In this document: positions 1-64,000 of the stretch, piece after piece
Numbering within the stretch: position 1 is the stretch's first letter
Layout: each line of letters opens with the position of its first letter
IMG/VR virus record: IMGVR_UViG_3300031857_000122
Coordinates: 4,965-68,964 of that record
Direction: 5' to 3' (one strand)
DNA: 64,000 bases
From: a virus
Position numbers and translations under genes: made by a program
Notes under the pieces: model-generated
What the model was told of the DNA's origin: nothing
Database searches by the model: none
Seen by the model: only the letters and a program-made list of their open reading frames with translations

Positions 1-525
1 CTTCCGTTCCATTTCTATGTAAACGTAAACAATTCGTTCCTCGGCCCTGATATGCCGGAGGGCGTTACGAAGGCTGTGTGGCACGGGATATATTGCCGGG
101 AGTATCAAACGCTTTCCTGCCATGTGTTCCTCGAATCAGGGGCGCATTGGAGCGGCCTTCCGTTACACGCCCTGTCTGCGACAGAGGATTTCCGTTACGG
201 CCCTGAGATGCTGATGCCCTGGGGAGGAATGGGAGAGGAAATAGAAGCCGTTTATATGCCGTTCCTTGAGGGGCTTGAGGCAACGGGAATGCTTGACCCC
301 GGCCCTAACGGAAGGCACACAGGCATCATTGTGGACTGGAAGGATGGCTATTCACGCTATCCTGCGGAACACAAACCCCTTTCCCTCATTCAGCTTGACA
401 GTGGGCAGTTCGTTCTGTTCCCCAACAATTATGTTGTTTACAAGGAGAAACACTTTGTCTCTCACAAGGCCAAGGAGAACATGAAGCATTACAGGAGGGG
501 AGAGGAGGTTTATTGGGAAAAATAG
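1..525 (+). CDS. hypothetical phage protein, probably 5'-truncated by the window edge
   Basis: Frame 1 is open from base 1 (LPFHFYVNVNNSFLGPD) into the ORF 52..525. Confidence 0.7.
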   Translation, partial: LPFHFYVNVNNSFLGPDMPEGVTKAVWHGIYCREYQTLSCHVFLESGAHWSGLPLHALSATEDFRYGPEMLMPWGGMGEEIEAVYMPFLEGLEATGMLDPGPNGRHTGIIVDWKDGYSRYPAEHKPLSLIQLDSGQFVLFPNNYVVYKEKHFVSHKAKENMKHYRRGEEVYWEK

Positions 526-533
526 TAAATTTG
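526..533 (+). promoter_or_regulatory. Bacteroidota -7 promoter box (TAAATTTG), leaderless
   Basis: TAnnTTTG consensus, 4 nt before ATG 538. Confidence 0.6.
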
Positions 534-537
534 CATT

Positions 538-1674
538 ATGGCATACACAGATTTTGGGTTTATGAGGCCAGAGAATAATGGCCCTGTAAAAAACTTTTTC
601 AAAAGGCTTTTTACGCCCCAGCAAGGTCTTGTAGGACAAGTTCCAGCAACGCTTGTTAAAAAAAGAGAGCCTATTAAAGAAAGAGTTTTAAAACCTACTC
701 AACCAATAGCGGTTCAGCCAGAAATACCCCCTGTTGTTCAAGAAGAGCAGCCCAAACTATTCCAAGAAGAATTGGCTCGTTTTAAGAACTATATGCAACA
801 TCCAGCTTACAAAGAAAGGCTTGGAAGGGAGTTGTTTGGGGAAGGACCAATAGACCAAAGAGCTGTCGAAACGGAATATCAAAGAAGAATGGAGCGCATC
901 CCAGAAATTAAAATAGAAGATGCAAGCGGATTAAATAAAGGGGAGGAGGGCCATTATTTGCCTTCTCAAAGAATTTTAAGAGCAAAAACGCCTGAAGTTT
1001 TTTATCACGAATTTACCCATGCTTTAGATAATAACCCATCCATGTTTGGAATAGCTCCTGTTGTTCCGTTTACAAAAGTAAAAGATAGGCTGTTGACATA
1101 CCCAGCTCAAAGGGAAAAAGAGTACATGGAGAAATACGGCCAATACAGAAAGCCGAATTATAAAATTCTTCAAGAAAAAATGGTTAAAGATGTTGATGAA
1201 GGCATAATAAAACCACCTTCATATCTTTCAAAGGAAGAGTACAAAAAAGATTTGATTCAGGGAGACCCTTTCTTTGAGGTAAGGAAACCACGACCAGAGC
1301 AAGGAATTACTCAAGAATATATTAATGCCTTTAAAGCACATCCTTCTGCTCAATTTATTCAAAAGGCATTAGACGCTGAAGATAAAGAATACAAGTCTGC
1401 TGCTTTGAATTATTTGAAAGACGATACGGAAATGAAGGCAAGGATAAATAGTCTTCGCCTTCAGGCTATTCAAAAACACGGGTACGACCAAAGTAAGCCC
1501 TTTAAAATAGAAGATTACCCAGAGCTAAAAAAAGACCATCAATACAAACATCTTACAGAGGACCTAAAAATGTCCGACAAAGACATTGACGAGCTATCCA
1601 AGTACATTGCAAGAGTTCCTATGGGTAGTTCTCAACGCCAGGCTCAATATCAAGCATTAAGGAACATGGCCTAA
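538..1674 (+). CDS. zincin-like metallopeptidase domain protein
   Basis: VFYHEFTHALD (HExxH) plus a downstream YLKDDTEMKARIN segment with a candidate third Zn ligand. Confidence 0.7.
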   Translation: MAYTDFGFMRPENNGPVKNFFKRLFTPQQGLVGQVPATLVKKREPIKERVLKPTQPIAVQPEIPPVVQEEQPKLFQEELARFKNYMQHPAYKERLGRELFGEGPIDQRAVETEYQRRMERIPEIKIEDASGLNKGEEGHYLPSQRILRAKTPEVFYHEFTHALDNNPSMFGIAPVVPFTKVKDRLLTYPAQREKEYMEKYGQYRKPNYKILQEKMVKDVDEGIIKPPSYLSKEEYKKDLIQGDPFFEVRKPRPEQGITQEYINAFKAHPSAQFIQKALDAEDKEYKSAALNYLKDDTEMKARINSLRLQAIQKHGYDQSKPFKIEDYPELKKDHQYKHLTEDLKMSDKDIDELSKYIARVPMGSSQRQAQYQALRNMA

Positions 1675-1680
1675 AATAAT

Positions 1681-1713
1681 TTTGCTGATGTGAAATAAGT
1701 CTGCTTATCTTTG
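1681..1713 (+). promoter_or_regulatory. Bacteroidota sigma-A promoter (-33 TTTG / -7 TATCTTTG) containing an ATGTGAAATA box
   Basis: TTTG 1681-1684 and TATCTTTG 1706-1713. Confidence 0.75.
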
Positions 1714-1733
1714 CAGAGCCGAAAGGCCGGGGT

Positions 1734-1845
1734 TAGCACCTCCGATATATGCAACACATCACGAAGACATTTTAAAGTCCTCGCCTGATGAGTAACCAGC
1801 CGTGTTGCACGGGTGCTACTGGTGAAAGTTGGGCGAGGATTTTTT
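1734..1845 (+). ncRNA. c4-antisense-like structured leader RNA
   Basis: Long stem AAAGTCCTCGCC/GGCGAGGATTTT encloses GTGTTGCA and GGTGCTA, which are exact complements of upstream TGCAACAC and TAGCACC. Confidence 0.6.
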
Positions 1846-1850
1846 AATTT

Positions 1851-2366
1851 ATGAAAACTAAAAAGTTATCGGTCTATCAGACAAAACTAAAAGACCCTCA
1901 GTGGCAAAAGAAAAGGCTTGACATACTAAGCCGGGACAATTTCACTTGCTTACTATGCAAGGATACGGAAACTACCCTTCATGTTCATCACCATGAATAT
2001 GTATATGGGAAAGAACCCTGGGATTATGAAGATGACAATTTTGCTACACTATGCGAGCATTGTCATAAGGAAGTTGAAGTTCTGAAAAAGGACAATTCTT
2101 TTGATGAAATACTTATTGAGAAGTTTAGGTGGAGTTCGGGTAGAATTACTTTATTAATTTATGCAGCATCATTGAGTGGCATTATTGAAAAAATATATGA
2201 TGCAAAAGGAGGGTTAATACTTTCATTTAAATATGACCATGACGACTGGGAAACTATGCGTCAATTTACAAAAAAATGCAGCAGGCTTGATAATCAATTA
2301 GAGATTAAAAGCATAGATAAATGGCTTGCCGAAAATGCTGGAAAAAAATTTGATTCAGTTTTTTGA
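1851..2366 (+). CDS. HNH endonuclease
   Basis: RDNFTCLLC...LHVHH...LCEHCH zinc-binding HNH pattern. Confidence 0.8.
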   Translation: MKTKKLSVYQTKLKDPQWQKKRLDILSRDNFTCLLCKDTETTLHVHHHEYVYGKEPWDYEDDNFATLCEHCHKEVEVLKKDNSFDEILIEKFRWSSGRITLLIYAASLSGIIEKIYDAKGGLILSFKYDHDDWETMRQFTKKCSRLDNQLEIKSIDKWLAENAGKKFDSVF

Positions 2367-3142
2367 GTTATAATATTATGAATCATTCATTTAACATTCA
2401 CATTGCCAAAAAATATGGTCTTGAAGAGGCTATTATGATTGGCAACTTCCAGCATTGGATTACAAAAAATATAGCTAATGAAAGGCATTTATACGAGGGA
2501 AGGACATGGACATACAATTCTGTTAAGGCGTATGCGGTTCTTTATCCATATTGGACAGAAAAGCAAGTAAGGCGCATATTAGATTCTCTTGTTTCGAAAG
2601 GCGTTTTACTAAAAGGCTCTTTTAATAAAAACCCATACCTTCGTACAGCATGGTATTCTTTTGTGGACGAATCCTTGTTTCTGTATGGGCATAACGACTT
2701 GCCCAAATGGGCAAATGGTGAAGACCAATCGGGCAGCTCTATTACAGATATAAAACCAAATGAAAAACAATTTATAGATAATACTGCGGATGTTTCTGGC
2801 TCTATTCCTACAAACCAAGGGACGGACAATCCGAACGAAATGAAGAAGGGGGGCGGAGGCCAGGCGGCCCTTGACTACAAGGGTATGGATGATTCAGTAA
2901 AGCTATGGCTGGAGTACAAGGCCGAAAGGAAGCAAAAGTACAGCGGCCAAAAAAGCATTCAGATAATGATTAATCAGCTTTACAAAAAAGCTAATGGCAG
3001 CCCTGAAAGAGCAATGTCAATAGTAGAAAATTCCATAGCGAATAATTATCAAGGACTGTTCGAGGCCAGAGAGAATAACATGACGGCACAGCAAACCCCC
3101 GTTTCCAAACCAATGCATAACGTAAAATTTAATATCCAATGA
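2363..3142 (+). CDS. phage replication initiator (replisome organiser, HTH)
   Basis: N-terminal FNIHIAKKYGLEEAIM...W..N winged-helix type; C-terminal SIANNYQGLF; lies directly upstream of DnaB. Confidence 0.75.
   Translation: MSYNIMNHSFNIHIAKKYGLEEAIMIGNFQHWITKNIANERHLYEGRTWTYNSVKAYAVLYPYWTEKQVRRILDSLVSKGVLLKGSFNKNPYLRTAWYSFVDESLFLYGHNDLPKWANGEDQSGSSITDIKPNEKQFIDNTADVSGSIPTNQGTDNPNEMKKGGGGQAALDYKGMDDSVKLWLEYKAERKQKYSGQKSIQIMINQLYKKANGSPERAMSIVENSIANNYQGLFEARENNMTAQQTPVSKPMHNVKFNIQ
2678..2743 (+). repeat. putative iterons (3 x 22-bp period) / replication origin
   Basis: GGGCA at 2687, 2709 and 2731; inverted repeat TTGCCC-AAAT-GGGCAA; followed by an A/T-rich tract. Confidence 0.5.
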
Positions 3143-4485
3143 GTAATTTACATGACGAAGCCTTAGAGGCGAAACTGCTCGGCTCAATGATGATTAGTGC
3201 CGAAGATTGTATGCTGGCTCTGGCCGCAATTAGCACAAGCGAAGTTTTCTATGACTACCAGAACAGGGCCATATTTGAATCCCTGCGGAGACTTGCGGAA
3301 AAGGAGGTTAAGATAGACCCTGCCGCCATTGTCCACGACCTGAAGGCTCATGCCCTGTACGAAAGCAGCGGGGGAATGAAAAAGCTGGGAAGTGTAATGT
3401 CCTCCGGGTCTGGCCTTGGTCACTCCGAGATTCATGCTCGCATCCTGATTGAAATGTACATCCGCAGGAAGGCCATTGAGCTGGGTCAGGAGCTGATTCA
3501 AAAAGCCTCTTTGGGAGAAGTGGATGTGTTCGCTCAGATAGCTTCCATACAAACCCAAACAGAAAAACTCATAGAAACGTCTGTAGGAGGCTCGGAGGAG
3601 TCGTTTGGTGTCATTATATCAGACACGGAGAGAAAGTGGCTCAGAGGGGCTTCTAATGGCCTCAGCGGGCATCCCACCGGATTAGACGAACTTGACAAAA
3701 TGTGTGGGGGCCTAACACCGGGAGAATTAACAATAGTGGGGGCCAGGCCGGGGCAGGGCAAGACGGCACTGGTTGTCAGCCTGATACGCAATCTTAGCCA
3801 CCAAAAAATCCCATGTGGAATCTTCTCCCTTGAAATGAGCCGTCACGAACTTGCTCAGAGGCTGGCCTCACAGGAGAGTCAAGTGCCTGCCTTCAAGATA
3901 AAGGGCGGGATGCTTACGGACATGGAGAAGGCTGCTTTGCGGGATGCCAAGAACCGGATGCAGGAGTGGAACATTCGCATATTTGACGAGGGAGAGATGA
4001 ACCTGAGAAAGCTCCGGGCACGAGCTATGGTGTGGCAGAAGCGTTACGGGATGCAGGTGTTGTTCGTAGACTACCTTCAGCTTATGTCCGGCACAGACAG
4101 CAAGAGGCAGAACAGGGAGAATGAGATTAGCGAAATTAGCCGGGGCCTCAAGATTCTGGCAAGGGAGCTGAACATTCCCGTTGTTGCCTTGAGTCAGCTT
4201 TCGAGAAGGGTGGAAGAAAGGGCCGACAAGATGCCAATGCTTTCCGACCTGAGAGAGTCTGGGGCTATTGAGCAAGATGCTGACGTTGTGTGGTTTCTGA
4301 TGCGCCCCGCTTATTACAAGATGCAGGGGGACGTGGAGATAAACGGCAACAGATATGACCTGAATGATGTCTGCATTATAGACCAGGCCAAGATGCGTTC
4401 AGGCAACACCGGACAGATACCTACAAAATTTGATGGACCTTTAATGAGAATGAGAACCTATGATAGACCTGCTAATCAATTTTGA
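3139..4485 (+). CDS. dnaB: replicative DNA helicase DnaB
   Basis: GARPGQGKT Walker A, FSLEMS, VDYLQLM, LSQLSR, SDLRESGAIEQDAD. Confidence 0.97.
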   Translation: MSNLHDEALEAKLLGSMMISAEDCMLALAAISTSEVFYDYQNRAIFESLRRLAEKEVKIDPAAIVHDLKAHALYESSGGMKKLGSVMSSGSGLGHSEIHARILIEMYIRRKAIELGQELIQKASLGEVDVFAQIASIQTQTEKLIETSVGGSEESFGVIISDTERKWLRGASNGLSGHPTGLDELDKMCGGLTPGELTIVGARPGQGKTALVVSLIRNLSHQKIPCGIFSLEMSRHELAQRLASQESQVPAFKIKGGMLTDMEKAALRDAKNRMQEWNIRIFDEGEMNLRKLRARAMVWQKRYGMQVLFVDYLQLMSGTDSKRQNRENEISEISRGLKILARELNIPVVALSQLSRRVEERADKMPMLSDLRESGAIEQDADVVWFLMRPAYYKMQGDVEINGNRYDLNDVCIIDQAKMRSGNTGQIPTKFDGPLMRMRTYDRPANQF

Positions 4486-4852
4486 CAAGGAAGACGACAA
4501 GCGTAAGTTGTTCTCCGTTTTAAAGAATTTAAAGGGCAGCTTTGCTGTATCTTTGAAAAAGAATAAGGCTTCCAGGTCTTTAGCGAGTAATCGCTATTAC
4601 TGGGGGGTTGTATTGGCGTACCTTAGTGAAGAAACGGGCTTCACCAAAGATGAGGCACACCAAATCATGCAACGGACATTTCTCAAATACGTTAAAGACG
4701 TACCTGACGGAACGAGCGAAACATTTGTTCGTTCCACTACGTCTCTCAACACGGTGGAAATGAATGACTATATTGAGCAAATACGCATCTTTGCCGTTTC
4801 GGAGCTGGGCGTTTACATCCCGGAGCCGAACGAAATAGTGTATGAGAAATAG
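4460..4852 (+). CDS. NinB/YbcN-like recombination protein
   Basis: RSLASNRYYWG...STTSLNTVEMNDYIEQI pattern. Confidence 0.65.
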   Translation: MIDLLINFDKEDDKRKLFSVLKNLKGSFAVSLKKNKASRSLASNRYYWGVVLAYLSEETGFTKDEAHQIMQRTFLKYVKDVPDGTSETFVRSTTSLNTVEMNDYIEQIRIFAVSELGVYIPEPNEIVYEK

Positions 4853-5240
4853 CAAAAAGCCTGTAAAAAATCCCAGAGTGGCCCGGACTCGCAATGCCCA
4901 AACCGAGACTCAAAGCCAGCACATGAACAAAATCAGGAGCCTGCTCCGAAACCTAAGCCGTTGGTGGAAGCCCTTTCAGATGGCACTGAAGGCTTCTGCC
5001 ACCACTTACACCGTTGGCCGCCGTAGGCGTGTCATGTATATGTGTGCCATTTGTGAAAAGCTGCACGAAAGGGCAAATGTGGAAGTGAATCACATTGAGC
5101 CAGCCGGAAGTCTGAAGAATTACGATGACCTGCCAAAGTTCTGTGAGCGTCTTTTTGTGGAGGATATATCCAAGCTGGAAGTCCTTTGTAAGCCCTGTCA
5201 TTTGGAAATTACCAAGGGGCAAAGAAATAAAATTGAGTAG
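4842..5240 (+). CDS. HNH-like endonuclease
   Basis: CAIC...VNHIEP...LEVLCKPCH. Confidence 0.65.
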   Translation: MRNSKKPVKNPRVARTRNAQTETQSQHMNKIRSLLRNLSRWWKPFQMALKASATTYTVGRRRRVMYMCAICEKLHERANVEVNHIEPAGSLKNYDDLPKFCERLFVEDISKLEVLCKPCHLEITKGQRNKIE

Positions 5241-5265
5241 ATGTGAAATATGTTCCATACATTTG
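5240..5265 (+). promoter_or_regulatory. promoter (TACATTTG) with upstream GATGTGAAATA box
   Basis: Box at 5240-5250, -7 element at 5258-5265, ATG at 5274. Confidence 0.55.
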
Positions 5266-5273
5266 CGCTCTGT

Positions 5274-5663
5274 ATGGAAAAGCAAATTCAACAAGTGCTG
5301 GATTTCTATAATGCCTTTGGGCATCCTATAGCAACGAAGCCAAAATACATCTCCGAGGAAAGAGTTGTAATGCGCCACAGACTTCTTGATGAGGAAGTGG
5401 TGGAATTGTTTGATGCCGGCATTACGGGCGATGTAGCCGAAGTAGCTGATGCTATAGCCGATTGTTTCTACATTCTTATTGGAACGGCCATTGAGTACGG
5501 CATAGCCGACAAACTCACAGACGTTTTCAATGAGGTTCACAGAAGCAACATGAGCAAACTTGGAGAAGACGGGAATCCCATTTACAGGGAGGACGGAAAG
5601 ATTCTTAAAGGACCAAATTACTCACGACCAAAACTTGACGACATTGTTTATGGAGCACTCTAA
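5274..5663 (+). CDS. MazG-like / PRA-PH family NTP pyrophosphohydrolase
   Basis: LLDEEVVEL...EVADAIAD...EVHRSNMSKL...REDGKILKGPNY. Confidence 0.85.
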   Translation: MEKQIQQVLDFYNAFGHPIATKPKYISEERVVMRHRLLDEEVVELFDAGITGDVAEVADAIADCFYILIGTAIEYGIADKLTDVFNEVHRSNMSKLGEDGNPIYREDGKILKGPNYSRPKLDDIVYGAL

Positions 5664-5919
5664 AGATAAAATTTACCTGACAATCAAAGCATACCTGGGT
5701 TTGTTCCTGGCCTCTATGTTTGTCATTTACATGATATTCGGGTTCATCGCATGGGGATGGAGTATGTCTAATTGGTATTGGTCTATAAGGATGATTCACA
5801 TTGCCATATCAGCTTACATTGCTTATTACTATCACAGTATTTTTATAACACTTTTTTCGCAAGACACAGAAGACGATAACGATTTTTTTTATGAAGCATC
5901 CAGACGTAATAATGATTGA
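5650..5919 (+). CDS. small membrane protein
   Basis: Two hydrophobic helices; the start at ATG 5650 is inferred. Confidence 0.55.
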   Translation: MEHSKDKIYLTIKAYLGLFLASMFVIYMIFGFIAWGWSMSNWYWSIRMIHIAISAYIAYYYHSIFITLFSQDTEDDNDFFYEASRRNND

Positions 5920-6163
5920 TTCGCGGGTACTTGTCCTTCCGGATAAGGCCGCTGATTTTTATGATGAAAAGGGAACTTTGGTAGTTCCAGACATTGCCAA
6001 GGAGTCACCTCCGCAAGGAGATGTGGTTTCCATTGGAGACAAGGTGGAAGTTGTGAAAGTTGGAAACAAAGTTCTGTACACAAGGGGAGCCGGCGTAAAG
6101 GCCGAGTTTAACAAAACGGAATATCTCATCCTTCGGGAGCATGAAATTCACTGCATTCTCTAA
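5891..6163 (+). CDS. groES: co-chaperonin GroES
   Basis: DSRVLV...GTLVVPDIAKE..QGDVVSIG..VKVGNKVLY...EYLILREHEI. Confidence 0.9.
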   Translation: MKHPDVIMIDSRVLVLPDKAADFYDEKGTLVVPDIAKESPPQGDVVSIGDKVEVVKVGNKVLYTRGAGVKAEFNKTEYLILREHEIHCIL

Positions 6164-6810
6164 TGGCCTTTGTAACGCAATATAGCGACGACATCAAGCC
6201 CATCAGGGAGTATCTTGTTAAGATTGATGGTATCTATCAGGACACCATTGAGTACGGCACTCTGATGCTGCACAGGCCATCCAATATATTTAACGAAACA
6301 AATGGATTGTGCGAGGAAGGAGTGGTGGTGAAGGCTCCCGTTATTGATGGTCTTGAAGAGGATGTTGTAGGCAAGAGGGTGCGTTTCTGGTTTACGGAGG
6401 CTCACGCCACCTACAGGGGGAATATGCCGAAGATTGACGGACACCTGATGGTGATGCCTCAAAGCATTATTTCCGTAGAGGATGAGATGATAGGGGAATA
6501 CATATTCTGTAAGCCCATAGAAACATCCCGTTCCGCCTCCGGGCTCATCATACCCAATATAGAATATGTGAGCTATGACACCCTTCAGAAGCCTGTGCAG
6601 AACATTCGTGAGTTTTATACGGACAGGGGAAAAGTGGTTGGGAAGAACAATCACTATCCGGAAGGAACAATTCTTTGGTGGGGACACGAAAGTAATGTTC
6701 GTCTTGGATGGAATGGAGGGTTCCTTGTAAGGCATCGTATGGTGGAGGTTTATGGTCCGGATGCCGAGAGGCTAACCTATTTGAAACCCAAGCCACGAAA
6801 GATGGCCTGA
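6163..6810 (+). CDS. divergent GroES-like protein (possibly two domains)
   Basis: IKPIREYLVKI...GVVVKAP and EYIFCKPIETSRSASGLIIP...RGKVV resemble GroES folds. Confidence 0.5.
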   Translation: MAFVTQYSDDIKPIREYLVKIDGIYQDTIEYGTLMLHRPSNIFNETNGLCEEGVVVKAPVIDGLEEDVVGKRVRFWFTEAHATYRGNMPKIDGHLMVMPQSIISVEDEMIGEYIFCKPIETSRSASGLIIPNIEYVSYDTLQKPVQNIREFYTDRGKVVGKNNHYPEGTILWWGHESNVRLGWNGGFLVRHRMVEVYGPDAERLTYLKPKPRKMA

Positions 6811-6814
6811 TGAA

Positions 6815-7105
6815 ATGAAGAAGATAGAGGTCCCGCTATTTCCCACCATTAAACAACTTGGCCGCCCTTTCAAATATGATTTTACGCCGTTTAAAAAAGC
6901 TAATACGAAGTACATTATTTTTCTTGGGCTTACGGAAAAGAACTACGACTCACTACGTAGCACTTTTGCAAGATGGCGAAGAAGGGAGGGCATTGAGGGC
7001 CGTTTTGAATACGACATACTCCCGTCAATGGACGGTTGGCCGTCCTGCATTACCATCTGGCGACAAGGAGAAAAAATTACAGGAGCTCAATGGCGCACCG
7101 GATAG
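6815..7105 (+). CDS. hypothetical protein
   Basis: ORF tightly packed in the operon. Confidence 0.6.
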   Translation: MKKIEVPLFPTIKQLGRPFKYDFTPFKKANTKYIIFLGLTEKNYDSLRSTFARWRRREGIEGRFEYDILPSMDGWPSCITIWRQGEKITGAQWRTG

Positions 7106-7410
7106 AAAATAGAATATGGATAGCCTTCACTGTTTATAGAAAGGGTAGGTTCAGGTTTTATCAATTTGATAGATACTTTGAGGATGGCATACAATTCTAT
7201 CCATACGCAACAGTGAAAGAACTCAGTAGGTCATGGAGGATAATAAGCAAACTATTAAAAACGAGGGCCAGGCCGAAGGCAAGGTACGGAAACCACGAGG
7301 GCAGGGAGGGGATATTTGTGTATCGCCAGCCACGAATCCATGGAGAAGAGTGTTTAATAGAACTATTAAATGCTACGAGGTTTACGTCAGAGGAAGTAAT
7401 GTTCTTGTAG
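7090..7410 (+). CDS. hypothetical protein
   Basis: ATG 7090 overlaps the end of the upstream ORF; the next ORF overlaps it by 178 nt. Confidence 0.5.
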   Translation: MAHRIENRIWIAFTVYRKGRFRFYQFDRYFEDGIQFYPYATVKELSRSWRIISKLLKTRARPKARYGNHEGREGIFVYRQPRIHGEECLIELLNATRFTSEEVMFL

Positions 7411-7682
7411 CTACAGGCATAGGGAACACGGGAGACAGCTTTCTTATAGGGGCTCTTCCCGTAATTATGGACACATATACAAAGCTAATTAAAGAGATAG
7501 AAAATGGCGAAGTCAAAGAAGAAACCCTCAGAGGAGCAAAATACATCCTCGATAAGTACAAGGACAATCTCAGAAAAGGAGAGAGCATGGATAGAGGCGG
7601 TGTACTCAGACTCGATTCCGCTGAGTTTGACCTGGGAGGGCAGGGTGGCGGAAGTTACTCGGAGGTTGGGATTTTCGATTGA
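7233..7682 (+). CDS. hypothetical protein
   Basis: The core NPW...DSFLIGALPVIMDTY resembles the common phage PW...ARLIAAAPELL pattern; overlapped at both ends. Confidence 0.5.
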   Translation: MEDNKQTIKNEGQAEGKVRKPRGQGGDICVSPATNPWRRVFNRTIKCYEVYVRGSNVLVATGIGNTGDSFLIGALPVIMDTYTKLIKEIENGEVKEETLRGAKYILDKYKDNLRKGESMDRGGVLRLDSAEFDLGGQGGGSYSEVGIFD

Positions 7683-8076
7683 TGAGGATGTTCTAATGGA
7701 AGGCAGCCGGGAGCATTTCCTGCACAACATTAAAGCGGAAGCATATTGGTCAATGGTGGTGATGTATCACAACGTATGTGAATCTATACGAACTCCCGAA
7801 ATGGCCGCAGAATGGAAGTCGTCCAATGAAAATTCTTCCTATAAAGTGAAAATTGAGAACGGACTTAAACTCAAGCCCGTCATGGATGAAATTAAAAGAT
7901 TGGCAGAAGATTTGTTTAAGAAAAATGAGGTGGCCGAGGCAGACTTCAACGCAGGCAAGCTGGAAAGCGAATTTGGTGAAGGAGCATTGGAAGCCGCATT
8001 AAGAGAGGTGAACAATGAAAGTGGTAATAATTCCAAAGGGAAAAGGAGAAAAGAAACTTCCGAAGCCGAAGCGTGA
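7504..8076 (+). CDS. hypothetical protein, candidate terminase small subunit
   Basis: Helical 190-aa protein upstream of TerL; the call is positional only. Confidence 0.45.
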   Translation: MAKSKKKPSEEQNTSSISTRTISEKERAWIEAVYSDSIPLSLTWEGRVAEVTRRLGFSIDEDVLMEGSREHFLHNIKAEAYWSMVVMYHNVCESIRTPEMAAEWKSSNENSSYKVKIENGLKLKPVMDEIKRLAEDLFKKNEVAEADFNAGKLESEFGEGALEAALREVNNESGNNSKGKRRKETSEAEA

Positions 8077-8377
8077 AGAATATGTGATTATGAGCCGAAG
8101 GTTATGGGAAACAAAGCCCGGACATCTTGGAGTAATCGAGAAGAAATACTTCGCTATGGCTACGCACCTGGAAATCAGGAAGTATTTAAAAAAAATGTAC
8201 AAAGGGTGTTTCGTGCTTGTAGCCGAATCTAAATCCCAATGGATTGTAAGACGAGTAGAACATTCCGTAAATGGCGCAGAGGAGATACAAAAAAATCCGC
8301 AATCTCGCAGAAGGTACTATTATTTACCTCCGAGGAAGCCATATAATAGTGAAGTGGCAGGTGGAGAAAATAATTGA
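8015..8377 (+). CDS. hypothetical basic protein
   Basis: ORF in the operon. Confidence 0.5.
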   Translation: MKVVIIPKGKGEKKLPKPKREEYVIMSRRLWETKPGHLGVIEKKYFAMATHLEIRKYLKKMYKGCFVLVAESKSQWIVRRVEHSVNGAEEIQKNPQSRRRYYYLPPRKPYNSEVAGGENN

Positions 8378-8717
8378 TGGACGTTGTTTTATGTTCATGC
8401 ACGGAGAGACGAGGAAGGAATACGTCTATCCCGCCACCAAATACGTTGTGGGAGAGCCATTGTGGCGACATGGGTTAAGAGCCCATCCGGCAACGGCGAC
8501 GTTAGAACGTGACTGGCAGGCTCTGCAAGCAAGGGGAGAAATCATGCGTTTGTTCCGTGACATGGACAGGCTCAAAAGGCGCATCCCAAAGCTGAGAAAC
8601 AGCGAGAAAATGATAAATTGCACAAGCATTGTGCGTTCCTTTATTCAGGAATTTAAGAAAGGACTAAGGGGAAACAAGAGGAAGAAACATGAAGCTAACG
8701 GAAACGCAAACACTTGA
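8271..8717 (+). CDS. hypothetical basic protein
   Basis: ORF overlapping the TerL start. Confidence 0.5.
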   Translation: MAQRRYKKIRNLAEGTIIYLRGSHIIVKWQVEKIIDGRCFMFMHGETRKEYVYPATKYVVGEPLWRHGLRAHPATATLERDWQALQARGEIMRLFRDMDRLKRRIPKLRNSEKMINCTSIVRSFIQEFKKGLRGNKRKKHEANGNANT

Positions 8718-10914
8718 GCGGAATTGCATCCGGGAGCAAATATGGAATCTGAGCTGCAAAACTCCGCCCATTCCCGAAGACCTATCCACCATCCCCGGAT
8801 ATAACAATCCAAAGGCTAAGTTCCAGAGAACGCCCATTCCGGAGTACATGGCTATTGAAAAAAGCCAGATTCAAAATGACGGCTCTATTCGTTACACGCC
8901 CCTTCAGCAGCAATTTATCAGGGAGGAGGTAAAGAAGATATTTCACTCCGGGCAATGGATGTACATACGGGGCGTACTCACTTGGATAAACCCGTGGATG
9001 TACTTTGGTTTAAACTACTGGAGGCCAGCCGTAGACACCAATGACGGATTCCTTGAGTACAGGGATAGACAAAGAAAGATTCTTCACTTTTGCTGGAACA
9101 TCTATCATAACCACAAAGAACTTGGTGTTGTTTATCTAAAAGGCCGTCAGGAAGGTTTGTCCACCTGGGGTCACTTGATAATGTTCTGGCTTGCCATCCG
9201 GGCCGAGAAACAGAACATAGGCTTGTCATCTTCCGACCAGAAACTTGCTGACGAGAACTTTGACGAACTTATTGCCAAGCCCGTATCCTCATTGCCTATA
9301 TGGCTTATTCCTGTTCACAGGATGAATAAGAACGAGCTTGTCCTGACGGAGCCACCAGAACGCCAATCAAAAACCAAGAAAACCGCCAGCGTTTCCAAAG
9401 CACTTGGAGGCTCCATTAGGCTTCGAGCCCTCACTAAACGAGGATGGGATGGTAAGCGTCTGAACGGTTTGTTTGCGGATGAGGGCGGTAAATGGGTACA
9501 GGTACAGATTACGAAGTGGTGGGCCAAGCAGGTGAGAGCCCTGATGGTGAATGGCCGCAAGAGGGGCTTTGCGTTCTTTCCGACAACAACGGAAGAGGGC
9601 GACCAGGGAGGAGCTGAGTTCCAGAAGTTCTACGAGCAGGCCAATATTGAAACACGGCAGAACGGCAAATATCCCACCACCACAAACAAACTTGTAAGCC
9701 TTTTCCTTCCGGCCTATATGGGACTCCCAGGCTGGACAGATGCTTATGGGAATGACATTGTGGACACTCCCGATGATGAGCAATGGGATTGGATGCAACA
9801 GCACGGGCATGACGAAAGGATAGGCTCAAAGGAAAAGCTGATGCGTGACCGTCAGCAATTACTTGAGGCGGGGCTTGACGACCTTTATGCGGAGGAAATG
9901 CGTCAGAACCCGTTCACGCCATCTGATGCGTTTAATAGCCTTAACGAGCATTGCCCATTTGATGTCACCATCCTGCAAGCCCTGAAGCGCACAGCAGATA
10001 CCAAAGACGTTCAGGACAGAATTAGGCGTGGATACTTCTATTGGCTTGATGCGAAAGAACGCAGCATTGTTGGATGGAAGGAGGACGGAAAGGGCCCTAT
10101 TGAAAGAACCTGGGAGCCTCCTGCCAACCTAATAAACAAGACGCAACTCAAAAGAGGCATAAAGGCCCCCACAAACATTAAGCTGGGGGCGTTTGGCGTA
10201 GACCCCTATCTAAAGGCCAGCACGAAAAAGAAAGGCTCTAAGATGGCTATAACGGGCAAGCTGTATTACAACAAGTATTACGAGGACCAAAATAAGCGGG
10301 AGAGGGATACCACGGGTCGCAACCTTCCCGGCTACTTCCCCACACCTGCCATATTCTTTTCATTTACTCACAGGTCAGCAGATAGCCATTACGACATGGA
10401 GCAGCTCCTGATGGCTGCCGTGTATTATTCCATGCCCATAGTAATTGAGAACAACGCCAGCATAAGCGTGGAGAACTTCTTTAACACAAGGGGGTATGGA
10501 GGATTCCTTTTGCGTGAGGCTGAGATATTAAACGAGGCCAGCCCAACACAAATGCAATGGGAAGTGACAGGTATTCACACGGGCGTAGAAGGGGCTGGAA
10601 GCGATGTGGTGAGGCGTGGAGCCACTTATATGAATGACTTTTTTAGGGGAGATGCGTTGTATCTGGGAGACCACACATACAGTATTGTGGAAGAGCCAAT
10701 ACGCTATCCGTTCCTCACAAGCATAAACGACAATATGCAATTCGACATTACGGACAGGACAAAGAGTGATGCCACAATGTCTTCCATAATGGTGCATTTT
10801 TATGAATACAATGTGAACGACTATAGCAACCCGTTCCTTTATTCAGAAGGCCCTGCAAGCAATTCTAAAAGGCTTTTCCCAAAGGGTACATTTCTAAGAA
10901 GGGTGAGGGCATAA
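8689..10914 (+). CDS. terL: terminase large subunit (crAss-like type)
   Basis: LKGRQEGLST Walker A-like, LFADEGGKW Walker B, FGVDPY nuclease motif, IENN and D..MS near the C-terminus. Confidence 0.9.
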   Translation: MKLTETQTLERNCIREQIWNLSCKTPPIPEDLSTIPGYNNPKAKFQRTPIPEYMAIEKSQIQNDGSIRYTPLQQQFIREEVKKIFHSGQWMYIRGVLTWINPWMYFGLNYWRPAVDTNDGFLEYRDRQRKILHFCWNIYHNHKELGVVYLKGRQEGLSTWGHLIMFWLAIRAEKQNIGLSSSDQKLADENFDELIAKPVSSLPIWLIPVHRMNKNELVLTEPPERQSKTKKTASVSKALGGSIRLRALTKRGWDGKRLNGLFADEGGKWVQVQITKWWAKQVRALMVNGRKRGFAFFPTTTEEGDQGGAEFQKFYEQANIETRQNGKYPTTTNKLVSLFLPAYMGLPGWTDAYGNDIVDTPDDEQWDWMQQHGHDERIGSKEKLMRDRQQLLEAGLDDLYAEEMRQNPFTPSDAFNSLNEHCPFDVTILQALKRTADTKDVQDRIRRGYFYWLDAKERSIVGWKEDGKGPIERTWEPPANLINKTQLKRGIKAPTNIKLGAFGVDPYLKASTKKKGSKMAITGKLYYNKYYEDQNKRERDTTGRNLPGYFPTPAIFFSFTHRSADSHYDMEQLLMAAVYYSMPIVIENNASISVENFFNTRGYGGFLLREAEILNEASPTQMQWEVTGIHTGVEGAGSDVVRRGATYMNDFFRGDALYLGDHTYSIVEEPIRYPFLTSINDNMQFDITDRTKSDATMSSIMVHFYEYNVNDYSNPFLYSEGPASNSKRLFPKGTFLRRVRA

Positions 10915-10978
10915 AAATTTTTTTACGTTGCCCTGAAGATTTCGTATTTTTGGGCTTCACTAAAAAAAATTTATCTCG

Positions 10979-11221
10979 ATGGCATTACTTCGCATGAACT
11001 CAACAGTGAACCCCCTTACAGGAGCTTCTATTGTAGGCGGTTCTTCTCTTTTGGTTTACAACACTGACGGTATCGTTTGGGGAACTCTTGCTTCCAGAGT
11101 CGGCACAACCGCTTCCAGTACATTTTCTTATGATAATGGAAATGGTACTGTTGGTCGGGCTGCTGTAAATCATAGCGTTACCAATATCACCACGGCTGCC
11201 GGAGCTTCCACCGTATCCTAA
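10979..11221 (+). CDS. small G/S/T-rich protein, possible virion decoration protein
   Basis: Has its own promoter-like TATTTTTG upstream; composition resembles structural proteins. Confidence 0.55.
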   Translation: MALLRMNSTVNPLTGASIVGGSSLLVYNTDGIVWGTLASRVGTTASSTFSYDNGNGTVGRAAVNHSVTNITTAAGASTVS

Positions 11222-11248
11222 TATTTTTTAGTACGTCATCGAGCGTAT

Positions 11249-11271
11249 GCCGCCTTCCAAAAGAGGGCGGC
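11249..11271. terminator. hairpin terminator between convergent genes
   Basis: GCCGCCTTC-CAAAA-GAGGGCGGC followed by a T-rich tract. Confidence 0.65.
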
Positions 11272-11281
11272 TATTTGTGTT

Positions 11282-12319
11282 TTATTTTACATCCTTAAAG
11301 TATTCTTCATAATACTCAACTCCCATATAGTCGGGCTTTGAGTGTTGGCTTATGATAGAAAGGTTGGATTTGTTGTCATCAAAGCCCACAGGCGTTGTCC
11401 ATTCGGAGCTGTGAGGAAGGTGATAGCAAACATTGTAGGGGAGTTTATTTTTAATCCTATCTGCCCAGAAATTGTCCCATGCCACTCTGCCAAGTTTCAA
11501 AGGAACATTGATAAGTTCAGAAATGCAGGAAGCCGTTGGTCTAAAGGCAAATAAGTCAATGCCTTCATATTCTTTAATGTTGCTTATGTCCTTAAAGCTA
11601 AGTGCCGCCTGAGTGATGCAATCAACACGCTTTGCATAGCAGGCATCAAAGTTGTGAGTGTCCATGTAGTTACGGATAATAGCCACAGCCTCTGGAACTA
11701 AACATATATCCCTGTTAATTATAATCAGAATGTCATCGGGATGGGAAAAGCATTCTATTCCTTCGCGAAGCATTTCGTTCACTGTAGGCCAATCTTCAGA
11801 AGTATGGAGAAGCAGTTTTGTGTGAACGTCATTGGTTGCAAGAATGCTCCATGAGAAAGCAGCAAGTCCATAGCGGCCCATTGTGTGAGTTTCGGTTGTC
11901 TGATACTCATTGACCAACAGATAGGTGGTGGCGGCATTCAAGTCGTGATGTTGCCTTACAGGAGTGTTCCTCCCTATGCAGGCTATGAGCTGAGATATTT
12001 CGTGAGCCACTACATCCTTGCAAAAAACACCTATGGTTGTAGGCTTTGGCGTTGCTTGCACCCATGAGGGACTTCTTGTTATAAGAATGTTAGGCTTCTC
12101 GCATAAGTGATATTGGAGGCTATCATTGAGAATGTACAGCGTATCTTCCTGATTCATATCTTCCTGGAGTTTTGCAAACCCATCTGTATGAGCTGTGTAT
12201 ATCTCAAACGGAATGTGAAGCGCATTTAGCGCATACCGGATGTTTATGAAGATTGCTTTATTGTCAATCTTGTTTGAAGCACCATCAAGGGCGATGATGG
12301 CTTTTTTAAAGTTGTGCAT
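11282..12319 (-). CDS. hypothetical protein, possible glycosyltransferase-like C-terminal domain
   Basis: Co-transcribed with the GT genes; IIINRDI, GIDLFAF, AWDNFW and CYHLPH resemble GT-A-like phage proteins. Confidence 0.5.
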   Translation of the reverse strand: MHNFKKAIIALDGASNKIDNKAIFINIRYALNALHIPFEIYTAHTDGFAKLQEDMNQEDTLYILNDSLQYHLCEKPNILITRSPSWVQATPKPTTIGVFCKDVVAHEISQLIACIGRNTPVRQHHDLNAATTYLLVNEYQTTETHTMGRYGLAAFSWSILATNDVHTKLLLHTSEDWPTVNEMLREGIECFSHPDDILIIINRDICLVPEAVAIIRNYMDTHNFDACYAKRVDCITQAALSFKDISNIKEYEGIDLFAFRPTASCISELINVPLKLGRVAWDNFWADRIKNKLPYNVCYHLPHSSEWTTPVGFDDNKSNLSIISQHSKPDYMGVEYYEEYFKDVK

Positions 12320-13346
12320 GATATTCTTGAAATGCTTGGAAGTTTCTAAACGGAAGGACCAGTTTTGGGTCTTGCCCATCCTGCTGGCAAAGCGTTATCT
12401 TTTTGTTCGGCCATTTGTTTTGGCATATAGACTCCGCCCTCACCGGGTCGGCATCGGAACTCGCCGGAACTTCAAACACTTTGTGTTGAGGAAAGAGTTC
12501 GTACACTATCTTGGAAAACCGTGACATACAGCAAATGATGGAAGGCTGTTTGAGTTGCCTGCAAACCATGTATATATCGCCAAACCGACCAAGAATAACA
12601 TACACGGGCCACTCTTCATCTTTTTTAGGTACGGATTGCTCCCAATAGTTTATCTCGCCATCCGGGTCTACAAGGCCAGAGGCAACAAGTCCCGGCCACG
12701 CTCTTCCCCTGTGCGTCCCATTATTCTCTCCGCAGTTATAGGCACGGGATATGACGGGGAGGATTTCCACTCTTTCTCCCAGATGGCTGCTAACAATAAC
12801 ATCCCAAGAGGTGTTATGTGAGTCGTCCCCCGTAGTCCAGGTGTGGTTCATTTCCTCCCATCTGTCTTTCCAGGTCCCCCATCCCCAGCAAGTGAAATAG
12901 TTTTGCCTCATTACTTTCCCATAGTCCTTGGGGGAAATAGGAATAGAGGGTTGATTGTCATGTCCCCATAGGCCAATTGTGCGGACGGATGGGTCATCTT
13001 TATACCGCTCTGCCGCCCATTCAATATATTCAAACGCATCATCAGAGATGATAATATCATCCTCAATCATAAGAACGAAATCTGGGCCGTCTTTCCACGC
13101 TGACTCCAGGGCTTTCTTGATGGTATAGTTGCAGCCGTGTTTTTCTTTTACGACAAACGTAGCAATGCCAAAGGTGGCATAAACATCGTAAACCTCTTGA
13201 TTGTAGGAGCCGTCTTCATAGCAATCTATCACGCAAAAGATTTTATACTTTTCAACAGAGAATCCCTTTGCTCCAAAGATGGCAGCAAGAGAACGGCGAG
13301 AATACTCTGGCCTGTTATAGGCCGAAATGGCTATGTTGATTTTCAT
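12306..13346 (-). CDS. GT-A fold glycosyltransferase
   Basis: ISAYNRPEY start, MIEDDIII DxD-type motif, CWGWGTWKDRW, SWD. Confidence 0.8.
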   Translation of the reverse strand: MKINIAISAYNRPEYSRRSLAAIFGAKGFSVEKYKIFCVIDCYEDGSYNQEVYDVYATFGIATFVVKEKHGCNYTIKKALESAWKDGPDFVLMIEDDIIISDDAFEYIEWAAERYKDDPSVRTIGLWGHDNQPSIPISPKDYGKVMRQNYFTCWGWGTWKDRWEEMNHTWTTGDDSHNTSWDVIVSSHLGERVEILPVISRAYNCGENNGTHRGRAWPGLVASGLVDPDGEINYWEQSVPKKDEEWPVYVILGRFGDIYMVCRQLKQPSIICCMSRFSKIVYELFPQHKVFEVPASSDADPVRAESICQNKWPNKKITLCQQDGQDPKLVLPFRNFQAFQEYHAQL

Positions 13347-13347
13347 T

Positions 13348-14442
13348 TTACTTAACGTGGTACAACCAACAGCTTTCGGCTGCTTCTATATTATTTTCTC
13401 CTATGAGTTCATTCACAGCTCTTGTAACTCCATCCCATGTTGGGTAGTCGTGACCAGCAAGGAAGCCGCCCGGCTTTACTTTGGGAAGCCAAGCAAGAAT
13501 GTCCGACTTGACACTATCGTAATCATGTGCGGCATCAATGAATACAAAATCAAGACTCTCATCGCTATAGGTTAGGGCAGCCGCAAGGCTATCCATTCTT
13601 TTAATGTTCACATAAGGTAGCACGGGATTAATATTTTTCTTAAACACCTCAAACACATCTTCTTGCAATGGCTGATGCTCTATGCTTCCATCCCATGTAT
13701 CAACAAGGTCAAGAGTTATTATTTTCCCAGAGTTGATTATTTCAACGGCAAGAAATGCCGCACTCCTTCCCTTCCACACGCCCACTTCAACAAAGTGAGC
13801 TTTCTGTGGGGCTGTCTGTACAATTTGAGCGTACAGATTTGGGTATGTAAACCAATCTTCGCCCTCTGTTGAATAATAAAAATGTTCCATTATTTTTTGT
13901 CCATTAAGTAATTCTGATGTGTTTTGATATAAGCAAGGATGCGTCCATCCAACTTTTAATCCCAGTCTTTGTATGTGCCCATTTAAAGCGTGGTCCATTC
14001 CTTGAGACAAGTCATTTTCTTCCGATAATATTTTCTTGCAAGCATCTTTAGAAACCCAATATCCATGTGAGCAACGAGATAAATATCCGGGACTATAATA
14101 AACCATCTTCCCATCCATAGGGTGTTTTACGCTCATTGGTATCCCCCAGACATCTTCTACTTTTTCGCTAACTCCGCCAAAAAATACAATGTCAAGTCCT
14201 TGTGTTTTAGCTTCTGCTATCAACTTGGAAAAGTTAAAATCTGAAGGCAAGTTGATGTCGTCTTCTATTATGATTGCATCCTCTTCCTTTGACATTATGT
14301 AATAATGCTTGACATTTAATGAGGCCGGCATTTCAATCCCATCCCCTATTGATACTATTTCGTAGTCGTAATTGGGGGGTAAATTCTTTAATCTGTCGGC
14401 ATACCCGGTATAGTGGCAAACATATATTTTATGGTTTCTCAT
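13348..14442 (-). CDS. GT25-like glycosyltransferase fused to a class I SAM methyltransferase (Methyltransf_24-like)
   Basis: IIEDD and CSHGYWVSKDACKKIL (GT25-like); VEVGVWKGRS, FVFIDAAHDYDSV, KPGGFLAGHDY (MTase). Start at ATG 14442, just after TACATTTG. Confidence 0.8.
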   Translation of the reverse strand: MRNHKIYVCHYTGYADRLKNLPPNYDYEIVSIGDGIEMPASLNVKHYYIMSKEEDAIIIEDDINLPSDFNFSKLIAEAKTQGLDIVFFGGVSEKVEDVWGIPMSVKHPMDGKMVYYSPGYLSRCSHGYWVSKDACKKILSEENDLSQGMDHALNGHIQRLGLKVGWTHPCLYQNTSELLNGQKIMEHFYYSTEGEDWFTYPNLYAQIVQTAPQKAHFVEVGVWKGRSAAFLAVEIINSGKIITLDLVDTWDGSIEHQPLQEDVFEVFKKNINPVLPYVNIKRMDSLAAALTYSDESLDFVFIDAAHDYDSVKSDILAWLPKVKPGGFLAGHDYPTWDGVTRAVNELIGENNIEAAESCWLYHVK

Positions 14443-14535
14443 GCCCCAAATGTAAAACAAGTAAGGCACAAAACTACTCTGCATAAAAAAATTGCTTTCG
14501 TTCTTTAAATCAAAAAATTGTAAATTGCACCCACT

Positions 14536-15237
14536 ATGGATGTTCTTCAAAGACTCATTACCACTGTGCTGACATACCTGAACGCATCAGGGTATTACAA
14601 GAGCGCAGAGGAAATACAGAATGCCATTAATGTTGCCCAGCTTGACCTCTACAAGAGGCTGAGAGGCAACCTTGCTCAGTATGCTCCGGGACGGCCCTCT
14701 GCTGCCATCAATCCTGAGCAGACAAATGTAACGGCTGATGCTTTATGGGAATTATATTATGTAGTTGGAGGCCCAGGAAATACAGATACAATTTCTTTGC
14801 TTGATGCGGAGGCTTTGTACGGCAGAGCTATTGACATTCTCCTTTCGCTTGAGGTGAGTTATTCGGATTTATTTGCAGATACTCGTCCCGTAAACATTGT
14901 TCCAGACAATCAGTTTCTGATGTTGAAGAACAATCCGGTTGTGCCTCCCATAAAGGACAGACCAATAGGCAGGCTTTCGGATTATTTTACATATCAAATA
15001 TTGCCTGGGCCTGTGGTTACTTGGTCGGCCCGTGTACTCACTTTACCAAATCCTGTAGCCTTTACATTCACGGATTCCAATGGACCTATTCCCATTATCA
15101 ATGTTATTACGCCGATTGACTGGACGGCTGATAAGCTGGACAATCTGGTGTATGGAACAGTTGCCAATCTTGGCTTCAATCTTTCAAATGGTGTTCTTGT
15201 TCAAAGCGGAAACGCAATGAACGATAAAATCCTCTAA
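14536..15237 (+). CDS. virion tail ring/adaptor protein 1
   Basis: First of three ~220-250 aa genes; N-terminal GYYKSAEEIQNAINVAQLD resembles crAss-like ring proteins. Confidence 0.55.
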   Translation: MDVLQRLITTVLTYLNASGYYKSAEEIQNAINVAQLDLYKRLRGNLAQYAPGRPSAAINPEQTNVTADALWELYYVVGGPGNTDTISLLDAEALYGRAIDILLSLEVSYSDLFADTRPVNIVPDNQFLMLKNNPVVPPIKDRPIGRLSDYFTYQILPGPVVTWSARVLTLPNPVAFTFTDSNGPIPIINVITPIDWTADKLDNLVYGTVANLGFNLSNGVLVQSGNAMNDKIL

Positions 15238-15240
15238 ACA

Positions 15241-15888
15241 ATGGCCTTAGATTACAATTACATAGCTAATCAGATTGTCCTTCTGTTTATGGGAGGCCGC
15301 CCCACCACAGAAGGCATAGATGTCCGAGAGGTGGAAGCATGGGTGAAAGAAGCCCACGCCAACATTGGCCGTCAGGAATACTTTGAGAATTACAAAGCCG
15401 ACAATCAATCCACCGTGAACGGACAATGGCTTGTAACGTATCAGATACCGCTTGTGGCAAACAGCTCAGGTGTTATTGAGCCGGACCCTGTAACGGGGTA
15501 TATGAGGGCTATTCTGGTGGACAATTACATTCCGCTCCCAAAGAACAGGGGTGTTGTAAGAGTGAGTGTTGCTGACAAGGATTACAAAGCCAAGAGGCAG
15601 CTTGCCTTTATTTCATTTGAGAACTACGAGAATATTCGTGGCGGCTCGGCAATTAAGTTTGCCGGCAACTACTTCTATTCCCTTAATGCCAAAGTTATAT
15701 ACATACTTCCAGCCTGCGAGAACCCGATAAAGATAAAGACAATAAATGTTACGCAGGCAGTGGCTAATGATGCTACATTAAACGATTCCCATATAATGCT
15801 CATTGTCAATCAGGTGATGCCATTAATGGTTCAGCGTTTTGGAAGGAAGGCTGACATGATAACAGACGCTAATCCAAACGTAATGTAA
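15241..15888 (+). CDS. virion tail ring/adaptor protein 2
   Basis: Size, position and the ring-protein-like YFYSLNAKVIYI segment. Confidence 0.5.
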   Translation: MALDYNYIANQIVLLFMGGRPTTEGIDVREVEAWVKEAHANIGRQEYFENYKADNQSTVNGQWLVTYQIPLVANSSGVIEPDPVTGYMRAILVDNYIPLPKNRGVVRVSVADKDYKAKRQLAFISFENYENIRGGSAIKFAGNYFYSLNAKVIYILPACENPIKIKTINVTQAVANDATLNDSHIMLIVNQVMPLMVQRFGRKADMITDANPNVM

Positions 15889-15889
15889 T

Positions 15890-16630
15890 ATGCTGGCAGA
15901 TAATGTAGATAGCTTAGTTGGTGTTGTGATGGAGGAGCTGGGAGCTCCAGCCAACCAGCAATTTTCTTTTATGGCATGGGGACTGGACTTTGTGCGTTCT
16001 ATGCAAAAGGACGTGAACACAATGATTCCCGACCGCAACAAGGAGATATTTTACGAGTTTGATAAATTCGGATACAATACGGCAAAACTGCCGAATGACT
16101 ATTACGACTTCATTAGCGTAGGAACTCAGGTGGGCCACTATGTAAAGGGCCTGGCAATGAATAACCGCATTACAACCCACAAGAGGCAACCCGAGATGTT
16201 TCCCCTGTTGGACAACACCCCGAACAACATTTGGTATTGGGGCGGCCTGTACGGCTATGGAATGGGATGGGGAGGCGGAGGAGCCATTGATGCTTACGGG
16301 AACGGGAATGACTACGGCGATGTCACAATAGATTATGACAGGAGGCTTCTTGTCACTTCTCCGACATTCCGCTTCAGGAACATCCTTCTGAACTACTACA
16401 CGAATTGCATTACGCCTTCAGAAGAAACTTGTATTCATCCTTGGTTTATTGAGGCTTTCAAGAACTATCTTTACTTCAAGTATTTCTTCCTGAAGGGGGA
16501 TGCCAGATGGCAGGTTTCTAAAATGGAATACGAGAAACTTTATTTGTATGCCGTTCAGAGCAAGTACAGGATGAAGATTCCAACAATAGTTAAGATTGTA
16601 GAAAGGATTAGGGGCTATAGACACGGATAA
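15890..16630 (+). CDS. virion tail ring/adaptor protein 3
   Basis: TAKLPNDYYDF...EAFKNYLYFKY pattern of tail tubular/ring proteins. Confidence 0.55.
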   Translation: MLADNVDSLVGVVMEELGAPANQQFSFMAWGLDFVRSMQKDVNTMIPDRNKEIFYEFDKFGYNTAKLPNDYYDFISVGTQVGHYVKGLAMNNRITTHKRQPEMFPLLDNTPNNIWYWGGLYGYGMGWGGGGAIDAYGNGNDYGDVTIDYDRRLLVTSPTFRFRNILLNYYTNCITPSEETCIHPWFIEAFKNYLYFKYFFLKGDARWQVSKMEYEKLYLYAVQSKYRMKIPTIVKIVERIRGYRHG

Positions 16631-16634
16631 ATAA

Positions 16635-18380
16635 ATGGCACAAGAAACAGCGGGAACCATTGGGATTCCGGTATTAAAAAACGAAATCCTCCCATATCTA
16701 AGCGACTTCAATAAAAGAAGGGAACGCCAAGCGTATCTTGATGCTAAGAATAAACAGAAGCAACAGGAGTTAGATGCTAAAAAAAAGGATTTTTCTCCAG
16801 AGGGGCTTCCGGGTACAGAGGCGGGGTATGCTGCTCCGTTGATTGACCAAGAGACGGCAAATATGTCCAACCAACTCGTGTCGGCAATAAAATCAGGAGC
16901 TGGACAGGGAGATGTGCAAACATTGGCAAGGCAATTTAAAACAAAGAAGGAGTCTTTAAATAGTTACAACAAACGCCTTACTTCAAATGTAGAAACTGAA
17001 GGCAAAAGGCTTCGTGAAATAGGGGTTGATGCTACACCTCAGAAGGCAGAGCAATATTTTTCTGAGGCAAGAAAAGACCCTGATTTTTTTAACAAAGACC
17101 ATATTACGGGATATACACAATGGCTCCGTTCCAATCCATCCCAAAACATTAATCCTGCTGTCATAGGCGACATCTTGCGTAATGAGTCTGGTAAAATTGG
17201 AAAGATAAAAACCACATACGAAACTCCTGATAGAGTGACGCAAACGCTTGAATACGAAAAGCTGTTCACTCCAGAAGAGGCTCCTGTTCCCGGAAGGCCA
17301 GACCTGAAGATTATCCGTGCCAGCAAGATTGACCCAATGGAAGCTGACAAGTTGTTTGCAAAAAGAAGCGACTTGAAAGTATTGGCTGACGATTGGATTA
17401 ATGACAGGAAGAAGCAACTTGCAATGGCTCCTGAGTTCCAACTAAGGCCGGATGATGCGACAAAACTCCGTGACCTCGACCAGAAGGCGAAACAAGAATT
17501 TTTTTCTTCTGCCTTCCCTCTTGCAGGTAATGAAGTAATTGCCGTTCGTAGAGAGCAGGGAAGAAAGTCCGGAGGGGCTGGGAAACAGCAATTTGGGGAC
17601 ATAAACGTGGGCGTTCAATCAATTGGCTATTCCACAATTACAGCTCCTTCAAAAGCCTATCGTACACTGAAACCCGATGACGATAGTAAATACAACAGGA
17701 TTCAGGGTGAAACCCCTGTAATATCTGTTACGCCAGCAGAGGAGGGTAAACTTGATATTAGCCTTCCTGCTGGAATCAATTACATTGACATTTCGGGAAC
17801 GCCCGTTGATGTTCCGGGAACAGGAAAGAAAGTAGGAACCGGAGCAACTGCTAAAACAGTAGATGTTGAGGCTTCGTATCCAACCGGGTACAAAGCTCTT
17901 GAAAAGGGAGCGCAGCTTGTTGGGCCATCCATAGGATATGTAGCTCAAGCTAAGGAAGACATGACATTCCCAGATGGGTCTTTCGTAAGGAAAGGAGGAA
18001 TAATTAACCCAGGGCTGTATCCAGACATCAAGGCGGACCAGGTTAATCTTTTGCCGGGGGTATTTGGTTCTACCAAAGAGCTCCAATACAAGATGGCTCC
18101 AAACATGGTGAGTGGTCAGTATGTATCGCCAAATGTAATAGCCCAGAAAATATTCGTTCCTCAAAACCGTGTTCCTGATTTCTTCAATAATGCCAATGCT
18201 ATTATGAAAGAGCGTGGGCTTAATTTGAACACAGAGATGAACAAGCTAAAGAGTCAATACATAGGAATGTTTGGCGGAACAGCGGCCCCGGCTAAAGCTC
18301 CAGCCGCAGCAAAATCAACAGCTACAAAATCAAATCTTCCTGGATGGACTGGCGGAAGCCAAGCAACAACACCTAAATAA
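16635..18380 (+). CDS. putative internal virion/ejection protein
   Basis: 581 aa with a helical N-half; lies upstream of the giant genes. Confidence 0.5.
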   Translation: MAQETAGTIGIPVLKNEILPYLSDFNKRRERQAYLDAKNKQKQQELDAKKKDFSPEGLPGTEAGYAAPLIDQETANMSNQLVSAIKSGAGQGDVQTLARQFKTKKESLNSYNKRLTSNVETEGKRLREIGVDATPQKAEQYFSEARKDPDFFNKDHITGYTQWLRSNPSQNINPAVIGDILRNESGKIGKIKTTYETPDRVTQTLEYEKLFTPEEAPVPGRPDLKIIRASKIDPMEADKLFAKRSDLKVLADDWINDRKKQLAMAPEFQLRPDDATKLRDLDQKAKQEFFSSAFPLAGNEVIAVRREQGRKSGGAGKQQFGDINVGVQSIGYSTITAPSKAYRTLKPDDDSKYNRIQGETPVISVTPAEEGKLDISLPAGINYIDISGTPVDVPGTGKKVGTGATAKTVDVEASYPTGYKALEKGAQLVGPSIGYVAQAKEDMTFPDGSFVRKGGIINPGLYPDIKADQVNLLPGVFGSTKELQYKMAPNMVSGQYVSPNVIAQKIFVPQNRVPDFFNNANAIMKERGLNLNTEMNKLKSQYIGMFGGTAAPAKAPAAAKSTATKSNLPGWTGGSQATTPK

Positions 18381-18383
18381 TAT

Positions 18384-21300
18384 ATGGCAGAATTTGAACA
18401 AATAGAATCTTCGCAGACAACAGGAGGCGGTGAGCCACCAGTTAAAAGCCTTTACAATTCACTTGTAAAAGATAAAGAGTACGGAAGTATATTCAGTACA
18501 TATACACCGGAAGAATTTGAGTCAAACATCAAATCAAATAAGGAGGCGGCAAATTCGCTAAGGCAAATAGCCGTAAGCAAGGGCTTGTACAAAACAGACA
18601 AGGACTTTGATGCCGCCATATTTGCTGTTAAGCCAGCGGCCCCGGCACAACCCGTAACTCAGGCAAAACAGCCCAAAGAAGAGAAGGGTTGGATTAGTAC
18701 AGCTATCACGGAAGGGGCTCCAGGCGTTGTCGCCAAGTTAGCCACGACTCCTTTCGGTCAATCGCTTGGCCGGGCAATGAAGCAAAAGGAAGAAATTACA
18801 GGGGAGCCTGTAAAAAAAAAAGAAGGTACTGGTATCAGTTATGGTGAGTATAAGCGTACCCCGCTGGATGATTATGAACAGATTCAGCAGGAGTATGTTG
18901 ATATTGATAAAACGTATCAAGGGCTTAAAAGTAAAACTACTCCAACAGGACGGCAATTAGCTCTCGGCATAACACCCGAAGTTATCTCTTCCGACCTTAT
19001 AAAATCAAGAGAAGAAAAAAGGAGGAGGTCCGATGCTATTCTTGCTAAATCTCAGCCAGAGATTGAAACATGGGTGGAGTCCATTATAGGAAACAAGGAT
19101 AAAGGAATTTCATCAAAGGTTAGCCTTTCTATTGATACAAAAGAAAAAACAAATCTTCCTCGCGGCCTTTACAGGAACAATGCGGGGAACATCACCGTGG
19201 ATGATGCTGTAACAGACAGCTTTGCAAAAGAAGAAGTACGCAGACGTGGACTCCCTGAAAACGGGGTGGTTTACAAACTATTAAAGAACGCTCTTGATAG
19301 AAGACTTCCTTTTGAATTGGCTCGTCCACAGATTGAGGGGGATGCGGAAAGAAATTTCTTTAAAGAGAATGGCATATCTATAAACGATGCAAGGGCTAAA
19401 GATTTTGTAAAGCAGCTTGGGGGCACAGAAAGCGAGCAGAGAGCGTTAAACGAAAGAACAACAAAACTTGGCGAGCAGATATTTTCCGAAAGGGATGCTA
19501 AAATTAATGAGCTAAACCAGAATCTTAAATCCTTACAAGAGGCGGACAAAAAAAGAATGGACGCTGATGAGGAAGGAATGGCTGCGTACAATGCTGTCAG
19601 GGATAACTTAGTTACCAAATACCAAGACCTCGTAAATAAAGGGGAACTATCCGTAGAGCAGGCCAATGCCTATCTTAATAGCGACCAAGTAAACGAGGCT
19701 GCCAATAGGGCCAGGAACGAAGTGCTTCAAAAGAAGTACGGAGCTAAGATGAAAACGGATTATGACAAGTATCTGTCTTCGTTTGGGAACACTAATTCCC
19801 GTTATAAAGCCCGTTACGAACGTGAAGCAAAGGAGGCGGAAGTTGTAGCCAACGCACAATTAGATAGGCGTGTGGCAGAAATGAAACTCAAATACAAGCC
19901 TTCTGATGCGTTTATTGGCAAGTATAGAAAAGCATACGAATCTGCTGCCAAGAAATATTCTGATACAAAGATGTCTCAGGAGGTGGCACGTGAAGCCGGG
20001 GCTGATGCTGTTGATAGGATTACGCGAAGCATTATGTCCAGTTATGGAGATGGCGTAAGAGGATTGGGGCAATTCTTTAATATGCCCGATGCGGAGCAAT
20101 TTGGAGAAGTGTTGTCTTCTAATTTTAAAGGGGCAAATCTTAAATTAAAGCCAGGCGCAGAAGGATGGAAGCAAGCTCTTAACCCATTCGACCCTGCGGC
20201 ACAACAAGGTTTTGGTCAATTATTGGGCCGCATGGCTCCAGGTCTTGCCGCATCTGCTGCTGTTGGTGCAGCTACGGGCGGACTGGGAGCTCCTGTTCTT
20301 GGTTCTGCTATTGCAGCCGGGCTTACTGGGGGCTTAATGGAAACGGCTGACATTGTAGGAACAATGTATAATGATGTTTTGGAGCAAACCGGAAGCCATG
20401 CTAAAGCGTCAATAGCTGCTAATGCAGCCCTTAAAAGCCAAATTCAAACAGCTCCTGTATATGCTGTGGATGCCTTTGCTTATTTTCCTAAGTTATTCAG
20501 AGGGCTCAAATACGGCAAGAATGCATTTGGAAGAGCCATGTATGGGGCCGGAACGGAATACATAACAGAAATGATGCAGGAGCTTCCTCAGAATGTATAT
20601 GAGGAGCTCATCCGTAAGGGTGTGGAGGATGATAAGCCATACGACCCATCAATAGGCTCTATGCTTGCCAACATCAACATGGAGCGTATTAGTGAAACAG
20701 GCAAGCAGCTAACGGGCACAATCCTTATGGGTGGTGCTCCTTCGTTGTTTAGGGACACAGGGGAGGGGATAAGCAAGCAGCTTGCTAAAAGGGCGGCCCA
20801 GGCTTATTACGCAAAGAATGTTCTTACAAACGCCTCCCATCCGGCTCTTATTCTTGAGAACCAAAGTCAATTCCTGCAAAGGGTGTATGACAAGAAGGGG
20901 AAGAACTTTGCCAATGCCATGATTGGGACGTTCCTGATTAACGGGAACTTAAACAAAGAGCAGGCGCAGGCTCTCACTGTGAGCATGGAGAACTACGAAG
21001 GGTTCAATAAAATACTTGCACAGAAAAAGAGGCAAGACATGAATCCTCTTGCCAAGCAGGCTTTGTTCACCCTTTACAACAAATGGATGACAGCGAGGGC
21101 CTCCAAAAACGAAGAGGCTACACAAAAAGCTCTTGGCGATTTTCAAAAGCTATGGAGCGGAGGAGGAGCCGACCTGCTTCTTGTTCGCCTTGCCGATGGC
21201 TCTACGAATGTCTACACATACGATGACTTCGATACGCTTCTTGACAACGAGAAGATGCAAGAACTCGTAAGGCAGCAGGGATTTGAAATTACGCCATTCT

Positions 21301-23672
21301 CTCAAACTCCCAATGACCCACAAGTGGCCGCTATGAATCAGAGGCTACAGGAGATTTTTGAGAGTGGCCCACAAGCCGCTGCTGAAAGAGAGGATTCTGG
21401 GTTTACAGCCCCTGACGACGAGAAGATTCTGGAAGGTCAGAAAAGAACAGGCTTCCAAGTTGTATCGCCTCTTGCCAATCTTCCCGAAGAAATACAAGCC
21501 GCTCTGCAAGCCGCCACGGACAACCAGGAAGGCTTCGACCCGCAAGCTGTGAGAGATGCATCCAATTACTTGTATCGGCTGTACAACATTACAACAAACT
21601 CAAAGAAGTCCACAACAAGGAACCTTACAAGGGCTCAAATAGCCGACCAAATGGAAGAGCTCGGAACGGCTCTTGACCTTCTTGGTAATTATTACAACAG
21701 GCTTGCCACAGGGGAAATGGAGATTCAGGAGCAAGCTGAACAGCAAGAAGGAGCCGCTCAAGCAGAGCAGACCCAAGCTCCGGGTACGCAACGTCCTCCT
21801 CTCCCAGGAACGCCGCAAGTGAATGTCCTGACGGATGACGAAATCCTTAGCCGTATGACGGAAGAGGAGCGTGATGGCTATTACGACCACATCCTTAAAG
21901 GGGACAAGGATTCGGCTCAGGCAATGATTCGTGGCATGAGGAATGAAATCCTTGGGGCGGAACAGCAGATGGGGGAAGTGCGTGATGCCGCTGCAATGGT
22001 ACAGAACGCTCTGGAAGAGTCTGGCGTTGAAGTGACAATGGTGGACAACCCCGAAGAGTTTGATAAGCTCATAAGGGAGAATGGAGGCACAGGGCAGGCT
22101 GCTGCTCAGGGGATGTTCTTTGCTCCTTCAGGGAAGATATTTATTAACAGGTCACTCCTTCGTGGCAAGGATGCCAAGGTGGTGGTGTGGCACGAGGGAA
22201 CACACCCTGTGATGAACATCATCCGCAACACCAATCCTGAGTTGTACGACAAGGTGGTGACGGGCCTTAAAAAGGCTTCCATAAAAAACAAGCAGATAGC
22301 CGGAATCATACGGGAGCAACAGAGATTGGAGGTGGACCCGGCTCGTCAAGATGATGAGGCTATAGTGGAAACCATTGGTCAGATTGCTGACGGGAGTATT
22401 CTTCTGAGTGACATCCCTACGACACTCCGTGATGCGCTTGTTGAATTCATCAATAAGATAGCGGCTGTCTTTGGCCTTCCTCAGATTAAAGTGTCTGATG
22501 TGGTGGCGTTCAAGAAGCTGGCTGCTGATATTTCTGCTGTCCTTAAAGGCGACAAGAAGTTGGGAGAAGTGGTTGGCAAGGATAACATCAAATCCTATCA
22601 GGACTTAATAGGCCAGGCGGAATCAAGGGGCCAGGCGAGGAGAGCCACGCCATTAACAAATGATACAAATCAAATTATTGAGGATGCAAAAGCGAATGGT
22701 ACATATTTAAAAGCACCTAACGGAAAGCCAACAAATTTAAACGAGTCCCAATGGGCGCAGGTTCGTACTAAAGCGTTTAAGAATTGGTTTGGAGATTGGG
22801 AAAATGACCCAGAAAACGCATCTAAAATAGTAGATGAAAATGGAGAGCCACTGGTAGTTTATCATGGAAGTTCTTATGGAGGAATTGAAATATTTGATAG
22901 AAAACAAAGCGAAAGACTATCATCTGGAGTAAAAGAATTTGGCAATTATTTTGCTACAAATAAAAACTTAGCCGAATTCTATCAAAAAAACGCTACTCTA
23001 AACGAGGATTTCCTTGAAAAAATAAATAAGGATATAAATAAATTAGAGACAAAACTAAATGAAGTTAGAAATAACCGAGATTTTAATGAAATTGAGTCTG
23101 AAATTAATAGACTTAAACAATTAAAAAAAGGTAAAACATATCCGGTATTCTTAAATTTAAGAAAAGTAAAAGAGTTTGATGCTGAAGGGAAAGAAAATGT
23201 TGAGGCATGGAATAATTTAGAAGTTAAAGCATCTTATAAATATGCAAAAAATAGAGACGCCATGGAGTTCTTAAAAGAAGGGCTTTTTGGAGTTGAAAAA
23301 GTAGATGGAGTTGTTGCTAAAAACATAGTAGATGCATTTGTTCAAGGTAATGAAAAATTAAGAAAAGAATTAATTGGGGATGTTGTTTTAGTTTTTGATG
23401 ACAGCCCCAATAAAATTAAATCCGCTACAGAAAATGTAGGCACATTTAATCCTGAAGATGCTCGCATACAATTCCGCAAAGCCTCTCCTGTTTTCTCCCA
23501 GCTTGATGCAGCATTGGCTCTCTCCCCCGTTAAGAGTAAGGAGGCTCGCTCCGAACTCATTGACAAATATGGAAAAGAAACAGTGGACCAAATGATTGAA
23601 ATAACTCGTAATTTTGAAAAAATAATCAACGGCCTTGAAGAACAAGAAGTCGTTACAAAAGATTGTCCATGA
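18384..23672 (+). CDS. large polyvalent/ejection protein A (zincin domain and ADP-ribosyltransferase-like domain)
   Basis: 1762 aa; Gly/Ala-rich hydrophobic segment; VWHEGTH zincin; FKNWFGDW...DENGEPLVVYHG...YF...YPVFLN...IKSATENVGTF ART-like module. Confidence 0.75.
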   Translation: MAEFEQIESSQTTGGGEPPVKSLYNSLVKDKEYGSIFSTYTPEEFESNIKSNKEAANSLRQIAVSKGLYKTDKDFDAAIFAVKPAAPAQPVTQAKQPKEEKGWISTAITEGAPGVVAKLATTPFGQSLGRAMKQKEEITGEPVKKKEGTGISYGEYKRTPLDDYEQIQQEYVDIDKTYQGLKSKTTPTGRQLALGITPEVISSDLIKSREEKRRRSDAILAKSQPEIETWVESIIGNKDKGISSKVSLSIDTKEKTNLPRGLYRNNAGNITVDDAVTDSFAKEEVRRRGLPENGVVYKLLKNALDRRLPFELARPQIEGDAERNFFKENGISINDARAKDFVKQLGGTESEQRALNERTTKLGEQIFSERDAKINELNQNLKSLQEADKKRMDADEEGMAAYNAVRDNLVTKYQDLVNKGELSVEQANAYLNSDQVNEAANRARNEVLQKKYGAKMKTDYDKYLSSFGNTNSRYKARYEREAKEAEVVANAQLDRRVAEMKLKYKPSDAFIGKYRKAYESAAKKYSDTKMSQEVAREAGADAVDRITRSIMSSYGDGVRGLGQFFNMPDAEQFGEVLSSNFKGANLKLKPGAEGWKQALNPFDPAAQQGFGQLLGRMAPGLAASAAVGAATGGLGAPVLGSAIAAGLTGGLMETADIVGTMYNDVLEQTGSHAKASIAANAALKSQIQTAPVYAVDAFAYFPKLFRGLKYGKNAFGRAMYGAGTEYITEMMQELPQNVYEELIRKGVEDDKPYDPSIGSMLANINMERISETGKQLTGTILMGGAPSLFRDTGEGISKQLAKRAAQAYYAKNVLTNASHPALILENQSQFLQRVYDKKGKNFANAMIGTFLINGNLNKEQAQALTVSMENYEGFNKILAQKKRQDMNPLAKQALFTLYNKWMTARASKNEEATQKALGDFQKLWSGGGADLLLVRLADGSTNVYTYDDFDTLLDNEKMQELVRQQGFEITPFSQTPNDPQVAAMNQRLQEIFESGPQAAAEREDSGFTAPDDEKILEGQKRTGFQVVSPLANLPEEIQAALQAATDNQEGFDPQAVRDASNYLYRLYNITTNSKKSTTRNLTRAQIADQMEELGTALDLLGNYYNRLATGEMEIQEQAEQQEGAAQAEQTQAPGTQRPPLPGTPQVNVLTDDEILSRMTEEERDGYYDHILKGDKDSAQAMIRGMRNEILGAEQQMGEVRDAAAMVQNALEESGVEVTMVDNPEEFDKLIRENGGTGQAAAQGMFFAPSGKIFINRSLLRGKDAKVVVWHEGTHPVMNIIRNTNPELYDKVVTGLKKASIKNKQIAGIIREQQRLEVDPARQDDEAIVETIGQIADGSILLSDIPTTLRDALVEFINKIAAVFGLPQIKVSDVVAFKKLAADISAVLKGDKKLGEVVGKDNIKSYQDLIGQAESRGQARRATPLTNDTNQIIEDAKANGTYLKAPNGKPTNLNESQWAQVRTKAFKNWFGDWENDPENASKIVDENGEPLVVYHGSSYGGIEIFDRKQSERLSSGVKEFGNYFATNKNLAEFYQKNATLNEDFLEKINKDINKLETKLNEVRNNRDFNEIESEINRLKQLKKGKTYPVFLNLRKVKEFDAEGKENVEAWNNLEVKASYKYAKNRDAMEFLKEGLFGVEKVDGVVAKNIVDAFVQGNEKLRKELIGDVVLVFDDSPNKIKSATENVGTFNPEDARIQFRKASPVFSQLDAALALSPVKSKEARSELIDKYGKETVDQMIEITRNFEKIINGLEEQEVVTKDCP

Positions 23673-24163
23673 TGAAAATATCCCTTCTCTCCGCAAGTGA
23701 CAAAAAGAAGCTGAACCAAGCCGTTGAGCACGAGCTGTATGCTTCCAATTTCTACAAGTATGCCGCTTCCTGCTGCCAGAAGTATGGCCTGTTCGGGGCT
23801 CAGAAGTTCTTTGAAGCAGAATCTGCTGACGAGCTAACCCATTACTACAAGCTGCGTGACTTCTTTAACGACAGAGGGGACGAAGCTGATATGCCACAGG
23901 TAGATGCTGTAGACTTCAAGGAAGGCATTGACCTTATGGGAATCCTTGATGCCGCATACGAACTTGAGAAAGATTTGGGCGAGTTCTACAATGACTTCTA
24001 CTTCGCCACTAAGGACGCAACGGTTCACGCCCGGATACAGAAGTTTGTAAAGATACAGACGAAAGCTGTGGGTGAGTACGGAGACCTTATAGCCCGTCTT
24101 AGCCTTGTGAGTGAATGCCCAGGAGGCTTGTTAATATTCGACCAGGAACTCGGAAACAAATAA
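23669..24163 (+). CDS. ferritin
   Basis: EHELYASNFY, FFEAESADELTH, DFFNDRG, AYELEK and Q of the ferroxidase centre; ATGA coupling to the upstream gene. Confidence 0.85.
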   Translation: MMKISLLSASDKKKLNQAVEHELYASNFYKYAASCCQKYGLFGAQKFFEAESADELTHYYKLRDFFNDRGDEADMPQVDAVDFKEGIDLMGILDAAYELEKDLGEFYNDFYFATKDATVHARIQKFVKIQTKAVGEYGDLIARLSLVSECPGGLLIFDQELGNK

Positions 24164-24166
24164 AGT

Positions 24167-27100
24167 ATGGCGAAGAACTTAAAGCCCTGTGATTTCATTG
24201 TAAAAACAGGAGGGGAAGCCTTGTCTTCTGCTGAAGAAAGTGCCAAGGAAATCAGCAAATACAAGGGAATATTTAACCCAAATAAAACTGGAGTTCCAGC
24301 AATTGATGACCTTTTAGAAGATGATGGTTATCAGTTCTTCTATAAAGGGGTAAAGGCAGATAGAGTTTTAATGTCCCCAAATGAATATTTGGAAAGAGTA
24401 AGGAAGGGATTAAAAACCAAAACTGATGCTAATATCCTTGCTGGAAAAACAGATGCTATTAAGAAAGCTATAGAGTCGGGAGCGAAAATCAATACGCCTT
24501 TTATATCAACAATAGGAGGTAAGTTTTCCCAAGAAGGCAGAAATAGAGCCGTTGTTGCAAAGGAACTTGGGGAGCAAAAGATTCCTGTATTCATTGAATC
24601 AGATGTCACCTTTGATGATAAAATCAACCGGGGGGCAGAGTTGGTAAAGCAATCTCAAGAAAAAGGCAACAAGACAAAAGAGGATGTTCTTGATGGCATA
24701 AAGAAACTAGGACTGCATCGTGATGGAATTAGGTTTATTGATGACAATTATGATGCAATCGAAGAGAAGTCTTCTAAACTCGGAACAGGCAAAGAGGTGC
24801 GCCTTTCCTACGACGAGATGCGCCAATACCTTTTGGATAATCCTGAAGTATGGAGGGATGTCTCTACAAGGCGGAAGGGGCAGGCGAGGGCGGTTCCTAT
24901 TATTTTAACAGCAAAAGATGTTGTTGTTAAAAAATCTGATGACTTTGCCAATGATGCCGAATATGTTGTTTTAGATAATGGTAAAGAAATAGGAAGGCTA
25001 TGGTATGATAAGTCCCAGAAGAATTGGAGTAATCCTAATTTTTATAGGCCGAACGCAGAACCTTATTCATTTAAAAGTATCTATGGAGATATATTAGGCG
25101 AAACCAAAGAGGAGGCTGTAGCTGAAATTATTAAAAGGCACAACGAAACCAAAAAAGAAGAAGAGCCAAAAGTATCCTATGTCAAAGACGAGATATTAAA
25201 TAACTTTTTAAATATACTAAACGGCACAAAGTCATTAGCCGTAAATCCTATTTCTAAAAAAGAATTTATTTATGACGACAGGGCCGCATTAGAATTTAGT
25301 AGATTTGATAAAGGCAACCGGAAAGAAATAGAACTACAGGATATTGCCGTTTTTGACAAAGGGAAAGGAGAGGGGATGTCTGTGATGAAAGACATTACAG
25401 ATGCTGCCGACAAAGCGGGGATTATTTTAACTCTTGATGCAAAGCCGTTTGGCACAGAAGGTCTTGGCAAGAAAGACCTCATTGAGTTTTATAAGAAGAA
25501 CGGATTTATTGTTGATTACGAAGAAGCCTATGGCGGAGAGTTTGACAATGAAAAAGACCTTATAGACTATGCTTTAAAAAATGAATCTGAAGGAGTTCCA
25601 ATGAAAAGAATTCCTAAAGAAAATAAGGGACAGGCTCGCAAGGCAGGCTTCTCCGGCAACGTAAGCAACGACACGGTGCTGTATGAAGTGGGAGGGGAAA
25701 AGCTACGGGAGTCTAATTACAATGTTGAGGAGGCCCTAAAAGCCGTCAAGGCTTACCTCATCTCCACGGGGATGACAGAGAAGAAGGCCGAAGAGCGAAT
25801 TGATAAATCCAAGCTGGAGCAGAGAATGTCCCGGCTTGCCCTCAATTACGCAGCGTCAGGCCAGGAGGCCGTCTCTGGTATAGCTAAAAGGCTCGTACCT
25901 CAAGAGATTATTGACAGCGTAAACATTGAGCGCAGAACCACCAAGGAGATGCTTGACAGGGGTAAGGAGCTTGTGGATAACGGCACGATTGACCCTGCGG
26001 CTATGGTGTATAGTATAACTTATGAAAGCCCACGTGTTCTTTCTCCTGACGAAGTAGCGGCGGCTGTATATTATAAGAACACTCTTGATAACAAGGCTTC
26101 TACGCTGTACAAAGAAATCAATAAAGCAAGAGAAAAGGGCAATAGAGAGCTTGAGAATAATCTTAAAGCACAACTTAAAGATACAGAAAGAGCTTTAGTT
26201 GAATACGAGAAGTTCTCTATAATTACGGGTAATGTTATGGCTCGTGCCTTTGGTTTACGTAAACTTCTCGTAGACGCTTCATATACTCTTGTAAATATGA
26301 AGAACAAATGGGGGGCCAAATTTGGGTTCGTGCCAGATGATGTGGCTAAGAAGTTTGAGGAGTACGACAAAGCAATGCAAGACCTCAAAAAGGCAGAGGA
26401 AGAATTTGAAAAACTAAAACAGGAATGGGATAATAGGGATGTTGCCGAAAGACTTGCCGAACATTACGAGGCAGAACGCACCAATCCTAAAGTTGCCAAG
26501 CCTAAAGTAATTGCCACCCTGCAAAGCTGGGGTAGCAGGATTGCCAAGCCTATTGCTTCTATATTCTCAAAGAAGGGAAGTGGACAGGCAAGGAAAGCAA
26601 AGGATACGTCCAATGGCGAAATGGTGTACAGGGATGCTGTTGGAATGGTGATGGATTATGTAGCCGATAAGAATGACGTTTCCGATAAGGTCGTCAATGA
26701 GGCTATTGCCAAAGCCATGAAGTACATCAAGGCTTCCACTTGGTACGGCACACTTACGGCAGACGAGAAGGTAGAAGCAGAAAAAGAATTCACCTCATCC
26801 ATCAAAGACGGCGTTGTAGAGCCATTTGCTGTAGGCAAGAATGGCTTGAAGATACCAAACGATGTAATCAAGTATTACGTAGCAGAGGAGGGCTTAAAGG
26901 ACATTGATGAAGTTTCCAAAGCCATCCTTCGTGATTACAAAGCAGAACTTCCTGAAGGTATTACAGCAAGAGATATACGGGATGCCATTACGCAATATGG
27001 TGTCCGCATTATGCCAAGCCAGGAGGAGATAGATAAAACCATCCGTGAGATGAAACGGATAGGGATGAAACGTTCCCAGCTTGAAGACATTAAGAATGGA

Positions 27101-30100
27101 ATCCGTCCATTGAAATCTGGATTGGTTAGGGATGAGAAAACTCAAATCATCCGAGATATGGAACGGGAAATCAATCAAGGGCTCAAAGAACTTGGGATTG
27201 ATGATGTAAACCCAGAGGTGTATCTCAAGTCTGCTCTTGAAAGAATCAAGACAGCCCTTGGCAATCAGATTAAAGACCTTGATAAGGAAATCAAAACCAT
27301 CGAGGATAAGATTGCCGCAGGGGAAAAGGTGGAAGGGTTTAAGAAGTCCGTTAAAAAAGTTGAATACGACACGGCGGCACAGGCTCTTAAAGAACAACGT
27401 GATGCCCTGAAGAAAGTTCGTGAAGACCTTCTTGAGAAGGCCGGAGTCAATACTCAAATCAAAATTGACAATGCCATTAAGGCTCTTGAGCAATCCATTA
27501 CGGAATACGAAAGAAGACTAAATGAAGGAGACTTCTCTTCTTTCCGTACAGAAGAGACCCTACCCGAAACTGATGAGCTAAAAGCGGCAAGGGAAAAGAG
27601 GGACGCTCTTAGGAAAGAGTATAACGAACGCAAGAACGCTCTTCTCACTCCTGAGATGAAGGAGATGAATAAGCTCCGGGATTTGCAAGACAAGCTGGAT
27701 GACCTACTACAGAAGGATGCAGAAGGCTATTACGCACAGGGAATAGAAGTGCGCCCAAGGGCCACCCCAGAATCTCCAGCCGTAAAAGATTTGAGAAATC
27801 AAATTGCGGCAATGGAACAGCGGCTTGGCATTGCTAAACTTCCAGAAGCAAAAGAACTTGAAAGGCTCAGGGAGCAACTTGCAAAGATTATTCGTGGCGA
27901 AACCACTACGGGGAAAGGAAAACAACAAGGACCTGACCTTCCAAGCATTGCCATCCTCAAGCAGAAGATACAGAATGCCAAGGATAGTATGGGCATCACT
28001 TTTAGGAAAAAGGAGGACGCTGCTCTGAAGGCTAAGGAGGAGGCTATCAAAAAGATTGAAAGAGAAATAGCCCAGATTGAAAGAACCGGACAGCGCACAC
28101 CAAGAGCACAGAAGTTTAATTCAGCAGCAACAGAAGCTATGAGCCAAGTTGTAAAGGGTAAGAGAAAGGCTCTTGAGCAAATCCTTGAGCAAACAGGCAT
28201 TGCCGAAAAGGAGCGCATGGAGGCGGCCAAAGAAAGAGACAGGAGATACATTGAAGAACTTGAGCGCAGGCTAAGGGAAAAGGATTTCACTAAAAAACGA
28301 AAGCCTCCCATAGACTTCGATGCAGAAGGGAAAAGAATACAGCGTGAGAAGCGTAAGATTAAAGACCTTTATGACTACGAGTTTGCTAAGAAAGCCTTGG
28401 AAGAAAGAGAGTTCTCTCGTAAGGCATTTGATTTGCTTGCGGCTGGCTACAACATTCCAAAGTCATTGCTTTCAGGACTTGATATGTCAGCCCCGCTTCG
28501 TCAGGGCCTTCCATTCTTAATTGGGCAGCTATTGGTTCCGAGTGTAAAGAATTGGAGGCTATCATTTGAGGGCCAGAAAAAGGCTTTGAATAACCTGAAG
28601 TTCATGTTCCAAAGCACATACGATGTGTTTAGTGGCATTGGAGATTCTAAGGAATTCTACGACAACTGGCTTACAGACTTAAAAGAAACGGATGATTACA
28701 CTCTGATGAAAGCCGCAGGGCTTTACATAGCAGAAGAATCAGCCAAGTTAAAAGCAGGGGAAGAATTGTTTGCCAATAATCTTCTGCATAGGCTACCTAT
28801 ATGGCAGAAGCCACTTGTCGTCCAAGGTCGTACAATACTTCCAGGTCTTGGGATAGCCACACGAAGCGAAAGGGCTTTTAATAGTTTTATTAACTATCAG
28901 CGTGTACAAATATTCCGTGATATGGCGGAAGTGTTTAAGGATGCTGGGCTATCTGAGCAACAGAACTTGCAGGACTTTAAAAACCTTGCTTCTGCCATTA
29001 ACTTATTTACGGGAAGAGCTGGGCTCGGAAGAGCAGAATCTTCAGCAGGAATCCTGAACAATTTGTTTTTCTCTGTAAGACTTCTTGTTTCAAGATTCCA
29101 GATGTTTAACCCTCTATGGTACGCATCACTTTATAGGGAATCTCCTAAAGCGGCATGGTTTGCATTGCAGACAACAGCAAAGTTCACTATTGCCATGATG
29201 GAGCTTCTTGGCCTTGCCTATCTGTACTATGGAAGTGATGATGACGATGACACTAAGGTGGACCTTAATCCACTAAGTTCGGGATTCGGAAGCATCCAGA
29301 TTAGCAAAGACACCAAGGTGGACATCACGGCAGGCTATGCAAAAGCTATAGGTTTTGTTTCTAAACTGCTTGCCGGAGAGTTTGTTTCATCCACAACGGG
29401 AGAAACAAAAGAAATGAAGCCAGAGGATAAAGCTCTTCTTATGCTTAATTTTATTTCAGGTAAAGCAAACCCTTCATTGAGAGTTCCTATAAATTACTGG
29501 CTATCGCAGGTAAACAAAGAGGGGGATAGGGTGACTCAGTTTGGGGAATTGTATAGTTTGCAGGAAGACATTTTGGAGCTGATTCCTCCACTAATTGTAC
29601 AAGACTTTGTTAAATTACAAGAGAAAGAAGGACTTACAAAAACCTCGGCTCTCATCCTGGCTTCTTTCTTTGGTGTATCCGTTTCTACAAAACCTGAGCG
29701 ATACAAAACGGCTAAGGATATATCAAGGGAGACTATTAAAGGCGAGACAAGAGAAACTAAACAGGAGGAAAGAAAGGCTGACGTTCAATTTAAAGAAGGC
29801 GACCCAGAGAGATTCGAGAAGCTGATTGATAAGGAAGCCGAAGAAGAGTATGCCTCAAAGTATCCGCAGATTGAGAAGTCTGATATGCCTTCAGAGGAGA
29901 AGAATAAATTAAAGGATAATTTGTATTCAATTATCAAATTGGAATTGGCTCAGGATAAATTCTTCTCAAGGACATCTGATAAGATTGGGCCTGAGTATTT
30001 CCCCGCTAAAAAGCCATACAAATCAGACGAACTTGTTGAAGCATTCTTCCACATTATGTCCGGCACACCATATCCTCCAATATCGCCTTTTGCCCCCAAA

Positions 30101-30370
30101 GACCAGGCAGATGCGGCAGAAAGGCTTAGGCTTGGTAAATTGGAATTGGTGAATAAACTTGACGACAAAACAAAGGCCAAGATTATTGAAATGTACGGCA
30201 AGCAAGCAGAGGAAAGGAGGGCTGCCGCAGCTTCATTTAACAAGATGGATGTTACAAGGAACGGGAATAAGATAGATTGGAATGAAGAGTTCCAGATTAA
30301 CGCAGACGGCATTCCTGATTGGTACACTATGTACGAGGAGTATGATAGCCAGAAGATTAAATTGCAGTAA
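24167..30370 (+). CDS. large polyvalent/ejection protein B (ParB/Srx-like domain, GNAT domain, coiled coils)
   Basis: 2067 aa; MSPNEYL...QEGRNRAVVAKELG..KIPV (ParB-like); KGKGEG...LTLDA..LIEFYKKNGF (GNAT); C-terminal DMSAPLRQG ejection-type region. Confidence 0.75.
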   Translation: MAKNLKPCDFIVKTGGEALSSAEESAKEISKYKGIFNPNKTGVPAIDDLLEDDGYQFFYKGVKADRVLMSPNEYLERVRKGLKTKTDANILAGKTDAIKKAIESGAKINTPFISTIGGKFSQEGRNRAVVAKELGEQKIPVFIESDVTFDDKINRGAELVKQSQEKGNKTKEDVLDGIKKLGLHRDGIRFIDDNYDAIEEKSSKLGTGKEVRLSYDEMRQYLLDNPEVWRDVSTRRKGQARAVPIILTAKDVVVKKSDDFANDAEYVVLDNGKEIGRLWYDKSQKNWSNPNFYRPNAEPYSFKSIYGDILGETKEEAVAEIIKRHNETKKEEEPKVSYVKDEILNNFLNILNGTKSLAVNPISKKEFIYDDRAALEFSRFDKGNRKEIELQDIAVFDKGKGEGMSVMKDITDAADKAGIILTLDAKPFGTEGLGKKDLIEFYKKNGFIVDYEEAYGGEFDNEKDLIDYALKNESEGVPMKRIPKENKGQARKAGFSGNVSNDTVLYEVGGEKLRESNYNVEEALKAVKAYLISTGMTEKKAEERIDKSKLEQRMSRLALNYAASGQEAVSGIAKRLVPQEIIDSVNIERRTTKEMLDRGKELVDNGTIDPAAMVYSITYESPRVLSPDEVAAAVYYKNTLDNKASTLYKEINKAREKGNRELENNLKAQLKDTERALVEYEKFSIITGNVMARAFGLRKLLVDASYTLVNMKNKWGAKFGFVPDDVAKKFEEYDKAMQDLKKAEEEFEKLKQEWDNRDVAERLAEHYEAERTNPKVAKPKVIATLQSWGSRIAKPIASIFSKKGSGQARKAKDTSNGEMVYRDAVGMVMDYVADKNDVSDKVVNEAIAKAMKYIKASTWYGTLTADEKVEAEKEFTSSIKDGVVEPFAVGKNGLKIPNDVIKYYVAEEGLKDIDEVSKAILRDYKAELPEGITARDIRDAITQYGVRIMPSQEEIDKTIREMKRIGMKRSQLEDIKNGIRPLKSGLVRDEKTQIIRDMEREINQGLKELGIDDVNPEVYLKSALERIKTALGNQIKDLDKEIKTIEDKIAAGEKVEGFKKSVKKVEYDTAAQALKEQRDALKKVREDLLEKAGVNTQIKIDNAIKALEQSITEYERRLNEGDFSSFRTEETLPETDELKAAREKRDALRKEYNERKNALLTPEMKEMNKLRDLQDKLDDLLQKDAEGYYAQGIEVRPRATPESPAVKDLRNQIAAMEQRLGIAKLPEAKELERLREQLAKIIRGETTTGKGKQQGPDLPSIAILKQKIQNAKDSMGITFRKKEDAALKAKEEAIKKIEREIAQIERTGQRTPRAQKFNSAATEAMSQVVKGKRKALEQILEQTGIAEKERMEAAKERDRRYIEELERRLREKDFTKKRKPPIDFDAEGKRIQREKRKIKDLYDYEFAKKALEEREFSRKAFDLLAAGYNIPKSLLSGLDMSAPLRQGLPFLIGQLLVPSVKNWRLSFEGQKKALNNLKFMFQSTYDVFSGIGDSKEFYDNWLTDLKETDDYTLMKAAGLYIAEESAKLKAGEELFANNLLHRLPIWQKPLVVQGRTILPGLGIATRSERAFNSFINYQRVQIFRDMAEVFKDAGLSEQQNLQDFKNLASAINLFTGRAGLGRAESSAGILNNLFFSVRLLVSRFQMFNPLWYASLYRESPKAAWFALQTTAKFTIAMMELLGLAYLYYGSDDDDDTKVDLNPLSSGFGSIQISKDTKVDITAGYAKAIGFVSKLLAGEFVSSTTGETKEMKPEDKALLMLNFISGKANPSLRVPINYWLSQVNKEGDRVTQFGELYSLQEDILELIPPLIVQDFVKLQEKEGLTKTSALILASFFGVSVSTKPERYKTAKDISRETIKGETRETKQEERKADVQFKEGDPERFEKLIDKEAEEEYASKYPQIEKSDMPSEEKNKLKDNLYSIIKLELAQDKFFSRTSDKIGPEYFPAKKPYKSDELVEAFFHIMSGTPYPPISPFAPKDQADAAERLRLGKLELVNKLDDKTKAKIIEMYGKQAEERRAAAASFNKMDVTRNGNKIDWNEEFQINADGIPDWYTMYEEYDSQKIKLQ

Positions 30371-30379
30371 CTTTGTAGA

Positions 30380-33300
30380 ATGATACACAGAGTAGACAGG
30401 GTTAATCCCGATGTAGACGATAGGGTGATAAAGCCTAACGAGGCAAGGAACGCAGTTAATCTGCGTTTCGGTGCTTCTACGGACGACACAAACCTTTCCG
30501 GGGGAACACTCATTCTGGGCAACAAGAAAATCACCAGCTTTACACCTCCTGCCGGAGACAATCAAGTGGTGGGTGTGTATGCCGACTTGGAATCCCGGAA
30601 TGTGTACTTCGCTATGTACAATAGCCAGAGCAATCACGCTATTTACAGAATCTCTACAGACCCTGTTACGCAAGAGGATATTGTAAAGGCTATTGTTCAG
30701 GGAGACTGGCTCAATCTGAAGTCTAACGATAATCCCGAATACGCTCTTTACAATGTCTCTATGGCTGCCGTTGATGGCAAGCTGTATTGGACAGACAATG
30801 TGAATGACCCTCGGATGGTGAACATTGAGAAGGGGATTCGCACACAGGAGAACCCTGCCGAACCAGATGTCTATCCTTCTGCTCCCGTATTAGATTGGTT
30901 TTACAGCCAAATCAAGAGACCTCCGGGTGTGGTACTTGAGGTGTTTCCTCCTCTCACTCCGGAGGAAATGAGCATTACGTTTGGAAATAAAACCACCACG
31001 AACACGGGCTTGCAATACTCATACTATTATGTGTACGACAATAACGAGGAAAGCCGTCTTGCCCCTTATACGCAAAATATTTACACCATTTATGATGTAA
31101 CGATAAGGATTCCGAACGATGAGTATAACACGTATACAAGTCAGTCTTCCCTTATTAAGAAGGTGGTGATAGTGGTGAGGAACGGGAATGATGGCGTGTG
31201 GAGGGAACTCATCTATAATGACAATGTAACCGACCCTAAGCAGTCTTGGACATTACGGAATGTTCTCACTTCAATTAAGAACACTGTTGCTTCAGACATT
31301 ACAGATGCCCGGTTTGACAGTGTTCCTTTGCTTAGTGTCACTAATGAGATAGCGCAGAACAAGCTGAATCATGGCAACTATCTTCTTGACTACCCCTACG
31401 ACAACAACATCTCCGTAGAAGCTGAGATTAACAACATAAGCGAATTTTTAAGGCAAGACCCGAATGCGGTAATAAGTGATTATTTCTACACATACAACTC
31501 TTTTGTCCCTTGGGGAAGGTACACAATAGGTGTGGAGCTTGTTGATAAGTTTGGTCGCACCTATCCCGTTACAAATGCTGTTGATGTTGTTGCCCCTTGG
31601 CTTACGCAGAGTTTGACAACAAGAAGCAGTTCAGATATAAATATTCCTTTTGGAGGCGGTGTAATATCTGGAGCTGGAGAAACATATCCTAACGGTCAAG
31701 GAGTAGTGCTTGATAGAAATGGTAGTAATTTGTTTGATACACAAGTTGAAATTTACGACCAAGCAGATAAAAATAACACAGTAGCACGATATAAGATTAA
31801 AGGCGCATTGCCGGATTGGGTGGATAGGGTGAACATTGTTAGGAGTAAGGCTAAAAACATCATTACTATGCATCAAAGCGTAGGTGAGATGTTTATTTGG
31901 TATCAAACCGAAACTCAATCCCCAAGGTATGTTTCGTGGGTTTACCCCGGATTGACAAATTATAAGATTTCTGTTAATGACAGAACAAAAGATGTCAATC
32001 AAATATATAATGCAGACGAATCAAATAGCAAACTAACATTCGCTGGTTTTGCAATTAAAATGTATGATGCCCCACCAATTGTTCAAGGAGACAATTTATT
32101 TATTACAATATACCCGCAATATAACACCAACAAGCAATATGAAGAAGGCTCTACTAATTTAGACCTTACTCAATCAATGATAAACCCTGATGCATGGGCT
32201 ACTGACGCAGGAAGGCTATGCCGGGTGTTAAAATTTAAAATACATAGAATTGAAGGCGACTTAATTTATATTAGGCAATTAGATAACATTGAGGCTCATC
32301 CTAATTATTTAAACGAGCTTGGCACAAGGTCCGGAAGGAGATACTTAACGCCCTGGTCATTCCCGGTAGCGGTTTATGACAAAGCCGTAAATAGTGTTGC
32401 TTCAACAAATGACCCTGCAAGATGGTATCCTTTGCTTTACAATTTTACAGTAACGCAAGAGGGAAATGTAGATGAGCAAATTGTTTACACCACTCAGGCA
32501 ACATATAGCCGGTCAGAGTTTTTGCAAATGCAAAGCGGAAATGTAAACAATGAAGTGGTTGGCTATTTAAAGGGGGATGCTGCTGTAGCGAGAGTTCTTA
32601 AACAGTTCCCACAAACCGCAAACGATATTCAATGTTATAGATTCCCAGATGGTTCTGGAGACGATGAACCAGTATTGGGTAACCTCACACTACGTGTGCC
32701 TACTTTTGGATGGTTTGGGAATATGATAAGTATGTCCCCTCGTGACATTTACGCACAAGAGTGGAATCAGGACATAGGGCAAATCAACACTGTAAACTAT
32801 AAGGATGTCCAGAACAGAAGGCTTCCAAGTAACATCTGCTTCTCCGGCTCCATCATTCAAGGGACACAAGTGAATGGACTAAACAAGTTCAACTCTCTTG
32901 ACTTCCGGCAGGCTCCTGCTGAGAACGGTCCCCTTACGGCTCTTGTTACAACAAACGCAACACAGAGGGAGCCGGGAGTGCTTCTTGCTATAGGTTCATT
33001 CGGAATCAGTTCTTTCTATTACGATGCCATACAGCTTCAGAATGTAGACGGCACTAACAATGTAACTACAACCGATTCCTACCTTGCCTCCCAAAGACCA
33101 CTCGTAGGGCAGTTTGGAACGGCAAGACAAATGAGCGTTACAAAGACTCCGCTCGGCACAGTGTATTGGTGGAGTGATGTAGTGAATGATATGATTCGCT
33201 ATTCCAATGCCGGGATGGAAAGGCTTGGCCTAACATACAGCTTTGGGAACTTCCTCCGCAAGACGTACAACGACAACCCCCTTCTCATCACTTGGTACGA

Positions 33301-33883
33301 CCAGGTGACAGATGAAATCAATCTGCTTGGCAAAGGGAAGAATACTTCCGTATTTTCTGAAAGGTTCAAAACTTTCCAGGGTCAGAGGGAATATTGGAAA
33401 CTGGGACCATTAGGAAACGAATATCCTCAGAGAGCCATTGGATTGCCGACAAAGCAATATTGGTTTATTAACGGGGAGATATATGTTGCTGATGTGGAAG
33501 CAAGCACTATATCCGTACCACAAAACTTTATATTCGATGTCTTCAAAGACCCATCCGTAGAACTCGTTACAAACGAGAGTCCTGCCGTAGTGAAACGATG
33601 GAATCAGGTGAAGGTGTTTGGCAACAGACCAACACAAGTGAATCTGGTTGCTCCTATTGACAGCGGAACGGAATTGATTTCCTCTATTTCCCCTAACTAT
33701 TTCATTCAAAGGAAGGGAGACTGGGAAGCAGCCATCCGCAGAGCGGAGAACACTACGGGAGGACTACTTGGAGGGAAACTTATGGAAAGTAGGATAATAT
33801 ATTCTAACTTTGCGTTTAAGGCTGACGGCTTTGACAAGCTGAATTTCATAGAGGTTAAAAGTAACGTTTCAATAGTTCAATAA
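30380..33883 (+). CDS. tail stabilisation / muzzle protein (P22 gp10-like)
   Basis: EARNAVNLR and LYWTDNVNDPRMVNI motifs typical of crAss-like stabilisation proteins; beta-rich. Confidence 0.7.
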   Translation: MIHRVDRVNPDVDDRVIKPNEARNAVNLRFGASTDDTNLSGGTLILGNKKITSFTPPAGDNQVVGVYADLESRNVYFAMYNSQSNHAIYRISTDPVTQEDIVKAIVQGDWLNLKSNDNPEYALYNVSMAAVDGKLYWTDNVNDPRMVNIEKGIRTQENPAEPDVYPSAPVLDWFYSQIKRPPGVVLEVFPPLTPEEMSITFGNKTTTNTGLQYSYYYVYDNNEESRLAPYTQNIYTIYDVTIRIPNDEYNTYTSQSSLIKKVVIVVRNGNDGVWRELIYNDNVTDPKQSWTLRNVLTSIKNTVASDITDARFDSVPLLSVTNEIAQNKLNHGNYLLDYPYDNNISVEAEINNISEFLRQDPNAVISDYFYTYNSFVPWGRYTIGVELVDKFGRTYPVTNAVDVVAPWLTQSLTTRSSSDINIPFGGGVISGAGETYPNGQGVVLDRNGSNLFDTQVEIYDQADKNNTVARYKIKGALPDWVDRVNIVRSKAKNIITMHQSVGEMFIWYQTETQSPRYVSWVYPGLTNYKISVNDRTKDVNQIYNADESNSKLTFAGFAIKMYDAPPIVQGDNLFITIYPQYNTNKQYEEGSTNLDLTQSMINPDAWATDAGRLCRVLKFKIHRIEGDLIYIRQLDNIEAHPNYLNELGTRSGRRYLTPWSFPVAVYDKAVNSVASTNDPARWYPLLYNFTVTQEGNVDEQIVYTTQATYSRSEFLQMQSGNVNNEVVGYLKGDAAVARVLKQFPQTANDIQCYRFPDGSGDDEPVLGNLTLRVPTFGWFGNMISMSPRDIYAQEWNQDIGQINTVNYKDVQNRRLPSNICFSGSIIQGTQVNGLNKFNSLDFRQAPAENGPLTALVTTNATQREPGVLLAIGSFGISSFYYDAIQLQNVDGTNNVTTTDSYLASQRPLVGQFGTARQMSVTKTPLGTVYWWSDVVNDMIRYSNAGMERLGLTYSFGNFLRKTYNDNPLLITWYDQVTDEINLLGKGKNTSVFSERFKTFQGQREYWKLGPLGNEYPQRAIGLPTKQYWFINGEIYVADVEASTISVPQNFIFDVFKDPSVELVTNESPAVVKRWNQVKVFGNRPTQVNLVAPIDSGTELISSISPNYFIQRKGDWEAAIRRAENTTGGLLGGKLMESRIIYSNFAFKADGFDKLNFIEVKSNVSIVQ

Positions 33884-33884
33884 T

Positions 33885-34805
33885 ATGGCAGTAGAAAATT
33901 GGCAGATGCCAGCAATAGGAGCCGGAGCTGCGTTTCTCGGCTCCATTCCTCAGATGGTGGAGGCAAGGAGGCTACGCAAAGAGCGCGAGCGTCTTATGGA
34001 ACAAGGCGCACCAGGTCTTTCCCCTATTGAACAACAGCAATTAGCTGAGGCTCGTTCAAGGGCCGCCTCAACACTCGCTCCGGGCTATGCTCAGGAAATG
34101 GAGGGCATTGCCCAACAACAGGGGGATGTCCTTGCCGCCGGTAAAAGAGGGAGTGCTACAAGCAGTAATCTTATGAACCTTTTGTCAAGAATGAACGCAC
34201 AGGGACAAGCCGCACGGCGTAACCTTGCCATTCGTGGAGCGCAGGCTCAGAGGGCAGCACAAGGAGAACTAACAAACCTTTCTATGACGGCTGATGCCAG
34301 AAGGCAGGGAAGAGTTCAGGACTGGGAGGCTAAGATGGCTCAGATGGATGCAGCAAGGAGGCAATACAATGCTGCTGCTGGAATGTCTCCTGTTCAGGGG
34401 GCTTTGGCCTTTATGCCTACAGAGGGGTTGAAGTTTACGAAGAAAGATGTAACGCCAACCACCCCGTCCCCGTACAAATCTTTTGCCGAAATACCTACGA
34501 AGTTTTCGGAAACAGAGCCTATGTATAATCCGTATGCGGCACAAAATGCAGCAGCAATGAGAATGGCTCCTCAAACTTCTGACATGGGGCCTGGCGCAAC
34601 TCCTCCGCCGATGAATTTAATGAGGCAACCATCAATGCTATCTGTGCCACAGAGTCAAATGGAAGAGCCGGAGTTTGAGCCTAATATGGAAGCCTTCAAC
34701 CCCGTAATGAATACAACTCGCAGGAGGACATATAATCCAAGTCGGTTCCCCAATACAATGAGGGCTATAAGCCCATACGGTCCTCCAAAATATAGCTTTG
34801 AATAA
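33885..34805 (+). CDS. putative pilot/ejection protein
   Basis: N-terminal AIGAGAAFLG and A/Q-rich helices; lies between the stabiliser and the portal. Confidence 0.5.
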   Translation: MAVENWQMPAIGAGAAFLGSIPQMVEARRLRKERERLMEQGAPGLSPIEQQQLAEARSRAASTLAPGYAQEMEGIAQQQGDVLAAGKRGSATSSNLMNLLSRMNAQGQAARRNLAIRGAQAQRAAQGELTNLSMTADARRQGRVQDWEAKMAQMDAARRQYNAAAGMSPVQGALAFMPTEGLKFTKKDVTPTTPSPYKSFAEIPTKFSETEPMYNPYAAQNAAAMRMAPQTSDMGPGATPPPMNLMRQPSMLSVPQSQMEEPEFEPNMEAFNPVMNTTRRRTYNPSRFPNTMRAISPYGPPKYSFE

Positions 34806-34808
34806 TAA

Positions 34809-37172
34809 ATGTTCGCACCAGATTTATCCGTTTCGTTTGATAAGAAGAAGTCTAAGGAGTTCGGAAAGGACTTCGCTTCTGGTTTGGAGACTTGGCACTT
34901 GATGCAAATTGAGAGCCCTAACTTTCCCAAGCGGAGATGGGCGGAGAACTATCAATATGCGTTAGGCAATCAAAGCTACCTACGCACGGTGCAGCCCATA
35001 GACAACCTGGGGGCCAACGACTCACAAACGCTTCTTGGGGCCGACCTTCGCAACATGAAGCTCACGTCTACAATCCTGGAAAGCATTGTAGGAAAGCTGA
35101 ACAAGCAGAAGTTCAAACCATCCGTATCTATGATAGATGCGTTTGCTATGGACGAAAGGCTTAACTTTAAAGCTAAACTTCAGGCTGCTATGGCCCTCAA
35201 ACAACAGGGAGCCGAAATGGAGCAATTCCTTCAGCACCTTGGACTCACTGCGGACGACGTGCCGATTGACCAAGCAGAACTTGAAATCAAGCTAAACACA
35301 ATGCCGCAATTTCTTGAGGAAATGTCTCTTGAGTTGGCATTGACAAAAGTGGGGCATGAAAGTAATATAGAAACACTTGCCCGGATGGCTGACTATGATG
35401 ATGCCATCACGGCTGTTAGGGGTCATTATATCAATCGTGTAAATGGAAAAAGACAAATCGAATGGCTGGACCCGCTTAATAGCGGTCATAGTATGTCCTT
35501 TTATCCTGATGGGCGTGATATTGTTTGGAGCTACAGAATACGGCCTGTTCCTGTTGAGCAAGTTCGCATCGAAGCGCAAGAATTCCTCACGGATTCAGAA
35601 CTAAACAATCTCCGTGGAGGACAATTTAGCCTTCTCTATAATTGGCTTTATTGGTGGGCAGCTCCGGGAGCGAACAATTACTTAGCCACCTTTACCAACA
35701 CCTATACAGACTATGTACTCGTTATGGACTTTGAGTTCGTCTCCACAGACCTACTCTACACCAACATTAAAAATGGCCGGGCCTATAATGGATATGCCAA
35801 AAAAACTGCCGGAAAAGATGGTGACGTTTACACAGCTAAGGTTCAGAACCTTTTCGGGGGTAAGTACATTTGCGGCTCCGGATACGTCTATGACTACGGG
35901 GTTAAGCCTGGTGTTCGGCAACCTATCGTAACCAACAACGAGGATGCCTTTAAGGTGAACGCCTCTAAGGTGTATGGTTCATTTGTGTGGCATCACTCCG
36001 GAATGATTAGGGGTGAATCCACATCCATCATTGATAGAGCCAAGCCTCACGTTGATGCTATTGAAGACACCTTTAAGAAGTTCAAGACATACGTTAAAGA
36101 GTTCCTTCCTTGGATGATTAGGGTGGACCAGGATGCTCTGGCTGACCTTGCTATGAAAGAAGGGGATGATGTGACGGCAGAGGACTTGATGACAACGCTC
36201 CTTGAAAGAGGTCTTGGTGTTGTGTCATCTTCTGCTTATAAAGGATTCCACAATGCTTCCGTAAAGGATGCCATTAGCATTATATCAAATGACGGGGGAG
36301 GAAACCTGCAAGTATTGTGGGGCTTACTCCTTCAACAAATCAACCTCCTGCATGATGTTGTAGGCGTTCCAAAAGTGGACACCGGAGGCGGTGTTAATCC
36401 AGAAGTAGGTAAGGCCGTAACGCAAATGCTTCTTCAGGGAAGCGACAATGTTCTGTCTGGATTGATGGATGCGAAAATCAAACTTTACTCAAGTTTGTGG
36501 GAGAATCTCATGTATGACATTTTGCAAACAGGAGAAGTGGGTGTGGCTAAGAATATGCCATTTGCTGTCCCACCCGGCAACCCAGACGAGCGCATCCCAA
36601 ATCTTGTTGTTGAGCCACTGCCTACAGAAGCCGACTGGCAAGACTTGTATGCAAAGGCACAACAAGCACTTGCTTCCGGAAGCCTTACAATGGACCAATA
36701 TGCCTACCTGAAAATCATAGACAATATGAAGCAGGCTTGGGCGTATTTGGCTGTGCAGCAGAAGAGGACTGAGATGAAGAAGATGGCCCAGCAACAAATG
36801 GTGGACCAAGCCAATACGGAAAGACAGATGTTGTCTAACCAGCAGGCTCAAATGGGCAAAGAGAAATTGGAGCAATTAAAAATATTCGGGAACGTAATTC
36901 AGGAATATGCAAAGGCTGCCTTTGCTAATCCTATGAATAGTCAAAATCCCGATATAATTTTGCAGAGGATACAAATAGAAATGGATAAAATGTATGGAAA
37001 CAATGACGCAGGAAATGAACAACAGCCAGCAGGACTTGGGCAACAACAACCTGAGCAACAACAGCCAGAACAATATGGAGAACCCCTTCCAGACGGAGGA
37101 GAGCAATCTCAATTTGATGGAGAACCCATTCAAGGTTACGAAAGTGACCTTGGGGGAGGAGAACTACAATGA
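34809..37172 (+). CDS. portal protein
   Basis: 787 aa upstream of scaffold/MCP; YALGNQ, DVVGV and a Q-rich C-terminal coil as in crAss-like portals. Confidence 0.8.
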   Translation: MFAPDLSVSFDKKKSKEFGKDFASGLETWHLMQIESPNFPKRRWAENYQYALGNQSYLRTVQPIDNLGANDSQTLLGADLRNMKLTSTILESIVGKLNKQKFKPSVSMIDAFAMDERLNFKAKLQAAMALKQQGAEMEQFLQHLGLTADDVPIDQAELEIKLNTMPQFLEEMSLELALTKVGHESNIETLARMADYDDAITAVRGHYINRVNGKRQIEWLDPLNSGHSMSFYPDGRDIVWSYRIRPVPVEQVRIEAQEFLTDSELNNLRGGQFSLLYNWLYWWAAPGANNYLATFTNTYTDYVLVMDFEFVSTDLLYTNIKNGRAYNGYAKKTAGKDGDVYTAKVQNLFGGKYICGSGYVYDYGVKPGVRQPIVTNNEDAFKVNASKVYGSFVWHHSGMIRGESTSIIDRAKPHVDAIEDTFKKFKTYVKEFLPWMIRVDQDALADLAMKEGDDVTAEDLMTTLLERGLGVVSSSAYKGFHNASVKDAISIISNDGGGNLQVLWGLLLQQINLLHDVVGVPKVDTGGGVNPEVGKAVTQMLLQGSDNVLSGLMDAKIKLYSSLWENLMYDILQTGEVGVAKNMPFAVPPGNPDERIPNLVVEPLPTEADWQDLYAKAQQALASGSLTMDQYAYLKIIDNMKQAWAYLAVQQKRTEMKKMAQQQMVDQANTERQMLSNQQAQMGKEKLEQLKIFGNVIQEYAKAAFANPMNSQNPDIILQRIQIEMDKMYGNNDAGNEQQPAGLGQQQPEQQQPEQYGEPLPDGGEQSQFDGEPIQGYESDLGGGELQ

Positions 37173-38109
37173 GCCCCTCACCTATCAGGATGAACCGCAG
37201 GCTGAAGTAGAGCAACAAGAGCCCGTAACTCAGGAGGAAACTCCGCAAGCTGTCCAGTCAGGAGCAGATGATATAGAAGCTCTTAGGGCAAAGCTGGCGG
37301 ATATGGAGGCCAGATTGCAGGAGGCTGCCGAACCACAGGTTAAGGTGGAGTACAGGATGCCCGAAGAGGTGAAGGAGTTGCTTGACAACCCAGCCGTTCT
37401 TCAGGTATTGAATGAGAACTACGAGAACAAAACCGTTCTTGACCTCATTAAGGATGCCTTTAAAGAGGCTAATCCTTGGGCGAAAACAGACCGCCACATT
37501 GAATCGCACTTGAGAAGACAATATCCCGATATTGACTTTGAAGCACCCGAAAATCTTGGGTTATCTGAGGAGGATTACGATGCTATTGCATGGCAAGCCG
37601 AAGGCATTCGCCAGCAGCGCATAGCTCAACAGGACGAGATTAAAGGGCGCATTGAAGCCGCAAAGGCTCCCGCCATCACCGAAATGGATTTAGAAGGCTA
37701 TCAATCAGCCTTTAACAATCTGGTAGAGGATGGCATTAAGGGAATCAAGCCAGAGCCTCTGTCCCTGGAAATTCCGGGGTATAAGATGCCGGAGCTTGAC
37801 TTTGAGAAAGTGAGGGATATTGTTTATAGTGATAATGTGCCATTGTCGCTTGACAAAGAAGGCAATGTGTGGCCCAACATGAAGGCCGCCGCTGCTATGG
37901 CTGAATTGGAAATGTTGAAGAGCCAGATTCCGGCGATGTTGGAAGCGGCTCGGAGGTCAGCTCCTAAAGAAGCCGTTGAAGCAATCAATCGTACCCTAAA
38001 CAATCAAGTGCCACAGAACAACACAGCACCTATAAATCCAAGAGGGGCGGTAGCAAATGCTCCCACCTTTGGAGGACTTAGAGTTGTGGGTGTTCAAACA
38101 AATTTTTAA
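36994..38109 (+). CDS. capsid scaffolding protein
   Basis: Acidic helical protein between portal and MCP; the true start may be one of the MENPF ATGs (37075, 37117). Confidence 0.6.
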   Translation: METMTQEMNNSQQDLGNNNLSNNSQNNMENPFQTEESNLNLMENPFKVTKVTLGEENYNEPLTYQDEPQAEVEQQEPVTQEETPQAVQSGADDIEALRAKLADMEARLQEAAEPQVKVEYRMPEEVKELLDNPAVLQVLNENYENKTVLDLIKDAFKEANPWAKTDRHIESHLRRQYPDIDFEAPENLGLSEEDYDAIAWQAEGIRQQRIAQQDEIKGRIEAAKAPAITEMDLEGYQSAFNNLVEDGIKGIKPEPLSLEIPGYKMPELDFEKVRDIVYSDNVPLSLDKEGNVWPNMKAAAAMAELEMLKSQIPAMLEAARRSAPKEAVEAINRTLNNQVPQNNTAPINPRGAVANAPTFGGLRVVGVQTNF

Positions 38110-38131
38110 CATGTAATTTTCAAAAAAAGAA

Positions 38132-39628
38132 ATGCCAACTCCTAATCCATTACAGTATGGGTCGAACGGCGTAAATGCCTTTAGCCCGTCGGGTGCAAAT
38201 CAGGTAGCTGATGCCGCCACCCTTTCCGGTTTAGCGGACACCGTATCATTCGTCCGTGAATTCTGGCCTACACTCCTTGACCGTTACCCTGACCGTCAGC
38301 TCATCGAGAACGGCCTTATGGCTCACCTCGTAGACAACAAGGCTTTCGTAGGTGTTCAGAGCAATACCACTCAGGTGTTTCACGCTGAACAGGATTCCGT
38401 ACTGAATACGCTTTCTGTTATCTCCGTAACAACCCCTTCTCCAGCCGCAGGCGGCGAGGCCATCATCAACGTAACAGCTCCTTCTCTGGTGAATGGTGCT
38501 ACCACTACCTACTATCCTTACGCCACCGTAGGACAGAACTTTCAGGTAGCAGCTAACCCAGACCTGATTCTGAACGTTGTAGCTGTAACGCCTCCATCCA
38601 ACACATCTACGAACAATTTCAGCATCACCGTTCGTCCTCTGTCCACCCTGTCCGCCACTACCACCACCATCCCTTCTGGTAGCGTTCTGCTTCCTCAAGA
38701 TGGTGTGAATGACCCTAACGGCGAATTCCAAAATGGTACTGTTCGTAACTGGGCTCGCTATGGCGTTAGCTTCCAGTATATGAGCACTCCTTCTGCCATC
38801 GTTGGTCAGGACACTTACAATCAGTCTTTCATGTTCCAGCTTGAGGGCGGACAGAGCATCCTTGCTCCCCGTATCTTCGCTGATGCTATGATGACTGCCA
38901 TGCTGAAGAAGTCTGCTGCTATCACTCGTGGTACTGGCGACCAATTCTTGACAGCTTCTGGAAGCAATCTCCAAACCACCGTTGGTTTCACCACTGCTGC
39001 CCAGACATTCGGCTTGACAGATGACTACGCTCCTGGTGCTGTACAAATGGCTACTCTTGAGAACATTGGTATCCGTCTTCAGAACAAAGGTGCTGGCACT
39101 GAGCTTGACCTGTGGGGTGGCTACGCTTTCCTTCAGAGCATTCAGGCTAACGCTTTTGCTCCTCTTCAGGGTGGTGCTGTTCAGTACATCTCTGGCGAAA
39201 TGAACGACAAAGGTGTTCGTCCAGGACTGAAAAAGTCTCTTGGTCACTTCATCCTTGGTAAGTTCAAGGTGAATCTGAACGAGGCTTCTGAGTGGGCTCA
39301 CAAAGCCATGTACTCTCCAGACATCACTGGCGATGGTTCTTCTCTGACTAACGGATACTGGGCTAATGCCTTCTGCATCATCCCTAAAGAAGATGTAGCC
39401 GTTCCTCGTGAACTGACCAACACTTCCTACACTGTTACAGCTCCTATGTTCCGTGTTCTTCAGTTGAAGGCTCCTGTAACCACAGGCGGAACTCCGGTGA
39501 TGAACCAGATTGTGAAGCGTGACCCAGCTCACTTCAACGCTATGAAGTATCAAATCATCAACAATGAGTATTTCGCTGCTCAGACGATGCTTGCTTCTAA
39601 GCTGTACTTCGGAGGAACTATCATCTAA
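38132..39628 (+). CDS. major capsid protein
   Basis: 498 aa; strong high-expression codon bias; follows the scaffold and is followed by a terminator. Confidence 0.8.
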   Translation: MPTPNPLQYGSNGVNAFSPSGANQVADAATLSGLADTVSFVREFWPTLLDRYPDRQLIENGLMAHLVDNKAFVGVQSNTTQVFHAEQDSVLNTLSVISVTTPSPAAGGEAIINVTAPSLVNGATTTYYPYATVGQNFQVAANPDLILNVVAVTPPSNTSTNNFSITVRPLSTLSATTTTIPSGSVLLPQDGVNDPNGEFQNGTVRNWARYGVSFQYMSTPSAIVGQDTYNQSFMFQLEGGQSILAPRIFADAMMTAMLKKSAAITRGTGDQFLTASGSNLQTTVGFTTAAQTFGLTDDYAPGAVQMATLENIGIRLQNKGAGTELDLWGGYAFLQSIQANAFAPLQGGAVQYISGEMNDKGVRPGLKKSLGHFILGKFKVNLNEASEWAHKAMYSPDITGDGSSLTNGYWANAFCIIPKEDVAVPRELTNTSYTVTAPMFRVLQLKAPVTTGGTPVMNQIVKRDPAHFNAMKYQIINNEYFAAQTMLASKLYFGGTII

Positions 39629-39643
39629 TAGTCATTCCGTCAT

Positions 39644-39678
39644 AAAAAGGGGGCCGCTGAAAAGTTGGCCCTTTTTTT
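39644..39678 (+). terminator. intrinsic terminator after MCP
   Basis: AAAAAGGGGGCC...GGCCCTTTTTTT. Confidence 0.8.
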
Positions 39679-39712
39679 GTTTATTTGCTTTCGTAATTAA
39701 AACAATAAATAT

Positions 39713-40684
39713 ATGATAGTATCAAACAGTCGTGATAGTATTCACGAAATCAACACATGGCCTGAAGAAGTAGAAGCAAAGCTCATTGACCTTCAGCCAG
39801 GAGAAATCATTAAAGTAAGACTCAATCCGTCTAAGTGGCGCACCGTATTCGAGCAGAGGGGAACTTCACAGGACATGAACCGTCCATTGTCCTCTGGTAT
39901 GGTGAGGAAGGTGGGGGAGCATGGGATTCCTTCTCCCTGGACAATCCGTTGGAATCGTGTTCCATATCAGGTGGGATTCCTTGAGGGATACGACGTGAAT
40001 GGAAATGCCCGTTACGGCCATCCGTTATTCAACGAGATAGGGGAAATGATTTTCAATGGGGATAGAGTGGGAGACAGGGAGCGTTTCTTTGTCATTCAGC
40101 TTCACCCGCAGATGCGTATTGACCCTTTAAGTGGCTTAGAAAGAGGCACTTGGAAGTTTGAGATTGTTGATGCCGAGAAAGAAAGCACAGGAATCACTCA
40201 GAACTTTGAGGTGAAGCTGGCCCTGCTCAACAAGATTAAAGACCTTGATGAGGCAAGTCTGAACACGCTTATGAAGCCTTCTATTTATGAGAAGTCATTC
40301 TATGGAATGCCCGACCTTATGAACAAGCCAAAGGCTGCCCGTGCCGTTCTGGTTAAGAAGGTGGAATCTGGAGCCATCAAGGAGATAAACGAGAAGCTCA
40401 AGGACTTAGAAGAAGTGAACAAGATTTCCCTTGTGTACGATGGCTTAGTTGCTCGCAAACTCATCTGCACCGAAACCAAATTGATGCGTTATGATGGGTT
40501 GGAAATTTGTACATTTGCAGAAGAGATTAGTATTCCCAACATGGAAACAGCCGCCATCAACATTATGCGTTACGCCAGCCATGCCGCAGGCTTTAACGAG
40601 AAGGTGATTGAGTTTCTGCGTGAAGGATATGAGTCTGCCAAATCTACCACCCACAAGGCTCGTAGAGGAACAAAAGAAGACTAA
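39713..40684 (+). CDS. hypothetical protein downstream of MCP
   Basis: 323-aa ORF. Confidence 0.65.
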   Translation: MIVSNSRDSIHEINTWPEEVEAKLIDLQPGEIIKVRLNPSKWRTVFEQRGTSQDMNRPLSSGMVRKVGEHGIPSPWTIRWNRVPYQVGFLEGYDVNGNARYGHPLFNEIGEMIFNGDRVGDRERFFVIQLHPQMRIDPLSGLERGTWKFEIVDAEKESTGITQNFEVKLALLNKIKDLDEASLNTLMKPSIYEKSFYGMPDLMNKPKAARAVLVKKVESGAIKEINEKLKDLEEVNKISLVYDGLVARKLICTETKLMRYDGLEICTFAEEISIPNMETAAINIMRYASHAAGFNEKVIEFLREGYESAKSTTHKARRGTKED

Positions 40685-40689
40685 TTGAC

Positions 40690-40890
40690 ATGGATACGTT
40701 AGAAACTCTGTACGCCAAATATCTTGCATCCCTTGGCTTTGATATAGCCGGGGGTTGCACATCGGCATCGGAACGCACACAGATACTCCTTGCCTTCTAT
40801 CAGGAGGTGGTGTATAGGCAGAGCGCAGCGGTGAATGATGAGGTTACGGCTAATCAGCTTCTGACGTTTACATACCAGAACTATCAATAA
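40690..40890 (+). CDS. small hypothetical protein (possibly virion)
   Basis: ORF followed by a hairpin terminator at ~40913-40947. Confidence 0.55.
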   Translation: MDTLETLYAKYLASLGFDIAGGCTSASERTQILLAFYQEVVYRQSAAVNDEVTANQLLTFTYQNYQ

Positions 40891-40958
40891 GGTGTAAAGG
40901 ATATTAATAGAATAGGGGGAAGCATTTTTGTTTCCCTTTATTTTTTTATATTTCGCCC

Positions 40959-41417
40959 ATGAATGTGCTATTAGGAATGCACGTTGGGACGCAGGATAAA
41001 ATCCCAAAGACGGATGCCGAAACCGTCGCCTTTGCCAGAAGCCTGATGACATGGCAAGAGTATAATGGCCCAATGATTATAGCCGTTGATGAGCCATTTT
41101 ATTTATGGCTTGAGCAATGGGAATTGGACTTATTGTATCAGGATGTAATCCCCCTCAATATGGAATATGAAAGTGAGGAGGATGTGAGGGAACATTTTAG
41201 CAAGCACGTCCCTTATGATTTGTACTTTGTTGGGCTGGATGAAATATCTGTTATGGGAGAGCCGGGCAAAACTTATTCACTTAAAGAAAGTTTTGAGCAA
41301 AAAGATTTTGTAGATTTGCAATTAGAACTTTTACCAGATAAGGTACAAACAATATGCCTCAATATACAGCCCCCGGCATCATATTCGCAAGAGCCACCGC
41401 AGCAAACCTGGCAGTAG
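40959..41417 (+). CDS. hypothetical acidic protein, possibly a GT-like fragment
   Basis: SLMTWQEYNGPMIIAVD...LDLLYQDVI resembles the N-termini of Bacteroidota GT-like proteins (tentative). Confidence 0.45.
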   Translation: MNVLLGMHVGTQDKIPKTDAETVAFARSLMTWQEYNGPMIIAVDEPFYLWLEQWELDLLYQDVIPLNMEYESEEDVREHFSKHVPYDLYFVGLDEISVMGEPGKTYSLKESFEQKDFVDLQLELLPDKVQTICLNIQPPASYSQEPPQQTWQ

Positions 41418-42460
41418 CCGGAACCGCTAACGGAGGGGCTGAATCGGATATAACGGACAGAATCAACCCGGTATCATTGGCTTCCGGATATATTTCCACT
41501 ACGCCAAACAACATTACGGGTACAGCAGGCGCAATGTCAAGCGGAAATACGGTGCTTGCTGGCACGGGAACAGACTTCGACCCAGAAGTTTCAGAGGGAG
41601 ACCGCCTGTATTATTTAAGTGGCAGCGACTATCTGTTTATAGGGACGGTGTCGGTTGTCACAAACGATACAAGTCTTACTCTTACAGCCGCTGCCGTAAA
41701 TGTTCCCACCGTTGGTGCAACACTTGCCGTAAACACAAGCATCATTACGGGAGTGAATACGGCATTTACAACGCAGTTTGCCGCCGGGGATTACATTTTC
41801 TATTACGATGCAAGCGGAAGTCCTTCTCTGATAGGAAGGGTGGCCGTCACTCCTTCTGTTGATACCATCCTTACACTGGTGGATAATTGGACAGTGGACA
41901 TCACCAATAAGTATTGCGGAGGAGTGAATGTAATTGTAAGCGGGGCTGAGTCCTTCCTGATTCGTATTCCTGTGATTCCGCAGGGGGCGATTATAAATGG
42001 CTATCCCACTCAGGTGTTCCTGCCGAATTGGAATTCGTTTAGGCTCACTCCTGATTTGACAAGCTACAACAACGACAGCGTTTCAAGCATTTCGACATAT
42101 AGCCTTGTTGGCAACCCTTCGGTTCCGGGAAGCACTACGCAAGTGCCGTATGCAATCTCACCGACAAACATCTTTAACACAACAGCGGCTCCTACGCCAA
42201 CAAATCCTCAGAACAGGATATTGTGGCCTCCGCTGTCTGCTTCCAACAATGCGGCCTTCCCGAACTTTGTGTTTGCTGTCTTCAATCCTTACGGCGATAA
42301 CCAGGGAGATAATATGGCTCAGAACACAATGTTTAAGTTTCTCTGTGCAGAGACGTTAAACGGGTTTCTTGCCGGTCCTAACACCACCGCTGACACAATG
42401 ATAGCGAATGGGTATAGAAGAAGGCAAGTGGGACTTTCCGTCACCGAAGAACAAGCATAA
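41354..42460 (+). CDS. virion structural protein with two copies of a GTGTxF beta domain
   Basis: LAGTGTDF...GDRLYY...IGTV..VTNDTSLTL, repeated. Confidence 0.65.
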   Translation: MPQYTAPGIIFARATAANLAVAGTANGGAESDITDRINPVSLASGYISTTPNNITGTAGAMSSGNTVLAGTGTDFDPEVSEGDRLYYLSGSDYLFIGTVSVVTNDTSLTLTAAAVNVPTVGATLAVNTSIITGVNTAFTTQFAAGDYIFYYDASGSPSLIGRVAVTPSVDTILTLVDNWTVDITNKYCGGVNVIVSGAESFLIRIPVIPQGAIINGYPTQVFLPNWNSFRLTPDLTSYNNDSVSSISTYSLVGNPSVPGSTTQVPYAISPTNIFNTTAAPTPTNPQNRILWPPLSASNNAAFPNFVFAVFNPYGDNQGDNMAQNTMFKFLCAETLNGFLAGPNTTADTMIANGYRRRQVGLSVTEEQA

Positions 42461-42479
42461 CAACAACAACTAAAAGAAA

Positions 42480-43298
42480 ATGTCATACATAGCTTCTCCA
42501 ATAAATTATTATCGTGTCAATGCGAACAACACTTCCATTGCCACAAGCTCAAGCGGGGCATCTGCTGCTCCCACAGAGGAGATTACTGCTCCCGTTAGTG
42601 CCACAGGCACTGTGTTGAGTGTAGTGGGTACAGCCGTGACAGGGTCTGGAACAAACTTTACATCCGCTTTTGACCAAGGGCAATACCTCTACTACATTGA
42701 TGGAAGTGGAAACTATAATCTGATTGGTCAGATAGGAGTGATTGTTTCCAATACAAGCATCACCCTCACTGCCGCCGCTGTGAACACCCCTACATCAGGT
42801 CTTGTTCTTGCCGCTGCTTATTCGTTGATTACAAGCAACGAGAGCATTTATATTCGCATCCCAACGGCTGTCGGTGTGACAAACACAATGGACATTCCTA
42901 ATTTCAGCTCCTGGAGAGTGGGGGGTGGGCTGAACGATACAACCATTTCTCAGCTTCAGCAGATGTCCACTGCCGGAACGCCATTGAGCAATCAAACTCC
43001 TCCTACAAATATTCCGTTCACTTTTGTAACGATGAATATATTCCCTGCTTCGGGGCAAGTAAATGGTGTCACTACATACTGGAGGACAAGCACAGACTTC
43101 CCAACATTCATTTGGATAAAGGTTACTCCTCAGATTGGCTCAAGTACAAATCTTGCAAGCCAAACTCTGTTTCGTTTCACAACGAATGAGAACCAGCCAA
43201 GCATCGTTATAAGCCCAAGCACTGTTCAGACATTCTTGAGTGCAGCCGGGTATGCATTTGCATCTACAGGAGGCAACAATACTCCAAATATTAATTAA
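42480..43298 (+). CDS. virion structural protein, paralog of 41354..42460
   Basis: The same domain plus a shared ESxxIRIP...PN..S.R C-terminal part. Confidence 0.65.
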   Translation: MSYIASPINYYRVNANNTSIATSSSGASAAPTEEITAPVSATGTVLSVVGTAVTGSGTNFTSAFDQGQYLYYIDGSGNYNLIGQIGVIVSNTSITLTAAAVNTPTSGLVLAAAYSLITSNESIYIRIPTAVGVTNTMDIPNFSSWRVGGGLNDTTISQLQQMSTAGTPLSNQTPPTNIPFTFVTMNIFPASGQVNGVTTYWRTSTDFPTFIWIKVTPQIGSSTNLASQTLFRFTTNENQPSIVISPSTVQTFLSAAGYAFASTGGNNTPNIN

Positions 43299-45487
43299 TG
43301 TCGGCGCAAATAGTTTTCACCACTTCTGGATACTCTAATAGGGTATTCAGTACCATTTCGGAAAATGGCTATGTCATTACATCGAAAATTGCTTCCACCC
43401 TGTTTACAACTACATCAGGGGCGGCATACGCAAAAACAAGTGGCGATTCTGTTGCGCTATTCTCTACGATTAGTGGGGCGGCATTTCTTTCAACAAGCCC
43501 CATAGCAACGACATTCTTTGTCACTCCCGACCCCAACACTCCAAGAGAACTTGTTCTTAAAATAGGAGACCTGGAGATACAGGGAGACTACACTTATATA
43601 GATGTCCCCGATGCTACGGGAGATTATGTTGCTGTTGTTAATCCGGGAGGCTACAATGTCCTTCCCACTCCTTACAATCCATACAGACCTTATAGAGATA
43701 ATCTGTCTTTATGGACCGTGTACAGGATATGGAATGTGTATGGACAGGATACGCAAAGCCCGGATGCACAGAATGAGGCTCACGATGTTCCTTATGTCTA
43801 TCCTCTTATGTTCCCCACTACCACAAATGCGAATGGGGACACGGAGATAATAAGGGGCATATACGAAATCATTCTGATTGGTGCGCCCTATTTCAACGAG
43901 AGTGACTCAGGAGGTACTTACTTTGATGATACGGTGGAAACGTATTATCTGGTTGATGGAACTGAAACTACTTTCAATTCCCTCTCCACGGGAGACTACC
44001 TATACTATGTAAGCAACTCAAACGGGGAGTTGTTTGAGATGAATCAGGTGGACCACGTTTTCAATGGTACAAACCTAAATCTTCAAGCCGCTCCTACGAA
44101 TACTCCATTTGTAGGGGAGAGGCTGTACGGAAGTGCCACCACGATAAGTGGAATGGTTAATTCTGATGGGGAGGTGTTCTTTGAGAATGGTTATGTGAGT
44201 GCGCCTTATTACACCGTTACAGGCATCGCAACAGACTTCACCTCCGGGTTTAACTACACAAACTATTTCTACTACATTGACCCATTCACAGGGGACTATG
44301 TAGAACTTGGTAGGGTGTTGGAGGCTACCAGTGCCACCACCATTAACATATATGACAGAACCGAAAACACTCCCACACTTGGAGGAGAGATACTATGCGG
44401 GTCTGGACAAAACCTGAATGAAATTCTTGTCAATTCCAATGGCACTCTTGATACTATTCTGGGGCTAACCATTACGGGAACAGGCACAGCGTTTAACACA
44501 TTTGAAACAGGGCAAACCCTTTTCTTCCAGCTTGTAGACGGAACTCTTTTTGAAGTTGGTGTCATTGATTCTATAATCAGCGATACAGAACTTACAGTGG
44601 CCTCCGTTGCCTACACACCAGCATCAGGAGACAGATTGTTTGCTTCTTCGGAAACACTTATTGTTGTTTCTCCTTCTGCCGGATTATATGATAGCATTAG
44701 TGCCGAGCAGACATTCTACACGCTGAAGGGTTCTTCCACTCAGTTCCAAACAAACTTTGTTGTAGGTGATTACATCTACATTGTGTCTCCCACCGGAGTG
44801 TACAATGAACTGGGTCAGGTGAGTTTGATTCTCTCTGAAACAGAGATGGTGTTCTATTCTCCTAATAGCATTGAGGTGAATGCCAATGATTTTATATGGG
44901 GGAATGCTTCTGCTATTTCTCTTATAAACCTAACGGGGACATTTGCTGAATACGCATCAGGAACTTATTATAATGTAGAGGGAACGGGAACAACATTCCT
45001 GTCCGCTTTTGAGCCTGAGCAATACTTGTTCTATCTGGACAACGTTACAGGCAACTACATTCAGATGGGTAAAATCTGGAAGATATACGATGACACGAAT
45101 GTGTGGTGCTACGAGGCTCCAACAGGAAGTGCTGACATCAATGATGAACTATACTCTTCCTATAGCCTAAACACGGAGACGGCGGAATATAGTCAGTATG
45201 CCGGCTTGAACAATCTCTACGAGATAGCAAGTCAGTATGCTGGGTGGTATGTGACATCTGTGGGCATTCTCATAGATGACTTACTTGTGAATTGCATTAC
45301 AAGAATGCGCTATGAGTTTTTGCAACAAGTGATGTGCGGAAAGTGTCCTGACACCTACCTTGAAGCATACGCTATTTATGTTGGTATGCTCAATGCTATG
45401 GACATTCAGGAATGGGCAACAGCGGTGGTATTTTACAACAAACTAAAAGAAATATGCGCTGCTACCGAAAGCAGTTGCGGATGTTAA
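43298..45487 (+). CDS. virion structural (tail/collar) protein with five domain repeats
   Basis: Five GxxTxF...YY...G.V repeats; C-terminal CGKC and CGC. Confidence 0.65.
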   Translation: MSAQIVFTTSGYSNRVFSTISENGYVITSKIASTLFTTTSGAAYAKTSGDSVALFSTISGAAFLSTSPIATTFFVTPDPNTPRELVLKIGDLEIQGDYTYIDVPDATGDYVAVVNPGGYNVLPTPYNPYRPYRDNLSLWTVYRIWNVYGQDTQSPDAQNEAHDVPYVYPLMFPTTTNANGDTEIIRGIYEIILIGAPYFNESDSGGTYFDDTVETYYLVDGTETTFNSLSTGDYLYYVSNSNGELFEMNQVDHVFNGTNLNLQAAPTNTPFVGERLYGSATTISGMVNSDGEVFFENGYVSAPYYTVTGIATDFTSGFNYTNYFYYIDPFTGDYVELGRVLEATSATTINIYDRTENTPTLGGEILCGSGQNLNEILVNSNGTLDTILGLTITGTGTAFNTFETGQTLFFQLVDGTLFEVGVIDSIISDTELTVASVAYTPASGDRLFASSETLIVVSPSAGLYDSISAEQTFYTLKGSSTQFQTNFVVGDYIYIVSPTGVYNELGQVSLILSETEMVFYSPNSIEVNANDFIWGNASAISLINLTGTFAEYASGTYYNVEGTGTTFLSAFEPEQYLFYLDNVTGNYIQMGKIWKIYDDTNVWCYEAPTGSADINDELYSSYSLNTETAEYSQYAGLNNLYEIASQYAGWYVTSVGILIDDLLVNCITRMRYEFLQQVMCGKCPDTYLEAYAIYVGMLNAMDIQEWATAVVFYNKLKEICAATESSCGC

Positions 45488-45488
45488 G

Positions 45489-48400
45489 ATGGCAACATTT
45501 CTTGATGACATTTCAATTTACAATGCTAAGGCAGCCTCAGCAATAGCTCTGGCTGTAAGCGAAGGTGATACCCCGAAAGCAAACCTGATGTCTTCGCTGA
45601 AGACTACGGCTAATGACCTTACGCTTTCGGAGGCCATCAGATTGAATGCCCTTACGGCTCTCATCAATGTAGGCAATCTTCTTGACATTCCTCTTCCCCC
45701 ATACTTCCCGGTAGCTGTTACATACGCAGACTCCGTCACTTATGTAGGGCTTCACGATAACCTATCAGGACTGCAAGGAGGCGCACCAGGAGAATACTAT
45801 CACCTGACAACAGCGGAAAGGTCTGAAATCCTTGGAAAGGTTAGTCCTTCCGACTTGCAGTTTGCCAACCTTGTTGATAGTCCCTATGACAATGCCCTTC
45901 TGAGTTCTGCCCTTACAGGCAAGCAGAATGCGCTGAGTGGAACGGGGTTTGTGACAATAAGCGGCACAACTATTTCCTATGACAATTCCACCTACCTCAC
46001 CGCTGTGAGCGGACCAGCAGGGGGTGACTTGTCGGGAACATATCCGAATCCAGCCATTGCCTCTTCGGTGGTGATGAGTAAGCTGATGTTCGGATGGAAT
46101 CCTTCCTATCCCATTGGAACGGGAGCCATTTCATCTTCGGACTCGCTTCTCACAGCTATTCAAAAGCTGAATGCCTCCGTAAACAACATTGTAACAAATC
46201 CTTCCGGGGTGTCAAGTGTGTCTTTGAGTATGACACCTAACACCATATTTCAGAGCAGTACGCTTCCGGCATCAGGGGTTGTTACGCTTTCTGCTACGCT
46301 ATTGTCGCAGACGGCAAACACATTCCTTGCTGCTCCGAATGGAACAAATGGAGTGCCGTCCTTCCGTGCTATAGCCGTTAATGACATTCCTGCTTTGAGT
46401 CCTGACCCATCAGGCACATACGGAGGTGGCTCTCCCTTGGAGATTCCCGTAATTACGGTGGATGCTCAGGGTCGTGTCACTGCCGTCTCCCTAACAGCGG
46501 CTACGGGGAGTGGCACTGTCACCTCCGTGAATGTAGACCCTCCGTCTTATTTCACCGTGGGCAGTCCTGTGACAACGGCAGGAGACATCCTGATGTCATG
46601 GGACAACACCATCACCCCGAATACGGTGCTTGCCGGTCCTTCCACAGGGTCAAGCGCAGCGGCTCCTACATTCAGGTCTCTTGTGGAGGATGACATTCCT
46701 TCTCTTGACCCATCAAAGATAACGGGGCTGAGTGCCTTGTTAAGCACATTCCTTACGGGAGACCTCTCTGACGGAAAGATATGGATAGGCAACACATCCA
46801 ATGCCGCCACACCAAGGACACTCACAGGAGATGTTACGGTGGACAATACGGGAGTGACAGCCATTGGACTTGCAAAGGTTCAATACGATATGATTCAGGA
46901 TGTCACAGCCCAGACACTTTTGGGTCGTTACGAACTCACCAATGGTGTTGTTCAGCAAGTGACATTGTCGGGAGATTTTGTTCTTGATGATACTACAGGG
47001 GTGCTTTCCTTGTCTTCTCCTGTTGCCCCTGTTGTAACAACGAAAGGAGACTTGCTTTCCTTCACCACTACGCAGGACAGGCTTCCGTCAAGCAATGTAG
47101 ACGGGGACATTTTGATGGTGTACAACACGGCTTCCAATGGATTTGGGTTGCAATGGAACACTATAATAGGAGATGTTTCCGTAATTGATGCAAGCACGGG
47201 AGAAATAAGAATTAACTCAGGAGCCGTTACGCTTGCTAAGATGGCGAATCTTGCTGCCAATTCCTTCATAGGGAACAACACGGGAAGTTCTGCTACACCG
47301 ATTGCCTTAACAGTGACACAGGCAACGGCAATGCTTAATGTGTTCTCCACAACGGGAACAGACAAGGGACTTGTCCCAGGAAGCAATAGCGTAGGGGCAA
47401 CATATTATCTTGATGCAACAGGCAACTGGTCTGTTCCTGCTGGAGGAGGGGGAAGTGGAACGGTAACATCCGTCTCCGTTGTTTCAGCCAATGGCTTTGC
47501 TGGAACGGTAGCAAATGCAAGCACCACTCCGGCCATCACCCTCACCACCACTATTACAGGAATCCTTAAAGGTAATGGCACAGCCATATCGGCTGCAACA
47601 GCAGGAACAGACTATGTAGCTCCCGGAGGAATAACATCTTCTGGACTAACGATGTCTACAAGCCGCCTTCTTGGTCGCACTACGGCATCAACAGGAGCAA
47701 TAGAAGAGGTGTCTGTAGGGGCAAGTCTTTCTTTTAGCTCCACTACGCTCTCGTTGAATACGGGCAACGCAAACACCTGGACGGCCCTTCAAACCTTTCA
47801 AGGCAATATTTACCTTGGAGAGACGGGAGGCTCTGCTGGAAGCGCAAGATTCTTAGGAAGCACTTCGGGGTATGTAATTCTACAAGCCCCGGCTGCTCCA
47901 GTCAATCAAACATACACGCTTCCAACGGCGTACCCCGTTGCCTCTTCCGGCTACTATCTTTCCTCTACAGACACCGGAACACTTTCATGGGTGGCTGTAA
48001 CTGGAGGCACTACCAATCCGGGAGGGTCTGACACGCAGATTCAATATAACAATGGCGGCACTGCTTTTGGCGGCGTAAGTGATTTAACCTGGGACGATGT
48101 AAACAGTGTGCTAACTATGAACTCGCCAAGGATAGGGCAGAGTACCGGCAATGGGCATTTCCACATGCACACCATTAACACTTCTGCTCCCTCTGGAGTG
48201 ACGGACTACATCACTGTCTATGCCGACAAGTCGCCTAAGCAATTAGGGCTGAGGTTTGAAACAGATGCGTACACAAGTGCGCTTCAATTTGGTGCTACGG
48301 TTGATAGAACTTATACGCTTCCTGATGCTACAGGAATAGTGGTGCTTGACACTTTCGCTCAGACACTCACAAACAAAACTCTTACTACCCCCTCCATCAC

Positions 48401-49109
48401 TACGCCAGCCATCACGGGTATAGCCACCTTTGATAATGGGGCAAGTGCTGGGGAGATAAGGCTTGTAGAGCCATCCGGAAGCGGAACAAATTACATTGCC
48501 CTGAAGGCTCAAGCTATGGCTTCGGATGTGGCACTAACACTTCCTAATTCTGCCGGGGCAAGCGGACAGATTCTTCGCACTGATGGAAGCGGAAACCTTT
48601 CTTGGGTGAATAACAATGGTGGCACACTTCTAAACAGATACATCAGCTCCACTGCCGCCACAACATATCCTGCTGGTACGGCTCTTGGCGTTTTTGTTTC
48701 GCTTTACATTCCTGCAAACACTTTTGCAAGCGGCTCTGTGTTTCAAATAAGAACAAGGCTTTCACACACAGGCACGGGAACAACATCCACTCTTAGGATG
48801 GGATTCAATACCACAAACGCGAACTTAATTGGAATCCAGTATTTTGTAGCATCAACAACATTAGGGTCTGGTGTTCAGCCCGGACTAAATGAGCGCACAA
48901 TTTCGATTGAGGGAACAACAACATCGTATCATTTAAGTTCAGATTCAGGATGGGGTGGCTTAACAAATACTGAGATTACATTTCAAAAGGCGGTAAGCAG
49001 TACCACAACTATAGATTGGACGGTAGACCAATATTTCATTATTGCTGCATCCACTGCTGCCGGAGATACACTTGTAAATAATTTCACCACCATTATTCCT
49101 CAAAACTAA
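45489..49109 (+). CDS. tail fibre protein
   Basis: 1206 aa, G/S/T-rich; GTVTSV, LTNKTLT and GQILRTDGSGNLSW fibre motifs. Confidence 0.8.
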   Translation: MATFLDDISIYNAKAASAIALAVSEGDTPKANLMSSLKTTANDLTLSEAIRLNALTALINVGNLLDIPLPPYFPVAVTYADSVTYVGLHDNLSGLQGGAPGEYYHLTTAERSEILGKVSPSDLQFANLVDSPYDNALLSSALTGKQNALSGTGFVTISGTTISYDNSTYLTAVSGPAGGDLSGTYPNPAIASSVVMSKLMFGWNPSYPIGTGAISSSDSLLTAIQKLNASVNNIVTNPSGVSSVSLSMTPNTIFQSSTLPASGVVTLSATLLSQTANTFLAAPNGTNGVPSFRAIAVNDIPALSPDPSGTYGGGSPLEIPVITVDAQGRVTAVSLTAATGSGTVTSVNVDPPSYFTVGSPVTTAGDILMSWDNTITPNTVLAGPSTGSSAAAPTFRSLVEDDIPSLDPSKITGLSALLSTFLTGDLSDGKIWIGNTSNAATPRTLTGDVTVDNTGVTAIGLAKVQYDMIQDVTAQTLLGRYELTNGVVQQVTLSGDFVLDDTTGVLSLSSPVAPVVTTKGDLLSFTTTQDRLPSSNVDGDILMVYNTASNGFGLQWNTIIGDVSVIDASTGEIRINSGAVTLAKMANLAANSFIGNNTGSSATPIALTVTQATAMLNVFSTTGTDKGLVPGSNSVGATYYLDATGNWSVPAGGGGSGTVTSVSVVSANGFAGTVANASTTPAITLTTTITGILKGNGTAISAATAGTDYVAPGGITSSGLTMSTSRLLGRTTASTGAIEEVSVGASLSFSSTTLSLNTGNANTWTALQTFQGNIYLGETGGSAGSARFLGSTSGYVILQAPAAPVNQTYTLPTAYPVASSGYYLSSTDTGTLSWVAVTGGTTNPGGSDTQIQYNNGGTAFGGVSDLTWDDVNSVLTMNSPRIGQSTGNGHFHMHTINTSAPSGVTDYITVYADKSPKQLGLRFETDAYTSALQFGATVDRTYTLPDATGIVVLDTFAQTLTNKTLTTPSITTPAITGIATFDNGASAGEIRLVEPSGSGTNYIALKAQAMASDVALTLPNSAGASGQILRTDGSGNLSWVNNNGGTLLNRYISSTAATTYPAGTALGVFVSLYIPANTFASGSVFQIRTRLSHTGTGTTSTLRMGFNTTNANLIGIQYFVASTTLGSGVQPGLNERTISIEGTTTSYHLSSDSGWGGLTNTEITFQKAVSSTTTIDWTVDQYFIIAASTAAGDTLVNNFTTIIPQN

Positions 49110-49110
49110 A

Positions 49111-49326
49111 ATGGAGGTCATATTCATAAATAATGCATTTCAACTTCAGGGTAAGCAATTTGAATTAATCTCATTTGGCCAAGTGTCAGACATCTATGTT
49201 GATGTCTATTCTAAGGCAGATGGATGGGATGAATGGAACACCACATTTGGAGCCAACGAAACCACAATCAACGGTGTGCTTCAGACATCCGTGGATATGA
49301 TAATGCAAACACTAAGCGGTCAATAA
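49111..49326 (+). CDS. small hypothetical protein (fibre-associated?)
   Basis: Directly follows the fibre gene. Confidence 0.55.
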   Translation: MEVIFINNAFQLQGKQFELISFGQVSDIYVDVYSKADGWDEWNTTFGANETTINGVLQTSVDMIMQTLSGQ

Positions 49327-49329
49327 GAT

Positions 49330-49563
49330 ATGAAAGGGGATAAGAAGTACACAGCTACAATAGGGGGCAAGACCCGGAGCTTCGGAGCCAAGGGATATTC
49401 CATCTCTCCGGGAACACCAAAGGGGGACAATTATTGTGCGAGGTCTTCAGGGATTAAAACCTGTAAGAATCCGCCCTGTGCAAACGCTCTCTCACGGAAA
49501 GCCTGGGGCTGTGTTGGCAAGAAATCTGTGGCTTCCAAAGCTGTTAAGTTTCAGCGGAAATAA
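49330..49563 (+). CDS. small basic Cys-containing protein
   Basis: SFGAKG...YCARS...SRKAWGC, a pattern I recognise from aquatic phages. Confidence 0.65.
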   Translation: MKGDKKYTATIGGKTRSFGAKGYSISPGTPKGDNYCARSSGIKTCKNPPCANALSRKAWGCVGKKSVASKAVKFQRK

Positions 49564-49607
49564 AACTATTTCTATCTTTGCACATATAATATATAAAACA
49601 ATACTAT

Positions 49608-50039
49608 ATGGCAAATTACAAGTCTCTTCTGGTGCTACGTTCATTCAACGAGCAGATACAGAAAATGGAAGGAGCAGAGAACATCTTTCCCCTTATAAAC
49701 CTCAAAAAGGTAGTGAAGAAGTTTGGCGACTGGTACGAGCAGTTGGAGGAATCTATAGAAGACCTTCGGCTTGACCATTGCTACAAGGAAGGGTCCAAGA
49801 TTGTCCGGGATGACAAGGGGAACTACCAATGGACAGCAGAAGGAGAGAAAGCCTTCCGCAAAGCCTACAAAGAACTTCTCAATAAAGAAATCGAATTGCC
49901 TTCCGACTTCAAGCCTCTCAACTATTACGAACTTGCGATGTCTCTTCCTCCAGAGTTTATGACTCAGAATCCGTGGGAAGTAATGTCAGAGGCTCTTTCC
50001 CCGTATTACGAATACAAAACAGATTTCTCTTTCTCATAA
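49608..50039 (+). CDS. hypothetical helical protein
   Basis: Promoter TATCTTTG upstream; 143-aa ORF. Confidence 0.6.
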   Translation: MANYKSLLVLRSFNEQIQKMEGAENIFPLINLKKVVKKFGDWYEQLEESIEDLRLDHCYKEGSKIVRDDKGNYQWTAEGEKAFRKAYKELLNKEIELPSDFKPLNYYELAMSLPPEFMTQNPWEVMSEALSPYYEYKTDFSFS

Positions 50040-50040
50040 A

Positions 50041-50301
50041 ATGAAAACAACAATTCAGGACATCATAGAAATAAAAGCCACGATAGTTGAAGTGGCAAAG
50101 GACTCTCCGCTTCTCGCTTATATGGCTTTCTATGAACCGCTTCACGGCTGGCTAAGTGGAATGGCTGAGGGATGGAATCCTTTCGCTAAGTTCACCCTGA
50201 ATGTTGTAATGGTGATATACGGAATCCTTCGCATTGCTGCTATTGTAAAAGGCTGGACTAAGCCGGAGAAAGAAGCAGAGGATGACGAGCCTTCCGTTTG
50301 A
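50041..50301 (+). CDS. small membrane protein (holin candidate)
   Basis: C-terminal transmembrane helix; lies in the lysis region. Confidence 0.45.
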   Translation: MKTTIQDIIEIKATIVEVAKDSPLLAYMAFYEPLHGWLSGMAEGWNPFAKFTLNVVMVIYGILRIAAIVKGWTKPEKEAEDDEPSV

Positions 50302-50866
50302 CATACTTTTTAAGGGCTTGATTGTTCTCCTCATTATTGCCCTTCTTATGGACAACAAGAGGGTGAGGGAACAGAACGAAAGGCTGGGGAAAGACATCTC
50401 CGGCCTTTCTGTTGCCCTTCAGACATACGTTGATACAACACGCAACGGCTTCGGCCAGATGAGGGCCGTAACATCCACAATAGTGTTGAGCCAGGAACAA
50501 GCTAACAGAATCCTGAAAGGAGAAATGGCTATGCTACGGGAGCGTTTTGATGTACGCATCAACGGCCTGAAGGCGTACACACAAATAGGGACAAGATATT
50601 TGATTCCCATTAGCATCCCCGGCAAGGACACGATAATTTACAACAACAAGGAGACAGTGTATTACACACCACAGGGAACGCTCTACACGAACGGGGATTC
50701 TCTTATGGGTGTTCTGTCTTTGAGTGACACAGTGAGGGTGTTGGTGAGCAAAGGAAAGCGTGAGCAGTGGTGGAAACTATGGAAGAAGCGTCCTCTTGTT
50801 ACGAATGTCTTTCTTGCCAATCCAGACGGCTCTGTCACTTCCTTGAAATCCGTATTGTCTGAATAG
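50282..50866 (+). CDS. spanin-like membrane-anchored coiled-coil protein
   Basis: N-terminal TM, coiled coil, C-terminal WWKLWKKR. Confidence 0.5.
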   Translation: MTSLPFDILFKGLIVLLIIALLMDNKRVREQNERLGKDISGLSVALQTYVDTTRNGFGQMRAVTSTIVLSQEQANRILKGEMAMLRERFDVRINGLKAYTQIGTRYLIPISIPGKDTIIYNNKETVYYTPQGTLYTNGDSLMGVLSLSDTVRVLVSKGKREQWWKLWKKRPLVTNVFLANPDGSVTSLKSVLSE

Positions 50867-50879
50867 TTATATTTGCATT

Positions 50880-51851
50880 ATGCATAATGCTTTTCACATA
50901 TCTCCCGTTAAAGGACTTCCCAAGCCAATGCAGGGAGGGAAGTGGGAGATAGTGAATGAGTTTAGGGGCAAGAGCCACAGGGACGGAGGCATAGACATAT
51001 TAGTAGAAGGGGGTGAGGTGAGACAGATTCACGCTCCCGGAGAGAAGCCTGATGTCATTGCTAAGAACGGCAGGGTTTGGAAAGACATTGGCGCAGCGGC
51101 CTATGGTGTAGGGGAGGGGTTGTTAGACACCGTCACCCTTGGCGCAACAGACCAGCTTACAGATGCTGGCTACAAGGCTTTACAGAAAGCCGGAGGTAGC
51201 ACAGAGCAGGAGATGCGTGAGCAGAATAGCCTTCGTGGATATGGAACAACAGCCGGAGCTATAGGAGGGGGATTCCTTACAGGAGGAGCCACAATAGGCT
51301 CTGCTATACAGCAGGGAGCAAAGGGCGTAGGAGCAGGCGTGAGCGAAGGCTCTCCTGACAGCAAGTTTGCACAGGCCGTAGGAACATATTTGCCTCTTGC
51401 AGGGGGCATAGCCGGGATGGCAACGGGCAATGCCGGGTATGCAAATGCAGGGATAAAGGCATTGGGTAACGCCGATAAGATAGCAAGGCTCACAAAGTTT
51501 GCCAACATTGCCGACAAGGCTGGAAAGATAGGCAAGTTCAATCCCCTCATTCAGGCAGGAGCCTCTGCTCTTGGAGCAATGGGAAAGCAACAGCCTCTTA
51601 ACCTCGGCCCTACACAGGAAGCCATTCGTGGTCTTACGCCTTATGCCACTCCCGGAATGATGCAGTCATACAAACAACTCTCCCAGGAGATTGCCGGAGA
51701 AGCATCACCCAGGAGGGGAGCCGGAATGTCAATGATGGATGGAGGGGGCATAGGTGGGTATGAAGGAAGCGGTCCAATACAATTCCAGCAACAGCCCGTG
51801 TATGCTTCCGATGCCTACAACTATTTAAAAAATTACGGAATCAATGCCTAA
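50880..51851 (+). CDS. Gly/Ala-rich putative ejection protein
   Basis: GKSHRDGGI...VEGGE motif and glycine-zipper-like segments; leaderless promoter TATATTTG. Confidence 0.55.
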   Translation: MHNAFHISPVKGLPKPMQGGKWEIVNEFRGKSHRDGGIDILVEGGEVRQIHAPGEKPDVIAKNGRVWKDIGAAAYGVGEGLLDTVTLGATDQLTDAGYKALQKAGGSTEQEMREQNSLRGYGTTAGAIGGGFLTGGATIGSAIQQGAKGVGAGVSEGSPDSKFAQAVGTYLPLAGGIAGMATGNAGYANAGIKALGNADKIARLTKFANIADKAGKIGKFNPLIQAGASALGAMGKQQPLNLGPTQEAIRGLTPYATPGMMQSYKQLSQEIAGEASPRRGAGMSMMDGGGIGGYEGSGPIQFQQQPVYASDAYNYLKNYGINA

Positions 51852-52425
51852 GCACGTAGAAGCAGAGGGAGGAGAACTCCTCATTCGTTCCTCCAATGGG
51901 TATATGGCTATTGTTCCAAAGAACATGGCTGCCTTCGTTAAGGAGCACATTAAGAGCGGCAATCACGCAGCCGTAGACCATTACGTGAAAGGCTTACAGG
52001 AAATGAAGGACGGAGGCAAGGCTCAGGATGGCGGCAAGATGAGTCCTCCGATTAAGGAAGACTGGATGAGGGGTGATGGGACAATGAAGGATGTGGGCTA
52101 TTACGGGAAGCTGAAGTCTCCTTCCGGCAAAACCGTTACAGAATATTCCATACAGGCTCCCGTTCTTGGCAGGAGAATGGATGTGCCTTCACTTGTTCCG
52201 GGATTAACTGAAGAAGAGAAGAAGCACATCCTTGAAGATGTTGATAAGCGTAAGTCTTGGGATAAGACATGGGAAGCCATTGAAAAGAAGGCGGCTCAAC
52301 ACGCCAATCAAAGAGCAATGATGGGTATGAGCCCATTCTATTCCTCTCCGTTAGAATCCGAAAAGTTGTTTGCCGTCCCATCTGTAAGCACAAGAGTTGC
52401 TCCTCCAATAATATTTAAGAAATGA
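51844..52425 (+). CDS. hypothetical protein (EAEGGE motif plus C-terminal domain)
   Basis: VEAEGGE, MKDGGKAQDGG linker, RGDGT.K...TEYSI...PSLVP...GMSPF domain. Confidence 0.6.
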   Translation: MPKHVEAEGGELLIRSSNGYMAIVPKNMAAFVKEHIKSGNHAAVDHYVKGLQEMKDGGKAQDGGKMSPPIKEDWMRGDGTMKDVGYYGKLKSPSGKTVTEYSIQAPVLGRRMDVPSLVPGLTEEEKKHILEDVDKRKSWDKTWEAIEKKAAQHANQRAMMGMSPFYSSPLESEKLFAVPSVSTRVAPPIIFKK

Positions 52426-52553
52426 AAAAGACAAAAGGTTCAAGCGGCCCCGTAGCTAAAATATCTTTCGGCAAACGCCGGGAGGGCAAGCATCAGAAAA
52501 CTTATGGCCCGAAAGCCAGCAAGCCAAAGAAATATAGAGGACAAGGAAAATGA
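52422..52553 (+). CDS. 43-aa basic protein ending KKYRGQGK (absent from the ORF track)
   Basis: Hand translation MKKTKGSSGPVAKISFGKRREGKHQKTYGPKASKPKKYRGQGK; ATGA-coupled on both sides. Confidence 0.7.
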   Translation: MKKTKGSSGPVAKISFGKRREGKHQKTYGPKASKPKKYRGQGK

Positions 52554-52921
52554 AAAACAAAATCAAAGACTTTCTGGTGGAATGGCACGAGGGGCTTCTC
52601 GCTCCCGTTTATTATTTCGGATTCCTCTTGCTGTACAATTACATCAGCCTGTGGCTACACGACGAGGCGGCAGCCCTCTATCCCATCGGGAGGTATGTTG
52701 ATATGCTTTCCATTCCTTCCCGTTACTACCTTGTAGTGGTGATTGGAACGCTCGGCTTCCGCATTAACACACCACAACTATTCCGTGCCGTATTTGGGGA
52801 CAGAGCCAACGGAAAACTCCGTGACAACATTGTTAAGGACAATCACTTCCAAACCCTATGGCTCGCACTATTCTCCTATGGCTTGCATTTGCTTATAGCG
52901 GCTCTTGTGTCGCTCAAGTAG
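52550..52921 (+). CDS. holin-like membrane protein
   Basis: Three hydrophobic segments; directly upstream of the lysin. Confidence 0.55.
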   Translation: MKNKIKDFLVEWHEGLLAPVYYFGFLLLYNYISLWLHDEAAALYPIGRYVDMLSIPSRYYLVVVIGTLGFRINTPQLFRAVFGDRANGKLRDNIVKDNHFQTLWLALFSYGLHLLIAALVSLK

Positions 52922-53364
52922 ATTGCCTAAAGCAACAAGCCAAGCGTCTGATTGGCACACGCGAAGGTCCAATCAACAATCGTGGCCCCCGTGTTGATAG
53001 CATCATCCGTTACGCAGGAGGCAAGCCGGGACAGGCTTGGTGTAGCTATGCTATGATATATCTGTGGAAGAAATGTGGCATCCCCTACAAGGGAGCCAAT
53101 GGTCTTGCTTCCTCCTGGGCAAAGCCGGAAAAGGCTGTCCGTGATAAGGTGAGGGAAACAGATGTGTTCACGGTGTATAACAAGGCTCTGGGAAGAGTGG
53201 GCCACGTTGGCCTTGTCTACCAGACATTCCCGGAGGAGCCGTTCTTCAAGTCCTTTGAGGGAAACATAAACGCAAGAGGGGACAGAGAAAGCCACAGGTC
53301 TATGGCAGGATGCCTAATGAGGGAATACAGGGGGATGAATGGTTTTTATAGGTGGACTAAATAG
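52858..53364 (+). CDS. CHAP-domain endolysin with a putative signal peptide
   Basis: AWCSYAM (Cys), GHVGLV (His), EGN; N-terminus MARTILLWLAFAYSGSCVA-Q. Confidence 0.8.
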   Translation: MARTILLWLAFAYSGSCVAQVDCLKQQAKRLIGTREGPINNRGPRVDSIIRYAGGKPGQAWCSYAMIYLWKKCGIPYKGANGLASSWAKPEKAVRDKVRETDVFTVYNKALGRVGHVGLVYQTFPEEPFFKSFEGNINARGDRESHRSMAGCLMREYRGMNGFYRWTK

Positions 53365-53415
53365 AAAAGAAAAGAGGGAAGCAATCGCCTCCCCCGTTTC
53401 GACATTGTACACCAA

Positions 53416-53658
53416 TTATAAATCATCCGTACACCAGATGGGAGTCTTGTCCCCCATCCATGCACCTTTCGTGTTGTAGTGGAAGTATTCCACAGCGTCT
53501 TCTTCCGACATCCCCTGGGCCACCAGAATTTCTATGCACTTAGACACAGAGTAAATCAATCTCATTGAGTTGTCATCAACGCCTATGATGGCATCATCGA
53601 ACCCGTCTGCTTTAAGGAATTCCTCGTCGGGAAACCATTCCAATATCTCGTCCAGCAT
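53416..53658 (-). CDS. hypothetical phage protein
   Basis: ADGFDDAIIG...EDAVEYFHYN...TPIW, a family I recognise from aquatic phages. Confidence 0.7.
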   Translation of the reverse strand: MLDEILEWFPDEEFLKADGFDDAIIGVDDNSMRLIYSVSKCIEILVAQGMSEEDAVEYFHYNTKGAWMGDKTPIWCTDDL

Positions 53659-54047
53659 TATACTTTGTCGTCTATTTTGTGATTGTTGATAATATACAAA
53701 GGTAGGAATAGTTGCCGTTCAAATCCCTCGTCCTTGAAATGAAGGTAGCTTCCCATGTTTAGGATGAGCTGACGTGGAATCCTGTACGTCCCGTATTCGT
53801 CTGTAAGTTCTACGGTGTCGAACTTCTTAGCCACACGCAGAACGTATTCGTTGAAGCCATAGGCTTTGGCTTTCTTCATCAGGTGTTTCTCCCTGTTTCT
53901 GGTTACTTCAAACACCCTGTCAGCAAGGCGTACACGGCCTATCAGGCGGCCTCCCTTGCTGTTCTTCAGGTAGAGGGTGAGATATAGGAATCCATCCTTC
54001 TCATCCACCTCTATGCGTTCCCCTTCTTTACTCGTTAGTGTCTCCAT
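53658..54047 (-). CDS. hypothetical protein
   Basis: ORF in the operon; GFERQLFLP. Confidence 0.6.
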   Translation of the reverse strand: METLTSKEGERIEVDEKDGFLYLTLYLKNSKGGRLIGRVRLADRVFEVTRNREKHLMKKAKAYGFNEYVLRVAKKFDTVELTDEYGTYRIPRQLILNMGSYLHFKDEGFERQLFLPLYIINNHKIDDKV

Positions 54048-54336
54048 TGTCAAAGTTGTTTATGTAATCAATGAATTTAGCACGTTCCTCCGGGGTGAGG
54101 TCGTAGAGTTTCCACACCATCCCCACAATAGCGGAGTTGATGTCGTCCTCTGCTTCCGCCATCTCCGGCCCAATACCCTGATGAAGGTATCGTTCAAACT
54201 CCTGAGCGTGGTGCATGAGCCTATTGAAGTGCATCTTTGCCTCGTTACGCAACACCTTGCCGGAATGCTGTATTACAACACCGGACTCAATGACACCCTT
54301 AACGAAGCAGGTGAACTTGGAAAAATCGTTCTTCAT
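54028..54336 (-). CDS. hypothetical protein
   Basis: ORF coupled to the LytTR gene. Confidence 0.6.
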   Translation of the reverse strand: MKNDFSKFTCFVKGVIESGVVIQHSGKVLRNEAKMHFNRLMHHAQEFERYLHQGIGPEMAEAEDDINSAIVGMVWKLYDLTPEERAKFIDYINNFDNGDTNE

Positions 54337-54674
54337 AGCTTCTTGAATTGCTCAATGAATTTGTCGTGATGGATTTCGCTCTTGATGAATCCTATCTTAG
54401 CTCCGTTACGGAAAGCCACATCCACTTGCCTTCCGACACGGGAGTGAACGCTGGACACCTGAGCGAGATTGATTAGGTATGTCCGCTGTATGCGAACAAG
54501 GAACGGGAACATCCTGTCGGCTTCCTGTGTGGTCCCGTGTATCTTGATGGGCTCCGGAGAGCCTATGCAATGAACGGCAAAGTGCTCCCTGTTCTGTTCG
54601 ATGTAAACGATGTCTTGTGGGTTGATGGCGTACAGCCCCAAGCCCAATGTGTCTGTTCTTCCTTTTACTATCAT
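54333..54674 (-). CDS. stand-alone LytTR DNA-binding domain protein
   Basis: DIVYIE...FLVRIQRTYLINLAQV matches the LytTR F.RxHRSYxVN pattern. Confidence 0.7.
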   Translation of the reverse strand: MIVKGRTDTLGLGLYAINPQDIVYIEQNREHFAVHCIGSPEPIKIHGTTQEADRMFPFLVRIQRTYLINLAQVSSVHSRVGRQVDVAFRNGAKIGFIKSEIHHDKFIEQFKKL

Positions 54675-54678
54675 AGCG

Positions 54679-54711
54679 TAAATTTAATTTGATTTATTTC
54701 ACATTAGCAAA
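54679..54711 (-). promoter_or_regulatory. promoter with TTTGCTAATGTGAAATAA box, leaderless
   Basis: 17/18 identity to 1681-1698; TAAATTTA lies 4 nt before the ATG. Confidence 0.6.
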
Positions 54712-54786
54712 TAATATTATACAAAGAGCAAAAAAAGGAGGACTAATAGCCCTCCCCTTTAACTAAAACAAAAGAAAAATAGTTCT

Positions 54787-54936
54787 CTATTTCTTCTTGG
54801 CAGTCTTTGCAGACTCCTTAAAAGCCTTGGCTGTGGGCGCACCCTTCTCACCTGGCTTCCTCATTGTTTCTCCGCTTCCGGCAGCAATCCTTGCTTTTTT
54901 AGCGGCGATGTTACTGTACAATCCTGGCTTGCTCAT
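54787..54936 (-). CDS. 49-aa basic protein (absent from the ORF track)
   Basis: Hand translation MSKPGLYSNIAAKKARIAAGSGETMRKPGEKGAPTAKAFKESAKTAKKK. Confidence 0.75.
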   Translation of the reverse strand: MSKPGLYSNIAAKKARIAAGSGETMRKPGEKGAPTAKAFKESAKTAKKK

Positions 54937-55103
54937 TTCTTCTTCATGGGTTTAGCCATAGGAGCAGACTTCATAGCAGGCTTTGACTTCCCAGCCTTAG
55001 ACAAAGCTATCGCTACGCTTTGGGCTTGGGGTCTTCCGGCTTTCATTTCTGTCTTGATGTTGGCCGCCACGACGGCTTTTGAAGTTCCTTTTTTTAACGG
55101 CAT
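54933..55103 (-). CDS. 56-aa basic protein (absent from the ORF track)
   Basis: Hand translation MPLKKGTSKAVVAANIKTEMKAGRPQAQSVAIALSKAGK...; ATGA overlap with the next gene. Confidence 0.75.
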   Translation of the reverse strand: MPLKKGTSKAVVAANIKTEMKAGRPQAQSVAIALSKAGKSKPAMKSAPMAKPMKKK

Positions 55104-55199
55104 GATTATTTGTGTTTAAATGTTTCCGAAAAATAAAAAAGCCATCAGAATATCCAATGGCCTTTCTCACAATTAACCAATAAAACTATAGCGCATTCT

Positions 55200-55700
55200 T
55201 TATTTAATAACTACAGAGATGTTCTCCTTCACAGAAGCCCCCTCAATGGCGGCCCCTGCTTCCAGAAGTTCTTTGATGGCTGTCTTACTCACTTCCTTCT
55301 TAATCACGAAGGCTTCCTGTGGGAGAGCCTGCTCGTCCGTGATTTCAATGGATGTGGACTTGCGTGTGGACAGCTTTACCAGAGGCGTTTCAAAGCGTTT
55401 GATACCCTTAGCATCCTCGTGTCCGAAGACCAGAAGCGCACCCTTGAGTGTGTCCTTCAGGCGAGCAACAGCGTTCTCCTTCGTCTTCTTGATGGCCTGT
55501 ATGCGTTTGATTTCAGCAGAGGCAACATCCACTTCGCTGTCCCATTTGAGAATCAGCTTGGCATAGCCTTCTGCCTTGTGTGCGAAGTTCTCCCGGCTAA
55601 TAGCCAGTTCCTCCATCACTTCGTCCGTGGCCTCGCCCCCGGCCTCCTCAATAAGGGAGGCAAGGGCAAGGAATTCTTGTGTAATTTCCCAGAGATTCAT
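55200..55700 (-). CDS. Siphovirus Gp157 family protein
   Basis: MNLWEIT...KAEGYAKLI...EIKRIQ...LSTRKS...KTAIKELLEAG.IEGA. Confidence 0.85.
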   Translation of the reverse strand: MNLWEITQEFLALASLIEEAGGEATDEVMEELAISRENFAHKAEGYAKLILKWDSEVDVASAEIKRIQAIKKTKENAVARLKDTLKGALLVFGHEDAKGIKRFETPLVKLSTRKSTSIEITDEQALPQEAFVIKKEVSKTAIKELLEAGAAIEGASVKENISVVIK

Positions 55701-55712
55701 AGTGTACTCAGA

Positions 55713-56390
55713 TTAAAATGGCAAATCTGAATCATCTTCTACATGATGCGGAGCCACTTCCTTCTTAGCGTAGTGGTGAGCATCCTCGTTCTTCATAGCC
55801 GGAGCCGGGGCAGGCTGTGAGAACATAGCCTTGTATTCCTTACTGGAACGCACCTTCTCTTTGAGGAAGTCTGGGAGTAGCTCGAAGTGATTGGGGTTCC
55901 AATCCTGGAGGCTGAACTCAAAGTTGGAGTTCACCTGTGGAGGGCAGGTCATGTTCTTCATCAGAGGCGTAGCAGAAGCAATCTCGTCATAGATGCGAGA
56001 CGGGTCTTTCTTGCTCGGCTTGTGGATGATGTTGAGCAGGCAAGGGATACCAAGAAGTCTTGTAACATCAAAGGAGGCGGCCTCCTCCTCAGTGAAGTCC
56101 TTGCCTCTCCAAGATTTAAGGAAGGCACGAAGGTTAGACTTCTCGTTCATGGAGAGTGTAAACTCTTTAGAGATGACACAGGGCTGTTCTCCCTTGTCAG
56201 CATTGAACACACGAAGCTCATCAGGTAGCTCGAATGTCAAACGAATCTTGTGAACTTGCTTCTCCTGACCGAGGATAACCTCAGATAGAGTGCCAAGTTC
56301 CACCATAGAGTAGCAACGAGCGATGTGGTTGCCAGCGGGGATGAGAGTGTAATTGCTCTCTCCTCCCTTGTTAGTTGCGATGATAGCCAT
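55713..56390 (-). CDS. phage single-stranded DNA-binding protein
   Basis: IPAGNHIARC..VELGT...KSNLR..L.SW.G pattern; acidic DDSDLPF tail; promoter TACATTTG at ~56441-56448. Confidence 0.7.
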   Translation of the reverse strand: MAIIATNKGGESNYTLIPAGNHIARCYSMVELGTLSEVILGQEKQVHKIRLTFELPDELRVFNADKGEQPCVISKEFTLSMNEKSNLRAFLKSWRGKDFTEEEAASFDVTRLLGIPCLLNIIHKPSKKDPSRIYDEIASATPLMKNMTCPPQVNSNFEFSLQDWNPNHFELLPDFLKEKVRSSKEYKAMFSQPAPAPAMKNEDAHHYAKKEVAPHHVEDDSDLPF

Positions 56391-56626
56391 AACGGAAATG
56401 TGTTGTGAAATAATTATTGATTTGTTTTGCTTTGGAGGGACAAATGTAGTTTGCGTGTTTGTGATTTACAAATATATGTTTTAATAAATTGCAAATCAAC
56501 AGCATACGGCAACGCATTGCCATAGATTTGAGGGCACGAAAGCCACTCAAAAGAGCAGGGGAAAATTCCCATATTTCCCAGATTTTCCTGGGTGAGCCTA
56601 CAACCCACCCCCACGCCCCCGGAGTA

Positions 56627-56641
56627 AATTGTCCGGAAAAT
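56627..56641 (+). repeat. 15-bp element AATTGTCCGGAAAAT (inverted copy at 63546-63560)
   Basis: Exact reverse-complement match. Confidence 0.6.
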
Positions 56642-56713
56642 GGAATTCCCTGGGGAACGAACGGATTTTGGTTTTGGTGCGAGCTATACGCCAAAAGGGG
56701 CATAACCGCACAA

Positions 56714-56890
56714 TTAAGAGACAGCCTTGCCATAAGCGCAATAAAGGATGATGGCGAACACAAAGAACAGAGCCGTTCCTTCAAGGATTCCGGTTTTGTC
56801 CCGGTCTTTATAGGATTTGACAATGTGTGCAAACGAAGTGGCTGCGAACATAGCCACATAGATGAGTACGAATATATTGTAAGCGAGCAT
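56714..56890 (-). CDS. 58-aa two-TM membrane protein (absent from the ORF track)
   Basis: Hand translation MLAYNIFVLIYVAMFAATSFAHIVKSYKDRDKTGILEGTALFFVFAIILYCAYGKAVS. Confidence 0.65.
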   Translation of the reverse strand: MLAYNIFVLIYVAMFAATSFAHIVKSYKDRDKTGILEGTALFFVFAIILYCAYGKAVS

Positions 56891-56894
56891 AGTT

Positions 56895-57068
56895 TTAGAA
56901 ACGAAAAGATTGGTAAATGAATAACATGATGAAGAAGGCGGCCATCATTATGTAGATGTAGCCAATGCGAACATGGCCTCTCTCAAAGTTGTAATGTGAA
57001 CGCCAGACGCAGAAGAACCCTGCGAGTACGCATCCAATGAGGATGCAGAAGTCAATTAGTACATTCAT
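56895..57068 (-). CDS. 57-aa two-TM membrane protein (absent from the ORF track)
   Basis: Hand translation MNVLIDFCILIGCVLAGFFCVWRSHYNFERGHVRIGYIYIMMAAFFIMLFIYQSFRF. Confidence 0.65.
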   Translation of the reverse strand: MNVLIDFCILIGCVLAGFFCVWRSHYNFERGHVRIGYIYIMMAAFFIMLFIYQSFRF

Positions 57069-57448
57069 AGTTTTGATAGATGGTTATTGATGTCCTGAAT
57101 AAATTCCCTACGTTCTTGTTCGTGCTTCCAGCAAGAATGTTGGCATGATTCCACAGCTTCAACAAGCGTCTCAGCGCAAGCCCATTTCCCTGCGTAGCGT
57201 TCATAGGTGTCGTATTCGGGAATGGCAATATACAACATTCCCCAAGCAAGCCATCCGTAGCCCTCTGTATCCTGATAGCGGTATTCCATGTCGGCAGTGA
57301 ATGCATAGTATATGGGCTTGTCGTACATCTCCTCGAGATGGGCAAAGAAGTCATCAGCACTGGGAGGTGTGAATCCCTCGTGAGGGGAAAGGGAACGAGT
57401 GTTCCCCTCCTCTCCGTAGGCATCCTCCATTAGTTCTTGGTACGTCAT
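57065..57448 (-). CDS. early hypothetical acidic protein
   Basis: ATGA-coupled ORF. Confidence 0.65.
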   Translation of the reverse strand: MTYQELMEDAYGEEGNTRSLSPHEGFTPPSADDFFAHLEEMYDKPIYYAFTADMEYRYQDTEGYGWLAWGMLYIAIPEYDTYERYAGKWACAETLVEAVESCQHSCWKHEQERREFIQDINNHLSKL

Positions 57449-57642
57449 GGCCGTGTGTGTTTAGCGTATTCCCGTCCTCTTTCGAGGATGCGCTTCACTT
57501 CCTGATAGGCCGGAGTCCCTTTGCCTCTTAGGGCTTCATTGAAGCGTTCTGCTACGTTCAGGAATTCCTGCCCGTGTGTTGGCTTGCCTTGCCTCTTGCA
57601 TTCTTCCTGAATGGCTTGGAGGCGTTGTGTTGCTGTTGTCAT
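57445..57642 (-). CDS. early hypothetical protein
   Basis: ATGA-coupled ORF. Confidence 0.6.
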   Translation of the reverse strand: MTTATQRLQAIQEECKRQGKPTHGQEFLNVAERFNEALRGKGTPAYQEVKRILERGREYAKHTRP

Positions 57643-57926
57643 AGGTGTGTAAGGATGCAGGTGAAGTTTTTGTACATAGTGATTTCTGCACAGCCCTCAA
57701 CTTTCAGAGAAAGGCTATCCTGTCTTTCCTCCACAGATAGTTGCTTGTCCCTGGTAAAAGAGTGGAGGATGGCTAAATTCCCGCTGTTTATTGATAGCCA
57801 TTTGCAGGGCCAATCAAAACCCTCTTCGGCTATCATAAGCCGGATGCCGTAGCGTTCCCGGTAGGATTCAGGAATCATGTCGAACACTTCCTGAAACATT
57901 TTGTTTGCTGATTCTACTTTTGTCAT
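57639..57926 (-). CDS. early hypothetical protein
   Basis: Preceded by the AATAAACAAT leader. Confidence 0.6.
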   Translation of the reverse strand: MTKVESANKMFQEVFDMIPESYRERYGIRLMIAEEGFDWPCKWLSINSGNLAILHSFTRDKQLSVEERQDSLSLKVEGCAEITMYKNFTCILTHL

Positions 57927-57934
57927 ATTGTTTA

Positions 57935-58243
57935 TTAGTTAGAGGATTGTTCAAGGGATATTGTAATAGTCTGGTAGATGCCGTGGTCGGCATTGGAATC
58001 CATGATGAAGGAAGCCACCTGCTCAGGGGAAGGCTCACCATCCGCCCATAACCATCGGCATTCCTCCATCTCCTGCTCCACTTGTTCGAGCGTAACAGAA
58101 TCACGGAAGCAATCAGCGGATTCCTGAATCTCCTGCCAGTCGTTAGGATGCAGGGCTTCGGGGTAGCAATATTCCACGCGGATGTGGTAGGTGTGTTTGT
58201 CTTTGATGACAGCAAGAACACTGTCGGCTGTTGTGTGTGTCAT
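57935..58243 (-). CDS. early hypothetical protein
   Basis: ORF in the array. Confidence 0.6.
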   Translation of the reverse strand: MTHTTADSVLAVIKDKHTYHIRVEYCYPEALHPNDWQEIQESADCFRDSVTLEQVEQEMEECRWLWADGEPSPEQVASFIMDSNADHGIYQTITISLEQSSN

Positions 58244-58360
58244 GGGGGTACGGGGGTAAGTTTAATTGGTTTGGAAATTGTTTACGAATTGAAATTGTTT
58301 TTTGCGTGAGATAACCGGATGGCACAGGCAAAAGGAGGAGTAATCGCACAAGGCATCCCC

Positions 58361-58753
58361 CTACCCAAAGATGATTTCCTGATAGGCCACCCATTGCAGG
58401 ATGACATCGGCTGTCTCAGCGTCATCATCTTCGTTATACATATTCATCAGGTGTTCTTGTGGTGCGTTCCTCACTCTGTCATGCACCATGTCGAGCGTGA
58501 TGTCTCTGCTGTATTCTCCATCACATTCATGGTCTACGATGCGGAGCGTATCACCTTGCCGGAGTATTTGCATGAGGATGTCTTCCCATGCCGGAGCGGA
58601 TATGCTTTGCGCTCGAAGCGTCTCAGATGCCTTGCGGTAGTCCAAGTTCTTGTAGGTAAGTTCGAGGCCATACCCATCGAAGTACGAAAGGCCATTGCAT
58701 AGGGCGTTCAGGAAGAAGTCTTCCGATTCCTGGGGTGTTAGTAAGATTTGCAT
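58361..58753 (-). CDS. early hypothetical acidic protein
   Basis: DDAETADVILQ...EIIFG C-terminus, common in phage early genes. Confidence 0.7.
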   Translation of the reverse strand: MQILLTPQESEDFFLNALCNGLSYFDGYGLELTYKNLDYRKASETLRAQSISAPAWEDILMQILRQGDTLRIVDHECDGEYSRDITLDMVHDRVRNAPQEHLMNMYNEDDDAETADVILQWVAYQEIIFG

Positions 58754-58754
58754 A

Positions 58755-58967
58755 TTAGTGTTTGTATGGTTTGCTTAATTGATGTGAGATGATGAGAACT
58801 TTCCGAAAGTCTTCGTTGCATTCCTGACATTCGAAGTGGGCGTACAATTCTGTGTCGTATTGCCCATACATTTCTAAGTCTTTACCCATTGCTAATGGTT
58901 CGTAGTCCACCATGCCACACTTGGTGCTTCCGCAGTTAGGACATTTGATTTTTTCTTCTGTTTCCAT
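58755..58967 (-). CDS. zinc-ribbon protein
   Basis: CPNC...CQEC. Confidence 0.65.
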   Translation of the reverse strand: METEEKIKCPNCGSTKCGMVDYEPLAMGKDLEMYGQYDTELYAHFECQECNEDFRKVLIISHQLSKPYKH

Positions 58968-58975
58968 ATTAGTAT

Positions 58976-59176
58976 TTATTGGTTAGTTGTTTTACATGAG
59001 TCAAGAAAGGATAGGATACATTCGTATTCCGACTTGTTGCCGTTGTTGTATGCGCTTGGCTCGTACTCGTTGTACAAGTGAATGATGCCCTCGTATTGAA
59101 TGTCATAAGGCTCATCAGAGATGCCGTTCACCGCCTCGTACAATTTGGTGAAGAGAAAGAAAGAGTAGGTGTTCAT
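58976..59176 (-). CDS. early hypothetical protein
   Basis: Preceded by CCAATACGAAC. Confidence 0.6.
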   Translation of the reverse strand: MNTYSFFLFTKLYEAVNGISDEPYDIQYEGIIHLYNEYEPSAYNNGNKSEYECILSFLDSCKTTNQ

Positions 59177-59190
59177 GTTCGTATTGGTTA

Positions 59191-59424
59191 TTAGTCTACT
59201 CTGAGAATGATTCCTTTGCTCTGCCCTACATCGCTGTTTGGCTTGAAGTACATTGATTGGAATTCTTCAAGGTCAAGAACCTCATCAAGTATCCTCTGTA
59301 TGGATAGGCAGAACTCCTCGTTTGATTCAAGTATTTCCTGAAGCGTCATGTTCGCCATCTCTATACCCTCAGTGCCGTACTCAAGTATGGCTATCTGATA
59401 TTGTCTTTTGCTATTTAGTTTCAT
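59191..59424 (-). CDS. early hypothetical protein
   Basis: Preceded by CCAATACGAAC. Confidence 0.6.
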   Translation of the reverse strand: MKLNSKRQYQIAILEYGTEGIEMANMTLQEILESNEEFCLSIQRILDEVLDLEEFQSMYFKPNSDVGQSKGIILRVD

Positions 59425-59436
59425 GTTCGTATTGGA

Positions 59437-59709
59437 TTATTTAAGTTTCTCATTAAGCCATGCCTCGATGGTTTCCCAATAGGTTACAGGGTTGCCGTCC
59501 CATTCGTTGCTTTCGTGTTCTTTCTCGAAAGCGTCAGTGAGGTCTTCGGCAAGTTCGTATAAGCCTCCGTGCCCTTGCGCCTCGTCGCGTTCGGCAACGA
59601 TGCCGTAAGGTTCTTCTTGCTGTGCTATAAGGGTGATGGCCTGCACCACCTCGTAATGGGTCTCCTGCCATGAGGTGAAGCCGTTCGGGAAATTCTTTTC
59701 TGTTGTCAT
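59437..59709 (-). CDS. early hypothetical acidic protein
   Basis: FPNGFTSWQETHYEVV. Confidence 0.65.
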   Translation of the reverse strand: MTTEKNFPNGFTSWQETHYEVVQAITLIAQQEEPYGIVAERDEAQGHGGLYELAEDLTDAFEKEHESNEWDGNPVTYWETIEAWLNEKLK

Positions 59710-59735
59710 ATTTATATTGGTTTACTTGTTTTCGT

Positions 59736-60020
59736 TTACCATCCACACATTGCCTCTTTGTAATTTTCATTTTGGCTGTGCGCCTCACGGCAGAGGCGTT
59801 CAACTTCTGCATCTTTGAACTCACCCCAAGGTCTAAAGGCAAGGTATTCTCCATATTGCCAGGCATAAGTTCCTATGCGTACATACTTGGCAAGTTCTTT
59901 CTGTTCTTCGGGGTCTTTCGTGATGGCGAAAATGTCTATTGTTTTAATCTGCCCGTACCTATCATGTGTGCATGTTCTGTAATATTTAATAAGTTTTTCT
60001 AATAGTGCTGATTTTTCCAT
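59736..60020 (-). CDS. early hypothetical protein
   Basis: Preceded by CCAATAAACAATACGAAC. Confidence 0.6.
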   Translation of the reverse strand: MEKSALLEKLIKYYRTCTHDRYGQIKTIDIFAITKDPEEQKELAKYVRIGTYAWQYGEYLAFRPWGEFKDAEVERLCREAHSQNENYKEAMCGW

Positions 60021-60041
60021 GTTCGTATTGTTTATTGGATA

Positions 60042-60254
60042 TTAGTCTTCGTGAATTTCCATGCCTGTGTAGAATAAGTCAGGGTAGTCGCATACATCCA
60101 TTACGGAGTCGCAATGTGGACATTCTATTTCCTCTGCCTCAGCATCGGCAAGGAGTACATTGCCACAATGTCCGCACGTTACAATGTTTACGCCAGCGTC
60201 TATGGCTTTGTTCTGTAGCGCAATTTGATGCAGGAATTTTTCTTTCTTAGTCAT
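60042..60254 (-). CDS. zinc-ribbon protein
   Basis: CGHC...CPHC. Confidence 0.65.
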   Translation of the reverse strand: MTKKEKFLHQIALQNKAIDAGVNIVTCGHCGNVLLADAEAEEIECPHCDSVMDVCDYPDLFYTGMEIHED

Positions 60255-60274
60255 GTCGTTACTTGTTTATTGGT

Positions 60275-60481
60275 TTACTTGTATGCTATCACTTTAATAA
60301 CTTCGTTCCACTTGAGTTGAAACTTTTGTCGGATGCCATTGCATGAGATAAGTGCGCCATGCTCTGTGAATCCGTACACCTTAGACCTACTCCGGTGTTT
60401 CCGGTAGGCAATGAGGCATTGGAAGGATATGGTATCGCCTACGCCGTAGGTGTATCCACGAGAATCTATTGGTGTTGTCAT
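60275..60481 (-). CDS. early hypothetical protein
   Basis: ORF in the array. Confidence 0.55.
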   Translation of the reverse strand: MTTPIDSRGYTYGVGDTISFQCLIAYRKHRSRSKVYGFTEHGALISCNGIRQKFQLKWNEVIKVIAYK

Positions 60482-60486
60482 GTTAC

Positions 60487-60864
60487 TTATTGGTTTGTGT
60501 TTGTAAATATTTCCACCCTCTGTTCGTGTTCTACTTTGAGGTCATTGTATAGGATGCCAAGTTCGTAAAGGAAGTTATCCTTCAGGGTGGTGGCATCAAT
60601 GCCATACTCTTCAAGTTGTATTCTGTTGCCGTTAAATACTGAGAACTCCAAGTCGTGAAGGTCAACGCCACTCTTATCATCCCACTCAAATTGCAGGGCC
60701 ATGTCATGCACCCTATCATGCACAATCCTGAGCAGGGTGATGTAGTCCGTTGCCGGAGGAGGAGCAGGTTGCTCGATGGAGTTGATGCAAGCTATTACAT
60801 CTTCCTTTGTGAACAGGCTACCAAGTGAAGCCTGTACATTGTCGATTACATTTTGCTTTGTCAT
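60487..60864 (-). CDS. early hypothetical protein
   Basis: Start reassigned to MTKQNV (ATG 60864), after an A-rich leader. Confidence 0.6.
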   Translation of the reverse strand: MTKQNVIDNVQASLGSLFTKEDVIACINSIEQPAPPPATDYITLLRIVHDRVHDMALQFEWDDKSGVDLHDLEFSVFNGNRIQLEEYGIDATTLKDNFLYELGILYNDLKVEHEQRVEIFTNTNQ

Positions 60865-60895
60865 ATTTATATTTGTTTTAATTGTTTTCTGTTTA

Positions 60896-61609
60896 TTAAT
60901 GTTCAAGAATCCATATTGATTTGCTACCCTTACCGGAAGTGCCGGAGCATAGCCCACAAGCGGAGCAGGTAGATTTGAATCCTGCCTCACTTGATGCAGG
61001 GCAATTAACGAAGGGCTTTGAGAGCCGTTCCTTTGAGGCAATGAAGGCACGAAAGCCAAGCCGTTCCGCATAGGTCATTTGCCTGTCGCTGTGCAATGAG
61101 GCCATAAGGAAAGGGGCATACTCAGGCTTCCGCATATATTGGTGGGTGTATCCCGTCCATGACTTGGAAGCGCCACACACCTGCGACATCAGAGGCAAGG
61201 GAATAAGCGAAGGTTCTCCGTATGTACCAAGCCTGACATATCTACCCTTTGCCATGCTTACAATTTGCTGTGCTATGCTGTCGCTGTATTCAGGAATGTC
61301 TTCCCATTGCTGTTTCTTGCCTATACTTCGCAGTGAGGAAAGGAAGCCTGCGTATTGCTGTGCCTTTGCCGTGTAACAGCCTCTGTTTTGGCTGAAGGGA
61401 CAATCAAAGCAGACAGCTTGGTCGGCTTTAAAGAAGGAGTCCATAGTTATCTGATGCCCTATGTTGGCAAGTTCGAATTGCTGTCGGCTGTAGCTGTATG
61501 TTTGGAACACAAGCTCTTTCTTGCCAGCAATTTTTGCGTTTCGTGTTGTGCCAAGGGTGAAGACGAAGAGTGCATCACCTTGTCTGTATTCAATCCGTTT
61601 TGCTTTCAT
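60896..61609 (-). CDS. Cys-rich Fe-S / radical-SAM-like phage protein (Gp88-like)
   Basis: CFDC..GCY, VRLGTYGEP, TGYTHQ, LMAS, CPAS..TCSACGLC. Confidence 0.6.
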   Translation of the reverse strand: MKAKRIEYRQGDALFVFTLGTTRNAKIAGKKELVFQTYSYSRQQFELANIGHQITMDSFFKADQAVCFDCPFSQNRGCYTAKAQQYAGFLSSLRSIGKKQQWEDIPEYSDSIAQQIVSMAKGRYVRLGTYGEPSLIPLPLMSQVCGASKSWTGYTHQYMRKPEYAPFLMASLHSDRQMTYAERLGFRAFIASKERLSKPFVNCPASSEAGFKSTCSACGLCSGTSGKGSKSIWILEH

Positions 61610-61662
61610 ATGTTTATTGGTAATTGTTTGCGAATGTCTGTCGGTTTGCTTTGCCGCCCTAC

Positions 61663-61824
61663 TTATTTAGTACGAGCGGAAATATACCTTGATGGAAAGC
61701 CGAATTCTGATTTGAACTTCATTACGGCTTCACGAATTGTATAGCCCATGTATTTGCGCTCCATTCTTTGCGTTCCAATCACCTCTGAGATGATTACGAA
61801 GCCGTTCTGTTTCTTGATAGTCAT
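61663..61824 (-). CDS. 53-aa early protein (absent from the ORF track)
   Basis: Hand translation MTIKKQNGFVIISEVIGTQRMERKYMGYTIREAVMKFK... Confidence 0.6.
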   Translation of the reverse strand: MTIKKQNGFVIISEVIGTQRMERKYMGYTIREAVMKFKSEFGFPSRYISARTK

Positions 61825-61837
61825 TGTTCGTATTGTT

Positions 61838-62059
61838 TTAGTCTTTGAATGCTAAGTGTTCCTGTACAATTTCGTTGAGGCTTTTGTACATATCCGGATG
61901 AATGAATGGGTTCTGCCATGCCTCCGGATTTTCTTCTATGGATTCCATAGTTATTTCCATGATTTTTAGAATGCGTTCCCGTAGTAGGGCGAAGCCAAGT
62001 TGAACTGGTTGTTTGTCTAAGGCTTTTACAAGTGCCTTAATTGCTTTGTCGTTTGTCAT
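61838..62059 (-). CDS. early hypothetical protein
   Basis: ORF with the leader motif. Confidence 0.6.
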   Translation of the reverse strand: MTNDKAIKALVKALDKQPVQLGFALLRERILKIMEITMESIEENPEAWQNPFIHPDMYKSLNEIVQEHLAFKD

Positions 62060-62084
62060 GTCTGTATTGGTTTTAGTTTGCTTT

Positions 62085-62372
62085 TTATTTTAGTGTGTGT
62101 CCTGTATGCATGACAGGGTGAAAGTTATCCGCTTTGAGTTTTTTGATAGCGTCAGGTATGTTTTTTGCATACATGATTCCGCCTTGACAATAGTTGTGGA
62201 TAAGCCACTTGTCGCCATTATAATATTCTGTTGGCTCAAATGATAGGTGAATCTGATTGCCTCTATCCACTAAGTCAAATCCCTTGCGCCTTAAACGGAT
62301 GCCCTGATATTTGTACTTTATTGGCACAATATTGAAGGCGTAATTGTCTGCAAATTTCTGTAATGTTTTCAT
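62085..62372 (-). CDS. early hypothetical protein
   Basis: ORF with the leader motif. Confidence 0.6.
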   Translation of the reverse strand: MKTLQKFADNYAFNIVPIKYKYQGIRLRRKGFDLVDRGNQIHLSFEPTEYYNGDKWLIHNYCQGGIMYAKNIPDAIKKLKADNFHPVMHTGHTLK

Positions 62373-62390
62373 GCCTGTATTGTTTGTTGG

Positions 62391-62615
62391 TTAGTCTTCT
62401 GTTTCTTCTGTCATTCCAAGGCTTTCATATATCCATTCTGAGTCAAACCAAAGGATATCATTTAGCTTTGTTTCGTCTATGCCGTCCGGATACAATTCTT
62501 CTATAAGGCTGTCGAATGCTTCTGATAAGCCTTCTTTGATGATGGCAAGTTGTGTCTGTTTTGCCCCACTCCAAGCATCGAATTGGCGCAAGGTTATTTC
62601 GCTGTACACTTTCAT
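62391..62615 (-). CDS. early acidic protein
   Basis: FDAWSGA...YPDGIDETKLNDILWFD, a family I recognise from Bacteroidota phages. Confidence 0.7.
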   Translation of the reverse strand: MKVYSEITLRQFDAWSGAKQTQLAIIKEGLSEAFDSLIEELYPDGIDETKLNDILWFDSEWIYESLGMTEETED

Positions 62616-62629
62616 TTTGTTTATTGGTT

Positions 62630-62791
62630 TTAGTTTGACAATTCATTTATTGCGCCGTGATAAGCGTCATCTGTCGATTCAAACACGAACGGCGAAGTAT
62701 AAACGCTTTTTTTGCCACAGTCTGAGGTGAAAATTATCTTGAAAGCTACGCCGTAGCCGTCAAAAAGATATTTTATTTCCATTGTTTCCAT
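62630..62791 (-). CDS. 53-aa first early protein (absent from the ORF track)
   Basis: Hand translation METMEIKYLFDGYGVAFKIIFTSDCGKKSVYTSPFVFESTDDAYHGAINELSN; leader AACCAATAAACAAA. Confidence 0.6.
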   Translation of the reverse strand: METMEIKYLFDGYGVAFKIIFTSDCGKKSVYTSPFVFESTDDAYHGAINELSN

Positions 62792-62809
62792 TTTGTTTAT
62801 TGGTTTTAA

Positions 62810-63328
62810 TTGGTTGCCTGTACACCTTCCGAAGGCTGTACGCTACATTGTTTCAAGCGTAGGTACAGGCAATGTAACATATAGACGTACCTATTCCGTA
62901 AGGCTATATGAGTTTTTTGGGCCGATTCATAGTCATGCCCGTTGATTGCATTTTTGTAAGTACGCAACATTGACGCCACTTACAGCCATTTTATTTCCCG
63001 TTGAAGATAGTCCATTCCTATTCCATGCAATATGAACACTCCCGTCCTATTTGCTGTTTTGGGGCATGGCTATCCATACTTTTTTAAGGTATGCAACGGC
63101 GCAATCTAATACGTCAAAGAACACTGCGAATTTCCGCGCTTGGAGATTCTGATACCATACGGACGCACAGGGTCAGAGAATAGCCGACAAAGGCGTTCCG
63201 TACAGCCAAAGTACATTTTTTAACATTTGGGCACATTTGTGCCAGACGGCTCAGAGCCGGAAGTAGCAAGCTACTTTGTGCAAGTCGTTTCTTAGTGGGC
63301 TTTGGCTTAGTGCCGTTCCCCTTTCGAC
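62810..63328 (-). ncRNA. candidate long structured leader / ncRNA
   Basis: No ORF of 60 aa or more; many nested helices; lies between the promoter at 63333-63340 and the first early gene. Confidence 0.45.
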
Positions 63329-63332
63329 CTTA

Positions 63333-63340
63333 CAAACATA
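63333..63340 (-). promoter_or_regulatory. early promoter -7 box TATGTTTG
   Basis: Consensus TAnnTTTG with an A/T-rich upstream region. Confidence 0.6.
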
Positions 63341-63649
63341 CGGCGGAAAATTGGATAAACAATAGGTTAGTAAAAAATAAATGTAAAAAAGTAACAGCAA
63401 AGGACATTTCATGTAAGGAATAAAGGCGTAAGTAGTTGGCTTTCAGTGTAGAAAAGAAAAGGAAGGATGTAAGTTAATGTAGTAAAGTAGTGGAAAAATA
63501 GTTTCCGGAAATGAAATGACGTTTCTACGTGCGCACGTGTAAGCAATTTTCCGGACAATTCAAAAAGAAAGTGAAAATAGGTAAAGGCAAGGAAGGAATG
63601 CCAACCCTTTCTTCTTTGCGATACGTTCTGAAATAGGAATGATTCTTAG

Positions 63650-63845
63650 TTACGTTCCGTTCCGGTTTGGTAGTTGCTATCCGTTGCTATCCGTTCCGGT
63701 TTAGGATTGGTCCCGTTCCGTTCCTTTGGCGTTCCGGTTTGGGCTTCATTTCCGGACCGCCTGAGCCGTCCGGCTTTCAATGGCCTACCTGAGCCGTCCT
63801 GAGCCGAAATCAGAGCCACGGGTTCGGGTTCGGTTCGGTTTCGGT
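63650..63845. repeat. short direct-repeat array (terminus-like)
   Basis: CGTTCCGGTTT x3 (63658, 63692, 63730), GTTGCTATCC x2, CTGAGCCG x3, GGTTC runs. Confidence 0.65.
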
Positions 63846-64000
63846 ACGGATAGCGACAGGGGCGGGTAGGGGGCGGGGCCGCCACTTTGTCCATTCAAAT
63901 GAATTTGCTTCCTGTACGCCACTTTGTATTCTGGTATCACTTTTCACTACGGGGGGCCTTTACGTTCCTACCCCACGCCTCCCTGGGGGCCCCTTTCGTC

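Follow-up and report, generated by a model that had tools for sequence, protein, structure and literature searches.

The question raised by this locus is why a short peptide built around Q-[AF]-R should recur at five places in two neighbouring giant genes of one phage, and whether these are the places at which the gene products are cut into separate enzymes. The window, that is the whole stretch of 64,000 nucleotides that was analysed, comes from the record of an uncultured phage, and in it the two genes stand between the terminase (8689-10914) and the portal (34809-37172) in a single block on the + strand. TerL shares 26% identity with records of Flavobacterium and Cellulophaga phages, and the DFDxD polymerase motif, a Crassvirales hallmark, is found in no + frame of the window, an absence that is not proven for this phage because the record is 68% complete. 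The Crassvirales matches of this phage cover the ART module only. On these sequence grounds (no DFDxD, a distant TerL and matches via ART only) the phage is not filed here as a member of Crassvirales. The features on which the argument draws are as follows.

18384..23672, + strand: giant gene 1 (P0001, 1762 aa), from the ORF list, translation and orthologues P0044-P0048
22008..22598, + strand: zincin-like HExxH domain, about aa 1209-1405 of P0001, from HEGTH, the AF2 model and family conservation
22629..22646, + strand: junction 1, GQARRA, aa 1416-1421 of P0001, from translation
22647..23465, + strand: ART-PolyVal module of P0001, low in GC, from Pfam PF18760, BFVD, GC and its lack in P0044/P0045
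23466..23483, + strand: junction 2, IQFRKA, aa 1695-1700 of P0001, from translation
23484..23669, + strand: conserved C-terminal tail of P0001, about 60 aa, ending KDCP, from relatives of gene 1
24167..30370, + strand: giant gene 2 (P0002, 2067 aa), from the ORF list, translation and orthologues
24167..24877, + strand: conserved N-terminal leader of P0002, aa 1-17 and about 208-237, from orthologue alignment
about 24218-24781, + strand: ParB/sulfiredoxin-like insert nested in the P0002 leader, from an ESM Atlas lead and GC
24878..24895, + strand: junction 3, GQARAV, aa 238-243 of P0002, at the leader end, from translation
24896..25627, + strand: small beta-rich domain plus GNAT module of P0002, low in GC, GNAT at about 25184-25621, from Foldseek
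25628..25645, + strand: junction 4, GQARKA, aa 488-493 of P0002, from translation and the start of the orthologue alignment
26582..26599, + strand: junction 5, GQARKA, aa 806-811 of P0002, within the part conserved in all orthologues, from translation

In other words, P0001 runs from a conserved core through the HExxH domain, a junction, the ART module and a second junction to a conserved C-terminal tail, and P0002 from a leader with a nested insert through a junction, the small domain and GNAT module, a junction, a helical segment and a further junction to its conserved core. Much of this had been described in the initial annotation, whose five hexapeptides all translate as given, whose first motif pair does enclose an ADP-ribosyltransferase-like module and whose second pair does enclose a small domain plus a GNAT. 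The HExxH that it placed shortly upstream of the first motif is likewise there, as HEGTH at aa 1270-1274 (nt 22191-22205), 146 residues before junction 1.

The motif is far more frequent in these two ORFs than in their shuffled counterparts. GQAR occurs four times against a shuffled mean of 0.055 (0 of 3000 shuffles reach four), [GI]Q[AF]R[RKA][AV] five times against 0.009 (0 of 3000) and the loose Q[AF]R five times against 1.18 (14 of 3000), all five Q[AF]R of P0001 and P0002 being the junction sites. The window's other 53 ORFs, 15,235 residues in all, contain a single Q[AF]R, LQARGE, which is not of the junction form. One more GQAR, at 9343, lies in a minus-strand frame full of stops. Ten proteins of the same lineage (class A) contain 27 Q[AF]R, and in 26 of these the residue at -1 is G or I and the surroundings are those of a junction. 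The consensus for the seam peptide is [KR]-[GI]-Q-[AF]-R-[KRS]-[AIV]. The codons behind it differ synonymously (GGC/GGG/GGA/GGA for G, GCG/GCG/GCT/GCA for A and AGG/AGG/CGC/AGG for R), and DNA repeats between the junction sites do not exceed 18 nt (78% identity); judged from these synonymous and codon-family changes and from the lack of a longer repeat, conservation is at the level of the protein, as had been claimed from the start. The idea of a DNA-level repeat or recombination site is rejected on the same count. The AF2 models, moreover, would put the motifs in linkers between folded parts. Junction 1 falls in a low-confidence stretch of P0001 (aa 1406-1423) and a second such stretch (aa 1698-1716) begins at the RKA of junction 2, the IQF of which forms the final strand-like element in the ART model, at a pLDDT of about 70. 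In P0002 junctions 3 and 4 lie in the low-confidence stretches 230-244 and 486-520, in a model where low pLDDT is not confined to linkers and also spans parts lacking a resolved fold. Both giant proteins of this virus share, in predicted linkers between functional units, a short repeated motif of the kind expected at the cleavage sites of a polyprotein.

The DNA of the enclosed modules had been described as A/T-rich with a shift at the motifs. This is borne out for the ART module (GC 0.316, GC3 0.19) and the small domain plus GNAT module (0.350), and the ParB-like insert is also low (0.379), against 0.468 for the P0001 core, 0.434 for the rest of P0002 and 0.452 for the window; at the fifth motif (26582) there is no GC shift. 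The enclosed modules are supported as compositionally foreign.

With regard to what these modules are, the ART-PolyVal identity is confirmed, since Pfam PF18760 matches aa 1484-1688 (E 7e-13), is covered in full (positions 1-140 of 140) and scores 50 bits, above its gathering threshold of 31.2; BFVD adds 48 matches at E <= 0.001, many of them named ART-PolyVal. The GNAT fold is confirmed in the predicted structure, which has a pLDDT of 72-90 over aa 340-485: Foldseek returns 14 PDB matches at E <= 0.001, those listed being GNAT enzymes (GCN5, RimI) with prob 1.0, and AcrVA5 (6iuf_A) is matched at a Foldseek E of 1.4e-3 with TMt 0.72 and a phmmer E of 0.0047. Membership is assigned on the fold alone, because no GNAT-clan Pfam family matches the isolated module at E <= 1. 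Standalone GNATs of 156 and 163 aa end 3-5 residues past the end of the P0002 module. The ParB-like identity is a lead only: the nearest ESM Atlas clusters are sulfiredoxin/ParB_N at 0.90, Pfam gives no match to the insert, phmmer against PDB gives nothing relevant, and the AF2 pLDDT is below 50 over aa 1-147 of P0002. It does lie upstream of the second motif pair, as first annotated, and is nested in the N-terminal leader with no motifs bracketing it. Unrelated effector-type domains are in any case combined here (ART in P0001, GNAT in P0002), as in polyvalent proteins.

It is the orthologues that give the motif its place in this architecture. P0044 and P0045, 90% and 87% identical to P0001, align to its aa 1-1423 and 1-1421, respectively, and the alignment resumes only at the tail; therefore they have no ART module, which in P0001 is a clean insertion bounded by GQARRA and IQFRKA. 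P0046 has a different module, set between two GQARS peptides, and the homology of P0046 and P0048 to the P0001 tail begins at aa 1693 and 1698, the tail itself being retained in all relatives of gene 1 independently of what stands upstream. The alignment of homologues that the initial annotation had proposed as a check on module borders bears it out in gene 2, where the high-identity alignment of four of the five close P0002 orthologues (P0004, P0005, P0006 and P0008) begins exactly at Q489, with four different N-terminal architectures ahead of it; in the fifth, P0009, similarity to P0002 reaches 39 residues further. Homology of the P0002 leader stops at aa 243, the leader matches aa 15-50 of insert-free orthologues, and the leader of P0006 has an unrelated insert between identical flanks. 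The modules of the orthologues are ART-like, L5 gp82-like, DUF7178, methyltransferase and C5-methylase, and the motif adjoins, before or after, at least seven unrelated modules; in one lineage a DNA methylase stands behind the leader without the motif. QAR and QFR are one signal, because they substitute for each other at one orthologous site. These alignments support the view that the motif is a protein-level signal set exactly at the borders of exchangeable modules. The proposal that it marks cassette exchange points thus stands where orthologues break, and fails at the fifth motif, which lies inside the conserved core with G806, Q807 and A808 invariant in nine sequences of both lineages.

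Further afield, a scan of viral contigs with P0002 gave no close relatives, and tblastn against phages matched nothing with P0002 and, with P0001, gave matches through the ART module alone. GQAR is absent from the distant polyvalent proteins L001-L003, comparison with which aligns IQFR with the N-x-D-I-R-[FY] tail of ART modules; on this alignment the IQFRKA of junction 2 is the class-A form of that ART-PolyVal tail.

Nearer relatives, 30-40% identical (class B), have K-[LM]-Q-[APF]-S-[LE]-G-G-R at the same seams (35 unique sites), and in L007 and L010 this holds for both giant ORFs; the first class-B seam, after the HExxH domain, keeps QARA, unlike the other class-B seams. The small domain plus GNAT module of the class-B protein P0013 is 78% identical to that of P0002 over aa 208-494, against 30% for the rest, and both motifs that flank this module are switched between the lineages. 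Within a phage, the two giant proteins have the same motif class. The seam code, as read from these comparisons, is lineage-specific. Such a code in both proteins means that one shared reader is needed, the identity of which is not given by the code itself.

The candidate reader is the HExxH domain. Its AF2 model has three short strands and then a helix carrying the HExxH, and in a family of 158 representatives HEGxHP...DExxVE is conserved; the features given for zincin MPTases in PMC5512222 are a three-stranded sheet, an HExxH helix and a downstream Glu helix. The assignment as a putative zincin is made solely on HExxH and the conserved downstream D-E-x-x-V-E, with the fold not confirmed: Pfam gives no zincin match on the HExxH segment or on 15 family members, NCBIfam gives nothing on the domain, phmmer and the family profile give no match in PDB, a Foldseek search of PDB finds no match in a list dominated by other parts of the model, and a wide fold search (VIA) finds none in a list filled by a helical hairpin inside the ART model. 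One family member has a weak SprT-like match (E 0.0058). Within the 45 residues after the domain, Q[AF]R occurs in 28 of 119 usable representatives (24%), compared with 1.3% of windows drawn at random from these proteins, and Q[AF][RS] in 40 of 119 against 4.0%, counts that come from related proteins and not from independent events. Relatives of gene 1 without HExxH (the L012 ORF, P0016 and P0017) have no Q[AF][RS], and their partner proteins are without the seam motif. The post-domain enrichment, this joint absence and the single motif class per phage lend indirect support to a link between motif and domain. Further copies of the post-domain tripeptide in the family number 44 against 30.1 expected, and a private repeated code is weak across the family, not general.

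The best explanation of these observations, which we hold to be evenly poised between right and wrong, is that both giant gene products are polyproteins carried as cargo in the phage particle and that the seam peptide is read by a protease, for which the embedded HExxH domain is the best candidate. Each protein would combine a chassis and a terminal peptide, both of them conserved (the C-terminal tail in gene 1, the N-terminal leader in gene 2), with exchangeable enzyme modules placed between the two. The seam peptide would be read at the protein level by a single lineage-specific reader, most likely a chain-cutting protease, and is itself most likely the place where the chain is cut into separate enzymes. 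The HExxH domain would cut its own C-terminal border first and then the remaining seams, such that a cut next to Q would turn chains of 195 and 234 kDa into predicted products of about 156 + 32 + 7.5 kDa and 27 + 28 + 36 + 144 kDa. Cleavage at the motif, together with its agent, its timing and its position in the peptide, is what we infer; that the proteins are packaged in the virion is an assumption based on the gene block and on published relatives. Against this explanation stand the fifth motif within the conserved core, the unbracketed ParB-like module, the differing class-B QARA seam, the methylase found behind a leader without the motif, the failure of the searches to confirm a zincin fold, the limited spread of the code in the HExxH family, and the published cases, given below, of proteins with such domains that travel unprocessed or of virion proteins at full-length mass.

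A wider form of the proposal is possible, if on the doubtful side: phage polyvalent proteins in general would be true polyproteins with a private, evolvable code, in which the embedded zincin would cut at [Q/R/K]-[A/F/Y] seams (GQAR/IQFR in this phage, [LM]Q[APF]SxGGR in its sister lineage and N-x-D-I-R-[FY] in many others), starting at its own C-terminal border, and so free interchangeable anti-defence enzymes, in the capsid or in the infected cell. Code and protease would co-evolve as in RNA viruses, sister phages changing it in concert at every seam of the two proteins, and an enzyme inserted between two seams, whether these stand behind the leader or ahead of the tail, would become injectable cargo.

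Of the alternatives, the one that survives best, which we nonetheless consider unlikely, is that the chains stay whole and that the peptide is an uncut junction or insulator linker, marking the sole permissive insertion points and capping folds or aiding in-frame exchange. Exchange points do coincide with the motif; other lineages have other repeated linkers, of EGKKAEAKEE type (P0016/17/19) and KFSK type (P0018-23); N4 virion RNAP, ArdC and TraC1, which have such domains, are stated in the main text of PMC5512222 to travel unprocessed; and pre-toxin motifs such as PT-VENN mark exchange points of polymorphic toxins in the account of PMC3482391. A passive role, however, needs no invariant Q-[AF]-R with fixed neighbours at every seam of two proteins, and has no DNA homology to guide the exchange. 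It leaves unexplained why both flanks of a 78%-identical module are rewritten to the code of the recipient, and it faces the conservation of the fifth motif without any exchange there and the enrichment of the motif directly after the HExxH domain across a wide family.

It is less probable again that the reader is something other than the HExxH domain, be it a different protease of phage or host origin, or a factor that grips each module without cutting it, in packaging, at the portal or in ejection. The shared code implies one reader without naming it, the conservation of leader and tail suggests that they are signals for packaging or ejection, and T4, as described in PMC9026906, employs the prohead protease gp21 with no embedded enzyme. 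Here, however, the PHROGs scan of 52 ORFs finds no prohead-protease family, the motif is missing from all other ORFs, capsid-block proteins included, and its presence or absence follows that of the HExxH domain. Finally, that the motif simply opens a repeated helical domain, or belongs to the folded modules, is very improbable: helical segments do follow two copies and the IQF belongs to the ART model, but the segments after 25645 and 26599, once thought alike, are unrelated (BLASTP E 0.5, hhalign probability 0.9%), on which ground the repeated domain is rejected, and the modules that the motif adjoins are unrelated too.

Zincin processing of polyvalent proteins has been a prediction since 2017 without one named site, and the locus offers exact candidate sites; with these, the predicted fragment sizes and a natural specificity swap between two lineages that have a near-identical module in common, the question becomes directly testable. 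If true, the rule would account for the cassette-like swapping of injected anti-defence enzymes (here the ART and an AcrVA5-like GNAT), and thousands of giant phage ORFs could be annotated with the proteins that they actually yield.

RNA-virus polyproteins with embedded proteases resemble these chains in having repeated short motifs between functional units. Their cleavage is established, and the cleavage motifs co-evolve with the protease; unlike them, the present chains belong to unrelated viruses with unrelated enzymes, and their cleavage is proposed. The same analogy is drawn in the main text of PMC5512222.

Polymorphic toxins, as set out in PMC3482391, are alike in that short conserved elements such as PT-VENN, which may be processing sites, separate an invariable part for delivery from enzymatic tips that can be exchanged. 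They differ in being bacterial and secreted, with immunity genes and one variable tip per protein, and in that DNA homology of the cassettes aids exchange, which is not seen between the junction sites here. In T4, according to PMC9026906, a conserved targeting peptide at the terminus is followed by a cleavage motif and then by injected cargo that varies and includes an ADP-ribosyltransferase; gp21 cuts off the targeting peptides and also trims Alt, the packaged ART, at both ends. The putative cargo proteins of the present phage would share this layout. T4 uses separate small genes, a prohead serine protease and an L/I-x-E logo, unlike the several modules per chain, the different motif and the embedded candidate protease of the present phage.

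The virion-packaged gp65/gp66/gp67 of Cellulophaga phi14:2 are also neighbouring giant genes, one with a zincin-like domain, a likeness in layout to the present pair, whose packaging is assumed. For the fused 'huge polyprotein' of crAss-like phages cleavage has been suggested, with a zincin in gp65 (10.1101/2020.03.07.982082), and unlike here no site is proposed in the relevant part of that work. The crAss001 virion paper reports full-length masses, with cleavage, proteolysis and protease unmentioned, and a term search of the Zeta-crAss paper gave nothing relevant. Nor did the literature on polyvalent proteins with DIRF/DIRY or a virion cleavage site yield a paper naming such a motif.

The likeness to the polyvalent proteins of Iyer, Burroughs, Anand, de Souza and Aravind (2017, PMC5512222) lies in ART, GNAT and ParB-like effectors strung together with an HExxH domain, and it is there that embedded zincins were proposed to process such proteins. 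A term search of the main text found no cleavage peptide or inter-domain motif. Zincin processing of polyvalent proteins is, in other words, an old proposal, and what is new is the explicit, lineage-specific junction code, a seam peptide that, unlike in the main text of that work, is defined here together with orthologue breakpoints.

The two giant proteins of the window, P0001 and P0002 (the products of gene 1 and gene 2), are set within the following gene block.

8689-10914: terminase
18384-23672, + strand: P0001, 1762 aa, between terminase and portal
23663-24163: ferritin-like gene, 166 aa, separating P0001 from P0002 (Pfam Ferritin E 2.8e-16)
24167-30370, + strand: P0002, 2067 aa, between terminase and portal
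34809-37172: portal

The source record, from an uncultured virus, is 68,964 bases long, with a completeness estimate of 68%; in the large terminase it shares 26% identity with podophage records of Flavobacterium and Cellulophaga. The replication block carries two HNH endonuclease genes (1851-2366 and 4842-5240; PHROG E 3.9e-15 and 2.9e-20). The ferritin-like gene is 90% identical (150/166) to the gene in the same position (9452-9952) of L005, a sister-lineage locus whose flanking giant proteins are just 30-40% identical to those of the window, implying that constraint has been very strong or that exchange was recent.

The five hexapeptides claimed in the initial annotation, GQARRA (22629-22646) and IQFRKA (23466-23483) in P0001 and GQARAV (24878-24895), GQARKA (25628-25645) and GQARKA (26582-26599) in P0002, all translate at these positions, and they are the only Q[AF]R sites in the two proteins; the window's other 53 ORFs (15,235 residues) contain one, which is unrelated. 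In shuffled sequences GQAR is expected 0.055 times, as against the four copies observed (0/3000 shuffles reach four), and [GI]Q[AF]R[RKA][AV] 0.009 times, as against five. The copies do indeed differ at synonymous sites, with the Arg codon family also varying, and the motif sites are linked by no DNA repeat exceeding 18 nt. An 18-nt tandem near-repeat (78% identity) is present at 22601-22636, starting immediately upstream of the first motif and extending into it (…IGQAES RGQARR…), and may be a trace of the origin of this seam, that is, of a motif-bearing border between modules. The consensus within the window lineage reads [KR]-[GI]-Q-[AF]-R-[KRS(I)]-[AIV]; in ten of its proteins, 26 of the 27 Q[AF]R sites have G or I at position -1 in a junction-type context, the exception lying within the HExxH domain of P0046. 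IQFR is the local version of the N-x-D-I-R-[FY] tail that closes ART-PolyVal modules in many polyvalent proteins.

The motif had been proposed to bracket swappable modules. Protein searches return orthologues in tiers of 87-91%, about 61-65% and 30-40% identity, drawn from few independent lineages. The closest P0001 orthologues, P0044 and P0045, align over aa 1-1423 and 1-1421 and then run straight into the conserved C-terminal tail, such that the ART module (279 aa) sits as a clean insert between GQARRA and IQFRKA; in P0046 two GQARS flank a different module. In P0002 the conserved leader extends to aa 243, right after GQAR, and the high-identity alignment of P0004, P0005, P0006 and P0008 starts exactly at Q489, preceded by four N-terminal architectures, all different; for a fifth orthologue, P0009, the BLAST alignment reaches 39 residues further. 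At one and the same P0002 seam, orthologues read GQARKA, GQARMA, IQFRKA or IQFRRA. In other words, QAR and QFR replace each other at one orthologous site, and are therefore one signal. Bracketing thus stands for the ART and small+GNAT modules but not for the ParB-like module, whose ParB/sulfiredoxin-like identity is a lead and which is nested within a loop of the conserved leader (24167-24877; …GGE | ALSS…LGTGKE | VRLSYDEM…). P0006 has an unrelated insert in the same loop with the same flanks; the loop is an insertion slot of another kind than the seams. All gene 1 relatives carry a C-terminal tail of ~60 aa (…ITRNFEKIINGLEE…KDCP; 23484-23669) and all gene 2 relatives an N-terminal leader of ~45 aa (MAKNLKPC…YDEMRQ…NP..W), whatever module adjoins; these are possible packaging or ejection signals.

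The ADP-ribosyltransferase assignment is borne out by Pfam (E 7e-13) and BFVD fold matches, and that of the GNAT by fold, with 14 PDB matches at E <= 0.001. For the GNAT module (about 25184-25621), the nearest relative of solved structure and closest small fold match is AcrVA5, an acetyltransferase with anti-CRISPR function (6iuf_A; 21% identity, Foldseek TMt 0.72, rmsd 2.8). AcrVA5 is also its sole PDB sequence match (phmmer E 0.0047), making the module a candidate delivered anti-defence acetyltransferase, as a lead only. Standalone GNATs, of 156 and 163 aa, stop 3-5 residues beyond the end point of the module. The modules are A/T-rich, as claimed (GC: ART 0.316, GC3 0.19; ParB-like 0.379; small+GNAT 0.350; as against 0.468 and 0.434 in the cores and 0.452 in the window), and the change in composition lies no more than about 100 nt from the motifs, except at the fifth, where there is no shift.

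The second lineage (P0010-13, P0047-48 and loci L004-L010, relatives of 30-40% identity) has another motif at these seams, K-[LM]-Q-[APF]-S-[LE]-G-G-R, with 35 unique sites; it is present in both giant ORFs at L007 and L010, and as copies or near variants in both at L005 and L008. Copies within one locus have a DNA identity of only 0.59-0.63, with Ser and Arg codon-family switches. P0002 and the second-lineage P0013 share the small+GNAT module, at 78% identity over aa 208-494 as against 30% for the remainder, yet its first flank reads …RRKGQARAVP… in P0002 and …GKMQPSLGGREVP… in P0013, and its second …PKENKGQARKAGFS… and …PKEGAKLQFSEGGRGE…, respectively. Both flanking motifs match the resident lineage, and the signal is therefore that of the recipient phage and not of the module, which is what a shared lineage-specific reader would predict. 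Still other lineages have additional repeated linkers, or none.

An HExxH zincin was said to lie upstream of the first motif. HEGTH is indeed found 146 residues before it, but no search of curated families, PDB profiles or folds bore out a zincin fold, so the zincin label is an inferred one. The domain family (consensus HEGxHP…DExxVE) has 158 representatives at E <= 0.001 among 1.84 billion proteins, nearly all of them giant proteins. Q[AF]R follows the domain within 45 residues in 28 of 119 usable representatives (as against 1.3% of random windows) and Q[AF][RS] in 40 (as against 4.0%), the representatives being mutually related such that these counts are not independent events. The second lineage retains QARA at the first seam, after the HExxH domain. 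Moreover, each of the ten HExxH-bearing relatives examined contains Q[AF][RS] at least once, whereas gene 1 relatives lacking HExxH (the L012 ORF, P0016, P0017) have none, and their partner proteins have no seam motif. Enrichment, retention and joint absence link the motif to the domain. Across the HExxH family, however, further copies of the post-domain tripeptide number just 44 as against 30.1 expected, which speaks against the generality of a repeated code there. One subfamily (P0133, P0164, P0176, P0196, P0183) has a second conserved element, …AK.TE.KT..G..QPSM.L…, ~25 residues past the post-domain QAR.

Our preferred reading, at about an even chance, is that the seam motif is a polyprotein-type processing signal: the conserved leader or tail, together with the chassis, would carry the modules, cuts at the seams would set them free, and the cutter would probably be the embedded HExxH domain. 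All motif variants share a residue that is polar or basic and, next to it, A, F or Y, a pattern that would suit a metalloprotease whose specificity lies in the position following the cut. In the AF2 model of P0001 aa 1150-1762 (mean pLDDT 75.8) the low-confidence stretches aa 1406-1423, containing GQARRA, and aa 1698-1716, from the RKA of IQFRKA, lie between folded parts; in that of P0002 aa 1-520 (mean 55.2) such stretches include 230-244 and 486-520, around the next two motifs, which is weaker evidence, since aa 1-147 are also of low confidence. Less probable is the reading of the motif as a linker that stays uncut and is insulating or permissive. A reader other than the HExxH domain, proteolytic or non-proteolytic, is rather unlikely given the link of motif to domain. 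That the motif is part of a fold, such as the start of a repeated helical domain, is very improbable, as the segments behind the two GQARKA copies are unrelated.

Processing by the HExxH domain has precedent as an idea, in that PMC5512222 proposes zincin processing of polyvalent proteins, noting that P1 DdrB is processed and that N4 vRNAP, ArdC and TraC1 are not; a term search of its main text found no cleavage peptide. The phi14:2 preprint (10.1101/2020.03.07.982082) suggests cleavage of fused crAss-like polyproteins and remarks on the gp65 zincin. Proteolysis goes unmentioned in the crAss001 atlas. No paper that names a seam motif of this kind emerged from the literature searches. The nearest working analogues are the T4 targeting peptides and gp21 sites (PMC9026906) and, in polymorphic toxins, the pre-toxin motifs (PMC3482391).
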